A stretch of DNA of 64,000 nucleotides from Candidatus Bathyarchaeota archaeon (GTDB taxonomy: Archaea; Thermoproteota; Bathyarchaeia; Bathyarchaeales; Bathycorpusculaceae). Shown here piece by piece: positions 1 to 64,000 of the stretch. The stretch spans positions 224,001-288,000 of the forward strand of contig CAVZJV010000014.1 in NCBI GenBank assembly GCA_963775685.1. Reading direction: 5' to 3'. The notes beneath the pieces were generated by a model. The model was given only the letters and a program-made list of their open reading frames with translations. It was not told where the DNA came from and searched no databases. Within the stretch, counting starts at the first letter, position 1; each line of letters begins with the position of its first letter. The position numbers and the translations under genes were made by a program.

Positions 1-360
1 GAGGAAGCCCACCTCTATCTGCGCGAGACTTACTGGGATGACATCGTCACCCGGATGCGTCACTACGGCTTATTCACCACATTCATAACAAACCAGCCTG
101 ACACCATCCAGGAAACAATTTACCGCCAAGCCGACAACATATTTCTCTTCAACTTCACCAACGAACATGACCTTGACGTGGTTTCAAGGGCGGCACGTGT
201 GGATGCAGAGACAGTTAGGTCAATTGCCCGTGATTTGCCACCCCACCACTGCTTAACTTTAGGCAAAGTGGTCAGGGACTTTCCCATAGTTGCCCGCGTC
301 AGAGCCTTAGATATCAAAACTCTGGGAGAAACTCGCCTGTTTTTTAAGGATACGAATTAA
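1..360 (+). CDS. HerA/FtsK-family (DUF87-like) ATPase, C-terminal part, 5'-truncated by the window
   Basis: Frame opens at base 1 with EEAH (Walker B of the HerA family), followed by RMRHYG..FITNQP..IYRQADN..F, typical HerA C-terminal motifs. Confidence 0.8.
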   Translation, partial: EEAHLYLRETYWDDIVTRMRHYGLFTTFITNQPDTIQETIYRQADNIFLFNFTNEHDLDVVSRAARVDAETVRSIARDLPPHHCLTLGKVVRDFPIVARVRALDIKTLGETRLFFKDTN

Positions 361-788
361 GTTCTCTAATTTTTTCCTGTTTTGCCTGAAAAAAAGCCTA
401 AAAGAAGCTGTCAAATTGTAGGTCTCCACTTCTTCAAATGGTACCCAACGCAATTCCTGCGGCGTCGCTCGCCGCTTGGATAATGCCGCTTTTACATGGA
501 CAAGGTAGTCGATGATGACGTAGTGGTATTTGACTTTGCCCTGCTCATCGAGGTCAACGTTGCCGACAACATCGATTAGCTTTGGGTTTTCCACGTCCAA
601 GCAGGTTTCCTCTTTGGCTTCCCGGATAACGGTTGCCTCCACGCTTTCGCCCAGTTCAACCAAGCCGCCGGGGATGGTCCATTTGCCCTTGCTGGGTTCA
701 TTACCGCGCTTAATCAGGGCAATTTGCAGTCGTGTACGATTACGACTCCTATGCCTACGATTGGTTGGTCAGGATACATTCTCTTCAT
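307..788 (-). CDS. NUDIX hydrolase, frameshifted (probably sequencing indels)
   Basis: ATG at 788 gives MKRMYPDQPIVGIGVVI; after a frame change it reads LIKRGNEPSKGKWTIPGGLVELGESVEATVIREAKEETCL (Nudix box). The 3' end is uncertain. Confidence 0.8.
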
Positions 789-880
789 GCGGAAACATCT
801 CTGAGAAATTAATGATTTCGTATCTTAAAACTTGTATGGAACAAAGAAAAATAAAAAAAAAGAAAATCGGTTGATTGCGC

Positions 881-2224
881 TTACTCGTATCTTAGCGCTT
901 CAACCGGCTTAAGCTTTGATGCACGCCAAGCTGGGTAGAGGGCAAAGATTACGCTGACTCCAACTCCGAACGCCAACGCGCCTATCAATACTTCAGGAGT
1001 CAGTAATGGAATTATGGTGAATCCACCTCCTCCTCCAAATGCTCCTGAACCCAAGATGCTAGCAGTAATGTTTGCTAAGATCCAACCTGAGACTATGCCG
1101 ATGACCGCGCCTAACAAGCCAATTATTATTGATTCGCCGAGGAATATGGTCAGGACTGTTCTGCTTTTCATTCCTAATGCTTTGAGTATGCCGATTTCGC
1201 GTGTGCGCTCGATTAAGGAAACTATCATGATGTTCATTATTCCTATGCCTGCAACTAATAGTGAGATTGCTGCGATTCCTCCCAAGAATAGCTGAAGGAT
1301 GCTGAAGATGTTTGTGAGTAAGCTGAGCACTGCGGTTGCGGATATGACGGATACTTGGTTGCTGAAGTGGTCAGTTATGGCTTTGGAAACGTTGGTTATG
1401 GTTGAGTTGTCACTGTTTTTGAGTTGAACAATTATCATATCACACTGGGCTGTCCCAAAAAAGCTCTCTGCTTTGTCAATCGGAATGTAAACGCCCGTAT
1501 CAGATGGTCCGCCGATGCCGAAGCCACCGATTTTTCCAAGCACACCTGTGACGTCTGCAGTGTAAGTTTCGTTGACTGGTGGTAGGACTGTTGCGTTTGT
1601 CCAGGTCACATTGATTGTGTTGCCAGAGTCAAAGTAGATTGTTCCGTTTTGTCCAGGCTGGTTTACTCGTGTGCCCACTACTGCTTGGTTTTCAGATGGG
1701 CTGGTTGGGATTGTTCCGCTTGTAGCAACAAATGTTGTGCTGTAGAGCTGGGCGTACTGGTTGAAGTCGACACCGTAGATGGTGACCGTGCGGTTAAGAT
1801 TTTCTGTTTGAACGTACCCAGTTCGGCTTATTATGGCCATTGAGCTAACAATATCTGTTGATAAAGCTTCGATTTCATTTGTGTAGTTTACGTAGAGCTT
1901 GAAGCCTGAGTTGTCGTTTGCTCCTCCGCTGAAACCTCCGCTATCTGTGCCTCCACCAAAGCCTCCTCCCGCACCTGATCCGCCGCCGGAGCCTTGGCCC
2001 CCCCCGCTTAAAAAGCCGCCACTGCCAGGTGTCACAATCAGGGTATCAGCCGATAAACCTTGGTTGAGTTGATGGGTTAAGGTTGCCTGTAAACCCTGCG
2101 TTATCGATAACAGTGCTACTATGGCGGCTATGCCTATTACAACTCCAAGTGTGGTTAGGGCTGCTCTGAGTTTGCGGAGTTTAATAGCGCTAAAGGAGTA
2201 ACCGAAAATGTCGATTGTTTTCAT
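881..2224 (-). CDS. MacB/FtsX-type ABC transporter permease
   Basis: RAALTTLGVVIGIAAIV N-terminal TM; GIGIMNIMIVSLIERTREIGILKALG; YPAWRASKLKPVEALRYE. Confidence 0.93.
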   Translation of the reverse strand: MKTIDIFGYSFSAIKLRKLRAALTTLGVVIGIAAIVALLSITQGLQATLTHQLNQGLSADTLIVTPGSGGFLSGGGQGSGGGSGAGGGFGGGTDSGGFSGGANDNSGFKLYVNYTNEIEALSTDIVSSMAIISRTGYVQTENLNRTVTIYGVDFNQYAQLYSTTFVATSGTIPTSPSENQAVVGTRVNQPGQNGTIYFDSGNTINVTWTNATVLPPVNETYTADVTGVLGKIGGFGIGGPSDTGVYIPIDKAESFFGTAQCDMIIVQLKNSDNSTITNVSKAITDHFSNQVSVISATAVLSLLTNIFSILQLFLGGIAAISLLVAGIGIMNIMIVSLIERTREIGILKALGMKSRTVLTIFLGESIIIGLLGAVIGIVSGWILANITASILGSGAFGGGGGFTIIPLLTPEVLIGALAFGVGVSVIFALYPAWRASKLKPVEALRYE

Positions 2225-2225
2225 G

Positions 2226-2921
2226 TTAGTTTTCCACCTGAGTTGTGATTAGGCCATCAAACATTTGCACGGTGCGTTTTGCTTCATGAGCCAATTTCTG
2301 GTCATGAGTAACCATGATAATGCTGACTTTATTATCTACGTTTAATTTTTTAATTAACTCCAAAACTTCGCTTGCCGTTTTAGAGTCGACGTTGCCGGTC
2401 GGTTCATCCAGCAAAAGAAACTTGGGGCTGTTTGCCAAAGCACGTGCAATAGCGACACGTTGTTGTTGTCCTCCGCTTAATTCGGCAGGCTTATGGTTGA
2501 TTCTGTCTTTTAAGCCCACAGTTTCAAGAAGGTCGGTAGCTCGTTTTCTTCTCTCTCCTTTACTCGTGTTGGCAATAGACATGGCTAATTCAACATTGTC
2601 CCTTGCGGTTAATCTTGGAATTAAGTTGAAGAATTGGAAGACGAAACCTATTTTAAGCCTGATTTCGGCGAGTTCGTTGTCGTTTAGTTCAGAGATGTCT
2701 ACGCCATCGATTAGGAGTGTGCCAGCAGTTGGCTTATCTAGGGCACCGATGAGATTAAGCATAGTTGATTTGCCGCTTCCTGACGGTCCAAGGATGGATA
2801 CGAAATCTCCTCCCTCAACTTTGAGGTTTACACCCCGGAGAGCTTCAACTGGGACTTTACCCAGCATATAAGTCTTTTTAACATCAATCGCTTCTATAAC
2901 AGGTATATTTTTTGTTGACAT
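2226..2921 (-). CDS. LolD/MacB-type ABC ATP-binding protein
   Basis: GPSGSGKS, LSGGQQQR, LLLDEPT, VTHD; 1 bp from the permease. Confidence 0.95.
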   Translation of the reverse strand: MSTKNIPVIEAIDVKKTYMLGKVPVEALRGVNLKVEGGDFVSILGPSGSGKSTMLNLIGALDKPTAGTLLIDGVDISELNDNELAEIRLKIGFVFQFFNLIPRLTARDNVELAMSIANTSKGERRKRATDLLETVGLKDRINHKPAELSGGQQQRVAIARALANSPKFLLLDEPTGNVDSKTASEVLELIKKLNVDNKVSIIMVTHDQKLAHEAKRTVQMFDGLITTQVEN

Positions 2922-2980
2922 TCTTTTCTCGCGCTTCTATTGCATTTGATTTTTACCTTTATTTAAAGACTAGTTAAATC

Positions 2981-3582
2981 TTAAAAAAGAAAAAATATTA
3001 AGCTGATTGATTTTTGTCTTATTTGTTTTGGTATCTCCATGACAATCCAACACAGATTGCTGTGACGATGACTGCAAAGGTTCCCCTCGAAAGCAAAGTC
3101 AAGAGTTAGTGGTCCAAAACCGTCGCTAAAAACAATAAGTCTTCTTACCGCGTCGATTGTGTAGAAAATTGGGTTTATACTTGCAATCGCTTGTAACCAG
3201 CTGGGCATTTGGGCGATGGGGAAGTATGCGCTGCTTGCAAACATTAGTGGTAGTGTTATGAGTTGGAAGATTGCTTGAGGCATTTCCATTCTTGTTGCTC
3301 TAAGTGTGAGGGCGGTGAAGAACGATGACTATACCGATGCTGATTAGAAATACAATTGCGAATGCGCCGAATATGCTAAGCGCGCTAAAGTTGCTTCCAG
3401 TGATAAGTCCCAATGCGAACGCGATTAGGGCAACGATTGCTGATCGGAAGATTACGCGGATGCTGGGAGCTAAGACCTTGGAGAGAATTATGGGTGATCT
3501 TGCTACTTGGGTGCTTAGGACCTTGTTCAATAAGCTCTACAAGGAAGTTATAGAAAAAATCCCGCCAGATCGTATCGTGCAA
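2981..3582 (-). pseudogene. ABC-2 type permease remnant
   Basis: Fragments NKVLST...ILSKVLA and LPLMFASSAYFPIAQMPSWLQAIASINP lie in separate ORFs; the N-terminus is missing. Confidence 0.65.
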
Positions 3583-3636
3583 AAATGTAAGTTTAAATCT
3601 ACACCCAATTAATATTCAATTATGGAGCATCATTAA

Positions 3637-4443
3637 TTGTCTTACGTCTTCAATATACCCTATCGTAGCAACCTAAGACTTAAAGCTGTAATGGAAAGAG
3701 TTAAAGACGACAAAAAACTCAAAACCTATTGGTGGTGCGCAAATGTTATGGCGATTGAGCGCATGGGATACACTGACCATGGACCAACCCATGTGAAAAT
3801 TGTAGCCAACCTCGGTCTTAAGCTTCTTCGGATTCTAACGGAAAAGAAACTCATCACTCCCAGCATAGTAGAAAATTACAATATGAAAAACGAGGATGCT
3901 GAAGTGGTTGTTGTGTTGGGCTCAATTTTTCACGATTTGGGAATGATTGTGCAGCGGAATAACCATGAAAAATACAGTGCCTTCTTGGCCATGGAGTTCT
4001 TCGAAAAGTTCCTGACCCCAACCTACACTGAGGAAGAAAAAGCAATAATCACATCTGAGGTCCTCCACGCCATCGTAACCCACGAAGAATCGCCCAACAA
4101 TCAGCCAACAAACAGGATTTTAACCAAAGAAGCAGGAATCGTAGGAATCGCTGACGCTTTAGATATGGAATCTGGAAGGGCCAGGATTCCCTTTCAATCA
4201 GGAAAAGTAGATATTCACGCGGTTTCCGCCCTGTCTATAGAAAAAGTAGACATAGAGTTAGCAGAAAAAGGAGTAAAACCAATCAACATTAAAATCAAAA
4301 TGTCCAATTCCGCTGGGGTTTTCCAAATCGATGAGCTCCTAAAACCAAGAATTGTTAACTCAGGGCTCGAACAATTTTTCCATGTTATCGCAGAAATAAC
4401 AGGCGAAAAGGAAACGAGAATTATAGAAAAATTCGAAATCTAA
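3637..4443 (+). CDS. HD-superfamily phosphohydrolase (archaeal type)
   Basis: DHGPTH...FHDLG...H...ADALD metal-binding pattern. Confidence 0.85.
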   Translation: MSYVFNIPYRSNLRLKAVMERVKDDKKLKTYWWCANVMAIERMGYTDHGPTHVKIVANLGLKLLRILTEKKLITPSIVENYNMKNEDAEVVVVLGSIFHDLGMIVQRNNHEKYSAFLAMEFFEKFLTPTYTEEEKAIITSEVLHAIVTHEESPNNQPTNRILTKEAGIVGIADALDMESGRARIPFQSGKVDIHAVSALSIEKVDIELAEKGVKPINIKIKMSNSAGVFQIDELLKPRIVNSGLEQFFHVIAEITGEKETRIIEKFEI

Positions 4444-4465
4444 CACCTCATTTTGGAGAAAAAAC

Positions 4466-6190
4466 ATGATTCATCAATACGATGTTGTTGTCATCGGAGG
4501 CGGAATCGCAGGATTATATGCCGCCCTAACTGCTCAAGAAAATTCCAAAGTCGCAGTAGTAAGCAAGGTACATGTTACTCGTTCCCATTCGGTTGCTGCA
4601 CAAGGCGGAATCGCGGCAAGCCTTGGAAACGAGGAGGAAGACCATTGGGAATGGCACATGTATGATACAATCAAAGGCAGTGATTTTCTCGCCGATCAGA
4701 ATACAGTGGAGATTTTAGCAAAGTCAGCCCCAACGGCTATCTGGACGCTCGAGCACATGGGAGTTCCCTTTAGCCGAAACAAAGAAGGCAATATTGACCA
4801 ACGCCGATTCGGAGGACACACCAAAAAATTCGGCGAAGCACCGGTCAAACGTGCATGCTACGTTTCAGACCGCACAGGAAGAGCAATAATGGATACCCTC
4901 TACGACAGCTGCATCCAAAAAGGCGTAATCTTCTACAATGAAATATTCATTCAGCATCTGCTTTTTGAATTAAACAACTGTTGTGGAGCTGCAGGGTACG
5001 ACGTGGCAACTACGCAGCCTCATGTTTTTCATGCTAAAGCGTTAGTGCTCGCCACAGGAGGAAGCGGAAAAATCTACAAAACCACGAGCAACGGCTTTGC
5101 ATCAACGGGCGATGGCTTCGCATTAGCGCTCGAGGCAGTTTTGCCGCTTGAGGACATGGAGTTTGTGCAGTTTCACCCAACAGGCATCTATGGATTGGGG
5201 ATTCTCATAAGTGAAGCGGCAAGAGCAGAAGGCGGCGTTTTAAGGAACGGTCTTGGTGAACCTTTCATGGAGCGGTATGCGCCCACGCTCAAGGATTTAG
5301 CGCCTAGAGACATAGTTTCACGTGCAATCCTTAGTGAAATAAGCGAGGGCAAAGGTATAGAAGGCAAAGACTACGTTTACCTGGATTTGACAAGCATCGG
5401 TAAAGAAAGTCTAAACCAGAAGCTACCAGAAATAACATCTTTCGTTAAAACCTACTTGGGAATTGACCCAAGCCAAACGCCAATTCCTGTTGCACCAACC
5501 TGCCATTATACGATGGGCGGAATCCCAACTGATGTTGACGGACATGTATTGGCAGACAAAGTTGGGACAATTCTGCCAGGTTTGTATGCGGTTGGAGAAT
5601 CTGCATGCGTGAGCGTTCATGGAGCAAACCGTTTAGGTTGCAACTCACTGATTGACTTGGTTGTTTTCGGGCACAGAACGGGTTTAAGTATTCTAAAAGA
5701 GATTAAAGCAAAAATCATTCATCCGCTTCCTTTACAAGCCGAAAATATCGTAATAGATAAAATAAGCAGTTTACTAGAATCTGAAGGCAACGAATGTGTT
5801 GCAGTCTTGCGGGAAACATTGCAGTGCTTGATGACAGAGCAATGCAGTGTCTTTAGGAACGGGCAAACCCTTAAGAATGCGCTTGTGCAAATTCGCCACT
5901 TAAAAAAACGTTACATTAACATTAACGTAGCTAACAAGTCCAAAGTCTTCAACTATGAGTTGCAAGAAGCCTTAGAGTTAAGTAACATGCTTAGGGTTGC
6001 TGAGGTTATTGTTTATTCAGCGCTTCTGCGCACTGAAAGCCGGGGAGCCCATTTCCGAAGCGATTACCCAGAACGAAACGACGAAGAATGGCTCAAACAC
6101 ACTTTCGTTAACCAAACCCCAACCAGCCTGCAAGAAAACTTCAAACCTTTGCTACCGGGCAGGTTTGAGCCCCAATTGCGGAGGTATTAA
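4466..6190 (+). CDS. sdhA: Succinate dehydrogenase/fumarate reductase flavoprotein subunit
   Basis: GGGIAG, RSHSVAAQGG (covalent-FAD His), QFHPTG, SEAARAEGG, HYTMGG, HGANRLG, ESRGAH. Confidence 0.95.
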   Translation: MIHQYDVVVIGGGIAGLYAALTAQENSKVAVVSKVHVTRSHSVAAQGGIAASLGNEEEDHWEWHMYDTIKGSDFLADQNTVEILAKSAPTAIWTLEHMGVPFSRNKEGNIDQRRFGGHTKKFGEAPVKRACYVSDRTGRAIMDTLYDSCIQKGVIFYNEIFIQHLLFELNNCCGAAGYDVATTQPHVFHAKALVLATGGSGKIYKTTSNGFASTGDGFALALEAVLPLEDMEFVQFHPTGIYGLGILISEAARAEGGVLRNGLGEPFMERYAPTLKDLAPRDIVSRAILSEISEGKGIEGKDYVYLDLTSIGKESLNQKLPEITSFVKTYLGIDPSQTPIPVAPTCHYTMGGIPTDVDGHVLADKVGTILPGLYAVGESACVSVHGANRLGCNSLIDLVVFGHRTGLSILKEIKAKIIHPLPLQAENIVIDKISSLLESEGNECVAVLRETLQCLMTEQCSVFRNGQTLKNALVQIRHLKKRYININVANKSKVFNYELQEALELSNMLRVAEVIVYSALLRTESRGAHFRSDYPERNDEEWLKHTFVNQTPTSLQENFKPLLPGRFEPQLRRY

Positions 6191-6191
6191 A

Positions 6192-6914
6192 CTGAAAGTT
6201 ACCTTCAAAATTTACCGCTTTAGCCCGGAAACCGATGTTGGGCCTCACTACGACATCTTTAACATAGACGCAAAGCCAAATGAACGAATACTCGACTGCC
6301 TAAACCGAATCCGTTGGAAACAAGACAGTACACTTTCTTTTCGTATGTCGTGTGCTCATGGAATCTGCGGTTCAGACGGATTAACAATCAACAACCAATC
6401 CGCTTTGGCTTGTCAAAAACTAGTCAAAGACTATGACTTTTCCAAAGAAATTCTTGTTGAACCGCTAAGGTACTTTGAGGTTATTAAAGACTTGATTGTT
6501 GATTTAAAGCCTTTTTTTGAAAGAATCAAATCAATCACACCTCAGTTAGAACAAGAAAACATACTTGATGCACTTGAAAAGGAGCGAAACCAAAGCTTTG
6601 AGGAACGCAGCCGATTCGACGATGCCCTTAAATGCATTTTATGCGGTTGCTGCTATGGCGCTTGTCCAGTTATGACTGAACAGGATCACGAATTTGTAGG
6701 TCCAGCAGCAATCCTTAGGGCACAACGCTACATTTTTGATTCAAGAATAACTGATGCGAATAAACGTTTGCAAATCATTCAGAAGCCTCATGGAGTTTGG
6801 GGCTGCAAAAGCTACTATGTGTGCACGATAGTTTGTCCAAAGCACATTAAAGTCACAGAAGCCATACTTAAAACTAAAAAGAAAATAATCCAAGAAAAAC
6901 CCAAAACCCAATAG
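6192..6914 (+). CDS. sdhB: Succinate dehydrogenase/fumarate reductase Fe-S subunit
   Basis: SCAHGICGSD..C, CILCGCCYGACP, CKSYYVCTIVCP. The homologous start (x)KVTFKIYRF falls on CTG 6192, 6 nt after GGAGGT; the ORF-track start 5997 overlaps sdhA. Confidence 0.92.
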   Translation: MKVTFKIYRFSPETDVGPHYDIFNIDAKPNERILDCLNRIRWKQDSTLSFRMSCAHGICGSDGLTINNQSALACQKLVKDYDFSKEILVEPLRYFEVIKDLIVDLKPFFERIKSITPQLEQENILDALEKERNQSFEERSRFDDALKCILCGCCYGACPVMTEQDHEFVGPAAILRAQRYIFDSRITDANKRLQIIQKPHGVWGCKSYYVCTIVCPKHIKVTEAILKTKKKIIQEKPKTQ

Positions 6915-6931
6915 ACAGGAGAACAAATCGC

Positions 6932-8317
6932 ATGGAAACCAGAAGAGAAATCGACCCCTTAGGCGAAAAAGCAATTCCCAAAAACGCGTATTTTGGCATA
7001 CAAACCTTCAGGGCGACTGAGAATTTCCCTGTCAGCGGGATAAAAGAGCCAGAAGTGTTCATCAAGGCTTATGTTCTAATAAAAAAAGCCGCTGCCACCG
7101 CTAATATGCAAGTCGGTTGGCTGGATAAAAAAACTGGAATGGCAATCATCGAAGCATGTGATGAGGTTCTCGCCGGTAAGCTTCTGGACCAATTTGTAGT
7201 TGATGTTTTCCAAGCTGGCGCAGGAACATCGTTTAACATGAATGTTAACGAGGTTTTAGCTAACAAGGCATTGGAAATTCTTGGAAAACCGAAGGGTGAT
7301 TACAAGAATGTTGGTCCAAATGACCATGTTAATATGGGGCAATCCACAAACGATACATTTCCCACGGCTCTTCATGTTTCAGTTTTGATGGCGTTGAAGC
7401 CTTTGCTTGTTGCTTTGGATGGCTTGGCAAAGGCTTTTAAGGATATAGGCAAACAGACTGCCCACGTTCTAAAATCAGGCAGAACTCATCTTCAAGATGC
7501 TGTTCCAGTAACCATTGGGCAAGAGTTTAGCGCTTATGGTTCAGCAGTTGCTAACGCTTGTAACGAGTTGCACAAGCGGCAAGAAAACTTATATGCGGTT
7601 GCTTTAGGTGGAACAGCCACGGGAACAGGGGCTAACACGCATCCAGACTACAAGCGAATCGCCATCTATGAGTTGGCAAAGTTAGCGGGCTTCCCCCTTA
7701 AACCAGCAAAGAACAACTTTGAGGCACTCCAAAGTCACAGGGCAACGCAAACGGTTTCTAGCGGGCTAAAAGAGCTGGCGCTGGAGCTTATTCGCATAGC
7801 AAATGACTTGCGGCTTCTTTCTTCTGGTCCGACAACTGGGCTTAACGAGATTACTTTGCCACCTGTGCAGCCTGGTTCATCGATTATGCCTGGGAAGGTG
7901 AATCCTGTAATGGCAGAGTGTCTTGACATGGTGTCGTTTCAAGTGGTTGCTAACGATGCAGCTGTGGCGTTGGCTGTTCAGGCTGGACAACTTGAGCTTA
8001 ATGTTATGACACCAGCGATTGCATACAACATATTGTTCAGCATTCAAATCTTGAGCAACTACCTCCCATCCTTCACAGATAAATGTGTCAAAGGCATAAC
8101 CGTTGATGAGAAACGCTGTGAGCAATATCTGGAAAAGAACCCGTCGTTGGCTACATTGTTGGCGCCTAAAATCGGTTACTTAGAAGCTGCAAAAATCGCA
8201 AAGCAAGCCCAAGCTGAGAACAGAACAGTAAAAGAAGTCGCTCTTGAAAAAGAACTGCTAAAACCTGAGGAACTGGAAAAGATTTTTAGTCGCAAGAACC
8301 TACTAAACGAGCTATAA
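6932..8317 (+). CDS. Aspartate ammonia-lyase / class II fumarate hydratase
   Basis: GSSIMPGKVNP signature, GRTHLQDA, GQLELN; QSTNDTFPT is intermediate between AspA and FumC. Confidence 0.88.
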   Translation: METRREIDPLGEKAIPKNAYFGIQTFRATENFPVSGIKEPEVFIKAYVLIKKAAATANMQVGWLDKKTGMAIIEACDEVLAGKLLDQFVVDVFQAGAGTSFNMNVNEVLANKALEILGKPKGDYKNVGPNDHVNMGQSTNDTFPTALHVSVLMALKPLLVALDGLAKAFKDIGKQTAHVLKSGRTHLQDAVPVTIGQEFSAYGSAVANACNELHKRQENLYAVALGGTATGTGANTHPDYKRIAIYELAKLAGFPLKPAKNNFEALQSHRATQTVSSGLKELALELIRIANDLRLLSSGPTTGLNEITLPPVQPGSSIMPGKVNPVMAECLDMVSFQVVANDAAVALAVQAGQLELNVMTPAIAYNILFSIQILSNYLPSFTDKCVKGITVDEKRCEQYLEKNPSLATLLAPKIGYLEAAKIAKQAQAENRTVKEVALEKELLKPEELEKIFSRKNLLNEL

Positions 8318-8430
8318 CATAGCCTAGACTTAGTCGTGAATTTTTTCCATATATCCTCATTAATGGTGGAGACCGCGCTTGAGAGGACCGTTGCTGTGGG
8401 CGATCTCCCTTGCTTGATTAAAGCAGATTG

Positions 8431-9810
8431 TTAACCCGCAGTTCCATAACCGCTAACTTTAACGGTTGCATCTGTGGAGGTAGAACTCGTTTTCGCATCA
8501 ATTAAAATTGCCCAGATCACGCTTTGTGAGGGAAGCAACTGCATCATGTCGTCGTCGGATAGCCATACTGAGCTCCTGTTGGCAAATGTTCGAATGACGG
8601 GCGCTGAGATTATGTTGTCTACATATTCTATTCGGACTCTAACGGTTACTGTTTCGTTGTTGCTAAAGCTTCCACTGCTTTCAATTTTTGGTTTGAAAGA
8701 AAAAATCGTCAGCGGGCGAACCTGTATGATCTGGGCTATTCCGTATTGATTATTGGTGCCTACAGGAACGTTAACATCTTCACGTTTAAACAAGGTGCCT
8801 TTCCCAGATAACCAAATGCCTTGGGAATCGTGCACTTTAGCTGTCCAGTTGCCCAAGAAACTGACGCCGCTGTCAAGAATAGGCGCAGGATTGCAGTTGT
8901 CGCCAATATCGATACCGAACAAGTAGACGGGATCAGAGGCAAACGACTCGAACACTACGCCAAACAGCAACGTCTGATACATGGAACCATCAACATAGAG
9001 CCCTGTTTGGTTTGCTCTGCCGTTTTCACCAATCCAAAACCTGACATCTTGAATTTGGCTATCGGATAATTCGGCTAACTTTTCAACCTTGATGCCCTCC
9101 GAGAAGTCCCTGAGGTTAAAGGAGCACCGTTCGATAATTGAACTCGCATATGACCCTGTGGCGTTGATTGTTGCGCCTTCCGTGAGATTAATTATTGGTG
9201 TTCGGAAAGCTATGCCTTCGTTGGCGTTGAGGAATTGGCAATCTTCGACTTTGTTGTATTCGCTCCAGGTATTTGTGTTGGCGAATTCGATCCCTGTAGA
9301 GGTGTTTTCGAAAACTGAGTTTTGAATGGTGGTTCCAAAAGAGTTTTCAACCTTAATTGTGGCGTTGATTAATGTCAGTCCTGAGACAAGGGCGTTTTGT
9401 GAGGCTGTGTAGTTGTCGCCGTAAATTACTATTTTTTTTCCGTTGCCAATTATGGTGGCGTCGGTGTTGCTGACGATTTTGGCGTTTAACTTGTTTGAAA
9501 TGACAACATCGTCGGTTAAGAAGTAGGTTCCTGAATTAATGTAAATAGATTTTCCTTCCGATAAAGCGGAATTAAGCGCTGACGAAGCGCTTTTTGTTTG
9601 CTCCGAAACATAGCCGGTTAACATATTCTTTAACTTGTAATTGTTTCCGTCTCGAGAAAGAACGTAATCGAAATTCACTGCGTTGGTGCTCAATGATGAT
9701 TGAGTTCCTGCAAAAATCAGGTAAGTATTGAATGCCGACAAAACAAGCAGGACTGAAATAAGAATGGCGATGGCGCGTTTGGAGATGATTTTTGTGAGGG
9801 CATCTTTCAT
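8431..9810 (-). CDS. Secreted/anchored right-handed beta-helix (pectin-lyase-like) protein
   Basis: N-terminal hydrophobic helix; SALNSALSEGKSIYINSGTY cap motif; Asn/Ile-rich repeats. The fold is inferred. Confidence 0.6.
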   Translation of the reverse strand: MKDALTKIISKRAIAILISVLLVLSAFNTYLIFAGTQSSLSTNAVNFDYVLSRDGNNYKLKNMLTGYVSEQTKSASSALNSALSEGKSIYINSGTYFLTDDVVISNKLNAKIVSNTDATIIGNGKKIVIYGDNYTASQNALVSGLTLINATIKVENSFGTTIQNSVFENTSTGIEFANTNTWSEYNKVEDCQFLNANEGIAFRTPIINLTEGATINATGSYASSIIERCSFNLRDFSEGIKVEKLAELSDSQIQDVRFWIGENGRANQTGLYVDGSMYQTLLFGVVFESFASDPVYLFGIDIGDNCNPAPILDSGVSFLGNWTAKVHDSQGIWLSGKGTLFKREDVNVPVGTNNQYGIAQIIQVRPLTIFSFKPKIESSGSFSNNETVTVRVRIEYVDNIISAPVIRTFANRSSVWLSDDDMMQLLPSQSVIWAILIDAKTSSTSTDATVKVSGYGTAG

Positions 9811-9968
9811 TTTTGAGGGCTCGGCGGTTTAAGGTACATTTAAGAAGTATTGTTAATTAAATTTATTGATAAACTGCTTCGGAAATCCCCTGCTTTTTTT
9901 TGATGGAGTTATCTTTAGTAAATAACTTTGAAGCAAAACTGGCAACTTCTCATTTAAATATCACTTGA

Positions 9969-9985
9969 TTGTAATATTGTTACAA
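9969..9985. promoter_or_regulatory. Palindrome TTGTAA-N5-TTACAA just downstream of TATA-like TTTAAATA, upstream of the multicopper oxidase
   Basis: Read directly from the sequence; an operator role is inferred from position. Confidence 0.4.
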
Positions 9986-10009
9986 GAAAGCTGGTTCTGA
10001 GGTTTTTTA

Positions 10010-12025
10010 ATGAAGAGAAATATCTGCATTTTCTTGGTTGCTATCCTTTTTAGCTTGCTATTTGCAGCTACATCTTTTCAAGGGGTATTCTCGCAGACTC
10101 CTACCCAATTAGACCCCAATGCGATCCCCAAGTGGAGCAACCAACTCGCCCAGGCTCCGCCTATCTACGTAGCAAACAACATGACTGACAGCTCAGGCAA
10201 ACTGGTTCGCCAAGAATATGTCGTAAGAATTAAGGAATTCCAGCAACAACTCTTGCCTATTGCGGATTCTAATGGAAATCCAACAGGGTTTGGGTCTACT
10301 ACAGTTTGGGGATTTGAGGGGGAAGCTAAAGATTCAGTAACAGGAGAAAGTCTTGGTTTAGTTCAAAGTACTCCAGGCTGTTCCTTCGAAGCTATCAGAG
10401 GTGTTCCAGTTCAGGTTAAATGGGTTAATGACCTTGTAGACGCTTCTGGGAATCCCTTGCCAAACCTGTTTGCGGTTGACCCAACTTTTCTGTGGGCTAA
10501 CCCAAACGGCATCCAGACGCCTAATCCAAGTTCCGTGCCGCAGGGTAGTTATCCGCAAGCTCAAAGCCCAGTTCCAATCTCAATACATCTTCATGGCGGA
10601 GAAACTCCATCGATTTCAGATGGAGGGCCTGACGCATGGTGGACTCCAAATGGTTTGCATGGACCAGCCTACAACACAGAGGTGCCCACTGATGATAATT
10701 CGGCAGTTTTTGTTTATCCTAATGAGCAGCAAGCCACAGCACTCTGGTACCATGATCATGCCATGGGTATTACCCGCCTAAACGTCATGTCGGGGCTCGC
10801 TGGGTTTTACCTCATACGAAGTCCTGACGACCAAGTTGCGCAGTTGCTACCTAAGGGCGAGTTTGAAGTTCCCCTCGCCATTCAAGACAGAAACTTTCTC
10901 TCAGATGGCTCCCTCTACTACTCCAGTCAAGGTACCGATCCCTCTGTGCATCCATATTGGAACCCTACATTCATGGGCAACACGATCATGGTTAACGGAA
11001 TGGTTTGGCCAAACATGGACGTTAAACAGGGGCAATACCGCCTAAGAATTCTAGATGGGTCAAACAACCGATTCTACACGTTACATTTTTCAAACGGCAT
11101 GAGTTTTACCCAGATAGGTAGCGACGGCGGGTATCTCAAAGCTCCAGAGGAACTTACTTCTCTTACAATCTCGCCAGCAGAGCGAGTAGATTTGCTCGTA
11201 GATTTTTCAAATGTTCCCGCGGGTGAGAAAGTAATCCTTCAAAATTCAGATCTATCATTGACCCCTAATGAAAAACAGGCTGTGGGGCAAATCATGCAGT
11301 TTACTGTCGGCAACGAAAAGGGCGCTTCGCCGCAGAATCTGCCCTTAGAATTGAATCCGACGTTAAAAGGAGACTTCCCAAATTTACCTACTCCCTCAAA
11401 GAATAGAACTTTAACATTAATTGAACAAGGAACCGCCCCAAACACAGTAGCGATGTTGCTGGACGGTTTGCCTTACGAAGCGCCAGCCACCGAGAAGCCT
11501 CAGATTGGAACTACCGAGGACTGGGTTATAGTTAACCCCACGATGAACTCGCACCCAATTCACTTACACCTGATACAATTCCAGCTGGTGGAGCGCCAAA
11601 CAATTGCTTCAACGCAATACCTGTACGATTGGGAAAAGCTAAACGGAAACCTCCCCTTAAACCACACCGCAAAAAATGTCGACTTGAATCGGTATCTTGA
11701 AGGACAACCGGTCAAGCCTACACCAAATGAACAATGCTGGAAAGACACAATCCAAGTCGACGCAGGCATGGTCACCATTATTAGAGTGCGCTTTGCTCCG
11801 CAGGATGGCTCAAACTACGGGTTTGACCCAACAAGCGGTCCAGGGTACGTTTGGCACTGCCACATCCTTGAACACGAAGATAACTCTATGATGCGTCCTC
11901 TTATCATTGTAGGCTCTAATAACCAAACAGCGCTTCTGTTAGTTGCTACCGCTATAATCGTGATAACTGTAGTGGCTGGCCTGGTTGTTTTCAGACGATT
12001 CCGAAGGAAAGCAGGCAGAAAATAA
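10010..12025 (+). CDS. Multicopper oxidase (CotA/bilirubin-oxidase-like) with signal peptide and C-terminal membrane anchor
   Basis: All four Cu motifs present: HLHG, WYHDH, HPIHLH, WHCHILEHEDNSMM; C-terminal TM followed by RRFRRK. Confidence 0.93.
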   Translation: MKRNICIFLVAILFSLLFAATSFQGVFSQTPTQLDPNAIPKWSNQLAQAPPIYVANNMTDSSGKLVRQEYVVRIKEFQQQLLPIADSNGNPTGFGSTTVWGFEGEAKDSVTGESLGLVQSTPGCSFEAIRGVPVQVKWVNDLVDASGNPLPNLFAVDPTFLWANPNGIQTPNPSSVPQGSYPQAQSPVPISIHLHGGETPSISDGGPDAWWTPNGLHGPAYNTEVPTDDNSAVFVYPNEQQATALWYHDHAMGITRLNVMSGLAGFYLIRSPDDQVAQLLPKGEFEVPLAIQDRNFLSDGSLYYSSQGTDPSVHPYWNPTFMGNTIMVNGMVWPNMDVKQGQYRLRILDGSNNRFYTLHFSNGMSFTQIGSDGGYLKAPEELTSLTISPAERVDLLVDFSNVPAGEKVILQNSDLSLTPNEKQAVGQIMQFTVGNEKGASPQNLPLELNPTLKGDFPNLPTPSKNRTLTLIEQGTAPNTVAMLLDGLPYEAPATEKPQIGTTEDWVIVNPTMNSHPIHLHLIQFQLVERQTIASTQYLYDWEKLNGNLPLNHTAKNVDLNRYLEGQPVKPTPNEQCWKDTIQVDAGMVTIIRVRFAPQDGSNYGFDPTSGPGYVWHCHILEHEDNSMMRPLIIVGSNNQTALLLVATAIIVITVVAGLVVFRRFRRKAGRK

Positions 12026-12047
12026 GTACCATTCATTTTTTTTAAAA

Positions 12048-12344
12048 TTAAAGTTTTACTATTTGCGCATGCGGTACTCCTTCAATATTCAGCACAGCTT
12101 CAGGATGAACAAAACCTTCCTCAATAGCTTTTTCCACACAACACTTGCCTATAAGATTAACAATGTTGGAGTTGCCAATCAAGCCCACTGCTTCGTCAAC
12201 GGTTGCTTTTCGCCCATTGTAGAACTCGTTTTTTATGTGGAAGACAATTTTGCCTTCCCTGAGTGTTCGTCCCAGCAATTCGCAGTCGCATACTGCAAGG
12301 AGCACGTTTTGCCCCATCTTTTTGATGTTGAGGTAAACTTCCAT
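12048..12344 (-). CDS. DUF424 family protein
   Basis: LLAVCDCELLG..FY.G..NLIG..V..AIEEGFVHP..I.GVPHAQ; usual neighbour of aIF-2beta. Confidence 0.85.
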   Translation of the reverse strand: MEVYLNIKKMGQNVLLAVCDCELLGRTLREGKIVFHIKNEFYNGRKATVDEAVGLIGNSNIVNLIGKCCVEKAIEEGFVHPEAVLNIEGVPHAQIVKL

Positions 12345-12352
12345 TTAAGTCC

Positions 12353-12763
12353 TCAAAGCTGTTTAATGGATGATTTCGCGCCGCAGGCGTTGCACACCAG
12401 AAAAGACAGGCGTTTTTCCTTCACAATTCTGGTATCTGGACGTTTACAGACTGGGCATATGACATAACCCTCTAGGTACCTTTGCAATAAACGGTCAAAG
12501 CTATCGCGCTGGAACTTGCCTTGAAAAATAGCGCGTGAATCATGGAAAGTTGCTGCTGTCGCCATTTCTCTGGTTAAGAACTTTAGAATGTGTTGAGGGT
12601 CGCGATCTAAGGAGTCGGCAACTTCTTTGAAGTTTGAAATTATTGTGCGCATTCCAACTGTGTTTACGTATAACCTTGGTAACTCGAGACGTTCTCGTTT
12701 TTCGGACACTTGGGGCATTTGAGCGCAGGCTCGCTTTAGCAAGTCATCATAGTTGAAGGTCAT
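12353..12763 (-). CDS. eif2b: Translation initiation factor aIF-2 beta
   Basis: YDDLLKRA, NFKEVADSLDRDPQHILKFL, CPVCKRPDT..CNACGA Zn ribbon. Confidence 0.95.
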   Translation of the reverse strand: MTFNYDDLLKRACAQMPQVSEKRERLELPRLYVNTVGMRTIISNFKEVADSLDRDPQHILKFLTREMATAATFHDSRAIFQGKFQRDSFDRLLQRYLEGYVICPVCKRPDTRIVKEKRLSFLVCNACGAKSSIKQL

Positions 12764-12925
12764 GTTTCCATCTCACCTCAATCAAGGTGGTAGCACATAT
12801 TTAAAATTATAACGTTAAAAATAACATTATGATGGGCGTTGAATATCTATAAATAAAAAAGTAAACCAATATAAATTCGGAAAGCAAAGCTAAGGTATCA
12901 ACTCTCGACTTACAGAGGCTAACGT

Positions 12926-13873
12926 GTGACAGAGAACCAAAAAAGCCAAGAAGGAAACATTAACCTCCAAATTGATAAAATAAAAAAGCAAATTGCAGAA
13001 GCAAACAATCAAATCAAAAAGTACGTTGAGAAGAGAAACCAGCTGCATGAGCAAGTACGTAAATCCCGCGAAGAAATCACACAGATGAAAACTGAAAGGG
13101 ATGCTTTGAACGAAAAGGTAAAGTTGCTTAAGGAACAAAGAAACATCATTAGAGCCCAAGCAGCCCCAATCATGGAAGAAGTAAAGGTCATCGATGAAAA
13201 AATCGCTGAACTAAAAAAGAATGTGCCACGGGTGAGTCAACGTGAACTGCAAGAAGAGCTTGATGCGATTGAATGGAAGATTTCGACAACTTCACTTGAC
13301 ATACAAGATGAGAAAAGACTCGTTGGAGAAGTAAAAGAACTTGAGCTCCAACTGAAGGGTTACAAGAAAATCGATAAAAAACACCAAAAGATCAAAGAAT
13401 TAATTACACAACGCAAAACCATCGATGCTCAAGCTGACGTGTTCCATCAAGAATTAACCGATTTAGCTAAGAAAAGCCAAGATTTACACGCAAAGATGAT
13501 TGAAAAAGTTAACGCCGTGAAAAGGGATAGGGAGGAAGCAGACAGTTTGCATCAAGCGTTTATTAAAACTAAGGAGCAAAATGCTCTCTGGTATGAACAG
13601 ATAAAAATGCTGATGGATCAAAGCAGGGGCATTTGGGTTACAAACCGGCAATTTGATTTAGCAAAGCGAAAGGAAGAAGATGCTAAAAGGCAAGAAGAGC
13701 AGATTAAATGGAAAGAGCTACAAGCCCAAAAGGTGGTTAAAGAGAAAGAGATTAAAGAGAAAATCGGGGCAGAAGCCAAAGAAAAATTGAACCGAGGCGA
13801 AAAAGTGAATTGGGAAGAGTTCCAGCTGATGCTTGGCGGGGAAGAAGAGGACGATACAGAAGCACAAACTTAA
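12926..13873 (+). CDS. Archaeal coiled-coil protein (COG1340-like)
   Basis: Long heptad K/E-rich helix, IEWKISTTSLDIQDEKRLV, EKLNRGEKVNWEE; context next to DUF373. Confidence 0.75.
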   Translation: MTENQKSQEGNINLQIDKIKKQIAEANNQIKKYVEKRNQLHEQVRKSREEITQMKTERDALNEKVKLLKEQRNIIRAQAAPIMEEVKVIDEKIAELKKNVPRVSQRELQEELDAIEWKISTTSLDIQDEKRLVGEVKELELQLKGYKKIDKKHQKIKELITQRKTIDAQADVFHQELTDLAKKSQDLHAKMIEKVNAVKRDREEADSLHQAFIKTKEQNALWYEQIKMLMDQSRGIWVTNRQFDLAKRKEEDAKRQEEQIKWKELQAQKVVKEKEIKEKIGAEAKEKLNRGEKVNWEEFQLMLGGEEEDDTEAQT

Positions 13874-13908
13874 AGTTAAGAGTCCATAATAAGAGATAGA
13901 GATTCGCG

Positions 13909-15138
13909 ATGGCTAAAAAGGAAACGGCTGCCCAGACGCAAAAGCGTATCCTAATTTTGTGTGTTGATAGAGATGGCGATCTGGAAGTCAAAGCAGGAAT
14001 AAAGACGCCGCTTCTTGGAAGAACAGCCAACCTTGATGGGGCTGTTGCTTTAGCCCTCAAGGATCCTGAGGAGCCAGATGCAAACGCTATGTTTGAAGCC
14101 GTGCGCCTATACGACCGATTGCATGATGAAAAGCAACCTGAGGAAGTTTTTGAGGTAGCCACAATTTCGGGGTCGGATCTTGGAGGGGTTAGTGCTGATA
14201 GAAAGTTGGTTTCTGAATTAAATAATTTACTTGAATCTTTCAGTGCAAATGAGGTTATCTTGGTTTCTGATGGTTTTTCTGATGAAGCAGTCTTACCGCT
14301 TGTGGAATCAAGAGTGCCTGTCTCATCTGTTCGCCGCATAGTTATAAAGCATAGCGAGTCAATCGAAGAGACCGCGGCTGTCTTCACAAAGTACATTCGA
14401 TTATTGGTGGATAATCCAAGGTATGCACGTATGGCGTTGGGTTTGCCTGGACTGCTGGTTTTTATCTTCGGAGTTCTTTGGGCAATCAATAACTATGTCT
14501 ACCCGGGAGCCATTTACTTCTACGGCATAGCAATTGTTATAGTCGTAGGCGGGTTCTTGCTTTTCAAAGGTTTTGGCGTTGACAGAGCAACCAAAGGCTT
14601 CTATGAATGGGCAAGAGATTACTCGCCGCCCTCACTTCCGATGCAGATTTCAAACTATACGGTTATCGCCGGAATATTATGCATTGCTGTTAGCGTTTAC
14701 CTGGGCATAGCAAACGTTAACATAAACGTGGCACCTGCCGCCGATTTAGGCGGCTGGCTCAGCATGACTCCACGAGTAGCATATTACTTTCTCACTGGAA
14801 TTATTGACCTTTTAGTAGCTGGTATATGTATCGTTCTGTTAGGGAGAAGTGTACGGTTATATGTTGAGCGCAATTCACGTCTATTGCGAAACGTTGCGTT
14901 AATCGTTACAGTGGCTTGGTCCCGTTGGGTCCTGACAGCAACAGCAAACGTCATAAGTCACTACTACAACGACACAACAGCAGTCGTCGGGTTGGGTGAC
15001 TCAATTTTCTCTGGTTTTCTCTTCACCATCATAGTGGGCATTCTAATCGGCGTAGCTTCAGTTCTACTAATTTACATCGTTAACAGGTCTGCTAAAGACT
15101 TCTTTAAGAAAAGAGAAGAACAACTAGACGAACTCTAA
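13909..15138 (+). CDS. DUF373 family membrane protein
   Basis: LILCVDRDGD, DPEEPDANAMF, VSDGFSDE, then several TM helices. Confidence 0.88.
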   Translation: MAKKETAAQTQKRILILCVDRDGDLEVKAGIKTPLLGRTANLDGAVALALKDPEEPDANAMFEAVRLYDRLHDEKQPEEVFEVATISGSDLGGVSADRKLVSELNNLLESFSANEVILVSDGFSDEAVLPLVESRVPVSSVRRIVIKHSESIEETAAVFTKYIRLLVDNPRYARMALGLPGLLVFIFGVLWAINNYVYPGAIYFYGIAIVIVVGGFLLFKGFGVDRATKGFYEWARDYSPPSLPMQISNYTVIAGILCIAVSVYLGIANVNINVAPAADLGGWLSMTPRVAYYFLTGIIDLLVAGICIVLLGRSVRLYVERNSRLLRNVALIVTVAWSRWVLTATANVISHYYNDTTAVVGLGDSIFSGFLFTIIVGILIGVASVLLIYIVNRSAKDFFKKREEQLDEL

Positions 15139-15257
15139 AAATATCCTATATGTTATTTTATGTTAAGAGTAAGCTTTAATTTAACCCTTCAAAGCTTTAG
15201 CTATATGCACAGTAAAAATGGACGTGCAGAATCCTGCAGACATAAGAGGTCAGCTTA

Positions 15258-16052
15258 GTGCTTAAGAGATTTCTTTTCGTCATCGGCGCCTACAAAATAT
15301 ATGAGAAATGGCTATGGCTCCAAGTTAAAAACGGCATCAAACCCGAACACATAGCCATTATTCTTGACGGAAACAGACGCTGGGCAAACGACCAGGAAAG
15401 TAATCCTTGGCTAACAGATAAGTGGGGTCACAAACAAGGCGCTGACACGGTTGAACAGCTACTTGACTGGACCCAAATGGTCGGTGTCAAATATGTTACT
15501 CTATATACTTTTTCAACAGAGAATTTTAGCCGGAACCCTGCCGAAATCGAAAAAATCATGCAGATTGCTGAGGAAAGATTTCGCAAATTATTGACTGATG
15601 AGCGGGTTCATGAAAACAAAGTTCATGTCAAAGTAATAGGCAGAACTAACATGTTGCCTGAAGGCTTGCGGAAGAGCATCGCAGACGTGGAAAAGGCGAC
15701 AGCAGATTATAATAATTTCTTCTGGAATTTCGCTTTTGCGTACGGTGGTCGAGCAGAAATCGTGGACGCAGCTAAAACCATAGCGCTGAAAGTGAAAAGC
15801 GGCGAAATAAACGTCGATGACGTCACTGAAAACACCTTTGAAAAGTATCTTTACACTTCACACATGACTAAGCAGGACCCAGACATGATTATACGCACTT
15901 CAGGTGAAGAACGATTAAGCGGGTTCTTGCTGTGGCAAGCTGCCTACAGTGAACTTCTTTTCCTGGACGTTTACTGGCCGGATTTCCGCTTTATCGACCT
16001 GTTAAGGGCGATAAGGGTGTTTCAGCACCGCAAACGCCGCTTTGGAGTATAA
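15258..16052 (+). CDS. uppS: cis-polyprenyl diphosphate synthase
   Basis: HIAIILDGNRRWA, FSTENF.R, YGGRAEI, IRTSGEERLSGFLLWQ. Confidence 0.95.
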   Translation: MLKRFLFVIGAYKIYEKWLWLQVKNGIKPEHIAIILDGNRRWANDQESNPWLTDKWGHKQGADTVEQLLDWTQMVGVKYVTLYTFSTENFSRNPAEIEKIMQIAEERFRKLLTDERVHENKVHVKVIGRTNMLPEGLRKSIADVEKATADYNNFFWNFAFAYGGRAEIVDAAKTIALKVKSGEINVDDVTENTFEKYLYTSHMTKQDPDMIIRTSGEERLSGFLLWQAAYSELLFLDVYWPDFRFIDLLRAIRVFQHRKRRFGV

Positions 16053-16058
16053 AAAGGG

Positions 16059-17288
16059 TTAAGAACGCTTTTTGGAACTGACAATTGAGATGACATCTCG
16101 ATCTTTTAGGATGGCATCTTCACCGATTCTTCTTTTGTCTCGAGCGTCTACGGCGTATAGGAAGCTTTCGCCAAGTTCGCTGTGGATTATGTAGGCGAAT
16201 AGATGGGCGGTGGTGCCTTTTGGAACAAGGTAAGTGTCGGGTAGAACGCGTCCGTTATGGTCGGCTAAGTGCTCAAGGTCTTCTACTGGATAAACGGTTA
16301 TCATATCTAAAAGTTTGAAGTAAGCGGTGTTTATGGCTTCTTGTACACCAGTGGAGCCGTTGGTTTTAAGGATTTTATCTTTTACTTGTTCAAGTGCCTT
16401 AATCTGACCTGCCGACAGCTTTTCAGGCTGCGTTATTTTAAAGTCCTTATCTCCTGGCTTATAATCGATGAACTGCTTCTCCGCTGCACGTCGTAGCACC
16501 AACTCCGCTTCTGCTGAGCAGGGAATGACGACGTAATCGAGTTTTTTCATCCTTTCAACATTTGCTTGGGCGGTTGGTAAATCAATTTTGTTGGCAACAA
16601 TCAACAGAGGCTTGGAAATGCGTCGTAAATTATCTACAAAACGGTAAAAGTCCTCATCCGTCCAAGACGCAGGTTTATCAAGGTTCAAGTTTGCTCTCCG
16701 AACAGCCTCACCTATACATTGACGTTTTATGCTCAAACCCGTTAAACGGTCCTCAAGATGATGAGCAATGCCCTTTTTGTCCGCTTCCGCAGTCCGCGCA
16801 ATTTTTGACCAATCTTTTTTGAGAATGCTAACCATCCACAAGGTTATTTCGCGTTCCAAAAACTGCACATCTTCCAAGGGATCATGCTCGCCTAGTTTGC
16901 AGGTTTTTCCTTCGCAATCGGTTCCTCCTGAAGCGTCAACTACGTGTATAAGGGCGTCTGCTCGTCGGATTTCGTCAAGGAACTGGTTACCTAATCCTCG
17001 TCCTTCCCAGGCGCCCGGAACGATGCCTGCAATGTCGATTAACTCTATTGGGACAAGCCTGACGCCGTCGAGGCAAAGCGAGTTTCGCGGGTCATCTTTG
17101 ACTTTGAATTCTTCATGGACGCATTGAGTTCGGACGTAGCCGACGCCTCGGTTTGGTTTGATGGTGGTGAAGGGGTAATTAGCGATTTCCGCAGTGGCCA
17201 AGGTTGTTGCGCTAAAAAACGTGGATTTGCCTGTGTTTGGTTTTCCAACTACTCCAAGTAAACGTGAATAAGACTTTTGCATTGACAA
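16059..17288 (-). CDS. ychF: YchF/Obg-family ATPase, archaeal type
   Basis: GKPNTGKST, YPFTTI, DIAG, NKID, C-terminal TGS-like IHSELGESF. Confidence 0.92.
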   Translation of the reverse strand: MSMQKSYSRLLGVVGKPNTGKSTFFSATTLATAEIANYPFTTIKPNRGVGYVRTQCVHEEFKVKDDPRNSLCLDGVRLVPIELIDIAGIVPGAWEGRGLGNQFLDEIRRADALIHVVDASGGTDCEGKTCKLGEHDPLEDVQFLEREITLWMVSILKKDWSKIARTAEADKKGIAHHLEDRLTGLSIKRQCIGEAVRRANLNLDKPASWTDEDFYRFVDNLRRISKPLLIVANKIDLPTAQANVERMKKLDYVVIPCSAEAELVLRRAAEKQFIDYKPGDKDFKITQPEKLSAGQIKALEQVKDKILKTNGSTGVQEAINTAYFKLLDMITVYPVEDLEHLADHNGRVLPDTYLVPKGTTAHLFAYIIHSELGESFLYAVDARDKRRIGEDAILKDRDVISIVSSKKRS

Positions 17289-17438
17289 TTCAATTCACTT
17301 ACCTTATTGTTGCAGCGTGTAGAGCTATATTATTTGCGCTTCAATAAAGAGTGTACATTGGGAAGCGAACACACCAACACTATAATAAACTTAAAACTAT
17401 AACTTTAAAAGAGATTGAATGAGAAATAGCTGAGAAAA

Positions 17439-19886
17439 GTGGGTCAAATAGGAACAAAAAACATCGTATTCAATGTTATTTTATTGCTTATAGTAGGTGC
17501 TATTGTACAGGTTCAAACCCAAAACTTGCCTGTACGGGCAACTGACGAATGGATCGCTCATCCACTGTTTATTTCTCCATTTGGCGGCTCCCAAACCCCA
17601 GTAGGTTATTCTCCTCGCCAAATTAGAACAGCGTATAATCTCCCCACATCAGGAGGGAACGGAACAACTATCGCCATAATCGACGCCTATGATACACCAA
17701 ATATTCTAACTTGCTTCAACATTTTTTCAAATCGATTTGGGCTTCCTGATAATAGCACAGGGAACTTTTTGGTCCACAAAATGGCTCAAAACATGCAAAC
17801 CTATGGCGACTGGGCTTTGGAAACTTGTTTAGATGTTGAGTGGGCTCATGCTATCGCTCCAAACGCAACAATACTTCTAGTGGAATCAGTTAGCCCAAGT
17901 ACCTCAGCTCTTCTCTCAGCCATCGATTATGCAACAAGTCAACCAGGAGTAGTTGCTGTTTCAATGAGTTGGGGTGACGATGAATTCTCATTTGAAAAAA
18001 ACTTTGATAACCACTTTAACATACCAGGCATAGCCTTTTTCGCAGCCTCAGGTGACGATGGCACAAACGTAATATGGCCTGCCGTGTCAGCAAATGTTGT
18101 TAGTGTGGGCGGAACAACCCTTAATCTCAATTCGGAAGGGAAAGTAATTTCTGAAGTTGCTTGGAAAAACAGTAGTGGTGGAATAAGCAATTATGTCGCT
18201 AGACCATTATATCAAACAAATTTTGGCCTCACTTATGCTAATCGTGCTATTCCTGATGTTTCATACAACGGCAACGCTTCAACAGGAGTGGCAGTTTACA
18301 ATGGCACATGGTGGAAAATAGGTGGCACAAGTGCAGGTGCTCCACAGTGGGCCGCTATACATGCCCTCGGGCTCTCCGCTTCAAACACTAATCTCTACAA
18401 TAGAGCAAAATCCGCATATTCCTCGTATTTCCGAGACATCGCTGAGGGGTCTAACTATCATTACTCCTCAACCACAGGATACGATTTAGTTACGGGACTG
18501 GGTAGCCCGCTGACCACTAATTTCGGCACTGAAATCACCATTACTCCGACTGGAGGTCCACCAAACGGTTCTGTAACACTCAATGGAGTGGGCTTTGTCC
18601 TAAGTAGTTCAGTGAATATTTCCTATAGAGATTCACAGAATTCATCTTGGATTGCTTTGTTCAGTAATTTGACGGTTACTTCGGACACGTTTTCTTACCC
18701 TTTTAAAGCACCTGACTTGATGCAGAACAATATAGCAGGAGATAGCCAACCCAAATTTGAAGACATTATTTTCCGAGTTGTGGACAACTATAACCGATCG
18801 GTCATCACAAGTGAGCCTTATACTGAGTGGCGGAGAGGTATAGTTCAAATCGGCAATTTAACTGCTACAGGATTGTACGGTAACAGCACGAATCTGGCAA
18901 CCAATGTTTTTGTCCAGAACGGCAATTCCGTACCCTTTGCAGGTCAATGGTTTGTTCCAGGAAACATATCGATATTCTGGGATAACACCCCAAACTTGGC
19001 TGTAATCTCTACTGATGCCTCAGGGTCTTTCAACACCACAATTACTGTACCTACCACTCTTGCGGGACAACATACTCTTACGTTAAACGATGGAGCAGCC
19101 AACTTTTGCCTAATCCTAACCCGACTGCCAGAAGTAACCAACAATTACCTGGATATATGGCACACGTCCATTTTCACTATAATCTTGACGCCTGATTACG
19201 CTGTGAATGAAACCTTCTACCGAATAAATGATGGTCCAGCTATGAACGTTACAGCTAACGGGCAGCCTGTAATCACAACGGAAGGCAGTGGCAACAAACT
19301 TGAATATTGGAGCACATGGGACCTTTACGGAACAGACATCGTGGATCTTCCGCATATAACTTTAACGGATATTAAATTGGACAAAACTCCGCCAATGGGC
19401 TCGATAACATCCAGAAGCACAAGCGTTAACACAACGAAAATCACGCTTGATTTGAATGCAGTTGACGACGTTAATGTTGAGCAGATGCGATTTTCTAATG
19501 GAAACAACGACTGGTCAGATTGGGAACAATATGCAACGTCGAAAACTTGGCTCCTGACAGACGGCGACGGTTCAAAAACGGTGAATGTTCAATTTATGGA
19601 CGCTGCAGGTTTATCCTCATCGATTTACAGTTGCACAGTTACCCTCGAGACGTCCACACTTACCCCAAATCCAACAGTTTCTCCAACAAAAAAACCATCC
19701 ACCACAGCAAGTTCCACGAATGCACCTACTCTTTCCTTTGATCCAACAGCTTCACCAACAATTCAGCCTACACCAACACCCACAGTTCCAGAATCCAACA
19801 TTGAAATGGTCCTTATCGTCCTTGGGATTTGTCCCCTCATACTGACACTAATCTACAAAAGAAAACATGAAATGGAAAGAAGTTAA
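17439..19886 (+). CDS. S53 (sedolisin-like) secreted peptidase with beta-rich extension, Pro/Thr linker and C-terminal anchor
   Basis: ETCLDVEWAHAIAP (E-x3-D), ASGDDG, GGTSAGAP, GYDLVTGLGSP; VPE followed by TM and KRK tail. Confidence 0.88.
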   Translation: MGQIGTKNIVFNVILLLIVGAIVQVQTQNLPVRATDEWIAHPLFISPFGGSQTPVGYSPRQIRTAYNLPTSGGNGTTIAIIDAYDTPNILTCFNIFSNRFGLPDNSTGNFLVHKMAQNMQTYGDWALETCLDVEWAHAIAPNATILLVESVSPSTSALLSAIDYATSQPGVVAVSMSWGDDEFSFEKNFDNHFNIPGIAFFAASGDDGTNVIWPAVSANVVSVGGTTLNLNSEGKVISEVAWKNSSGGISNYVARPLYQTNFGLTYANRAIPDVSYNGNASTGVAVYNGTWWKIGGTSAGAPQWAAIHALGLSASNTNLYNRAKSAYSSYFRDIAEGSNYHYSSTTGYDLVTGLGSPLTTNFGTEITITPTGGPPNGSVTLNGVGFVLSSSVNISYRDSQNSSWIALFSNLTVTSDTFSYPFKAPDLMQNNIAGDSQPKFEDIIFRVVDNYNRSVITSEPYTEWRRGIVQIGNLTATGLYGNSTNLATNVFVQNGNSVPFAGQWFVPGNISIFWDNTPNLAVISTDASGSFNTTITVPTTLAGQHTLTLNDGAANFCLILTRLPEVTNNYLDIWHTSIFTIILTPDYAVNETFYRINDGPAMNVTANGQPVITTEGSGNKLEYWSTWDLYGTDIVDLPHITLTDIKLDKTPPMGSITSRSTSVNTTKITLDLNAVDDVNVEQMRFSNGNNDWSDWEQYATSKTWLLTDGDGSKTVNVQFMDAAGLSSSIYSCTVTLETSTLTPNPTVSPTKKPSTTASSTNAPTLSFDPTASPTIQPTPTPTVPESNIEMVLIVLGICPLILTLIYKRKHEMERS

Positions 19887-19899
19887 TGCTGAATTTGTT

Positions 19900-20380
19900 T
19901 TCTTGTTAATAATTTGGGTCGCAGGCGATTTTTATTGCCTCAGAGGGTCGAGAAAACGGCTGTCAAGATGCAGAGGAAGGCGGCAAATATGAAGGCTGTG
20001 TCAAGGCAGATATAAGCTTAGGAACGTTGCAATGTTTCCAGCGGCGAAGTTTCGGTTCGTCACCAGATCAAGGCGGAACATAAAGTCGGGAACTTTGCGT
20101 TCGATGATCGGAAACACAGCCAGCCGGGATAGACTATTAGCCATTGAGGCTATCGCTCAGGGGTTGCTCCAGTCCACCGGCGATTGTCGTAGGGTGTTAA
20201 ACCATAAGTAATAACAAGTAAAATCGGGGTTAAGCGGTCTCCAAAGCTGATGTTCCCAATGTGTCAAGTTTCTTTTTTCTTCTATGGATGTGTTGTTACT
20301 TAGTTTCCAGTCTGACGAAGCTGTGTCGATGATGCCAACAGGAACGCCGATTAAGAAGACCAGCCGCCAATCATAAACCC
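19900..20380 (-). pseudogene. MFS (DHA2-like) transporter remnant
   Basis: Minus-strand fragments WRLVFLIGVPVGII and LDTLGNISF..LLVITYG with stops and frameshifts; boundaries approximate. Confidence 0.45.
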
Positions 20381-20401
20381 TCTACAAATCTAAAAAAGGG
20401 T

Positions 20402-20596
20402 TTAACCCTCTTTTAGAACAACCGCTTTAGCCTCGCATTGAGCAACGCAGTCACCGCATCCACGGCAGAAGGTTGGATCCACAATGTTGGGTTCTTCAGT
20501 GCTTATGCGGAAGATGGCTTTAAGGTGGCAAGCCTTTGCCGCATTGCACTTGTCACATCGAACGCATTTAAGTGGGTCAATATAGGCTATAGTCAT
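20402..20596 (-). CDS. 2x[4Fe-4S] ferredoxin-like protein
   Basis: CVRCDKCNAAKAC and CRGCGDCVAQC. Confidence 0.85.
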   Translation of the reverse strand: MTIAYIDPLKCVRCDKCNAAKACHLKAIFRISTEEPNIVDPTFCRGCGDCVAQCEAKAVVLKEG

Positions 20597-21065
20597 GTTT
20601 TACCTAGCTGAAAGGTTCAGATAAATATCATTTGCCCTTTTGCTCGAACAATCAGGGTGGAGGCAGTAATTTGCAGTATCGATACTTGCAACAATAAGCC
20701 TTCAGGCTTAAACGCAACAAGCTCGGGATTACCGTTAGAACCACGTACATGATGACTGCCATACTATAACTTGAGCTTTTGCTTGTACCGGGAATGCCGT
20801 TGCTTCCCAATGTTAGTTTTGAAAGTTAAGCGAACCCTTTAGTCCACGATTTACAGTAATAACAAGAATTGCATAGTAATCTCCAAATCACAATTAAGAC
20901 TACAAAAGCTGAAAAACCCAGAAAAAGCCTTCCAAACAACTCATTAATTAGCCAAATAGAAAGGGACTAAGTAACCCAAATAGCGAGTGTAAAGGCACCA
21001 AAAAAAGCAGAGATTTTGTGGCTTCAATTTTCTCGTTGTCATAAACGGTCAAATGTAGCACAGCC

Positions 21066-21480
21066 TTACTTCTCTTTTTTCAAGAAAGGCTTAAACTTGG
21101 ATTCAATGTATGATTTGGGACAAGCCCTTATGATGGTTTCTACTGCTATGCCGTTTTTGAGAACTGCCAAAGTAGGAATGCTCAGGACTCCTAACTTGTG
21201 TTGGACCATCCTGGTTTTCGTCAGCGTTCATTTTTCCAAACGCTGCCTTCCCAGCATATTCCCCCGCAAGTTGCTCATTCAAAGAGCCAACCATTCGACA
21301 AGGACCGTATCATGGGGCCCAAAAATCAACAACCAAAAGATCGTGCTTTGCGGCCTGCGAGAAAAAGTTGCTTTCAGTTAAGATAATAGGTTTGCTTGTG
21401 CTATCTTTTGCGGATTGTCCTGCTGAAGAATTTCAGCGATTTTTTTTCTTTGGATTTTCTCCAGTTCAGGGTACGTTTGG
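21066..21480 (-). pseudogene. trxA: Thioredoxin pseudogene
   Basis: KPIILTESNF...LVVDFWAP*YGPCRMV...[19 protein letters not shown]: WCGPC degraded to *YGPC, plus frameshifts. Confidence 0.8.
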
Positions 21481-21652
21481 CGAATTTATCATACTTTTGC
21501 TCGTTTTGTGCATTCAACCATGCTTTTCGAGTTTTCCATGTTGGTGAACCGCAACATTCTTCTTCGGGTACGCCCAAGGGGCATTCAAGTTTTTTCTGCA
21601 TTATTTTTCACCTTTTTGATAATGTTATATGTGTTGGAAATTATGAATATGT

Positions 21653-21673
21653 TGTGGTATTGTCAATACCACA
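21653..21673. promoter_or_regulatory. Perfect 10-1-10 palindrome TGTGGTATTG-T-CAATACCACA in a divergent intergenic region
   Basis: Read directly; lies between the minus-strand trx/ferredoxin genes and the plus-strand wHTH regulator. Confidence 0.6.
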
Positions 21674-21709
21674 CAATATTTGTATTTTGGCAACAGCGAG
21701 TAATAAAAT

Positions 21710-22100
21710 ATGGACAGCATTCAATTCCTTACTTTTCGGAAAGAAGTTACAAGCCAAGACACATCAGTTGCCTCTACAACCTAAAACCCATAGATCTGGA
21801 GGTATTCGTCGAAGTAGCAAGAAATCAATGGGGCCCCTTGACCAAATCGCAAAAAAGGTGCAAAGAGACCGAAGCTCTACCCACCGCTGCCTAGCAAAAC
21901 TTGTCGGTGCAGGTCTTCCGCAAACAATCCCGAGGTCTACAGGGGGAGGCTACTACCACGTTTATACAATAGTTGAACCCGCCAAAATCAAACAGCAAGC
22001 AAAGGAAAAAGTAAAAGACATAACAGACAGCCTTCAAGCCCTAATCGAAAACTTTGACGCTGACCTCCAAAAGCACCTTTCAAGTAGCACGCCAGCCTAA
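21710..22100 (+). CDS. TrmB-like/COG3355 wHTH transcriptional regulator, frameshifted
   Basis: CLYNLKPIDLEVF, then LDQIAKKVQRDRSSTHRCLAKLVGAGL...GGYYHVY, split across frames. Confidence 0.72.
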
Positions 22101-22119
22101 ACGGTGTTTTCTCAGTGTT

Positions 22120-22929
22120 TTACTTTGAGCTTTTAGTTGGCATAATTTTGTCTTTGATGAGTTCTTTTAAGGTTTTATGACAATTGCTGCATTCAAACAT
22201 CGAATTGCCGCATTCGGGACAGAACACCTCTTGGTTTATCATCCGTTCCAAAAGCGCCAGCAACTCAGCCTTATTATGAACTTCACGTGGCGATTCCTTC
22301 CCTCCAAGGACACCATGTGCATCTTCTGTTTTAGGTTGTGGATTTTCACTGGAGACGATTTCCTGGTAAACCTTCGATATACTGGTTTTTCCTTCCCTAA
22401 GCTTTTGCTTCTCGTCTTCGCTAGCTTTCTCCATGATCTTTTTGCCCCGCTCGAGGGTTCGAGTAGAAATGCCCGCTTTTTTGGCTACGACTTCCGTGGC
22501 TTTTGCTTTGAGTTCGAGTTCCGGCGCTGTGTCAGTGTCTTCTTGCGCTAACCCCAACTGTAAAGCTCGACCGTTTTTGCCACCTTTTACTTGCCGTTTC
22601 TTGGCAAGAGCTTTCTCTATCTCAAGCAACGGCACAGCTAATTCTACAAGCTGGAAGTTATTGAGGTGGCGGCGCCTAAGGTTTGCTTCGATGACGAATT
22701 TTTTCTCTAAAAGTTTGTCGTCAAATTTGCGGACTTCAAAGTCTGGTTCGAGTCCCAGATCGTTGCAGGCTCGAAAGCGGTGGTGCCCATCTAAAACTTC
22801 TAAGTTTTCATTAACGATAATGGGGTAGTGTTGTCCTTCGTTTTGGATTGAGCTTTTAAGTTGGGCGAATTCTTCTTCAGACATTCTTGGCAATAGGTTA
22901 TCGTATTCAGGGTTAATGCGTAGGCTCAT
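22120..22929 (-). CDS. ParB/Srx N-terminal domain protein with HTH and C-terminal Zn ribbon
   Basis: LKSSIQNEGQHYPIIV..VLDGHHRFRAC, NLRRRHLN, VAKKAGISTRTLER, CPECGNSMFECSNC. Confidence 0.85.
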   Translation of the reverse strand: MSLRINPEYDNLLPRMSEEEFAQLKSSIQNEGQHYPIIVNENLEVLDGHHRFRACNDLGLEPDFEVRKFDDKLLEKKFVIEANLRRRHLNNFQLVELAVPLLEIEKALAKKRQVKGGKNGRALQLGLAQEDTDTAPELELKAKATEVVAKKAGISTRTLERGKKIMEKASEDEKQKLREGKTSISKVYQEIVSSENPQPKTEDAHGVLGGKESPREVHNKAELLALLERMINQEVFCPECGNSMFECSNCHKTLKELIKDKIMPTKSSK

Positions 22930-24570
22930 GGATACCCTATTGTTCTTTGTCGGTTTTGTTATTTAAGTTGAAGGGTTCTAAACGGTTTCACTTAGCGCAT
23001 AGTTCTGCATTGTGGGTTCAGATTGCAGTCACATATTCTTTTATTTTTACTCTGGCTTTTATATGACATGCGTATGAAACCCGAACCCGCGTAGAAACGT
23101 TTGACGGCGTAGCATTTAACCAAAATGCGGCTTGTTCTCTCCTCTCTCTCCCTCAACTTTTGCCGCACCAAGTTAAAAAAAGGCTGTTCCGTCAAACCTC
23201 CTTTTCTACTAACTGAACGAACATTAACTTCTTCATTCTTGGAGACAAAATTTGTTGATCCACAAACACGAACAATAAGTAAAGGGTCTACATGGGTTTA
23301 TAGTGTCCTCAAAGTTTTATTGTGGAACCATCATACCTACGATGCGACTGTTGACTATGCTTTTTACACGGATGATTTTATGATTGATATTACAGAGAAG
23401 GGAATATACTCAGACAGTTTTTACATTTCCACATGTAACATTGCTTCAATCTACAATAATTATTCAATGGACTTACAAAAGATTCCTTTGTGGAATATTT
23501 TTTTATACAAATGTAACAAAAATAAATTGACCCCCATTAATCCAAAAAATTATTTTGCCATTAGAAGTTCTTGTTGATTGCTATCAGTGATATAGGACTA
23601 TCATAACTCTGACCCCTTTCATTTTTGCTATTCGAGCTGGAGGCGTGATTATGACATTTGGAATTATAATTTCCACGTCAACCTTACTTGTTGGAGGAAT
23701 TCTTCGGTTAGCCAGTGTTTTTTCATATGAGTTTTTAGGCTCCTTCGAAAAAATTAATGTTGTTACAAGAGTATTAACGAAGGCTGTGGCTATTTCAGTT
23801 TTATACTTATAATTAGTTATAACAGGGATAAGTTGGCTTCATTTCTTGTCTGGGCTTCGATTAATAAGTTATGCAGTAGGGCGGGGCTTCACCGGAGCGT
23901 TATCAATCGAAAATAACTTGGTTTAAGAGTTTTAGTTCTGCTATAGGTGTTACAATCGGAGTCTTATCCATTATTGCTATTTGCTATTTTCTTTTCATTG
24001 GTTCCTATCTCTTTAGGGGGCTAAATACCCAAGTTACATGACCTATGGTTATTTTGAAAGAATAGTTCTTACCTGATAGGGGTTGATTGTTTGGCATCAG
24101 CAATCTTCGACATTTTTCTAAGAAGGCAAAAATAGATTCTTTAATTGCAAAAAGTGCTGAGATTGAGCACCCATCTGAATAGCAATGTACTATATCTATA
24201 GCAAGTCCCTTCTTAATAGAGTGCATTTCGTCTCTTCTTCATCGGACCACCGTATCAAGCAAAGACTGAACAAACATGATAACCTTTTCTCTCTTCAGAA
24301 AAGCATTCCTTGATTTCTCTTGAGCTTTTCTAAGGAGAAAATGGGTTTATAAGAATAAGGAAAAGAGGAGAGAAATGATGAATCTCTTATCGTTACCCAG
24401 AAATGTATGAATTAAGCGCCATTAATCTAAAACCACAAGTATTATTAGAAAGCTTGCAACTAAATTCTAAATCAGTAGTAAAGTTAAAATCTCATCATTG
24501 CGCGAAAAACTCGCATTAGTGTGATTAGCCAGTATCAAATAAGTATAATTTACATAGGAAGTGCACACTT

Positions 24571-25755
24571 ACGGGAACATCCCAAACATTTACGATAAAG
24601 TACGTTGTACATGCTAAATTTGAAATTGAAGGTGTAGTTGAAAAACCCGACGTTATAGGAGCAGTTTTTGGTCAAACAGAAGGCCTTTTCGGCCCAGAAC
24701 TAGACTTACGCGAACTGCAGAAAACCGGGCGCATCGGAAGAATCGAAATAGACCTACATTCCAAAAACGACCGAACTAACGGTTCAATTACCATACCCAC
24801 AAGCCTAGATCGCGTATCCACAGCCCTCATCGCAGCAAGCGTAGAGAGCATAAACCGTGTTGGACCCTGCTCAGCCAAAGTTCTTCTCGAAAAAATTGAA
24901 GATATCCGTGAAGCTAGGCGAAAAATAATAATCGATCGCGCCAAAGAAATTCTTCACCGATGGAACATCGAATCCATGCCTAGCGTCGATGAAGTCTACA
25001 AAGAAATCAGCGACACCATGAAAGTAGGCAAAGTCGAAAAATACGGACCCGAAGACTTGCCAGCTGGACCAGGATTAGAAGGCGCCAAGGAAATCTATGT
25101 TGTCGAAGGTCGGGCAGACGTCATTAACTTGATGCGATGCGGAATATTTAATACCGTGGCCCTTGAAGGTGCAAAAGTCCCTGACTCTATAAAGAAGATA
25201 ACAAAAGAGCGAGTAGCCACTGCGTTGCTTGATGGCGACCGAGGCGGCGACCTAATCCTAAAAGAGCTCATGCAGGTAACCAACGTCAAGTTTGTCGGTC
25301 GCGCTCCCAGAGGTAAAGAAATCGAAGAATGCAACTGCAAAGAAATCAGCGAAGCCATAGAAAACAAGCTTCCAATATCTGAAGCAGGCGGCAAACCAGC
25401 ACCAGTCCCAACACCGCCAAAGAAGGTAATTCAAGTACCAGAGCGAGTCAAAATTGACGTCCCAGACACCATAACTCAAGCCGCAAAAGCCTTGGTGGGC
25501 ACACTCGAAGCTGTCCTGCTAAATGAGAAACTTGAATTAATCGAACGTCTCCCAGTGAGTCAACTCGCCGAAAAACTCAGCCAAGTAAAAGACGTCGAAA
25601 CATTGGTTTTCGACGGCATCATCACCCAACGAATCGTTGACATAGCCGCAGACAAGAACATCAAACGCATCGTTGCTTCCAGAGTCTCTGAAGCAGTCAA
25701 ACCAGCCCTTAACGTTGACTTGATAACGTTCAAAGATGCGATACCGGCAGCCTAA
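24571..25755 (+). CDS. dnaG: Archaeal DnaG (TOPRIM; exosome-associated primase-like protein)
   Basis: Frame is open upstream of the ORF-track start 24976: KYVVHAKFEIEGVVEKPDVIGAVFGQTEGL, VVEGRADV, DGDRGG. Start placed at ACG 24571. Confidence 0.93.
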   Translation, partial: TGTSQTFTIKYVVHAKFEIEGVVEKPDVIGAVFGQTEGLFGPELDLRELQKTGRIGRIEIDLHSKNDRTNGSITIPTSLDRVSTALIAASVESINRVGPCSAKVLLEKIEDIREARRKIIIDRAKEILHRWNIESMPSVDEVYKEISDTMKVGKVEKYGPEDLPAGPGLEGAKEIYVVEGRADVINLMRCGIFNTVALEGAKVPDSIKKITKERVATALLDGDRGGDLILKELMQVTNVKFVGRAPRGKEIEECNCKEISEAIENKLPISEAGGKPAPVPTPPKKVIQVPERVKIDVPDTITQAAKALVGTLEAVLLNEKLELIERLPVSQLAEKLSQVKDVETLVFDGIITQRIVDIAADKNIKRIVASRVSEAVKPALNVDLITFKDAIPAA

Positions 25756-28145
25756 ACATAATCCATTAGGTTCCGGATTTCTTCTGTTTCTTTCGCTTCT
25801 TTTTGCAACTCCGCTTTTGTTACGTCGAAAAACGCGAGTATCCGCGAGGCTGCAGGCAACACCTGGTTAGTTATGTAGTAATCAACATCAACTTCCTTGG
25901 ATTTAGCAAAAACATATGGCTTCACCCTGTTGTAGAGACGCCCTTTTCCTTCAAGAATAACATAGCCCACTTTGTCGCCGCCCGTCAGCCGCCAACCTTT
26001 TTCCTTGAGAATTTTTGCCGCTTCCACATGCGGGGCTTTTATGGCGTATGAATCGGGGGCTTTGGTAAGTGTTTTCCAAATAACTAAGTCATGTAGAGGG
26101 ACCTTGTGGTGTTTTAAGTCCTCAACCACCCCTCGTACATAACCAACTGCGTTCTTGGCGGACTGCTCTCTCAGGATTATGTTCAAAACGTGTTCTTGCA
26201 CCTTCTTAGCTACCTCTGCCCAGTCGCCGCGGATAACCTCCAAGCCCACGATGTCTAAGCTGCCATCCTGTCGCAAGCCAGCGTAGCGTTTTTTTGCTTC
26301 TGTGAAAAAAATCCGCTGGTATTTCTCGCCAATTTCCACATCCAGTTTAAGGTCGCGTTTAATTTCCTGTTCCAACTCTGCAACTTTGGCTTGGTCGTAA
26401 CTTAGGAACAAGCTGTCGGTGTCCCCGTAAACAACCGATAGACCTGCTTTTTCAGCCATCTTGCTCGCGGTCAAGATGATGTGTCTGCCCCATGCGGAAG
26501 CTGCTTCAGCGACCGGCTTAACGTACCATCTGGCGCCCACCCAGCCAGCATAGCCGTATGCTGCGTTTGTTATGACTTTTACGGCTTTCTGGCGTGCATC
26601 CAGAACTCTGTATTCAACGGTGGTTGGTTTTATAGTTTTCATTCGATGGCGTATAGTTCCTCTTACGTTGATTAGATAGGTGAGTGATTCCTTGTAAAAT
26701 CCCGCCGGTGATTTACGGAACTTATGGCCCACTTCCGGCGCCACGTAGACGCCGCTTGAGGGTTCAGGTTCGTCGGGAGCTATGTAGGTGTCTGGGGAGA
26801 GGTTGTAGTTTATCATGATGTTTGGGTACATGGACTTGAAGTCTAAAACAGCGATATTCTCATGTAAACCTGGCTTTGGTGAAAGCACAAGTCCTCCTAC
26901 ATATGGTATGTAGGTTTGCTCGAGCCGTTTTGGTACGAGTTCACCGATTTTCTGTCCCTGCTTAATGAGGAACCACTCCACGCGGAAACCCACAGCTGCT
27001 GTCATCACATGGTCAAGAAGCAAGCTCGTTAAACTGGAAAGTTGCAAGGCAAAATCCAAAAGTAAGATAATTGCACCCTGTACTTTGCAGGCGCTATCCA
27101 ATCCAAACCTACACAGCTCTTCGCGGTGTTGTTTGTCATCCCAATAGTCCGCAAACTCAACATCTTCAACGATGGTCTGCTTGTCTTTCATGACACCTAA
27201 ATGGTCGGCCAAATTCCAAAGTGTTTTAACTTTAACCTCAGGAAACACATCCATGAAATCAGCCAAATCAATGTTAACAACCCCTGTGGTAGAAACATGC
27301 CCGTAAACGCTTGTGTGAGGTTCCCGTTTGGCTCTGTCAAAGTTTAGTTTTAATTTCAATTTTCGGGACCTGCCCTTGAGATACGTCCAGTCGACCGTGT
27401 TGGCACCATAGCTTGTGATGATGTCTGGGTCAAACTGGCAGATGTAGGCGATGAACGCTTCGATGACAGTTTTGTCGTCCTTGTCCTCTTTTGCGATGAA
27501 CTGTTTTTCTTCGCCGCTATTTGCTGCGGTTGAGATGATTAGCACAGGGTTGCGATCAGGTTTGGGTGAGCCCTCGCGGCTATAGCATATCATTGAGAAA
27601 CCAAGGATCCTCAACATTGGAACCGAGATATCTTCGATTTGTTTGGGCGGTGAATAGGCAGTATAAACCTTAGTTACCCTTACCCCTTCAGGGTTAGCTT
27701 CTTCCTCTGCCTCGACTTTGTGCCAATTGCAAGGAACCACATCGTTGTCAATTAGGTATCGCATGGCAGCGCGAAAGTCATCTTCGAGGCAATCTTTCAC
27801 TCCTTCGAAGCTTCGAAGTGAACTGGCTACCTTGCCAGTTTCAGTTGCGACCCTGCAATAAACTTTTATTGTCTTTACTGGCTTGCCAAAGAAGCGGCGA
27901 GAGGCAACCTCCGTCTTCACAATTGATGAAGCAAAGCTTTTCATGATGGCTTCTGCAACCTTCGACGCGTCAGACCCTTCCATCAATACAGCATAAAAGT
28001 AAGCCGTAAAGTTACGGTCAATAACGAGAACCCGATTACCATTACCGTCAATTCCCCAAAGCCACAACTCAAGTGTGCCCTTGTCCTTGTCGATTTTAGG
28101 GTTAATATCCAGCAGCCAGAAAGTCACATTCACAAACAACGCCAC
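25752..28145 (-). CDS. polB: Family B DNA polymerase (PolB3-type) with degenerate 3'-5' exonuclease motifs
   Basis: VLDFKSMYPNI, QKAVKVITNAAYGY, YGDTDS, KKRYAG, GLEVIRGDW intact; N-terminal FWLLD and GSPKP.RNPVLIIS resemble crenarchaeal PolB3. Confidence 0.93.
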   Translation of the reverse strand: MALFVNVTFWLLDINPKIDKDKGTLELWLWGIDGNGNRVLVIDRNFTAYFYAVLMEGSDASKVAEAIMKSFASSIVKTEVASRRFFGKPVKTIKVYCRVATETGKVASSLRSFEGVKDCLEDDFRAAMRYLIDNDVVPCNWHKVEAEEEANPEGVRVTKVYTAYSPPKQIEDISVPMLRILGFSMICYSREGSPKPDRNPVLIISTAANSGEEKQFIAKEDKDDKTVIEAFIAYICQFDPDIITSYGANTVDWTYLKGRSRKLKLKLNFDRAKREPHTSVYGHVSTTGVVNIDLADFMDVFPEVKVKTLWNLADHLGVMKDKQTIVEDVEFADYWDDKQHREELCRFGLDSACKVQGAIILLLDFALQLSSLTSLLLDHVMTAAVGFRVEWFLIKQGQKIGELVPKRLEQTYIPYVGGLVLSPKPGLHENIAVLDFKSMYPNIMINYNLSPDTYIAPDEPEPSSGVYVAPEVGHKFRKSPAGFYKESLTYLINVRGTIRHRMKTIKPTTVEYRVLDARQKAVKVITNAAYGYAGWVGARWYVKPVAEAASAWGRHIILTASKMAEKAGLSVVYGDTDSLFLSYDQAKVAELEQEIKRDLKLDVEIGEKYQRIFFTEAKKRYAGLRQDGSLDIVGLEVIRGDWAEVAKKVQEHVLNIILREQSAKNAVGYVRGVVEDLKHHKVPLHDLVIWKTLTKAPDSYAIKAPHVEAAKILKEKGWRLTGGDKVGYVILEGKGRLYNRVKPYVFAKSKEVDVDYYITNQVLPAASRILAFFDVTKAELQKEAKETEEIRNLMDYV

Positions 28146-29639
28146 TAAAACATTACAAACAGCTCACTTTAAACCATTTTCTCAAAACCCTATCTCGCCT
28201 CTGCTGGGTTAGTATATTGGGTCCTTTAGAAACATCACTAATAGGTTTGGTTACTTGCTATGAGTGAAGTGAAAAAGTTCGTTGTTTTCATAGACGAGTT
28301 TTTAGAATCTACTTCAATGGATCCACTTTTTGTTTGATATCGGTATTCTGAAGTTAAAAAGTTAAAATCGACAAGGGTAACCTGAAAGAAATTGCCGTTG
28401 TTCAAATACCATTGAATATAGGAATCAATTTTAAAGGTAAACGATAGGCGATATTAGGCAGTGATAGCATCGGCACCAGGAAAGTCTATTCTTTGAGCAT
28501 AAACGATTTTTATCTAACTTCACATGATAATCCCCTATAAACCTACATAGTAAACTATGCATCATCAAACAATTATACCCCGTACACGTGGAAAAAGAGT
28601 GTTGAAGATTTTTGAATTCACCGAGAGGTAACGGAATAACTGCCTATTAGTATGCAACGGAACAAGTGCATTAAATTATTTTGCAACCCCCAATAAACAT
28701 CAAACCTTCTTTAATTCAGTTAGGCTTGTTGCTTTATATACCGGGTCTAAAAGTGTTCTGTCAGGTCTTCAGTTATCTTTTTAAAATGAAGACTTTAGGT
28801 TAAAGGCGTTAAAAGTGGAGAGTATCATTTAGTTCCGCTACGACTAAATGGGCTATATACTCAACTCTGCAAAAACACTTGGGATGACGAGCAATATGCT
28901 TTTATCTGTTGATTCATTCAGAATAAGGTGTTCGAGTAGCCAGATGCCTCCTGCTGAAAATATAAGAATGATGCCAGCAGTAAAATAATCCAAAGCTTTT
29001 GATTTATTCAGTTATCGTTATACCAGCTAACAAGTGACTTTGCATAAATAATTTTTGATAGAGAAGACTAAATCACTCCATAATATTGTAACACATCTTT
29101 GAAATAAACAATTTTTTCTTTAGTACAACGATTTTGTTTATCTCATTTTTTGATTAAACGGTTGACCGTTTAACAAAAAGACTTTTGGGTTGATCGCGTT
29201 TTTTGCTCAAGTGCATTTGGGCCTCTATTTTTATTCAATGTTTGCTTGTAGCGGCGAAAAGTAAGTTACCGTTGGTGGATTAAGACTATTTCCAAGCACA
29301 CAACTGACTGATTCTCTCTAAGATAAAAGATAGCAACCTTAATTTCGAGTTTTAAATAACCCTAATTTCGTGCGAGAAAATCAACTTCTTATTCTAATAA
29401 CTTCTACCACTGCTGTCATTTTGTTATTTATAGCTTATTTGTTAGTTAATTTTAGTAATGGACAGACAATGCCAATGATGACTTCTACGCCCACTCCTAC
29501 TCCCCGCGGCAAATAACTCCGAGTAACATTTGTTTTAGTTGGAACGGCAATCATCATATCCGTAGCTGTTGTTGTAATTTATTTTTTCTATTTAAGAAAA
29601 AAGAAAAGCATATTTTCTGAATCCAAATTCTCGCCAAGC

Positions 29640-30124
29640 ATGGGAAGTCAACCAACAGGTGGTTTAAAAATAGATTCAAGCGACAAAGTCTCACTCCCTT
29701 TCGAGGTCTTTCTTTGCTACAAAAAGAGTTCAGGAAGAGATTATGCTGACCATTTGAAATCAGGTTTAGAAGAGCTTGGATTGCACACGTTCGAGGACTG
29801 TAAAGATATACCTCAGACTGTTGACACAGAAGAAGGTTGGGCATGTTCTCGTGATAGAGCGTTGGAGGAAAGTAAGTATTTTGTTGTTATCCTGACTCCT
29901 GGTTTTGAATTGTCACGTGAGGTGGTTAACGAAATTGGATGGCAAGAAAGCAAGCCAATAAAACGTTTGTTTATTTTAGGCATCGAAGCATGGGCAGAAA
30001 CATAGTGGTTAATTTGGGGGATGAGGTTTTAGATATCGGAAGACTTGAACAAGTCTCTTTTGAGACCAAAGAGGAATTGTTGCGGATTGCGCATAATATC
30101 CTTTTAAAGACTAACACAATGTAG
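29640..30124 (+). CDS. Stand-alone TIR-domain protein, one frameshift near 29938
   Basis: VFLCYKKSSGRDYADHLKSGL..GLHTF.D, ALEESKYFVVILTPGF..SREVVNEI, continuing in a second frame as MARKQANKTFVYFRH. Confidence 0.8.
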
Positions 30125-30273
30125 ATTCCATTAACATACCACTTACAATATTCTTTAATTAGGGTAGTTATTATTTTGTTGGATGAAAAATTGGGGCAGC
30201 CTGACATAGGTTTTTAAGTAATCCACTAACAAATATTTTGACCGGGAAAATTAGGCAACGTTTGCTTCTTGGG

Positions 30274-30621
30274 TTATCCTACTTCTCTTCTTGTTGTTCC
30301 ACAATTTGTGCATCTGAAGAGGGTGATAGTTGAGTGGCTGGTCTCGTTCGCCGTTTCCACGTTCCAAGTTTCGCTTTCGTTGTAACCGCACTTTGAACAA
30401 ACGACCTTAACTATGGATAGTTGTCTTAGCGAAGCTGCTTTTTTGTCTATGACCACAATTTCTACTAATTTTTTACTGGGTACATTTATTTTTTGTTTTG
30501 TTTCTTCTTTGTTTAGAGGTTTTTGATATTTACATTTTGGGCATCTAAATGAAGGAGAGCCCTTCCTGACTACTTGGAGTAATGCCCCGCATTGTGGACA
30601 AAAGTTCAATGTGGTCACCAA
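30274..30621 (-). CDS. TFS/RpoM-like double Zn-ribbon protein, non-canonical paralogue
   Basis: FCPQCG..CPKC..CSKCG..FRCTNCGTTRRE architecture; lacks the QTRxxDE motif. Confidence 0.82.
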   Translation of the reverse strand: MVTTLNFCPQCGALLQVVRKGSPSFRCPKCKYQKPLNKEETKQKINVPSKKLVEIVVIDKKAASLRQLSIVKVVCSKCGYNESETWNVETANETSHSTITLFRCTNCGTTRREVG

Positions 30622-30634
30622 TATGGAGGCTTTT

Positions 30635-31165
30635 CTAATTGTAAATGCTTTTTATGTCTTGCGACTTTATGCATTTGGGAATGCAAAAAACAATCCATCT
30701 ATAGCAACCCTCAAAGTTAATTGGAATCTTGGATTGCTCGGCAATCTTTGCATATAACGCTTGATAGTATTCTACTTTGGCGTTTTGTTTTTTTAGCCTA
30801 AGAGAATCTACTATCCCATGAACAACCTCAAAACCCACTATCTTCTGCTAATTGAGCCTCATTCAGAAACGCTTCTCGCCCAAACGAACAAACCCAAATA
30901 TGACCATCGACAATGCTGAATTTAGCATTTTTGAATCCTAAATAGCCAAAACAGGTAACCAGGATCCATTTAAGAGCCTTTGCCGCTTATCATAAACCTC
31001 CATAAAGTATGCTAACTAAACGTTCAAGGTCTGCTGTTGTTCCTGAAACATGGATTTTGGGTTGGAATTTGTCGATTAGGCGGATGCGTTCGTCCTTTTT
31101 CGCTTATGATCTATACAACTACTTCCCCTTCATCACCAGGATAAACATCAAGATCCTGCCCTTAA
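30635..31165 (-). pseudogene. PolB2-type DNA polymerase remnant with a large internal deletion
   Basis: Fragments ILDVYPGDEGEVVV..IRLIDKFQPKIHVSG (N-terminus), KALKWILVTCFGYLGFKNAKF, and GFEVVHGIVDSL..INFEGCYRWIVF. Confidence 0.8.
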
Positions 31166-31784
31166 CCTGCTAAACCTCCAAACAATCTGAAACTTTTTTT
31201 CATAGTTAATCTTGTGAGCACAAGCATCAGCTCAAATCCATATAAAACAAATGGACAAAACTTCTTAGCGTAGAAGTGAAGGGAAGTATGACAGTGAAAT
31301 TCCCAAGCGCGAAAAGTAGCCTCAATTTCTCAATATCAATATTTTTATGGTTTCAATTTAGTACTGTTTAGTAAACCTTTTAAGCATCTGAATATATCAA
31401 GACACACTATATAATACAAAAACAAGGAAGTGACAGACCATGGATCGCCCATATACACTCCCATGCCAGAAAGCAAGCTTTAGCAGCTGTGAAGGATGTC
31501 CAAAAGAAGACTGCCATTCAAAGCATTACCTAAGCATGGAACCACAAAAAATTTACGCATAACTGATGAAAGATTCCATAACATCATCTACAATTAAAAG
31601 TGTTTTCTGAAAATGATCAGAAGAGGAAAATTAAACCGAATTTGACCGCAAAGGAACTTCACTTTAAATGTTAGGCGTAAATAGCAATTAACAAGTATTT
31701 TTAATGAAGGTTCGCTAACTTAATTTCTACCTTTACGCTTCAATTTCTTACTTGTTCAAAACTGCTGTGGAAAAAACGCAAAAG

Positions 31785-32459
31785 TTAGCTTATGATTGTT
31801 CCAACGTTTCCGCCCTCGATCGCAATTAAAATGTTTTCAGGCTTAAAGCCGTTCACGACTACCAGTTTTAGCCGTTTGCGTCTGAGAACTTTAATGGCTT
31901 CAGGATCAATAATTTGGTGAATTCCTGCTTTGTGCTCGCAGTGTTCAAAGACGGCAGCTAAATCCTCAAGCGATAAACGGTCAAATTTCACCGCATTTGG
32001 GTGTTTTCTCGGGTCTTTATCGTAAACTCCGTTTTGGTCAGTTCCTTTTACTAGTAAATCCGCGTTGACACGTTCAGCAACCAAGGTAGCAACTGCATCT
32101 GTAGTAATTCCTGGCTTCAAACCACCCATGACCACGATTTTTCCCTCGCCAAGATACATAGCTGCTTCATCAAGCGTTACTGCGACTTTGTTGCAGCCAG
32201 CATTGCCGAGTTTTTTGAGGAAAAGCTGCGCGAAAAGCCGTGAACATGAAATCGCAATGTCATCCTGGTCCACCATGTCTAAACCTAAATTGCTGGCGAT
32301 ACAGATAAATTCCCTCGCCAAAGCGCCACCACCTAAAACCACGGCAACCTCATGTCCCAGTTGCTTGACAGTTTTGATTATTTCCGCATATTTACTCATT
32401 AAGTCGGTGTTGACTGGTGATGCAACCACTGAACCGCCAATTCGGATAACTAAACGCAT
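31785..32459 (-). CDS. pyrH: UMP kinase (archaeal)
   Basis: VIRIGGSV, VLGGGALAREFI, MGGLKPGITTDAVA, GVYDKDP. Confidence 0.93.
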   Translation of the reverse strand: MRLVIRIGGSVVASPVNTDLMSKYAEIIKTVKQLGHEVAVVLGGGALAREFICIASNLGLDMVDQDDIAISCSRLFAQLFLKKLGNAGCNKVAVTLDEAAMYLGEGKIVVMGGLKPGITTDAVATLVAERVNADLLVKGTDQNGVYDKDPRKHPNAVKFDRLSLEDLAAVFEHCEHKAGIHQIIDPEAIKVLRRKRLKLVVVNGFKPENILIAIEGGNVGTIIS

Positions 32460-32554
32460 ACTTGATCTTCCTTGTTGGCTAACAATACAGTTTAGGGTTA
32501 AAAATCTTTAATATCCCAACAGCAGTTAAAGCAAGGATAAGGAAAGAAACAGGG

Positions 32555-33478
32555 ATGGTTTTCACTGAAACATTCACCATAGAACCGTTGGCGCCTTTCA
32601 ACTTTGATTTAACCGCGCAAATCTTCAGCAACGGCGACAGTCAAATCCGCTCCTACGCAAACGGCGTGTTCCACCAAGTTCTAAAAGTTGATGACACCCT
32701 TGTTTTGGTAAAAATAACCTCCAGCGGAATAATTGAAAAACCAAAAATAAAGGTTGAACTAAAATCAAACAGCCAAATAAACCCCCAAGATAAACAGAAA
32801 ACCAAAGAAGCAATAGATTTTATCTTTAACTTGAACTTCAACCTCTGCAGTTTCTATAAGGACATTGAAAATGATCCTGTAATTCACCAAATAAGCCAGA
32901 AACTGTACGGATTAAAAAACCCCACAACCTCAACCGTCTTTGAATCACTTGTGGACTCTATTGTGGAGCAACAAATCTCCATAAAAGTTGCACACACAAT
33001 CGAGCAGCGGTTAACAAAAAAATTCGGTGCCCCCCTCCAAATAGAAGGCAACACCTCCTTTGCTTATCCAGCACCCCAAAATATCGCTGTCCTATGCCTA
33101 AGCGACATCCAGCAGGTTGGGTTAAGCATGCGTAAAGCAGAGTACATTCATGGGGTAGCAAAGCTAATTGCCGACGGGAAGTTGGATCTTGAGGCTATGA
33201 AAAACCAGAAAAATCATAAGCGAATCATTGCTGAATTGGACGAAATTAAAGGCATAGGTGTCTGGACAGCGGAACTTACCATGCTGCGGGGAATGCAAAT
33301 GTTGGATGCTTTGCCCGCGGACGATTTTGGAATTAGGCGTGTGATTTCTAGGTATTATTACGGTGGAAAGCCGATTAAAACAGAGGAAGTACGTCAGATC
33401 GCCACATCTTGGGGAAAATGGAAGGGGTTGGCAGCTTTTTACCTGATTATCGCGGAAGTCAAAGGCATAGTGGTTTAG
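32555..33478 (+). CDS. alkA: DNA-3-methyladenine glycosylase II (AlkA-like HhH-GPD)
   Basis: FESLVDSIVEQQIS, IKGIGVWTAE, LPADDFGIRR, WGKWKGLAAFYL. Confidence 0.9.
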   Translation: MVFTETFTIEPLAPFNFDLTAQIFSNGDSQIRSYANGVFHQVLKVDDTLVLVKITSSGIIEKPKIKVELKSNSQINPQDKQKTKEAIDFIFNLNFNLCSFYKDIENDPVIHQISQKLYGLKNPTTSTVFESLVDSIVEQQISIKVAHTIEQRLTKKFGAPLQIEGNTSFAYPAPQNIAVLCLSDIQQVGLSMRKAEYIHGVAKLIADGKLDLEAMKNQKNHKRIIAELDEIKGIGVWTAELTMLRGMQMLDALPADDFGIRRVISRYYYGGKPIKTEEVRQIATSWGKWKGLAAFYLIIAEVKGIVV

Positions 33479-34305
33479 CTTGTTAAGCGTTTCTTCATTA
33501 AGTTAATGCTTAGGATAAAGAAGAATAGCGTAACGACAATTATCCAGACGAAACTGATCAGGATTAGAACAGCTGGAGTTAAGCCAAGTATGGGTTCTAG
33601 GTGCCCTGAAACAAGGCCTCTTGTAATGTTTACAATATGCGTCAGCGGCAAAACCAAGGCTGCTCCTTGAGCGGCAATTGGTAGCGAGGTTAAGGGGAAG
33701 AATGTGCCGCATAAAAAGAACATCGGCGTCAAAAACAAAAACGAAGGAAAATTAAAAAAGTCAATGTTTGGCGCAACTGACGTGAAGCACATTGCTATGG
33801 ATGCAAACATGAGTCCTCCAAAAAAAGCAAGTGGAATTACCAACAAGAACAGTGGGCTGGAAATTAAGCCGAAAGCTGCAACTACCGCCAAAACAATTAT
33901 TGTGTTGATGGTTGCCCTTGTGGCTCCCCAAAGCAGTTCTCCAGTCACAACCTCTTCAACGCTGACAGGTGTGGCGACGATGGCGTCAAATGTCTTTTGG
34001 AAGTACATGCGTACAAACGAGGCAAAAGTGCATTCAAAAAATGATCCGTTCATGATGGAAATCGCCACAAGTGCAGGCGCTATAAACGCGATGTAAGATT
34101 CTCCCTGTATGCTTGGGATAAATCCTCCCAAGCCAAAGCCGAAAGCTAAAAGGTAGAGGATGGGTTCAAGCAGGGATGGTAGAAAGTTAACTTTTATAGT
34201 TTTTGTGAATACGTCAAAGTTGCGTCGCCAAACCTTCCAAACCCTGTATGTCAATTTAGGCATGATGAAACGGGCTGGTGACTTGTGAAGGTTAGGTTCA
34301 CTCAT
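33475..34305 (-). CDS. ABC-2 permease (NodJ-like)
   Basis: LEPILYLLAFGFGLG, SFFECTFASFVRM, TPMFFLCGTFFP. Confidence 0.9.
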   Translation of the reverse strand: MSEPNLHKSPARFIMPKLTYRVWKVWRRNFDVFTKTIKVNFLPSLLEPILYLLAFGFGLGGFIPSIQGESYIAFIAPALVAISIMNGSFFECTFASFVRMYFQKTFDAIVATPVSVEEVVTGELLWGATRATINTIIVLAVVAAFGLISSPLFLLVIPLAFFGGLMFASIAMCFTSVAPNIDFFNFPSFLFLTPMFFLCGTFFPLTSLPIAAQGAALVLPLTHIVNITRGLVSGHLEPILGLTPAVLILISFVWIIVVTLFFFILSINLMKKRLTS

Positions 34306-35228
34306 TCTTCCCGCAATCCTCTTCCAGTCAATTTAAGGAAAACGTCTTCAAGGTTGGCTTTGCGGATAGTGACATTTTGTATAGGATGTTCTTGTAGAAA
34401 CCCTTCGAAAACTCCGTGAGGTTTTTCAGTGAAGATTTGCATGCGGTCGCTAAGTTTCTCTATGCGTGCATCGGGGAAGGCTTTTTGGATTGTTGACAAG
34501 AGTTTTTCGTTGTAGTCGAGTTCCAAGACGTCTTCGCCTATATGCTTCTTAACGAGTTCAGCGGGCTTGCCGTCTTCGATGATTTTTCCTTTGTCTACTA
34601 TCAGGATTCTGTCGCAGAGGACTTCTGCCTCATCCATGTAATGCGTTGTCAAAATGATTGTAACCTGCTTCTTTTTGAGATGCCTAACTTCATCCCATAC
34701 CAGATGTCTAGCCTGTGGATCCAACCCTGTTGTAGGCTCATCAAGAAGGAGAATTTGGGGTTGATTCAAAAGTGCCCTGGCAAAAATCAGCCGGCGTTTC
34801 ATACCAGTGGACAACGCCATAATGGGGACTTCCTTTTTTTCTTCTAGCTGGAAAAACTTAATTTGGTCGTTGGCTCTTTTTAGGGCTTCATCTTTTGGTA
34901 TGTCAAAATACCGTGCATAAACGGTAAGGTTCTTGATGGTTGAAAAATCTGGGTCTAAATTATCTTCTTGCGGTGCCACACCCACGATGCTCTTTATTTC
35001 TCGGCATTTTGTATGCACGCTTAAGCCAACAATATCTAGTTCTCCCTGAGTTGGAGGCAAAAAACAATAAATCATCCGAACTGTAGTGGTTTTTCCGGCG
35101 CCGTTGGGACCCAAAAAACCCACGCATTCACCTTTGTAAACCCTAAAGTCGATGTGGTCAACGGCAGTAAAATCGTCGAATTTCTTGGTTAAACTTTTGG
35201 CTTCAATGACAATTTCAGGGGAATCCAT
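34302..35228 (-). CDS. ABC ATP-binding protein (NodI-like)
   Basis: GPNGAGKTT, LSTGMKRR, LLLDEPTTGLDPQARH, NLEDVFLKLTGR. Confidence 0.92.
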   Translation of the reverse strand: MDSPEIVIEAKSLTKKFDDFTAVDHIDFRVYKGECVGFLGPNGAGKTTTVRMIYCFLPPTQGELDIVGLSVHTKCREIKSIVGVAPQEDNLDPDFSTIKNLTVYARYFDIPKDEALKRANDQIKFFQLEEKKEVPIMALSTGMKRRLIFARALLNQPQILLLDEPTTGLDPQARHLVWDEVRHLKKKQVTIILTTHYMDEAEVLCDRILIVDKGKIIEDGKPAELVKKHIGEDVLELDYNEKLLSTIQKAFPDARIEKLSDRMQIFTEKPHGVFEGFLQEHPIQNVTIRKANLEDVFLKLTGRGLREE

Positions 35229-35267
35229 ACATAATCACAGATAGATTTGCAACCGTAAAACTTAAAA

Positions 35268-35520
35268 CTATTTCAGGTTTTTCCTGAGATGTACTGGCAA
35301 TAGCCCAAATTGATGGGACCTTGCTTTGGTAGTTTCGCATGGAAACTCGAGGCATTCAAAACATGGCTCTGCACCCTTTGTGTGTGCGAAGTTGCAGATT
35401 TTACAGAATTTGTTTTCCCTTGCAACAAACCAACACTGCCGTTTGGCACTTGCCGTTTTGCATTCTGGGGAATTTCTCGCAGGCAATTTCACAACCCCGA
35501 TCTTTATGTTTAGTCAGTCT
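35268..35520 (-). pseudogene. DUF3795-like Cys-rich protein, frameshifted
   Basis: CEIACEK...FCKICNFAHTKGAEPCFECLEFPCE across frames. Confidence 0.5.
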
Positions 35521-35736
35521 GCAGTTGATTTTTTTTATATCCCCTTATATAAAGCAACATAGATTCAGCGTTAAGAAAACCTTTTCTCAAGGACCAATGC
35601 TTATCGGCTAAATTTGTTTGCTAAATTTTGTTTTTTCTGTTTGATTAGCTTTAATTTGCTGAAGCCTTCTTGCTGGACGAACACGCTTTTAAGCAAGCTG
35701 TACATATTTTTTTCAAGTCGATCGAGGTTTAGATGT

Positions 35737-36042
35737 TTGGGAAAGAAAAAAGTGTTAAGCGAAGGTGCAATCGGCGAATTAGTTTATCCTGGGCAAGGTG
35801 AAGTCTTAGGTGTAGTTATAAAACTGCTTGGTTTCGACCGAATACTGGTTAAATGTCAGGATGGAGCTGAACGTTTATGCCGTATCCGAGGCAAAATGAA
35901 GCGTCGAGTCTGGATTCGAGAAGGCGACATAGTCATCGTTTCCCCTTGGGATTTTCAGACAGATACACGTGGCGACGTGGTTTGGCGCTATACGCATTCG
36001 CAATCTGATACGCTTAGACGCAAGGGTCTCTTAACTCTATAA
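35737..36042 (+). CDS. eif1a: Translation initiation factor aIF-1A
   Basis: TTG start; GVVIKLLG..VKCQDG.ERLCRIRGKMKRRVWIREGD.VIVSPWDFQ. Confidence 0.95.
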   Translation: MGKKKVLSEGAIGELVYPGQGEVLGVVIKLLGFDRILVKCQDGAERLCRIRGKMKRRVWIREGDIVIVSPWDFQTDTRGDVVWRYTHSQSDTLRRKGLLTL

Positions 36043-36221
36043 TTCAATTTTTACTTCCATTTTTGCTATTTCTACTGATTTTTAAAATATTAAGGTCCTG
36101 AAAAATCGCCAATAAGACCTGCCCCTCTTTGGTATTCGAGCAAATGTTATAGACTCCGTTTCAAAGTGGTTTTCTGCTCGACTGGTTTTAATACCCAAAA
36201 GCCGTAAGCATCCTTGATATT

Positions 36222-37007
36222 ATGTCACGAAAAGCCCAAGAACGTATTGCCCATACTGAGAGAAGAATTGAACGAAGAGACAAAATGCTAACCCACGACA
36301 AATCCAAGGAACGTGCAACAGTCGAAGAAGTTTTCGACCAAACCACACGTATGGTGGTTTTTGACATGCTTAATAGCGGCATTTTCTATGAGCTTAATGG
36401 TGCTGTGAGTTCAGGAAAAGAAGCGAAAGTGTACTGGGGCACAACCAAAGAAGGCGTCGACTTGGCGGTAAAGATTTACTTAACGTCTTCTGCCGAGTTC
36501 AAGAAGGGCATGCACAAATACATAGAAGGTGATCCCCGCTTCAAAGATGTCAAGCACGATACCCGCTCATTGATGACAGTTTGGGCACAAAAGGAGTTTC
36601 GCAATTTAGGTGAAGCTGACAACGCAAAGGTGCGCGTACCAAAACCCATTGCCGTCAAAAGCAACGTCGTAGTTATGGAGTTTATTGGAAAAAAAGGTGT
36701 TAGCGCACCATCGCTCAAAGAAAAGCCACCAGCCAACCCTGAGAAAGTTTACAAAATAATAGTTACCTATATCAAACGGCTCTACCAAAAAGCCAAAATT
36801 GTCCATGGCGACCTAAGCGAATACAACATTATGATGTGGAAAGGTAAACCGGTAGTTTTTGATGTTTCTCAGTCCGTTTCGATTCAGCATCCCCTGGCCG
36901 ACTTTATGTTGCGCCGGGATTTAGAGAATGTAAATAGGTTCTTTAAGCGGTTAGACGTTGATGTTTATCCAGTTGAAGAATTATACAAGAAGGTTGTTGG
37001 TAAATAA
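36222..37007 (+). CDS. rio1: RIO1 serine kinase
   Basis: SSGKEAKVY, AVKIY, WAQKEFRNL, VHGDLSEYNI, FDVSQSV. Confidence 0.93.
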   Translation: MSRKAQERIAHTERRIERRDKMLTHDKSKERATVEEVFDQTTRMVVFDMLNSGIFYELNGAVSSGKEAKVYWGTTKEGVDLAVKIYLTSSAEFKKGMHKYIEGDPRFKDVKHDTRSLMTVWAQKEFRNLGEADNAKVRVPKPIAVKSNVVVMEFIGKKGVSAPSLKEKPPANPEKVYKIIVTYIKRLYQKAKIVHGDLSEYNIMMWKGKPVVFDVSQSVSIQHPLADFMLRRDLENVNRFFKRLDVDVYPVEELYKKVVGK

Positions 37008-37585
37008 TGCCTGGTTCAGATACATTTGTAAAGGTTCCTAAAGAACGCGTCGGTATACTAATCGGTCCGGAAGGTAAAGTAAAACAGGAAATAGAAACAA
37101 AACTAAACGTCAAACTCGACATCGACAAAGAAGGTAGCGTCACCATAACGCTTCCAGAAAACATACCTGACCCCTCAGTGTTCCTAAGAGCCAAAGACAT
37201 AGTCACAGCAATAGGTAGAGGATTCATGCCAGAAACCGCGTTCCGTCTCATCCACAATGAAGACGACATCTTTGACATGATAGATCTGCGCTTGATTTTT
37301 GGGCGTTCCGAATCAGACATTAAACGTGTAAAGAGCAGAATCATCGGTACTGACGGAAAAACTAGAAAACTCATCGAGGAATTAACCGAAGCTGATGTTG
37401 TTATTTACGGCCACACAATTGGAATTATCGGCAGTTTTGAGGAAGCCGATGCCGCACGCAATGCAGTGCAAATGATTGTCGAGGGTTGCCAACACCATAC
37501 CGTTTACAGTTACTTGCAGAAAAAACGCACAGAACTAAAGAAGCAAAAGCTAGAGTTATGGGAAAAACCGCCAGAAGAAAAATAA
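37007..37585 (+). CDS. KH-domain rRNA processing protein (Dim2/Pno1-like)
   Basis: RVGILIGPEG, AIGRGF, RIIGTDGKTR, H.TVY; conserved aIF1A-rio1-KH operon. Confidence 0.92.
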   Translation: MPGSDTFVKVPKERVGILIGPEGKVKQEIETKLNVKLDIDKEGSVTITLPENIPDPSVFLRAKDIVTAIGRGFMPETAFRLIHNEDDIFDMIDLRLIFGRSESDIKRVKSRIIGTDGKTRKLIEELTEADVVIYGHTIGIIGSFEEADAARNAVQMIVEGCQHHTVYSYLQKKRTELKKQKLELWEKPPEEK

Positions 37586-37606
37586 TTTTTCCTTTTTTTG
37601 TTTAGA

Positions 37607-37939
37607 CTATGCCCAACGGAATGGCCACTCTGAACGTTGAAAAAGCTCTGTTGAAAACACCTTGTAATTTTTGATTTGCGGCGGTTTGCTGATTAAATCT
37701 TGAACTTTTTTGACTGCTTGAGTAAACACATCTTTCTCTGACCTATCTAATGCTTCTTGGTCTATCCAAAGCGTTAGGATTGTTACCGTATTTGGGTCAT
37801 CATCAGCGACAAGCGAGATTGCACCGCGGAACCCTTCGGTTTGATGCGCCAAAGTGTTAAGGAGGAGGTCAAGTTCTGAAAAACCTTTTTCGCCTTTACT
37901 TTCCTTAAAATGCCAGACAGTCATTCTTGCTAAAACCAA
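37607..37939 (-). CDS. Antibiotic biosynthesis monooxygenase (ABM)-like protein
   Basis: ARMTVWHFK...GFRG..L...ILTLW pattern. Confidence 0.6.
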   Translation of the reverse strand: MVLARMTVWHFKESKGEKGFSELDLLLNTLAHQTEGFRGAISLVADDDPNTVTILTLWIDQEALDRSEKDVFTQAVKKVQDLISKPPQIKNYKVFSTELFQRSEWPFRWA

Positions 37940-38000
37940 AACAAATCACCACTAATAATTTGGAATTTCTTTCTTATATACCTTAAAATTGTTTGGTTGT

Positions 38001-38900
38001 TAGGTGGGCTCTTAGGCATGCGCCTGAAAAATTCCAAATGCATGATATTTAAAAGATTTAGTATTATTAATGGATTCTTCCGTTAACCTGATACAAGAAT
38101 AGATAACTTACTTAACACATTGCCTGAATCGAAACTCTCAGTAATTCTAGTAACTTCGATAGATTGTAAAGTAGTATCTCTTAGAAAGTGTTTTTCATCT
38201 TCCCTTCCCATATTTCTCAGGAAACTTGGGATATTTCTGCAATATACTGGTCCTTCATTAAACACTGCCCAAAATATCAAAATGTAAACGCTTAAAGTCA
38301 ATCTAATCGATAGAAAAACGGACTAAAAAAATGAATATTGAAAATTCAATACTGAAAAAAAATTAATGACTTGCACCTGGATGTTCAGTTTCATCTTTGG
38401 GCGGACATCGCTGAAGATGGTTTTTAGCTTCAGCAACACGAAGACTAAGTGGGGAATAATTGGCAAATTGGCGGAACTGTTTTTGAAAAAAATAACCCGA
38501 TCTTTATCTTTCAAGCTGTCCAAATTGCAATGGTTTAGTTAAATGAATATAGACAAAGGAAATTAAGTTTAGAAGAACCTAGATTAGTTAATGAATCGGA
38601 TTTCTAATTTTTTTTCGATCTTGAGAGTAAGATAAGCCTTAAATCTGAAAAAGCGGGAATTGGAAGAGGTAGGGACTCTGATGATTAAAAATTCAAGCAC
38701 TGAAATTATAGAACAAAATGAGAAACAAATTAAACTGAAATATGGTGTAGAAGTCTATAATTTATTCCATGGTCTTTCCTGCACTAAGTTAGATAAAGAA
38801 CAAGGATATTTCTTACTTACATTAATGGATAAACTTTTGACAGATAGATGATTTGATAAATTTCCAAGAGTTTCAGGTTTATTTCAGTAGGTGGGCTCTT
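38001..38900. repeat. 13-bp direct repeat TAGGTGGGCTCTT (38001-38013 and 38888-38900) flanking an AT-rich segment
   Basis: Exact match read from the sequence. Confidence 0.65.
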
Positions 38901-39053
38901 CGAGGGTAATTTTGACTATTCAAGTACATACTTGAAAGTTATCATTTTTACCGTCTCTCACTCAAGATCCTCATCATCCTCTATGTCTTCGGGGCCAGAG
39001 TCGTCATCGCCCACCCGAACAGACAACGCCCAGCCAATCATTAAAACTTTGGG

Positions 39054-39623
39054 TTAAAGTTTGACGCTTATTTCTACGCCGTCTCCGCCCACTTGGATGT
39101 AGCGACTGCGGTACTTTCCAGAGTTACGGACATAATCCAAATAATCGTTCATCTGGTCGGCGAAAACGTCTGCGTTGTCAGCAAACACAACCGTACCCTT
39201 GCGCAACTTATCCTCGGCCAATTTGAGATACTGGAAATACTCGTTTTTTTCCGCATCAATGAAAGCAAAATCAATAGGTCCCTGCAATGTGGGAATAACT
39301 TCTAGGGCGTCGCCATTTATGATTTGGACTTTTGCAGGGATGTTTGCGCGGACGATGTTTTTGCCCGCTATCTCTGCTTCGTCTGTATGGATTTCGATGG
39401 TGACAATTTCGGTTTCCGCATCCATTTCTTTGCCCATCAGAATCGCTGAGTAACCAATCAGGGTGCCTATCTCCAACACACGATTCGGCTTGGCTTTACG
39501 TATTTCCTCTGCCAAAAACTTGCCTTTATGCGGACCGATAATTGGCAAAAAATTCTTCTCAGATGCCTTCTCGATTAACCGCAAAACCTCGTCAGCACTG
39601 CTCTCTGTTGTTTGGGCCTTCAT
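39054..39623 (-). CDS. SAM-dependent O-methyltransferase (Methyltransf_3-like)
   Basis: VLEIGTLIGYSAI, GDALEVIP, FIDAEK, ADNA. Confidence 0.88.
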   Translation of the reverse strand: MKAQTTESSADEVLRLIEKASEKNFLPIIGPHKGKFLAEEIRKAKPNRVLEIGTLIGYSAILMGKEMDAETEIVTIEIHTDEAEIAGKNIVRANIPAKVQIINGDALEVIPTLQGPIDFAFIDAEKNEYFQYLKLAEDKLRKGTVVFADNADVFADQMNDYLDYVRNSGKYRSRYIQVGGDGVEISVKL

Positions 39624-40183
39624 AGGGGCACCTTGATTTTGTCTAAAAACCTATGCTGCAACTTTGCGATTTTGGGGGCAATGACAGCTTGGCAGTAGGG
39701 TTCTTTGGGGTGTTTTTTGTAGTAGTCTTTGTGGTATGTTTCGGCGTTGTAGAACGCTTTAAGTGGGACGACTTCGGTTAAGATGGGGTTGTTCCATATT
39801 CCTTCTTTGTTGAGTTCGTCGATTAGTTTTTCGGCTGTTTCTTTCTCCTCAGGAGTGTGGTAAAAAATAGCGGAGCGGTACTGGGTTCCAACGTCAGCGC
39901 CTTGACGGTTAAGCGATGTGGGGTCATGCATGGTGAAGAAAATCTCCAAAATCTCCTTGTAACTGACCACTTTGGGGTCAAAATAAATCTGTGCAGCTTC
40001 AGCATGCCTAGTTGTGCCTGTTGAAACTTCCTCGTATGATGGGTTAGGCACTGTGCCGCCTGTGTAGCCAGGTTCAATTCGCTCCACACCCTTAATGATG
40101 CTAAACGCCGCTTCAGTGCACCAAAAACAGCCGCCTGCAAGCGTTGCTATTTCCAAGTTTTTGTTTTCGATGGTTTGACTCAT
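39620..40183 (-). CDS. msrA: Peptide methionine sulfoxide reductase A
   Basis: AGGCFWCTEA, HDPTSLNRQGADVGTQYRS, AETYHKDYY; start at MSQTIEN. Confidence 0.95.
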   Translation of the reverse strand: MSQTIENKNLEIATLAGGCFWCTEAAFSIIKGVERIEPGYTGGTVPNPSYEEVSTGTTRHAEAAQIYFDPKVVSYKEILEIFFTMHDPTSLNRQGADVGTQYRSAIFYHTPEEKETAEKLIDELNKEGIWNNPILTEVVPLKAFYNAETYHKDYYKKHPKEPYCQAVIAPKIAKLQHRFLDKIKVPL

Positions 40184-40326
40184 AAAAAACAGCTCTATAC
40201 TGTCTAATGCTTGGTATCTTTGGGAACTTAAAGGGTTGTGGCTGTCACAATACAGCAACTAGGCTAACATAAACAATTTTACTTCCCAAGCCTTTATTTT
40301 ACTGGAATTCTCTCGCGTGGATTAAC

Positions 40327-41325
40327 ATGGAAAACCCTGACGACATCTTAAATAAGATTAAGGTCACCCCATTAGCAGCAGAAAGCTTTGGCGTTCGTTC
40401 CATGTGCACACTCGTGGAAACACCTGATGTAAACATGCTTTTGGATGGAGGAATCTCGCTTGCTCCCTACCGTTTCAGCCTGCCGCCACACCCCCTCGAA
40501 TTCCAAACAATCGCCAGCCTGCGGAAAACTATAGCTGAAGCCTCCGAAAAAGCCACGGTGACCACGATTAGTCATTACCATTTCGACCACCACACACCCT
40601 CCTTTGAAGACTGGGTCGTAAACTGGACCGAAGACGGCGAAACCGCACGGCAAATCTACCAAGACAAAACGGTTCTTGCCAAGAACCCCAAGGAAAACAT
40701 CAACGCAAGCCAACGACAACGCGCATGGATGTTTGGGAAAACAGGCGGAAAACACGCTAAAGTGGTGGAAGCGGCGGATGGTAAAACATTCAATTTTGGA
40801 AAGACTTGTCTGAGGTTTTCTGAAGCGGTTGCTCATGGTTCTGAGGATTCAATGTTAGGCTGGGTTTTAATGGCAACTGTGGAGCATGAAGAAGAGCGGT
40901 TCATGTTTGCACCCGATGTTCAAGGACCAATGGCTAATCATACGTTGCAGTTGATTTTGGATGAGAAGCCCTTTGCGATTATGCTAGGTGGTCCGCCGCT
41001 TTATCTTGGGGGTTTCCGCGTTGAGTTGGCGCAGTTGGACCAGGGGCTTAGGAATCTGGAGCGGATTGTTGAGGCGGTGCCCACGGTGATTTTGGAGCAT
41101 CATGCGCTAAGAGATGAATCTTGGAGATCCAAAATGGATATGGTTTTCCAGAAAGCTTCCCAGATAGACCACCATATCTTAACAGCAGCCGAATACTCAG
41201 GCAAAGAAAACCTATTCTTAGAATCAAAGCGAAAACAACTCTACCGCGACCATCCACCATCCACCGCATTCAAGCAATGGACCAAAACACTCAATAACAA
41301 AAAAATTGCAAAACCACCCCTATAA
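40327..41325 (+). CDS. UPF0282-like MBL-fold metallohydrolase
   Basis: PLAAESFGVRSM, SHYHFDHH, DVQGP, ILEHHALRD. Confidence 0.88.
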   Translation: MENPDDILNKIKVTPLAAESFGVRSMCTLVETPDVNMLLDGGISLAPYRFSLPPHPLEFQTIASLRKTIAEASEKATVTTISHYHFDHHTPSFEDWVVNWTEDGETARQIYQDKTVLAKNPKENINASQRQRAWMFGKTGGKHAKVVEAADGKTFNFGKTCLRFSEAVAHGSEDSMLGWVLMATVEHEEERFMFAPDVQGPMANHTLQLILDEKPFAIMLGGPPLYLGGFRVELAQLDQGLRNLERIVEAVPTVILEHHALRDESWRSKMDMVFQKASQIDHHILTAAEYSGKENLFLESKRKQLYRDHPPSTAFKQWTKTLNNKKIAKPPL

Positions 41326-41335
41326 GAGGAATAAA

Positions 41336-42046
41336 TTGATTGACCTGAACTTAGCCGCCTTCTCTGCAGCATTCCTGCTCGTTGTTCTTGCCGAGATGGG
41401 CGACAAAACTCAGTTTGTAGCCATGACCTTCGCCACGAAATTCAACCCCCCCAAAGTGCTCTTTGCAATTTTCATAGTAACAGTTGCCAACTTTGCTATA
41501 GTCATCGTAATTGGCCAACTGTTAACTGAAGTTGTACCCATAGAAGCAATCTCTCTAGTGGCTTCAATCGCTTTTATTGGCTTTGGAATATGGACTGTGC
41601 GTGAAGAAAAAGCCGTAGAAGACAGTGTTAAGGTTTCACGTTTTGGTGTAATCGCAACTGTGGGTATTGCTTTCTTTCTTGCGGAATTAGGGGACAAAAC
41701 CCAGCTTGCAACTTTAAGTTTAGCTGTTCAATATCATAGTCCTGTCAGCGTACTGGTTGGTGCAACTTTGGCGATGCTTGTCGCAGACGGCATAGGTATC
41801 GTCATCGGTGTTGTCTTTTGTAGGCGGATTCCACGGCACAAACTAAAATGGTTATCTGCCGTAATTTTTGTGCTATTTGGTTTAGTTGGCGTTTTCGAGG
41901 TTTTATTGGTAAGGGTTGGGTTAGAATACACAGCTTTAGTTTTGGGGTTGCTGGTTGCAATTTCAGGATGCACAATGTACAGTCTTTCTAAGAAGCAAAA
42001 ACCACTCGAATACCCCCTATTGTGCAAAAAATCAGCTTTATCTTGA
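41336..42046 (+). CDS. TMEM165/GDT1 (UPF0016) Mn/Ca transporter
   Basis: Two signature copies, EMGDKTQ and ELGDKTQ. Confidence 0.92.
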   Translation: MIDLNLAAFSAAFLLVVLAEMGDKTQFVAMTFATKFNPPKVLFAIFIVTVANFAIVIVIGQLLTEVVPIEAISLVASIAFIGFGIWTVREEKAVEDSVKVSRFGVIATVGIAFFLAELGDKTQLATLSLAVQYHSPVSVLVGATLAMLVADGIGIVIGVVFCRRIPRHKLKWLSAVIFVLFGLVGVFEVLLVRVGLEYTALVLGLLVAISGCTMYSLSKKQKPLEYPLLCKKSALS

Positions 42047-42206
42047 CATTTTCCAAATTTATGAATAGCTTGGGCTAATTGAAGCATGGTTAAGATTTTC
42101 TTGGTCGAAAGATGACAACTTGTTGCTGTGTTCACGCTATAACCAGTCTTAAATCTCGTCACGCACCCAACCTCTTATTTAACGTGGTTTTTTTGGAGGT
42201 GAAGAT

Positions 42207-42601
42207 ATGCCGTTATTTGGAAGAAAAAATGAAGCGCAAAAAGTTCCCTTAAACAATGATGTTGTGATGAAATGTATATGAGGAATGTGCCCTGTACAGG
42301 CTCAAAGCGCCTGTTCTGTGCGTAAACTTAAGATGATGATGGATATGAAGAACAACATGGGTATGAAGGGTTCAGGTATGCTGCTGGTTCGATGGGTGCG
42401 ATGCCAGATCAGATGGGTGAGATGAAAATGCCCAAGCCCCAGGAGTTGCTCGGACCTTTCTGTTCAATTGGAAAAGCAGCCTGTAGCGACCTTGACAGAA
42501 ATAAATCTTGTATATGTCCCACATGCCAAGTCTACAAATAATTCAGCCTTGTTTCTGGTAAGCCCATAGAGCACTTCTGTTTCAACGATAGTGCAATCTA
42601 A
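42207..42601 (+). pseudogene. DUF2769-like Cys/Met-rich protein, disrupted
   Basis: GGAGGTGA SD; MKCI*GMCPVQ..Met-rich stretch..FCSIGKAAC..SCICPTCQVYK*..HFC; two stops and a frameshift. Confidence 0.6.
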
Positions 42602-42642
42602 AAATTAGACACTTTTCTAATTTTCTTTAAATTTTGATTAAT

Positions 42643-44646
42643 TTATGGATTTTTTCTGCGAAGCGTCTGACTATTAACTGCAACAATCACTGTACTAAGA
42701 GACATCAAAATCGCACCAACAGCTGGGTCAATGACTATGCCTAAACCTGAAAAGATGCCTGCCGCCAGCGGAATCGCAAAAATGTTGTATCCAGCTGCCC
42801 ACCAAAGGTTTTGCACCATCTTTGAATAGGTTCGCTTCGAAAAATCAATAACTTTTGACACATCACGCGAATCGTTTTTCACAAGAATTATGTCTGCGCT
42901 TTCGATGGCAACGTCTGTTCCTGCTCCAATCGCAAGTCCAACATCAGCCGTAACCAAGGCAGGAGCATCATTGATGCCGTCGCCTACCATTGCAACTCTA
43001 AAACCCTGAGCTTTCAAACCTTTGATTTTCTCAGCTTTCTGGTCAGGGAGCACCTCGGCAAAATAAGCATCAATGCCAAGCTCCTCTGCCACCGACTTTG
43101 CAACTTCCTTAGAATCACCCGTCAACATGTAAACCTTAATACCTCTTGCCTTCAACTCAGAAACAGCTTTGCGTGATTCCTCACGGACACTATCTGCAAG
43201 TGCAAAAACTCCAGCAAGTTCTCCTTCAACCACAACGTAAATTACGGTTTTTCCACTCTTTTGAAGTTTCAGAACTCTTTCGTCGGTTGTTTGGATGTTT
43301 AGCTCTTTTAGAAGGTTTAGGTTTCCAACGTAAACGTCTTTGCCGCTGACCTTTGCTTTTGCACCCTTGCCGGGGATAGCTTCAAAACTTTGGCTTTTAG
43401 GAATTATGATGCCTTTTGCTTCTGTGTACTTGACTATGGCTTTGGCTATGATGTGCTCGGAATTTTGCTCAACCGCCGCTGTCAAACTCAAAAGTTCCTT
43501 TTCCAAAACAAAAGATATTACGTCGCTGACTCCAAACTGCCCTGTGGTTAAGGTGCCTGTTTTATCGAAAACCACGGCATTTATGGTTTTTGCGTCTTCG
43601 AAGGCTTTTCTGTCTCTGATTAAGATGCCACTCTTCGCAGTTATCGATGTTGAGAGAGCAATCACAAGCGGTATCGCTAATCCAAGTGCATGGGGACACG
43701 CTATTACGAGCACTGTGACTGTTCGGTTTAAGGCGAATTGTACGTTTCCAATTAATGCCCAGATAGCAAAAGTTATGGCGCCAGCGGTTACTGCTACATA
43801 GAAGAGGAGCGCTGCCGCCCTGTTTGCGAGGTCTTGGGTTCGGGATTTGCTTTCTTGCGCCTGCCTAACAAGCTTAACCACTGAAGACAGGTAAGTTTCC
43901 TTGCCCGTCTTTTCAATCCTAACTTTTAATGACCCGTCGCCATTTACCGCTCCCCCAATCACCCCATCCGACAACTGTTTTAGCATAGGTTTAGATTCGC
44001 CAGTCAAAAATGCCTCATTAACAAACGATTCCCCATCAACAACCACACCATCCGAGGGCACCTTCTCGCCGGGACGAACCAAAACAACATAGCCCACCTG
44101 CAACTCAGAAACAGGCATATCCATAATCTGACCATCCATCACCATATGCGCCGTAGTCGGCATAATTTTAACAAGCTCCTCCAGGGCTCTTGACGCGCCC
44201 ATGATGCTTCTGGCTTCAATCCAATGCCCCAAAAGCATAACGTCGATTAGGGTGGCGAGTTCCCAGAAAAAATCGTTTCCAACGGGGAAAAAAACTGTGG
44301 CGGCTGAAAAGAAAAAGGAAACAGAGATTGCAGTGCCAATCAGAGTCATCATTCCGGGTTGGTGGGCTTTAATTTCTTGTGTTATTCCTTTAAGGAATGG
44401 CCATCCGCCATATACATAGATAATTAACGACAAAATCAAAAGAATGTAGGCTTGGTAGGGTAGCGTTAGGGCGTAGTCAAACCATGTTTGGATTCCGCCT
44501 GAGAGAATCAGAACTGGAATGCTAAGGGCGAGGCAAACAAAAAATTTTGTTTTTAATGATTTTGTATGCATGCTGTGTGTTGGAGCTTCATGGGTCATTC
44601 CCTTCATGTTCATCTGCTTTTGCACACTGTGGTTTTCATGTTTCAA
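42643..44646 (-). CDS. copB: Copper-translocating P1B-3 ATPase
   Basis: His/Met-rich N-terminus, TGES, ACPHALG, DKTGT, GDGINDAPAL, WAAGYN, MSLST. Confidence 0.93.
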   Translation of the reverse strand: MKHENHSVQKQMNMKGMTHEAPTHSMHTKSLKTKFFVCLALSIPVLILSGGIQTWFDYALTLPYQAYILLILSLIIYVYGGWPFLKGITQEIKAHQPGMMTLIGTAISVSFFFSAATVFFPVGNDFFWELATLIDVMLLGHWIEARSIMGASRALEELVKIMPTTAHMVMDGQIMDMPVSELQVGYVVLVRPGEKVPSDGVVVDGESFVNEAFLTGESKPMLKQLSDGVIGGAVNGDGSLKVRIEKTGKETYLSSVVKLVRQAQESKSRTQDLANRAAALLFYVAVTAGAITFAIWALIGNVQFALNRTVTVLVIACPHALGLAIPLVIALSTSITAKSGILIRDRKAFEDAKTINAVVFDKTGTLTTGQFGVSDVISFVLEKELLSLTAAVEQNSEHIIAKAIVKYTEAKGIIIPKSQSFEAIPGKGAKAKVSGKDVYVGNLNLLKELNIQTTDERVLKLQKSGKTVIYVVVEGELAGVFALADSVREESRKAVSELKARGIKVYMLTGDSKEVAKSVAEELGIDAYFAEVLPDQKAEKIKGLKAQGFRVAMVGDGINDAPALVTADVGLAIGAGTDVAIESADIILVKNDSRDVSKVIDFSKRTYSKMVQNLWWAAGYNIFAIPLAAGIFSGLGIVIDPAVGAILMSLSTVIVAVNSQTLRRKNP

Positions 44647-44934
44647 AATTAAATGCCTCAGGCTTTAACTAATCGAATAAAAGCTAACTGAATATTATTG
44701 GGCGATTATTTAAATCTTGTAAAAATTCATGATACTCGCAAGCCACATTGCTTACTACCCAAATGATGAAAACGGCCCCTCATCCATTTTCCTTATTAGC
44801 CAATAATTAGTAATCGACTTTGCGTAAATCCTAATGCAAAAAGACTTGACACAATAAATTTTTTTTGTTCGCCGAGTCTAATTTAATTTAACAATGTAAA
44901 CGTAAAAAAAGAAAAACTTAGTAACTCATAGATA

Positions 44935-45290
44935 TTAAATGTATTTTCTGTGGGTAGAACCCACATCTTATGCTTCTTAGGAACTGAGTTGACAATTCAT
45001 CTGAGCCCTGTGTCTGAACCTGCCAAACGTTGACGGCGGTGTTTCCGCATCTTGGGCTTTTAACCCTGGATAGTTGGAAGTGTCACTAGTTCCTGCTCTT
45101 CTTTTCCGATGATGACAACAAACTGTTTAGGACTATGCGCGATGAATTTGCCGTTAACTTTGCTGCTAGTGTTTACTTAAAAATGCTTGTAATGTTTGCA
45201 TTTATTACAGGTTAACATGAGCATTGCTTGTTTTCCTGAATTTACCTTAATTGATTTTAGGGTTGAACCACATTCGGAACAAAATTCCAT
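44935..45290 (-). pseudogene. tfs: Transcription factor S (TFS) pseudogene with canonical DE tip, not in the ORF track
   Basis: MEFCSECGSTL..LTCNKCKHY..*..VVIIGKEEQELVTLPTI..*SPRCGN..VWQVQTQGSDELSTQFLRSIRCG. Confidence 0.8.
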
Positions 45291-45472
45291 ACAACTTACC
45301 TCCAATATTTTTCCAATTCAGCATCAAGTGCATGCCATCGCTGGTTGCACTCAATTAAACGTTGACTCAGCTGATGCTTCAAGATGTTATCAAATCTTAT
45401 GGAAAAACAATTAAAAGACAAAATTATAAAAAATAATTTGGTTGTAGAGCCACAACAACAAATGCTAAGGTA

Positions 45473-46135
45473 TCACCGATTTTTCTTTTTGTCTTTGGAT
45501 GTTTTTCTAGGCTTTAGCATAACTGTTGCTTTCTTAAGATCCAGCGTCGTGTTGACGTTAAAGAACGTCTTGAAATCAGGGTCCAACTGTTCAATCACCA
45601 TCGTCGACATATATCGTACGCCTCGCAACCTCTCTACCATCGCTTGCAAGTCCAATTCATCTTCAGCTAGTGCCTTCTTAGTAGCCTCCAACGCTTGTTT
45701 TGTACGATAAACAGCATGTAGGGGTTCAATCTCCTGATTTGTCCATCTTGGAACAACCGCTGCCTTACCTATGCAGCAATCAAAAAGCAAAGACAAAACC
45801 TCAGTGGAAACAAAGGGACTATCAAACGGTAGAAGCGCCGAGTACTCGCCCTTGGCTGCTTCAAACCCAGTTAAAGCTCCAACCAAAGGACCATTTGACT
45901 CACAAACATCAACCGCAAACCTTACTTTCTCGGAAACCAAGTTTGCATAAGTGTCTGCTCGCGCTTGGGTGTTCGTTACCACAATAACTTCCTCGACAAG
46001 CCTTTCCACGGCATCAATGACATGATTCAACAATGGTTTTCCATCCAACTGTAAAAAGCCTTTATCTGTGTTAAATCGTGTAGAGGAACCTCCTGCCAAA
46101 ATAATAGCTGACCTATCCAACAAATCCATCTCCAA
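45473..46135 (-). CDS. mobA: Molybdenum cofactor guanylyltransferase
   Basis: ILAGGSSTRF..DKG, GPLVG, D.PF, EPLHAVY, FFNVNT. Confidence 0.9.
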   Translation of the reverse strand: MEMDLLDRSAIILAGGSSTRFNTDKGFLQLDGKPLLNHVIDAVERLVEEVIVVTNTQARADTYANLVSEKVRFAVDVCESNGPLVGALTGFEAAKGEYSALLPFDSPFVSTEVLSLLFDCCIGKAAVVPRWTNQEIEPLHAVYRTKQALEATKKALAEDELDLQAMVERLRGVRYMSTMVIEQLDPDFKTFFNVNTTLDLKKATVMLKPRKTSKDKKKNR

Positions 46136-46205
46136 ACAGGAAATTCTAGCACGTGAAGTATTGTTTAAGCTTTTTTGTTAAATAAAATAGAAATAGAGTG
46201 AAGTT

Positions 46206-46991
46206 TTAGTTGACTTCGTTTGTCTCGATTTTCTTAGCCATCTCTGCAAGGATTTTTGTGAAGGGATGGTCGGGTTTGTCCTGGACAAAAATCAAGTTTC
46301 CCTCGGCCCTTAGAATTTCACAGAAGCACGGCACCATACCCAGCATTGGCACTTGATATTCCGCTTTGATTTTAGCTTGCATCTCTGTCTTCTTAGCGGT
46401 CACTGAGGCATCAAGCACTTTGTTTAGAACCAAACCCGTTTTCTTTTCGAACAGGTTATAGAGTTCAGCCAGCATGCGTTTTGTTCCGTCAACGTCAGAT
46501 CGGTCGCCTGTTGTTGCAACAACTACAAAGTCAGCAGCTACAATAGCATTGATGGAGGAATACTGGAGTCCAGGGCTGGTGTCAAAGATTAGGTAATCGA
46601 ATTTCTGGTCTTTAAGTAGCGTTTCTCTGAGTGCAAGTAGGCGTCCTAATGCGCGCATCTCCCATTTGCGGTCTTTCGATGACATGTCTCGGATTGCTTC
46701 AGTAGATGGGTTTGCTAAGACAGTATAGAACTTACCGTTAATGTTTCCAGTTATTCGGCTGCTTAAATCTATTAGAGTTTTGTCTATTTCGCAAGTATTA
46801 TTTAGATAATCGTTTAACCAAAAATCAGCGGTTGGGGTTTTAAGGATAGCAAATAAGCTTGGAGCTCGAAAGTCAAGGTCGAAGACACAAACTTTTTTAC
46901 CCATCTTGGCGAATGTGGCTGCTAAGTTTACGGACATGGAAGTTTTTCCTGTTCCACCTTTGTAGGAATGTACAGCGATTATCTTGCTCAT
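46206..46991 (-). CDS. MinD/ParA family ATPase
   Basis: Deviant Walker A KGGTGKT, DLDFRAP, FDTSPG, LVLNK. Confidence 0.9.
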   Translation of the reverse strand: MSKIIAVHSYKGGTGKTSMSVNLAATFAKMGKKVCVFDLDFRAPSLFAILKTPTADFWLNDYLNNTCEIDKTLIDLSSRITGNINGKFYTVLANPSTEAIRDMSSKDRKWEMRALGRLLALRETLLKDQKFDYLIFDTSPGLQYSSINAIVAADFVVVATTGDRSDVDGTKRMLAELYNLFEKKTGLVLNKVLDASVTAKKTEMQAKIKAEYQVPMLGMVPCFCEILRAEGNLIFVQDKPDHPFTKILAEMAKKIETNEVN

Positions 46992-46996
46992 AGTGT

Positions 46997-47389
46997 TCAG
47001 CTCTGTGTCTCTCTTTCTATGAAGAAGTAGGCTTTCCTGCCTTTTCGCTCCTTCTTTAAGTAACCCATAATGACTAGTTGATTAAGGTAAGCGCTCTCCA
47101 CTGCTCTTGCCCTTGTGGTTTGCTCAGCGATCTCTTCAGCTGTTGCTCTGCCACATCTGCAAATACTCATAGCAGTCTTGCGCAGGTGATCTGGCATTGA
47201 TAGAAGGGTCATGACATCTAAAGATGCATCGGGCAAGGATAGCGTTGCAGTTTTTTGGTTGTTGCCTTTTCCGTTGCTCTTTTGGATTTCTATCATGATT
47301 TCCATTTTGTCGTTAAGTCTCTCGAGGCTTTCTTCTATTTTCTCTAGAATGTTTAGGGGTTTTTTGTTTGAAAGGTCATTTCTGATCAA
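46997..47389 (-). CDS. Coiled-coil plus winged-helix DNA-binding protein
   Basis: LEKIEESLERLNDKMEIMIE heptads; ATAEEIAEQTTRARAVESAYLNQLVIMGYLKKERKGRKAYF. Confidence 0.78.
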   Translation of the reverse strand: MIRNDLSNKKPLNILEKIEESLERLNDKMEIMIEIQKSNGKGNNQKTATLSLPDASLDVMTLLSMPDHLRKTAMSICRCGRATAEEIAEQTTRARAVESAYLNQLVIMGYLKKERKGRKAYFFIERETQS

Positions 47390-47561
47390 GATTAGTCCTC
47401 GAGTTGTTTTTCATTTGTACATGTGTACAGTTTGATAGCTAAGTGATTAGCTATTTATTAAGTCTTGCGACACTGTGATATTAATTTGAAATAAACAAAA
47501 CCAACAAAGAAATTAAAACAAGTGAAAATAAAATTTAACTGATAGAATATAGACAAGAAGT

Positions 47562-47855
47562 TTAATAGGGAATAGGCGTCTGAGTCCTTGATTCCTCTAC
47601 TATAGGCAAGACTTGCTTTAGTTCCCTAAAATACTTCAGAACAGTAATGCCGCGTTGGGTTACAGCGAAAACCACACGTGCTTTCCCAACAGTGCGTTCT
47701 TCAACTAAGCCCTGCTTTATGAGAAAGTCTAGGTATTCCTTAAGGATGCTGCAGTTAACGTTGGCTTTGTACATAACATGTGTTAACTTTAACGGTCCTC
47801 GGTGGGCAAGCACTGTAAGGATGTCTACATACATTTCAAGTTTTGATCGACGCAC
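47562..47855 (-). CDS. Winged-helix protein (HTH_45/COG3432-like)
   Basis: RRSKLEMYVDIL..LTHVMYKANVN..LKEYLDFL..GLV..VTQRG. Confidence 0.85.
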   Translation of the reverse strand: MRRSKLEMYVDILTVLAHRGPLKLTHVMYKANVNCSILKEYLDFLIKQGLVEERTVGKARVVFAVTQRGITVLKYFRELKQVLPIVEESRTQTPIPY

Positions 47856-47942
47856 TTTTGAATCCTCTTTTTTATTTTAATGCTCCGTTTTATTATAAAT
47901 CATTTATGTATTACTAATCAGTATTTTTGTCCATCTAAGCGC

Positions 47943-48143
47943 TCAGTTGGCATTTTTTTTGCTCGCGTTGTTTAACACATTTAATCTATTTTCGAATGCT
48001 GTAACCATATCATCTAGCAGTATTTCACGCAATTCTGTAGACAAATCGTTGATTTTTTCATCAAAAACGTTAGCTAATTTGGCTTCTAATTCTTTCCTAT
48101 CTTTTTCCGCAATTTGCTTCATATGGATATCCTCCCAATTCAA
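47943..48143 (-). CDS. Small helical hypothetical protein (paralogue at 62077-62298)
   Basis: RKELEAKLANVF..EILLDDMVTAFENRL; a second homologue in the window supports coding status. Confidence 0.7.
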   Translation of the reverse strand: MNWEDIHMKQIAEKDRKELEAKLANVFDEKINDLSTELREILLDDMVTAFENRLNVLNNASKKNAN

Positions 48144-49233
48144 TTGTCAACCAAGATGGCTGAAGGCGTATAACTTACTTATGAAAGCAACCTCTGAATC
48201 AGGAATTAATACCTAAAAACAAAACTTCGCTATTTAAGTCCAAATACTGAGCTTTTTTATGATCGTGTATTTTAGGGTTATTAGAGTAACTGTGCTAGGG
48301 TTTTGATAATAATTTATTTGTGTCATCGAAAAATACAACATTTTCTTGAAGACTTACACAGGTGTGTTTTGTCCTTCTTGACCAAAAATAAAAAATCATT
48401 GAAAATGCATTTTGATTCAGCAATTGATGTATAACTGTAGTTCTTATTGTTGTATAGTTGTTGTTTGTTTACAATCACAAATAAATTTAAACAACAACTG
48501 CATATTTTTTCGTACAGAAGCTGAGCATTTATGAACGCTTGAACTTCTTACCGAGGTCATTTTTGTTGTTTTATCCTTTCAAAGAGAAATCTTGGAGTGT
48601 TTTTCTTGTCAAAGGGCGCGTCTCAAACGGTCAAGTCCGAGCGGACCGATGCGAAAACTGCAAATCGACAACACAGGTCTTAGCAACCAACTGCAACAAT
48701 CCCAACCTACTATTGTACGGCTGCAAAGATAGCAAATGCAGACACCAGCTTCTGCGCCTAAATTTTGAAGCCTAAGGAAGTAATCTGCCTCGAAGAATTT
48801 GTCCTGTTTTTTAGTTATCTTCTTTTTGGTTTCCTTGTTTTTAGTCCATCGCCGATGGGTTTGTCACCAGTAAAAAAAGCAGCAGGAAAAAAGTTTTAGC
48901 CGTTCTAAATGTAAGGTACTTCTTCGTAAACAAAGAGGAGAAAAATGCAGGAAATGCTGACTACAAAAGAGATTGTCCCGTTTAATTTACTGAAGTATAT
49001 CGCTAAAGGTGAAAACATTGATGTTTCAAAGTGATTGTTATGCGTGTGAGGTGCCTTGAAACGTGTTTTCAAGATGGCTGAGATTTAGAAAATCAGGGAA
49101 GACCGTTTTCACTTATTGAGATTGATTGTCGGAAAAACACGAAAAGATGTTAACTAAACTGCTTGTGAAAATGTATTAAATGTTTCATTTGGCACTGAAA
49201 AGTTGAAAAATAGTTTTATGCTAAAAGAATTGA

Positions 49234-49311
49234 TGGTGCGGTCGCCGAGATTTGAACCCGGGTCGTCAGCGTGGCAGGCTGATGTCCTAGACCAAACTAG
49301 ACTACGACCGC
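49234..49311 (-). tRNA. tRNA-Gly(GCC) with encoded CCA
   Basis: GCGGTCG...TCAGC-CTGCCAC-GCTGA...GGTTCAAAT...CGACCGC-A-CCA cloverleaf. Confidence 0.95.
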
Positions 49312-49420
49312 CCTGCTCTAGTCTAGGGTACTGTGGCGATGCTAAGTTGCTTTGGTCTTTATTTGTTTTTCCAACTGAAATTGTCGTCATCATTCGTTAG
49401 CTACCTGTTTTTTGTAGATC

Positions 49421-50280
49421 TTAACGCCTGGTTCCCAATTGGTAATCATATATGAAGCCTGCGTTAGTTAGTTTCAGTGCTTCTTCGAGTGTCCTTGCGA
49501 TTGCAGTTATCCATTTTTCATCTGGCTGGGCGATTGCTTCTGATAAGCTAACGTATAATTGAGCGGAACTCCAGCTTTTGTGGCCAAGTTGAACCATTAC
49601 GTGAGCGAGGCTTCTGGTTTTAATGTAAACTGTTGTTCCTTTCCGATATCGAAGTGTGTGAAAATGGATCTTTAGTAAGCGTTGATTGCCAGTGTTTGCT
49701 ACGATTCGTTTACGCATCCTTCTGAAGGATTTGCCGATGTAAGCTTTTTTCTTCTAGGCGAATACTATAGCTTTTGGGTCAGGTACTGTTGTTTTTTGAA
49801 GAGAAATCAGTAGCCGTAGTAGTTTTTCTAATATTCTGTTAAAGCGTGGGTTACTCCCTTTTTCAGGTCTAATGGATATTGTTTTAGCAACTTCGTCTAT
49901 GTCTGTCCAGGTTAATCGATAGGCTTCTCCTGCTCGGGCGCCTGTTTCTTTCAAAAGTTGCAGAAAAATTGACATTTGTTTGCAGTAGTTTGCGTATCCG
50001 GTAATTAACTGGTCTATTTCGGCTTCAAGCGGAATGAACGGTAGTGTACGAATATAGGAATATGTAGGCAGGTCACCTTTGATTCCAGCAAAATTCATGA
50101 AGGATCTGTAGGCTTTTAGGAGGTTGCATTTTTCAGGGGTTAGTCTTTGACTGTAGAGTTTTAGTTAGGGTTGTTTTGACGCTTTCTTGGTCGAAGAGGG
50201 TTACTCCATTGTTTATGTAAAATTCAATCCTGTACCAGTAAAGGTCGTATGAGTCTCTTGCGCTCCCTTACTATGAAATA
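49421..50280 (-). mobile_element. Tyrosine integrase/recombinase pseudogene
   Basis: ETGARAGEA (R), PEKGSNPR (K), HFHTLR (HxxR), LGHKS, LYV (Y). In-frame TAG at 49754 and an upstream frameshift; 5' end approximate. Confidence 0.85.
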
Positions 50281-50410
50281 TGGTTACCCCCACACAAACA
50301 AGAAAAAGTCGCCTTATTGCTTTCCAAAGAGTTTTTAAGTGTATATTGATTTAGTTTAACCAGGGTTTTTTATAAGGTTGAAAATTTTGATCTCGAAGAT
50401 TTTAATATGA

Positions 50411-50692
50411 TTGATATGGGAGCAAAAAAGTTCTCGTTTCATTATCAGCGTTGATAAGGGTGAATTAGTAAAAGGTGAGTTAATACATAAGAAAACAAGT
50501 TTGATTTCAGTTGAGATAAATGAAGCGTTCAGGATTTTGGCAAGGTCTTTGCGAGTGAGTATACCTGATGCCTTGAAGAATTTGCCGCCCTATGATTTTT
50601 ATGCCGTGGAAAATACAGATTTTGGAAGCAAGTTTTGGACCAATACAGGTAAAACAAATTTGTTGGTAATAAAACATAAACTGGAGTTATGA
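50411..50692 (+). CDS. Hypothetical protein
   Basis: 93-aa ORF ending 3 bp from the tRNA 3' end; no recognised motif. Confidence 0.35.
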   Translation: MIWEQKSSRFIISVDKGELVKGELIHKKTSLISVEINEAFRILARSLRVSIPDALKNLPPYDFYAVENTDFGSKFWTNTGKTNLLVIKHKLEL

Positions 50693-50695
50693 CAG

Positions 50696-50769
50696 TGCGG
50701 GAACCGGGATTTGAACCCGAGTCCTAGACTTGGCAAGCCTATGTACTAACCAAGCTGTACTATTCCCGC
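50696..50769 (-). tRNA. Second, divergent tRNA-Gly(GCC) without encoded CCA
   Basis: GCGGGAA-TA-GTAC..GTAC-A-TAGGC-TTGCCAA-GTCTA...TCGGG-TTCAAAT-CCCGG-TTCCCGC-A. Confidence 0.9.
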
Positions 50770-51743
50770 ATGTAGCGCTCAACGCCACAATCTAACCACT
50801 TCCTATACTTGTATGTTTCTTAGTTTTTAGAGACTTTTCTATATTTTCTAATAGGGTTGATATTATATCTTCTGACAATTTCATCAGGGACTGCCCCAGT
50901 GTATTTAATGGTTAAAACTAATTAACAAGTAATACTCAAATGTCAGAGCAAAAATTATTACTCGAATTTTCCACCGCACATAGGATGTACTGTAACATAA
51001 CGCTACCATTTTATAAAAGAGCTATGTCTCTTAATTTTTTCATCTTTTTCAAGCGTTCTGAACACTCAACATGATTTCTCGTCTCAGTAGAAATTATATT
51101 TTGGAATCATCTGACGAAAGAGCCTGACGTTGGTCTGCTTTATCTTTGACTTATCTTAACTTTCTTTTGAGGTTCTATTAGCATGCCGAGTTGTTAAAGC
51201 ATGTACAAGCAGTTTTCTGGTGCATAACAATTATAGTGATTATTCAAAAATCCGAGAACCTATTTCACCGATTTAAATTAAGCATTCGCATGATTTCAAG
51301 ATCTTAAATTTCAGCCAGCTACCCGTTCTAAGCCCCTCTTTCATAGACACTATTTTTCCTTCTGCAAAACCCACTGACAGAATTGTTCCCCTTTCTCCTC
51401 GAGGTAATCATTGACGAACTATAAGCTAGCCATCTTTTAACGAATATTTAAGAATCGCTTTTCTTTCCATCAAAGGCTAATCAATCATAGGTTTGAGTCT
51501 TTTTTCTAAAATATTAAATAAAATATACGTTGCCTCGGTGGAATGTTGGTGCTTCTTTGATGGAATCCACTCCTTCCTTTTAAAAAGCTTAATAGACTTA
51601 ACAAGCAGAGTCTTGTAAAAATTCATTAAGCATCAAGAAATTGTAAACTTGAGCGCTTTAATAAATTAGTTAAACGATGCGACTTCTACCCAAGAGCGCC
51701 AAGTAAGTTACATTTAGAGGAGAACAAGATCAAGGAGAAAAAA

Positions 51744-52184
51744 ATGAGAAGAGATAAATCAGAAATTGATTTCAAAAGTGACATTGACGAATTTATTCAT
51801 CTTGCTCAAAGATGGAACGCCCTCCATAAAAGATTACTAAACACTTTGGCGAGGCTGCCTGAAGAAGTTTACCAATTCACGTTACAAAAAATCTCTTTCC
51901 ATGCAGGCCAAAGTCAAACCATACAAGTAGACGAAATAAAAAAGCCCTACATGATAATTCTAAAAAGAACAGACTCAGAATCCCTAATAGCTCACGAAAT
52001 AGCCCATGCGTACCTTAATTATACTGAAACAAAAAGCAAGTCAGATGATCAAGAGGCAGAAGCCGACGAACTAAGAAAGAAATGGGGGTTCAAGAAAAAA
52101 CAACTCTGCCAAACCTTCCCTAACGGCTGTCTTAATTGCTTTAATCCGCACTGTTCCGAAAGCAAATCAAGGAAACTCAATTAA
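51744..52184 (+). CDS. Small HExxH (ImmA/IrrE-like) metalloprotease-fold protein with Cys-rich tail
   Basis: IAHEIAHAYL...EAEADEL..KWGF; C-terminal C..C.NC...C; purine-rich SD. Confidence 0.6.
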   Translation: MRRDKSEIDFKSDIDEFIHLAQRWNALHKRLLNTLARLPEEVYQFTLQKISFHAGQSQTIQVDEIKKPYMIILKRTDSESLIAHEIAHAYLNYTETKSKSDDQEAEADELRKKWGFKKKQLCQTFPNGCLNCFNPHCSESKSRKLN

Positions 52185-53697
52185 CATTTTTCTCAAAGGT
52201 CATTTTTTCTATTTCTTAATTGCAATTAATGTCAAGGCTTAACATAATGCATAGAAACATAATGCGTTTTCGGCTAAGTCTGATTCAGATTTGTTTATTC
52301 TTGTGTTTCTTTATTCTCTAATTTCATGTCCCAAACGTGTTATTATCTAATTCTTCAAGCTACTTCGTATGGATTTATTTTCTCTTTTCATATAACATAT
52401 AGCGGTGAATTGTTAGGGTAACAACTATAAAAATCGGTGATCATGAGGTTATGTACTCCTCAATAAGTTACCAGCGAGAATTTGCCTTAAAAGTGAAGGA
52501 AAATACGTAGGTCAACTTTTTTCAATTAAATGCCAGTTACCCTGCCGGTAGATGCACTGGTTGGTACTCAATACTTGCCTGCGTTATCACTTGGATGATT
52601 TTCAAAACTGCATGATTTGCTAAGAAACGAAAGCCAATGTACTTGCTTGGAAGGGAGCAAACGCCGAGAACGGAATTAAGACAATTGCTGAAATAGTCGG
52701 CGAAAACGACAAAACTAAAATTTCAAGTATTATTTTCAACGAACAATCTCCTTTTTCAACAAATGTCTACCATAAAATCGTAGGTTGTTTTGAGTTTGAG
52801 GGTTTAGATTTTATGCAAGAATCTCTAAAACTATTCTAAATGCTCCCTATTTATTGTGTGGAAATGTTTATTCGTTTGCACTTAGGCTACCCTTAATTCG
52901 TTGTAAGTTCCTGTGTTTCCTCTATCTTTGTTCGTATGCCCGAAACGGGCTATTTTCCAATTCTTCAAATCTCCCTTGATTTAATTTGAGGATTGCTCGT
53001 TAGGATATAGGCTGGCATTATTGTTTGTGAACATAAAGTTCAGCTATAAAGTTTGAGAGTAGTTTACCAACTCCGAATCCTTGATAATCCGTAAGCATCA
53101 CTATGTGGCGTACTCTGTAGCGTTTTGTATACACTTAATGTGCGTTTTTGTATAGGATGACTTTTTTTGAGGATATCGCAAAGCTTATATGGCATGTTGG
53201 TTTGCATGGATTGCAAGCCGCGCACGGGTTGATTGAAATCTTTCTTTGAATGAAGAAGACTATTTCACACATATGATTATTAACGCTTCAACAAGTTTGG
53301 CAACTGTTGAAGAGAAGAAGGTCAAACAATATGCCACTTAAAAACCGTCGTCTCTGTTTAAAACAGCGGTACATAAATTAAGCTCTTTAAAAAACTTAGA
53401 GTTGCTATTTATTGGTTCGTTGAAACTGATTGATTGGCCTTTTATCCTATTTCAAGCAAAGTAACCTTGCAAAAATGATACGTCATTGGCTGGATAAAGT
53501 TTGAACACATAATCTCAACCTTCAATTTTTGGTAATCCTTCAAGTTTTCCATCTAATTTTTACAAAAGTTAAATCATGTATAATAACTACAATTTTCTTT
53601 TAGTTAGATTGCGCGGATCGCATTATCATTTATTTTATTCCCTAAATCGGATTTTATGATTTAGTGACGTTCTGGGCGAGTAAAGTGAGTTGGAAAA

Positions 53698-54678
53698 ATG
53701 AGTATAACCCAAGTTAATGTAATCAAAGAAGGTTCTAAAACGAATCAGCGGTTAGCAGATAAATGCCCAGAATGTGCAAGCAAAAATCTCGTTCACGATT
53801 ATGACACGGGCGAAACTATCTGCGGCGATTGCGGTCTTGTTTTATACGAACAGATGTTAGATAAAGGACCTGAGTGGCGCGCTTTTACTCTTCAAGAAAA
53901 GGCCTCAAGAAGCCGCGTAGGTATGCCTACTTCCTATTCAATTCATGATAAAGGGTTATCCACAACCATCAGTCAAATTGACAGAGATGCCCTTGGAAGA
54001 AAACTACCATTATCCACAAGATTACAGATGTGGCGTCTTAGGAAATGGCAAATACGTAGTCGGGTCCACTCATCCTTCGACCGAAACCTCGCTCAAGCTA
54101 TGAGTGAACTTGAACGTTTATCGAGCAAAGTAAACATTTCACCACCGATAAAGGAAAAAGCCGCCGTGGTTTACAGAAAAGCACTCGACAAAGGCTTAGT
54201 CCGAGGAAGGTCGATCAACGCTATCGCTGCAGCATCACTATACGCTGCTTGCCGGAAAAGTGGATCACCCAAAACTCTTCGCGAAATCGCTGAAGCAAGT
54301 CTAGTGCATAAGAAAGATGTTTCAAGATGCTATAGACTGATGCTGCAAGAGCTGGATTTTCGCATGCCAGTTTCTGATCCTTTGACATATGTTTCAAAAA
54401 TTGCAGAAATAAATGGAGTATCCGGCAAAACACAGGGGACAGCTATAGCAATACTTAGGGATGCTAGACAAAAACGATTTTCAGCAGGAAAGGACCCAAT
54501 TGGTATGGCTGCAGCTGCGCTCTACATAGCTTGTTTGCAGAATAACGAAAAGATAACACAAAAAGACATTGCTGAAGCGTCCGGAGTAACTGAAGTGACG
54601 GTTAGAAACAGATACAAAGCACTAAAGAAACAGCTAAATCTGATATTGCCTGATCAAAGAGATAGTCTAATCGTATAA
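53698..54678 (+). CDS. tfb: Transcription initiation factor B
   Basis: CPEC..CGDCG, GPEWRAF, RLRKWQ, GRSI, GKDP, TEVTVRNRYK. Confidence 0.96.
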   Translation: MSITQVNVIKEGSKTNQRLADKCPECASKNLVHDYDTGETICGDCGLVLYEQMLDKGPEWRAFTLQEKASRSRVGMPTSYSIHDKGLSTTISQIDRDALGRKLPLSTRLQMWRLRKWQIRSRVHSSFDRNLAQAMSELERLSSKVNISPPIKEKAAVVYRKALDKGLVRGRSINAIAAASLYAACRKSGSPKTLREIAEASLVHKKDVSRCYRLMLQELDFRMPVSDPLTYVSKIAEINGVSGKTQGTAIAILRDARQKRFSAGKDPIGMAAAALYIACLQNNEKITQKDIAEASGVTEVTVRNRYKALKKQLNLILPDQRDSLIV

Positions 54679-55029
54679 TTCCTGGTTTTTCTTCATAATT
54701 GATAAAAGCTCGGTTGATCTTTCTATGAAACACAGGAATAGTTGTTTGATGAAGGAGATTGTATAGTTTCTTTTGTAATATGGTGATATGAGATGAGTAA
54801 GAAAGGAGAAACACGCGAACAAGATAGGGGAAAACCTCAGCCTCGAAAAAAGAAGGAAAGGGAAGATAACCGCAAAAAGAAAAAACTTGGCAGAGTTGAA
54901 AGACAAAAGTCAAGACAGGCTTAGTTTAGATTAATCCGGGGTTTCGTTAATTTATTGTTTGAAAACGGTTCCGCGTTTTTGGCTAAGATTACCCTCTATA
55001 TTAATGGGGAATATGTAGTCTTTTAAATG

Positions 55030-55248
55030 CTAAAGATCGCTATTGATGCTGTGTAAGCTTCGATAAAGAAGAATGTCGGCAATCGCCAGCATTGCCAACA
55101 CTATTAACGCTCCCGCTAAGTATTCTGGGTGTCCATTGTCTATTGACTCACTAATACCTAACTCTATACCAAAAACTGCTACCATGATTGTTGCGATTAC
55201 GGTTATTAAAAATCCAATTTTTGCGTTCACAGTGGTCTTCTTCTCCAA
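55030..55248 (-). CDS. Small two-TM hypothetical protein
   Basis: Two hydrophobic helices; purine-rich upstream sequence. Confidence 0.45.
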   Translation of the reverse strand: MEKKTTVNAKIGFLITVIATIMVAVFGIELGISESIDNGHPEYLAGALIVLAMLAIADILLYRSLHSINSDL

Positions 55249-56845
55249 TTACATTTTCTGTTCCCCCTTATTTCCCTTTCTGAACAGTAACATTCTGGAC
55301 ACTATTTAGATGGAATAAACATCATGTGAAGGCTCCAAAACTTCTTGTGTAATGTCCCATGTCCTGCAAAAATTAGTGCATTAACAAACTAAATCGTTTC
55401 AAAATGTTTTCGACTTCTTTGGTGAAATAAAATTTTGCTTAGGGTTTTTTCTATTTCTTTGCTCAAACTTTTAGGTGTTTCTCTTTAGATGCGGATTAGG
55501 AAGCTCTAACTATTTTTTATTGACTGTGTAGCCGCCTGAGCTGTTAATGCTTCCTAACGTTGGTTCCCAGACATGTTGAAGGGATGAAGCCCCGTTTGCT
55601 TGAACATCTAACGTCTCCGTAAGGTTTACCTTTGCATGTCTCGCCCAGCTCAAGTCAATGGTAGCATCATTAACTTGGAAGCTAAAAGTGTCCATATTGT
55701 TTGCGCCCGAAACGGATGATGCAAGATTGTTTCCTATTCCTTCAACCGTAAGATGTGACGCTCAGGATACCTCGAAATCGAAATCTCCAACCATAAAATT
55801 CGTCAGTTCTATGGAGCTATCGCTGACATATAGCGGCAAACTGGTTGGCGCTATAAAACGTCTGCGGTCCACGGGTGCGCAAGAAAAACTAGACTATCCA
55901 ACGTGGGCATGGAAATTTCAGCTTTTGCACTAAAAATACCAAAAACAAACCGGCCTTAACATCAATCTTCAACGTTTCACACGGCTGATATTGTCCCAGT
56001 AGCTTCGCATTTGATATAATATTTTGTAAGCTCGATTTGCCGGCAAAAACTATGTTATGGGTTAAATTTTGGAGGCACCGAACTCAAAAAGTGAAGTTTT
56101 TGTGAACTGTTTTCCTCATGCTCAACTGTTTGATCTGATGGAGTACTTGTAGAAGGTAGTTGGCTTCTACAAAATTGAATAGGTCACAGTAGATTTTTAG
56201 GGATGACTCGTTTGGGGCTTTGAAGTAAGCCCAACCGTCCGTGCCGACAAGAAAATTAGGCAAGGCGCATTTCCTGGCTAATCTCCATATTCTTACTTAT
56301 CAGGCTTAAAACCCTGCAAGATGTCAGACTAAACCATAAAGTTAACCGTAATGATTCCCAAAAAGGGGTCTTAAAAGAAATTAATCAAAAAAAAGAGAAT
56401 TATTGCGTTTTGCTTATCTTGCCTAGCAGGGTCCATAGGTGTACCCGTAGCCAAAGTTGGCTTGATAGGGTGCTGGATGATGAGTCGTCTGTTGGGGCTT
56501 GTGGCGTTGCATATTGGCCAGTGTAGGCTTATTTTGTTCCGTTTCCGAAACAGTTGAGGTCCATCCCCGGTAATCATGTTTGGGGGTGGGTTGGGGTTTG
56601 TGGTCGTGTCCGAGTGGGTAGAGAATAGTTTGGCTTAAGCAGCTTGAAGGTGACTAAGGTTAGTGACGCTATATCGATTAAGGCTATTATGATTTTTGTT
56701 CTTTGCATTTGTTTATTACCATATTACCCTTTGATCATGGGGTCTTATGGTCGTTCGCTGAAAAAAACAAGAAACCGACCATGAGACAGTAAACTCTTTG
56801 TATTTCAAGTTACCCTTACCTTTAAACATCAAAGAAGGTATCAGA

Positions 56846-57305
56846 ATGGTTAAGGGCAAAATTGGGGATCAAGCGCCAGACTTCACCCTCAAAGCAAACA
56901 CGGGGGAAAATATCACTTTATCTCAGTTTTTTGGAAAGAAGAATATTGCTTTTTCTTTTATCCGAGAGATGAAGGACCTACTTGCGTCAAAGAAGCACAG
57001 GCTTTTAGAAATGACTCTGACGCCTTCAAAGAAAGAAATGCAGAAGTTATTGGCATAAAGTGCCCAAAGTGTAGAAGGACATAAGAAATTTGCAACTCAC
57101 TCATAACTTAGAATATATTTTGGTGAGTGATAGCGATAACCAGATTAGAAAGTTATATGGCGTTTCAGCTACCTTGGGGGTTCCTGGAAGGGTAGCCTAT
57201 GTTATCGATACAAGAGGCATCGTTAAGCATATTTTTGTTTCACAGCTTCATTTCAATAAGCACCCAAAGGAAGCTTTGCAGGCTTTGAAAGAAATAACTG
57301 TGTAG
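56846..57305 (+). pseudogene. bcp: BCP/PrxQ peroxiredoxin, frameshifted
   Basis: IGDQAPDFTL, then FYPRDEGPTCVKEA (peroxidatic Cys), then LVSDSDNQIRKLYGV..GRVAYVID, split over several frameshifts. Confidence 0.8.
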
Positions 57306-57800
57306 TTACTTCACTGATTCAAAATTTTGCAAGCAGATATAATTGGAAAAACAGCCGTTTAGAATATTGACTTAACTTAGTGGTTGTCAGTGTTGAAGAC
57401 ATGGGATTTATCGTGTTCGTTCTTATTCCTGGCAATGTAGTTTTTTTCCTAGAATTTTGGGGCCGATCTTTTGGGTGTAGGGCGCAATCTTTTCCAGCAT
57501 AGCCATTAAGAAAGAGCCATTCAGTTAAGCTTTAGAAAGTTCTTTTGCGTTTTTCTGATATGTTATAGAGTAACTGTTAAACCTTGATAGTTTTTCTGCT
57601 TTGCAGATTGGATTGCCCGCCTATCGGGCTCAAAATAACTGTGCACCATGCGTTTAGATCATGTGCATTTAAACTTAAAACTTTTGCAAATCACGATAAA
57701 TATGATTTAGCGTGTATTGAATCTTAATCAGAGTTATTTTCCTTAACTTTTTCTATAATGCGCCCATTTAAAACTAAAAAAGGGGAAAGATAGTTTTTGC

Positions 57801-60514
57801 TTATTGTCTTTTTCTAAGCATAGAAATTATTACTAGAGCAAGGACAATGAAAATCAAGACGAATAGTCCGACAGTTGCTGGAACAAAGTAGGTATCAGCA
57901 ACAGATGCCGCAGGTCCATTTGTAGGTGCTGATGTTAGGTGAGGTGCACTTGCATAGAAATGTGTTTCTGCATTAGATGGGTAGTATGAGTTTGTGCCTG
58001 CAAAATTTGCGTTGACTGTGAAATCGCCGGGTATATCTGGTGTCCAAGTGAAAGCGAACGTACCGCTGTCATCAGTTGTAGTAGTGCCGATTTGTCTATT
58101 GTTGCCATTAGAATCAAGAACTTCTATAGAAACCGGAACGCCCGTAACATTGTTTGGTTTTGGCTGTTGCATATAAACGTATTCCATCCATACACTTTGA
58201 CTTGCATCAGAAACGGCTGGAAGCCCATTGGGAAAGTTCTTTGCAACTGTTTCTTGTTGTGAACCTGCAGAGATATCAGTAATTATACCTGTTATGGTGA
58301 CTGGGGTTTCAGTTGTAACACCAATTTGCGGTACAGAGATCGTTGTAGAACTTGGACCCATGCCATAAGCGTATATCTGATTGTCATATGCGTTTATCAC
58401 AGTCATGATGCCATACGCTACAGCGGGTATACTGTTAACGTCGAAAGCGTCTATACTCCAAGCGAGCTCTCCGGTGGTGCAGTTAATAGCTAGTTGCTGT
58501 GCTCCAAGGAATAAGGGTGGACTATATTCGTGTCCCTCTTCGAGGAAGAGGAGTCCATCAGCGACACCCCCCATAGAAAACGTCCAAAGGGGCCATATGC
58601 CATAAGGGCTGTTTGTACCGCTGGAACCGTGGAGCGTGGTTGTGTTGGTGTACCAGTTGATTTTCCCAGTTATCATGTCTATAGACCAGATATCTCCGCC
58701 GAAGCCAGTTAAATATAGTGTTCCGTTAGCCTGAGTATTCATATAGCCACCGATACTGTCGTAAGGATTAACAGGAGAAAGTACATGTTTCCATAATTGG
58801 ATGCCTGAGCTAACACTGTAACCGTAAATTATAGAATCCTCATAAGATATTTCGCAGTATACTCCATAGCCGTCGCCTTCTCCAACTACCCTCGAGAAAG
58901 GTGCGTATGTTCTATTCACCATCCATAGTTGCTCTCCAGTATCTGCGCTGTAGCCTGCCTCGATTTGCCATCCTGGCTGGAACAGACCACCAGCCGAACC
59001 TCCAGAAGTCATTATGACAACACCACTGTTGATGTCTTGCGCAGTGGTAATTGGGCCAGCAGCACCAATTGAGAATGCGGAGGGTAATGCATTGCCTGAA
59101 TAATTAGTGGCTAAGGGCATTTTCCAGACTATACCATTAGAATAATCTATGATTCCATTTTGTGGGGGCCTCCAGTACCAACCCGAAGCTTGAGCACCCC
59201 AAGCTCCGGCCATAATACATGCTGTCGAGTTCCACATATTTAGAGTCGGTCCAGTACTAGTAACTACCGTTGGCGAGGGTCCAATATTGTTATTAATTGG
59301 GCCCATGACCATTTGTTTTCCCGCAGTTTGGTTAATGTAGTAGCCTATCAAGTCTCCACTAGGATCAGTCATAAGCGCCGCTGAAGTGCCGTTGACAATG
59401 CTCAAGATGTAAGTTCCGGTCTCGGCGTCAAACATATTTAATGTAGTTCCGGACAGACGATTCCGGCAGGGGTTCCAGTTGTCCAAATGTATGCGAGACC
59501 GCCATATTGGTTGGGTGAGACGTAATCAAGTATCTGGCCACAAAGTATTGTTGTACATAATCCCGACGATGTTAGAGCAGTCTGCGCTGGAGAACCACCG
59601 CCGTAGTTGTTGCCATTGTTAGTCCATACTGTTTGTCCCGTGTACAAGTCTACGCAAACTAAGCCTGCAGGAGTAGTTGAACTTCCTGGGTATACATTAT
59701 AGTAGAGAAAGCCATTAATTATTACTGGAGAGAATTTTTTCTCGTATTGTGCGGTCGAGTAATAGTTGCCATATGTTGTTGTTCCGCCGAAGTCTCCTCC
59801 GAGTACGCCTCCAAACGCCTCAGGTTTTGTCCATATGATGTGAGAGGACTGTGGCGCTGTAGTGTAAGGATTATAGTTTGCGGTCGTATTGTACTTGCCG
59901 CTTCCGCCGAGGTTAAGTGAAGCTCCACCAATCGCGTACCAATTGTGGACGTTCATTGCGTTTATTGGGGTCTGCCAGTAGTTTGTCGGAAGCGGAGCGA
60001 CTGAAACTCCTCCCACTGGTTCTTGCTGCACGGTAAGGGTTGCGATACTGCTAGTGCTGGGTTGATAATAATCGCCAATAAATGGGCTAGTTTGTCTAGG
60101 GGCAAGATTGTCTCCTGTTAATGTTTGTCCTCCAAATGTCGCCTGGAAAGTGTAGACACCAAGTTGGACAGGCGTGAAGGGTGTATAAGTTCCTCCAGTA
60201 TCATCGCTTGTAAATGGTCCTAATGTTTGGGTGGTTGTGTCTGGAAGCGTGACTTTCAGTGTTATGTTCTGCCATCTGTCACCATAGGGACCGTTTGCTG
60301 TTGGTGGCGGTTGACCAAGCCACATACCAATGTTAACTGTTTGGCCTACTCCAACGGGGTTAGTTCCGACATTACAGAAAGTATAGGTGGGAATATTCAA
60401 AGGTGGGCTATGTGCATTAACATTTGGTAATATAAGCATTGAAGTTCCCGTAGAAATTGTTAGAATTGTTACAATCAAAATTGCCATAGTTTTACTTAGA
60501 TTTAGCATTTTCAT
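57801..60514 (-). CDS. Large secreted PQQ-like beta-propeller surface protein with C-terminal anchor, one frameshift near 59450
   Basis: Signal peptide; repeated A.D..TGE..W units; HEYSPPLF; PAVSDAS..WMEYVYMQQP.P; TM and RKR tail. Two overlapping ORFs join. Confidence 0.82.
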
Positions 60515-60551
60515 TTTTTCTTTTCCTTTCTTTTTATTTTATATTGATAAA

Positions 60552-60580
60552 AAATGTTATAAACGAAGTTTACAACATTT
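60552..60580. promoter_or_regulatory. Inverted repeat AAATGTTATAAAC-GAA-GTTTACAACATTT (12/13 match) between the TATA-like box and the start of the PQQ-like gene
   Basis: Read directly; an operator role is inferred. Confidence 0.5.
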
Positions 60581-60895
60581 ACTTAAAAGCTTTATTTAAT
60601 TTAAATACTTTGCCTAATGTTATGCTATAAAATAAACACATAAATAACAATTTATAGTTAGAAATATTTGTTTTGAATTAGTTAACCTAAAAAGTTAAAA
60701 AAGACCGAAATAACAATGCATTTTCGGAATAAGTTAAACCGATTTTTAACAATAAGTGAGTTTAGTATTCTAGTCCAATTATTTGACCGTTGATCCTTCG
60801 TTGGAATTGTTCATTATTACTATAGAAAGCAGAGTCGGAGTTTCTAAGTGCGCCGGTATAATGAAATATAAAATAAAGCTAATAAGGTTATCAAA

Positions 60896-61252
60896 TTGAG
60901 CCATAGGCATGTTATTAAAAAGACGCATGTTTTAATAATAGAATTTGACGATGTTATTACTGCAAAGCTGGCTATCGATAGTGAGTATTTTGGTGAGGGC
61001 AACTGCAAAGATGGAGTTTTGGACTTTGATTTTGAGTATTGCCTTGATTGCGGTTTGAGGTTGCTTGATGGCAGACCGATTAAGACGCAGGATATCTTGG
61101 AGGCAGAGTTTGAAAGGTTTGTAGTTCAAGCGAAGAAAGGCAACCATGTCAACTCTGACAAGTCAACTGCTCAGCATACCGATTTTGAGACCTTACGACG
61201 ATTAATTCAAACGGCCTTGGCATTTGGCAAGATAACCAAAACATATTCCTAA
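60896..61252 (+). CDS. Hypothetical protein
   Basis: 118-aa ORF with protein-like composition; no family recognised. Confidence 0.45.
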   Translation: MSHRHVIKKTHVLIIEFDDVITAKLAIDSEYFGEGNCKDGVLDFDFEYCLDCGLRLLDGRPIKTQDILEAEFERFVVQAKKGNHVNSDKSTAQHTDFETLRRLIQTALAFGKITKTYS

Positions 61253-61344
61253 ATTAGAAGCATGATCGCAAAAAATTGGAGACTTGTATCTTTTGTATCG
61301 AGTGTATAATTGTGACATTCGAAAAAAGACATAAAAGTAATTTG

Positions 61345-61632
61345 TTAAGGCTTAGGTTCATAGACTATTACTTTCTCTTTCTCTTCTTGTATTGCTACGC
61401 CATGTTTCTTGGCGATGTTTGTTACCTTTTGTCTAATTTCAGCATCAATCGTCATTGTTATTCGTATCTCAAAGAATTTCGGGGTCCCTTTTTGAGGAAT
61501 GTTCAACGCTAAGTTAAAGGCACCTGCGCTCATATTTTCGCTTAAATTCATAATTTCCTTACAAATGGCTACAGCTTCATTCCTGTTTATCTTAATGTCT
61601 TCCCTCTTCAATTTATCGTACGTATGGTACAT
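61345..61632 (-). CDS. Hypothetical small alpha/beta protein
   Basis: INRNEAVAICKEI...IAKKHGVAIQEEKEKVIVYEP; true start probably downstream of the ORF-track start. Confidence 0.5.
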   Translation of the reverse strand: MYHTYDKLKREDIKINRNEAVAICKEIMNLSENMSAGAFNLALNIPQKGTPKFFEIRITMTIDAEIRQKVTNIAKKHGVAIQEEKEKVIVYEPKP

Positions 61633-62076
61633 AAAAGTTTTTAGTTATCTCTCTGCTTTTACAAGAAGAAAACAGTTTAGCATTTGATTATTTCGTCTTC
61701 ATGATTTGGCGACATCATTTTAAATTATTTCAAGTCGTACATGTTGACAAGGACAAAATAAGTTAACGAAATTGAGCGGGTCTGCTTGCAAAACAAAGGG
61801 GAGGCGCTTAACATCACTTTCTTTCGTGTCTTTGACTGCCCAACAAACTATTTTAACGCCTAATTTTTGAAATTTGGTGTTGCCAAACCACAATAACACA
61901 GGTATTTACCGTTTACCGCATTAATTGTAAAACAGATGTGTTGACGCTATAATTTTAACAGTTGAATCAAGTATTTTTGAATCTTATCAAAGCTATTTAT
62001 CGAATAATTGTTGTCTAACGCCAACAATAGCAAATATATTATATCGCGTTATCTGAAATAATCTCTCAACGGATCT

Positions 62077-62298
62077 CTATTTTGCTTCAAGCGTTATAGA
62101 GTCATTTATCTCAAAACGAGGTTGAGAAACCATCTGTAACCTGCTTAAAACAATAAAGAGATTTTCAAAAGCAGAAATTAAGTCATCTAAGAGTATTCCT
62201 CTATACTCGCCAGGGAGCAACTGGAGTTTATCATTGAAAACTGTCGCTAGCTTGGCTTGTAATTCCTTCCTGTTTTTTGAGCTTAATTTTGCGTTCAT
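62077..62298 (-). CDS. Small helical hypothetical protein, paralogue of 47943-48143
   Basis: RKELQAKLATVF..GILLDDLISAFEN. Confidence 0.68.
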   Translation of the reverse strand: MNAKLSSKNRKELQAKLATVFNDKLQLLPGEYRGILLDDLISAFENLFIVLSRLQMVSQPRFEINDSITLEAK

Positions 62299-62859
62299 TG
62301 TTATCTTCCTGATTGAAATTCATTAAATATCTTTAATTGGTTTATGATCAGAAAATACTTATTTGAAATCAATGCAATTTATTAGTTCGAGTTAAGCAGA
62401 TAAAGATAATTATACATGGTCATTTAGATGAACAATCAAACTAAGACAGTTTTTAGTTTCAGCTTACGAACTCTTTTTATAAAGGTAAGGCTTCCGCAAA
62501 CCCTTGATCGTTCTACAGTGGATAATTTAGAGAAAATTGTACCTGAGCGTAACTGCAGGTTGTTGCTGTCAATTATGTGTTTCTTATGGCGAAACCTCTC
62601 TTGTTGCAGTTTTTTTAATTTTTGAAGTGTTATCATCTAAGAAACCAAAAGACTATATTTTTTGATATATTCATTGAATTATGCTGTTTCAATATCATCT
62701 CTTATGGTGGCTTATGACCTCTTCTAAAGGCAATTGATTATAATTTTTAATTTACTTAAGAGGATATTCAAGACCAAGATTGATGTGAGTTTAGAATTAA
62801 TTTCGTTTTTGGCCCAGTTCTAAATTGCTAGAGTATGGCGTAAACAGACTTAACTATTG

Positions 62860-63235
62860 CCGTGAGCTATGGCAATATTTAGAGGCTTTATTTATGATAC
62901 ACGTAAAGTAAGGCTTTCGGGGCTTGCTTGTGAAATTGTTCTGCCTGAGAAAAAACTGAAAGCCGTCGAATGTACCTCAAGATCTTCTTAATGTGCCCAG
63001 AACTATATTCAGCGACCCCACCAAGCCTGATTTGAACCATTTTTATGACCAAATTGCATGGTTCAATCAGAAAAAAGAAATTTCCGAGCTTACGTTGAAA
63101 TATGTAAATGGAGGTATTTTTGATTTCATTCCGTATGCGATGTCATCTCTTAAGCTAACGAAAAATCAGTTGTCCTATCGCATTTCCGACCATTATCCAC
63201 TATGGGCTGAGTTCGACGTAAGAGCTCAAAAGTGA
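62860..63235 (+). pseudogene. Endonuclease/exonuclease/phosphatase (EEP) family remnant
   Basis: FIYDTRKVRLSGLACEIVLP fragment joined to FYDQIAWF...ISDHYPLWAEF. Confidence 0.7.
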
Positions 63236-63329
63236 CATTCTAGCTCTAACGAAGATTGACAAGTAATCTTCTATTTGCCCCGAAGTAATAAACCCTGTTA
63301 GTCGAGGCCGTATCTGAACGTTTAAAGTG

Positions 63330-64000
63330 CTTTTTGCTTCCCCTTCGAGTCATAGTGTCCAAGTAGGGTCATCGAAAATAAGCAGTGTGTAGTCTTCCTT
63401 TATTTTTAGTGACGGAACAAAGAGGTTTTTTTACTTTGCCTTCAAGGAAAAGCCCGCAGATGGTTACACAATTTGAAATTTCGGGCAAACTCATGCCGAT
63501 TAGTGGCGATGACTTGAACACTGAGTATTCGCTAATTTCTTTGGTTCCGATTGTTTCAGAGAAAACAACTCCTACCAAATTGTTCGTTACGGCTGAGAGT
63601 GCTAATAGATGGTCAACTGTGACCGAGGAGGGTATAACCATGTCTGTGCCTGCGTTTTTGCTGTTTCCACCAAGGTTTAGTCATGAACAACGTTATCATT
63701 CTGATGTCGGGTCGAGTTTTCTTGGGGCTCAGTTTAGAGAGCATATTGTCTGCGTTTTTTCATGAGCATTTACAACAATTGAAGCACGGTCTATGGCTGC
63801 GCTGTTTAGAGCTGCCATGGGCTGAGTAATCTGTTCTAAGAATACAACTGCATCTTTCCCGAAGTAACCCCTCGTAGGTGTGAGGGCCAGCGTCCTATAA
63901 CTTGGTCAAGTCATAGTTCCAAGTTTCTCTGTAACGTGCTGTCCCGGTGGGTGTAACCTAAAATGATAACGTGTTGTTTTAGTTTTCGCAAGAGTTTTTT
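63330..64000 (-). pseudogene. TrkA/RCK-domain (K+ channel-like) remnant, truncated by the window
   Basis: KLKQHVIILGY start of RCK-N; DMVIPSSV..LLALSA; EYSVFKSSPLIGMSL (TrkA-C-like); multiple stops. Confidence 0.5.

Follow-up and report, generated by a model that had tools for sequence, protein, structure and literature searches.

In the eukaryotic Pol alpha and Pol zeta, both B-family enzymes, the catalytic subunit has an exonuclease domain that still folds but no longer works, next to a polymerase site that is active (PMC7544198, PMC12680538). Among archaea, PolB2 (Dpo2) is described as an exonuclease-dead family-B translesion extender that belongs to a 'mutasome' operon (PMC7544198; PMC8764526). 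According to PMC8100216, the PolB3 of S. islandicus is non-essential, and cells that have lost it are more sensitive to 4-NQO; the same source reports that PolB is thought to serve repair in archaea that bear PolD. The structure 5mdn is named as PolB3 of P. calidifontis by Kazlauskas et al. 2020 (PMC7544198).

The window analysed here, which is the whole 64,000-nucleotide stretch of a bathyarchaeal contig, carries a gene for a polymerase of the PolB3 group (Table 1). Its product is probably an active enzyme whose exonuclease site was lost in a distant ancestor and which performs accessory, non-proofreading synthesis. A literature search found no description of an exonuclease-dead PolB3 of Bathyarchaeia.

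Table 1. Coordinates of the polymerase gene and its motifs within the window
Feature	Coordinates	Strand	Remarks
PolB3-group family-B DNA polymerase gene	25752..28145	(-)	797 aa, GTG start, frame unbroken
ExoI site S184-M185-I186	27588..27596	(-)	D-I-E in intact PolB3; translation and phmmer alignment
ExoII site G247-A-N-T-V251-D252	27390..27407	(-)	Asn/Phe invariant in intact PolB3 replaced, Asp252 retained
ExoIII site F347-G-L-D-S351	27093..27107	(-)	Tyr to Phe, catalytic Asp to Ser
Motif A D435-F-K-S-M-Y-P441	26823..26843	(-)	Intact; translation, alignment
Motif B K523-V-I-T-N-A-A-Y-G531	26553..26579	(-)	Intact; translation, alignment
Motif C Y573-G-D-T-D-S578	26412..26429	(-)	Intact; translation, alignment
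C-terminal N-L-M-D-Y-V	25755..25772	(-)	PIP-box-like tail, candidate for PCNA binding

Identity of the gene product

The window protein is a family-B polymerase of the PolB3 group that stands apart from the paralogues B1 and B2. Among solved structures it comes closest to Pyrobaculum calidifontis PolB3 (5mdn_A; phmmer E 1.7e-210, 44% identity), and it shares 27-33% identity with the PolB1 and PolB2 of its own genome. The split between PolB3 and PolB1 has a support of 100 in two trees, both of which lack euryarchaeal B3. Pfam DNA_pol_B covers residues 379-771 (4e-61, 207.6 bits against a cut-off of 23), and DNA_pol_B_exo1 covers residues 121-298 (5.2e-21, 75.6 bits, same cut-off). All nine listed NCBIfam equivalog models for archaeal DNA polymerase I or II score below their cut-offs, and the top NCBIfam match, TIGR00592, reaches 234.7 bits against 239.95. 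An AlphaFold2 model is confident (pLDDT 94.7, pTM 0.91); no 10-residue block of its exonuclease domain falls below 87 pLDDT, and Foldseek pairs the model with 5mdn_A (E 8.1e-76, TM 0.84/0.87). The description of the gene as a full-length PolB3 in the first-pass annotation thus agrees with the intact frame and with the closest relative, both by sequence and by fold.

That annotation also called the polymerase motifs perfect, and all three are found as it gave them, in agreement with the family-B patterns (A of the DxxSLYP type, B KxxxNxxYG and C YxDTDS). The columns of motifs A, B and C are invariant in the PolB3 alignment; the motif A Asp and Tyr occur in 195/195 sequences, and motif C reads YGDTDS in 182/195 and YSDTDS in 12/195. 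The tail resembles the PIP-box consensus, and a comparable ending, L-x-[D/E/G]-[F/Y]-x, closes 14 of the 15 PolB3 C-termini listed. A wider pattern count of PIP-like tails (141/195) was discarded, as the pattern also matches an internal RILxxFG motif. The protein stops at residue 797 and its last 80 residues contain no Cys, so it has no Zn-finger C-terminal domain.

The exonuclease site

The PolB3 proofreading site (ExoI DxE, ExoII NxxxFD and ExoIII YxxxD) was sought in the window protein and found to be incomplete. Positions 27573-27608 (-) translate to ILGFSMICYSRE, and in the phmmer alignment with 5mdn_A, FSMICY lies under FDIEVY, YGANTVDWTYL under YNSNGFDWPYL and FGLDSA under YVLDDV. Three of the four metal-binding carboxylates are replaced, the sole survivor being D252 of ExoII. 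The S-M-I of ExoI, the RFGLDSA in place of Yxx(D)D at ExoIII and the ExoII Asp as the lone remaining catalytic residue had all been noticed at first pass, and each is borne out, with the addition that the ExoII Asn and Phe have gone as well. Five residues (the ExoI Asp and Glu, the ExoII Asn and Phe, and the ExoIII Asp) are invariant in 20 intact PolB3s and present in at most 8% of 72 dead ones. The ExoII Asp is retained in 72% of the dead sequences, and the ExoI Asp position is occupied by S, H, Y, F, W, T or N, depending on lineage.

The earlier view that these changes are not indel errors stands, as they are substitutions within an intact frame and are common to orthologues. Because the same substitutions recur in all Bathyarchaeia orthologues examined, the dead state is neither chance nor sequencing error. 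Two DNA runs from the same soil-metagenome study contain 5-9% of the sampled words and may be the source sample; among the public runs listed, no RNA run contains them. From the DNA runs came three contigs of 151 bases each that agree with the window at every base (26193-26343, 27096-27246 and 27418-27568), none of which spans the ExoI codons or S351.

Distribution and age of the exonuclease loss

With each distinct ORF of 700 aa or more counted once, not one of the 63 Bathyarchaeia PolB3s in the orthologue alignment, a comparison that the first-pass annotation had proposed, keeps all four carboxylates: 49 keep one, 13 keep none and one keeps two. At most two are present in 94 of 100 named PolB3 sequences; the six intact ones are labelled Thermoprotei, Thermoproteales or Pyrodictiaceae. 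Intact PolB3s form one clade, Thermoprotei-labelled where named, in which one relative shows a partial exonuclease loss only (SEDYN). A reduced tree of PolB3s was computed from 42 rows (LG+G4). Outside Bathyarchaeia, Korarchaeia-, Methanomethylicia- and Culexarchaeum-labelled MAGs carry dead PolB3, the record titles being Methanodesulfokora washburnensis, Methanomethylicia and Culexarchaeum nevadense. To judge from these sequences, the exonuclease loss is older than the class as well as the order and genus within it. The dead state is common to the whole class and to several neighbouring lineages, and would therefore mark a conserved non-proofreading helper, not a defect of this genome.

Within the class, a PolB3 match is present in 65/107 high-quality genomes and was not found in 42/107, judged from matches to a single query protein at the strict E of 1e-100 in assemblies of which many are fragmented. 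A closed relative in one contig has PolB1- and PolB2-type matches only, with no PolB3. The many class genomes in which it was not found suggest that PolB3 is accessory. PolD is missing from 16/18 tested genomes with intact PolB3, and a non-intact PolB3 is present in 27/29 DP2-bearing genomes tested, an association that comes from few independent events.

Genomic context and other polymerases

On one side of the window PolB3 lies a dnaG-like gene, on the other a gene-poor stretch. Such a dnaG-like Toprim gene recurs as a conserved convergent neighbour of PolB3, at 59/63 named loci and at 53/66 loci in another set. A 90-aa ORF (24672..24944, (-)) was rejected as a gene, as it runs antisense to dnaG in the latter's N-terminal part, and Rfam and tRNA scans of window positions 20000-34000 found nothing.

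An inventory of polymerase genes in the same genome, likewise suggested at first pass, returned a PolB1 with intact exonuclease motifs (DIE, FD, YCLRD), a PolB2, both PolD subunits (DP2 and DP1) and two Y-family polymerases. The PolB2 (762 aa) is part of a complete operon on the same contig as the window, together with a Rad51/RadA-like gene (239 aa) and an 86-aa gene. PolB2 and the two Y-family polymerases are already available in this genome for error-prone or lesion-bypass work.

Proposed function and alternatives

As far as sequence can indicate, the window PolB3 would most likely work in repair, gap filling or extension, and would do so without proofreading; error-prone synthesis or lesion bypass is plausible. 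The 3'-5' exonuclease site would have been inactivated in a distant ancestor and its domain retained as a folded scaffold. The enzyme would then leave its own errors uncorrected during synthesis and would probably be held on PCNA through its C-terminal tail; its job would be an accessory one, such as repair or gap-filling synthesis, or the extension of difficult primer ends. Bulk proofreading replication would be the task of the exonuclease-intact PolB1 and of PolD, in which the DP1 exonuclease accompanies DP2.

Purifying selection acts on the entire protein, the exonuclease domain among its parts. Across 12 close orthologues (66 pairs), NG86 omega is 0.098 for the exonuclease domain, against 0.053 (polymerase domain) and 0.21 (N-terminal domain), values that are rough since dS is close to saturation in many pairs; mean pairwise identity within the dead group is 0.455 for the exonuclease domain versus 0.581 for the polymerase domain. 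Although 4/30 relatives' loci show the gene spread over two frames or interrupted by a stop, it is very improbable that the window copy is decaying or an assembly artefact, given its unbroken frame, the omega of 0.05-0.10, the motif A residues shared by every sequence and the confident predicted fold. Selection on the exonuclease domain would also suit an enzyme that still proofreads, its site rebuilt by other carboxylates or by a one-metal mechanism around Asp252 and Asp350. The frequent retention of Asp252 fits such a site, as do Asp or Glu at position 350 in 64% of dead sequences and three acidic columns (122, 328 and 364) conserved in the dead group only. However, intact enzymes have an acid at 350 no less often (80%), position 364 is found 13 residues past 351 on the ExoIII helix by predicted secondary structure, and the five intact-invariant residues were replaced jointly, mostly by hydrophobic or small residues that vary between lineages. 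Continued proofreading thus appears quite improbable.

The PolB3 could instead be a core part of the replisome, an archaeal counterpart of Pol alpha that extends primase primers unproofread and hands them to PolD or PolB1. Pol alpha, too, is an exonuclease-dead B-family enzyme with a perfect polymerase site, and both the dnaG-like neighbour and the frequency of non-intact PolB3 in DP2-bearing genomes would be in keeping with this. The neighbour is convergent, however, hence not co-transcribed, and the synteny may be merely inherited; the small number of independent events behind the PolD association, the many class genomes and the closed relative in which PolB3 was not found, and the missing Zn-finger domain all make such a role unlikely. 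The first-pass annotation had also proposed that the PolB3 took over from a PolB2 decaying 2.5 kb away. A PolB2-like relic is indeed present at about that distance (~30674-31161, (-)), but this fragment spans only ~490 bp and corresponds to two parts of the genome's own PolB2 (residues 15-67 and 465-573), with an internal gap of ~400 residues between them, while the complete PolB2 operon persists elsewhere on the contig. The exonuclease loss, common to 63/63 class orthologues, is far older than the relic. Because the genome holds PolD, an exonuclease-intact PolB1, that operon and two Y-family polymerases, the takeover idea fails, and recent replacement of PolB2 is hardly credible.

Beyond the preferred reading of an accessory, non-proofreading polymerase, a broader proposal can be made only tentatively. 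Dead PolB3 may mark the PolD-bearing Thermoproteota (Bathyarchaeia and the Korarchaeia-, Methanomethylicia- and Culexarchaeum-labelled genomes), having arisen once in their common ancestor. It might then reflect a eukaryote-like division of labour, in which proofreading PolD/DP1 and PolB1 work beside a dedicated PCNA-tethered, non-proofreading extender of primer ends, mismatches or lesions, or a strand-displacing finisher of Okazaki fragments, and so have come by independent evolution to a function analogous to that of Pol alpha or Pol zeta.

Bathyarchaeia rank among the most abundant archaea of sediments and soils. A naturally exonuclease-minus PolB3, strongly conserved and catalytically intact, is a clear case in which the specialisation of archaeal replicative-type polymerases can be tested, with a parallel in the exonuclease-dead eukaryotic Pol alpha and Pol zeta. 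Dead PolB3s are also a natural source of exonuclease-minus family-B enzymes. Current annotation labels their genes like those of proofreading polymerases, and conclusions on fidelity drawn from such names would be misleading.

Comparison with known polymerases

The window protein has the same length, domain order and motifs A, B and C as P. calidifontis PolB3 (5mdn), as well as a similar C-terminal tail. The difference lies in the exonuclease motifs: because FSMICY, NTVD and FGLDS replace FDIEVY, NGFD and YVLDD, the catalytic set is missing. Sulfolobus PolB3 (Dpo3) is also of the B3 group, and is described as non-essential and linked to the damage response (PMC8100216); unlike the window protein, it falls in the exonuclease-intact clade.

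PolB2 (Dpo2) is likewise an exonuclease-dead archaeal B-family enzyme that accompanies other PolBs. However, its own motif C is altered, with a single Asp and a conserved His (HGIVDS in this genome), its ExoIII is missing and it sits in an operon with a RadA-like and a small gene. The window protein does not belong to this group, since it has YGDTDS and its locus contains no RadA-like/small-gene operon.

Engineered exonuclease-minus Thermococcales polymerases (KOD, 9N, Vent exo-) are neutralised at the same two ExoI positions. In KOD, ExoI reads FAIAT in 4k8z versus FDIET in 1wn7, with A and A at the two positions replaced here, presumably the standard laboratory exonuclease-minus double mutant. 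These enzymes are laboratory mutants in which the rest of the exonuclease site is intact, whereas the loss in the window protein would be natural and ancient, and reaches ExoII and ExoIII.

As in Pol alpha and Pol zeta, a dead exonuclease domain is retained beside the polymerase site of a B-family enzyme. Unlike them, the window protein has no Cys-rich C-terminal domain, shows no sign of a B-subunit partner and falls in another clade. By its sequence, it resembles Pol alpha and Pol zeta in working mode and is a member of neither.

Catalytic motifs and fold of the window PolB3

The PolB3 gene of the window has an unbroken frame, in which Pfam places a family-B exonuclease domain at residues 121-298 (5.2e-21) and a family-B polymerase domain at residues 379-771 (4e-61); no NCBIfam model matches it at its curated cut-off. 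Among solved structures it is closest to 5mdn_A (E 1.7e-210), the PolB3 of Pyrobaculum calidifontis according to Kazlauskas et al. 2020 (PMC7544198). In alignment, ExoI reads FSMICY in the window protein and FDIEVY in 5mdn, ExoII reads YGANTVDWTYL versus YNSNGFDWPYL, and ExoIII reads FGLDSA versus YVLDDV. The ExoI residues S184-M185-I186 were confirmed by translating 27573-27608 (-). All three polymerase motifs are preserved, as DFKSMYP for A, KVITNAAYG for B and YGDTDS for C. The first-pass annotation had described a full-length PolB3 with whole polymerase motifs and replaced exonuclease motifs, and the alignment and translation bear out every detail it observed.

An AlphaFold2 model built with 99 sequences (pLDDT 94.7, pTM 0.91) is confident throughout the exonuclease domain and matches 5mdn and Thermococcales polymerases over the full length of the model, with query-scale TM scores of 0.70-0.85 (0.83-0.85 for the best ten). 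Pairwise comparison of 12 close orthologues (66 pairs) gave Nei-Gojobori omega values of 0.098 in the exonuclease domain, 0.053 in the polymerase domain, 0.072 in the linker and 0.21 in the N-terminal domain; these are rough figures, since dS often exceeds 1. Mean pairwise identity in sequences that have lost exonuclease carboxylates ("dead") is 0.455 for the exonuclease and 0.581 for the polymerase domain (ratio 0.78), as compared with 0.515 and 0.593 (ratio 0.87) in intact ones. The exonuclease domain is thus somewhat relaxed yet clearly maintained. The polymerase centre is intact and the exonuclease centre destroyed, while a folded exonuclease domain is conserved.

Features of the window and of the related PolB2 locus
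Feature	Position	Strand	Size	Remarks
ParB_N-domain protein	22120-22929	-	269 aa	<7 kb from PolB3; syntenic in 26/63 named loci
Archaeal dnaG-like Toprim gene	24529-25755	+		convergent with PolB3; NCBIfam PRK04031, 4.3e-68
dnaG-like ATA codon preceding K-Y-V	24595-24597	+
PolB3	25752-28145	-	797 aa
PolB3 S184-M185-I186	27588-27596	-
Gene-poor stretch	28001-32000			37% G+C; surrounds PolB2 relic
Zinc-ribbon ORF	30274-30621	-	115 aa	RPB9/TFIIS-type ribbon, 5.5e-07; adjoins PolB2 relic
PolB2-type relic	~30674-31161	-	~490 bp	tblastn with PolB2 of the same genome
HhH-GPD DNA glycosylase	32555-33478	+	307 aa	AlkA/Ogg-like, under cut-off; <7 kb from PolB3; syntenic in 2/63 named loci
PolB2 operon (locus L275, G000:C14:1628000-1637500)	3369-6611 of locus	-		same contig; Rad51/RadA-like (239 aa, 2.8e-15), 86-aa protein (no Pfam match), PolB2 (762 aa, motif C HGIVDS)

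Distribution and phylogeny of the dead exonuclease site

PolB3-type genes were collected from 40 relatives, from 150 genomes of the class (matches in 79/151 including the window's own genome, E 1e-100), from 300 genomes of the phylum (174/301, E 1e-80) and from two scans of named genome records. Retaining ORFs of at least 700 aa with motifs A and C, and leaving out split or truncated copies, gave 195 distinct sequences. None of the 63 from Bathyarchaeia (own genome, genus, family, order and class) has all four carboxylates (ExoI D and E, ExoII D, ExoIII D); one keeps two, 49 keep one and 13 keep none. The 100 named-record sequences comprise six with four, one with two, 79 with one and 14 with none, and the 32 from other genomes of the phylum 18, two, six and six, respectively. 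All six intact named sequences are titled Thermoprotei, Thermoproteales or Pyrodictiaceae. Further dead copies come from records bearing the names Methanodesulfokora washburnensis, Candidatus Methanomethylicia, Candidatus Culexarchaeum nevadense and Hecatellales; near relatives (up to 83% identity) are titled Candidatus Bathyarchaeota or Bathyarchaeia MAGs. All 195 sequences have the motif A Asp and Tyr, and motif C is YGDTDS in 182, YSDTDS in 12 and YADTDG in one. ExoI D and E, ExoII N and F and ExoIII D are among the residues invariant in 20 intact sequences of the protein alignment and occur in at most 8% of 72 dead ones; to judge from these sequences, the entire catalytic set has been lost, rather than one residue.

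With exonuclease-motif columns omitted, the intact PolB3s form one clade both in a FastTree phylogeny (23 rows, support 100; 99 representatives below 70% identity plus seven PolB1 outgroups) and in an IQ-TREE LG+C20 PMSF tree (18 of 67 rows, support 99). Three secondary partial losses lie inside it, with ExoI D,E, ExoII D and ExoIII Y,D reading DEVHS (L182, from G436) and DQTHS (L183, G416) in genomes with PolD, and SEDYN (L187, G435) in one without. Rooting with PolB1 nests the intact clade among dead lineages, on a very long root branch (2.92 each side) and a weak backbone (84-93). A reduced LG+G4 tree of 42 rows sets 29 dead rows on one side against the intact rows and outgroup (support 91). 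One ancient loss would be compatible with these data, and several losses could also have produced them; under either count, the loss is older than Bathyarchaeia. The feature of the window PolB3 is real, ancient and conserved.

PolB2 and the other polymerases of the genome

It had been proposed that PolB3 took over from a PolB2 decaying 2.5 kb away. A relic is indeed present, with PolB2 residues 15-67 directly abutting residues 465-573 (an internal gap of ~400 residues; 71% identity over 49 aa), and no relic of the RadA-like gene or of its 86-aa partner lies near it. However, the genome retains a complete PolB2 operon elsewhere, and since the exonuclease loss is class-wide, it is not a response to local PolB2 decay; the proposed takeover is not borne out. 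The adjoining zinc-ribbon ORF has a Cas12f/TnpB TNB-domain match below threshold and may be mobile-element debris.

The assembly (3.06 Mb, 14 contigs) encodes three family-B polymerases, including a PolB1 type (916 aa; AAIDIEVYS, FNGDDFDLRYL, YCLRDSE, YGDTDS) and a PolB2 type (762 aa, motif C HGIVDS), both the large (DP2) and small (DP1) subunits of PolD, and two Y-family polymerases. In a non-random sample of 46 genomes of known PolB3 state, about one per family, DP2 is present in 27 of the 28 whose PolB3 is not intact (not found in one) and in two of the 18 with an intact PolB3 (not found in 16). This association is suggestive but falls short of a demonstrated correlation, because related genomes are not independent and the pattern comes down to a single deep split and a few events within the intact clade.

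The convergent dnaG-like gene

The conserved N-terminus of the dnaG-like gene, KYVVHAKFEIEG, lies upstream of its first ATG (24976), and between that ATG and the stop at 24526-24528 the frame holds no ATG, GTG or TTG. The motif could be located in 42 related loci, and the codon preceding K-Y-V is ATA in 38 of them, ATT in three and GCT in one, always preceded by a conserved TTTAC[G/T]. Such a pattern suggests that a non-canonical ATA/ATT start is conserved here.

Proposed role

PolB3 is matched in 65/107 high-quality genomes of the class (window PolB3 query, E 1e-100). G040, a single contig that is 97% complete, yields only PolB1- and PolB2-type matches (28-33% identity), and five congeneric genomes, near-complete but fragmented (G006, G017, G118, G143 and G148), yield no PolB3 match. 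In 4/30 relatives' loci (G001, G012, G023 and G025) the gene either runs over two neighbouring frames or is interrupted by a TAG, which reflects assembly indels or real decay and would fit a dispensable gene.

The main alternative is a replisome role like that of Pol alpha, although a gene so often absent is difficult to reconcile with one. We favor an accessory, PCNA-tethered, non-proofreading polymerase, which would extend primers and leave its own mistakes in place. It could serve in repair or gap-filling synthesis, or in extending ends where a proofreading enzyme would idle, with accurate bulk synthesis coming from PolD/DP1 and PolB1. The C-terminal tail, NLMDYV, resembles a PCNA-interacting peptide, and such a tail occurs in 14 of the 15 C-termini listed; the window protein has no Zn-finger C-terminal domain.

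A full-text literature search found no description of an exonuclease-dead PolB3 in Bathyarchaeia or relatives, and supplementary motif logos might show one. The accessible main text of PMC7544198 contains neither "Bathyarchaeota" nor "Bathyarchaeia", and its B1-3 section discusses exonuclease loss for B2/G2 only. Inactivation is mentioned only for PolB2 in the accessible part of PMC4104785, and only for Pol alpha in that of PMC12680538. The window PolB3 is predicted to work like an exonuclease-minus family-B polymerase. Its frequent absence agrees with two statements in the accessible part of PMC8100216, that PolB3 is non-essential in S. islandicus and that PolB in PolD-bearing archaea is thought to serve repair.
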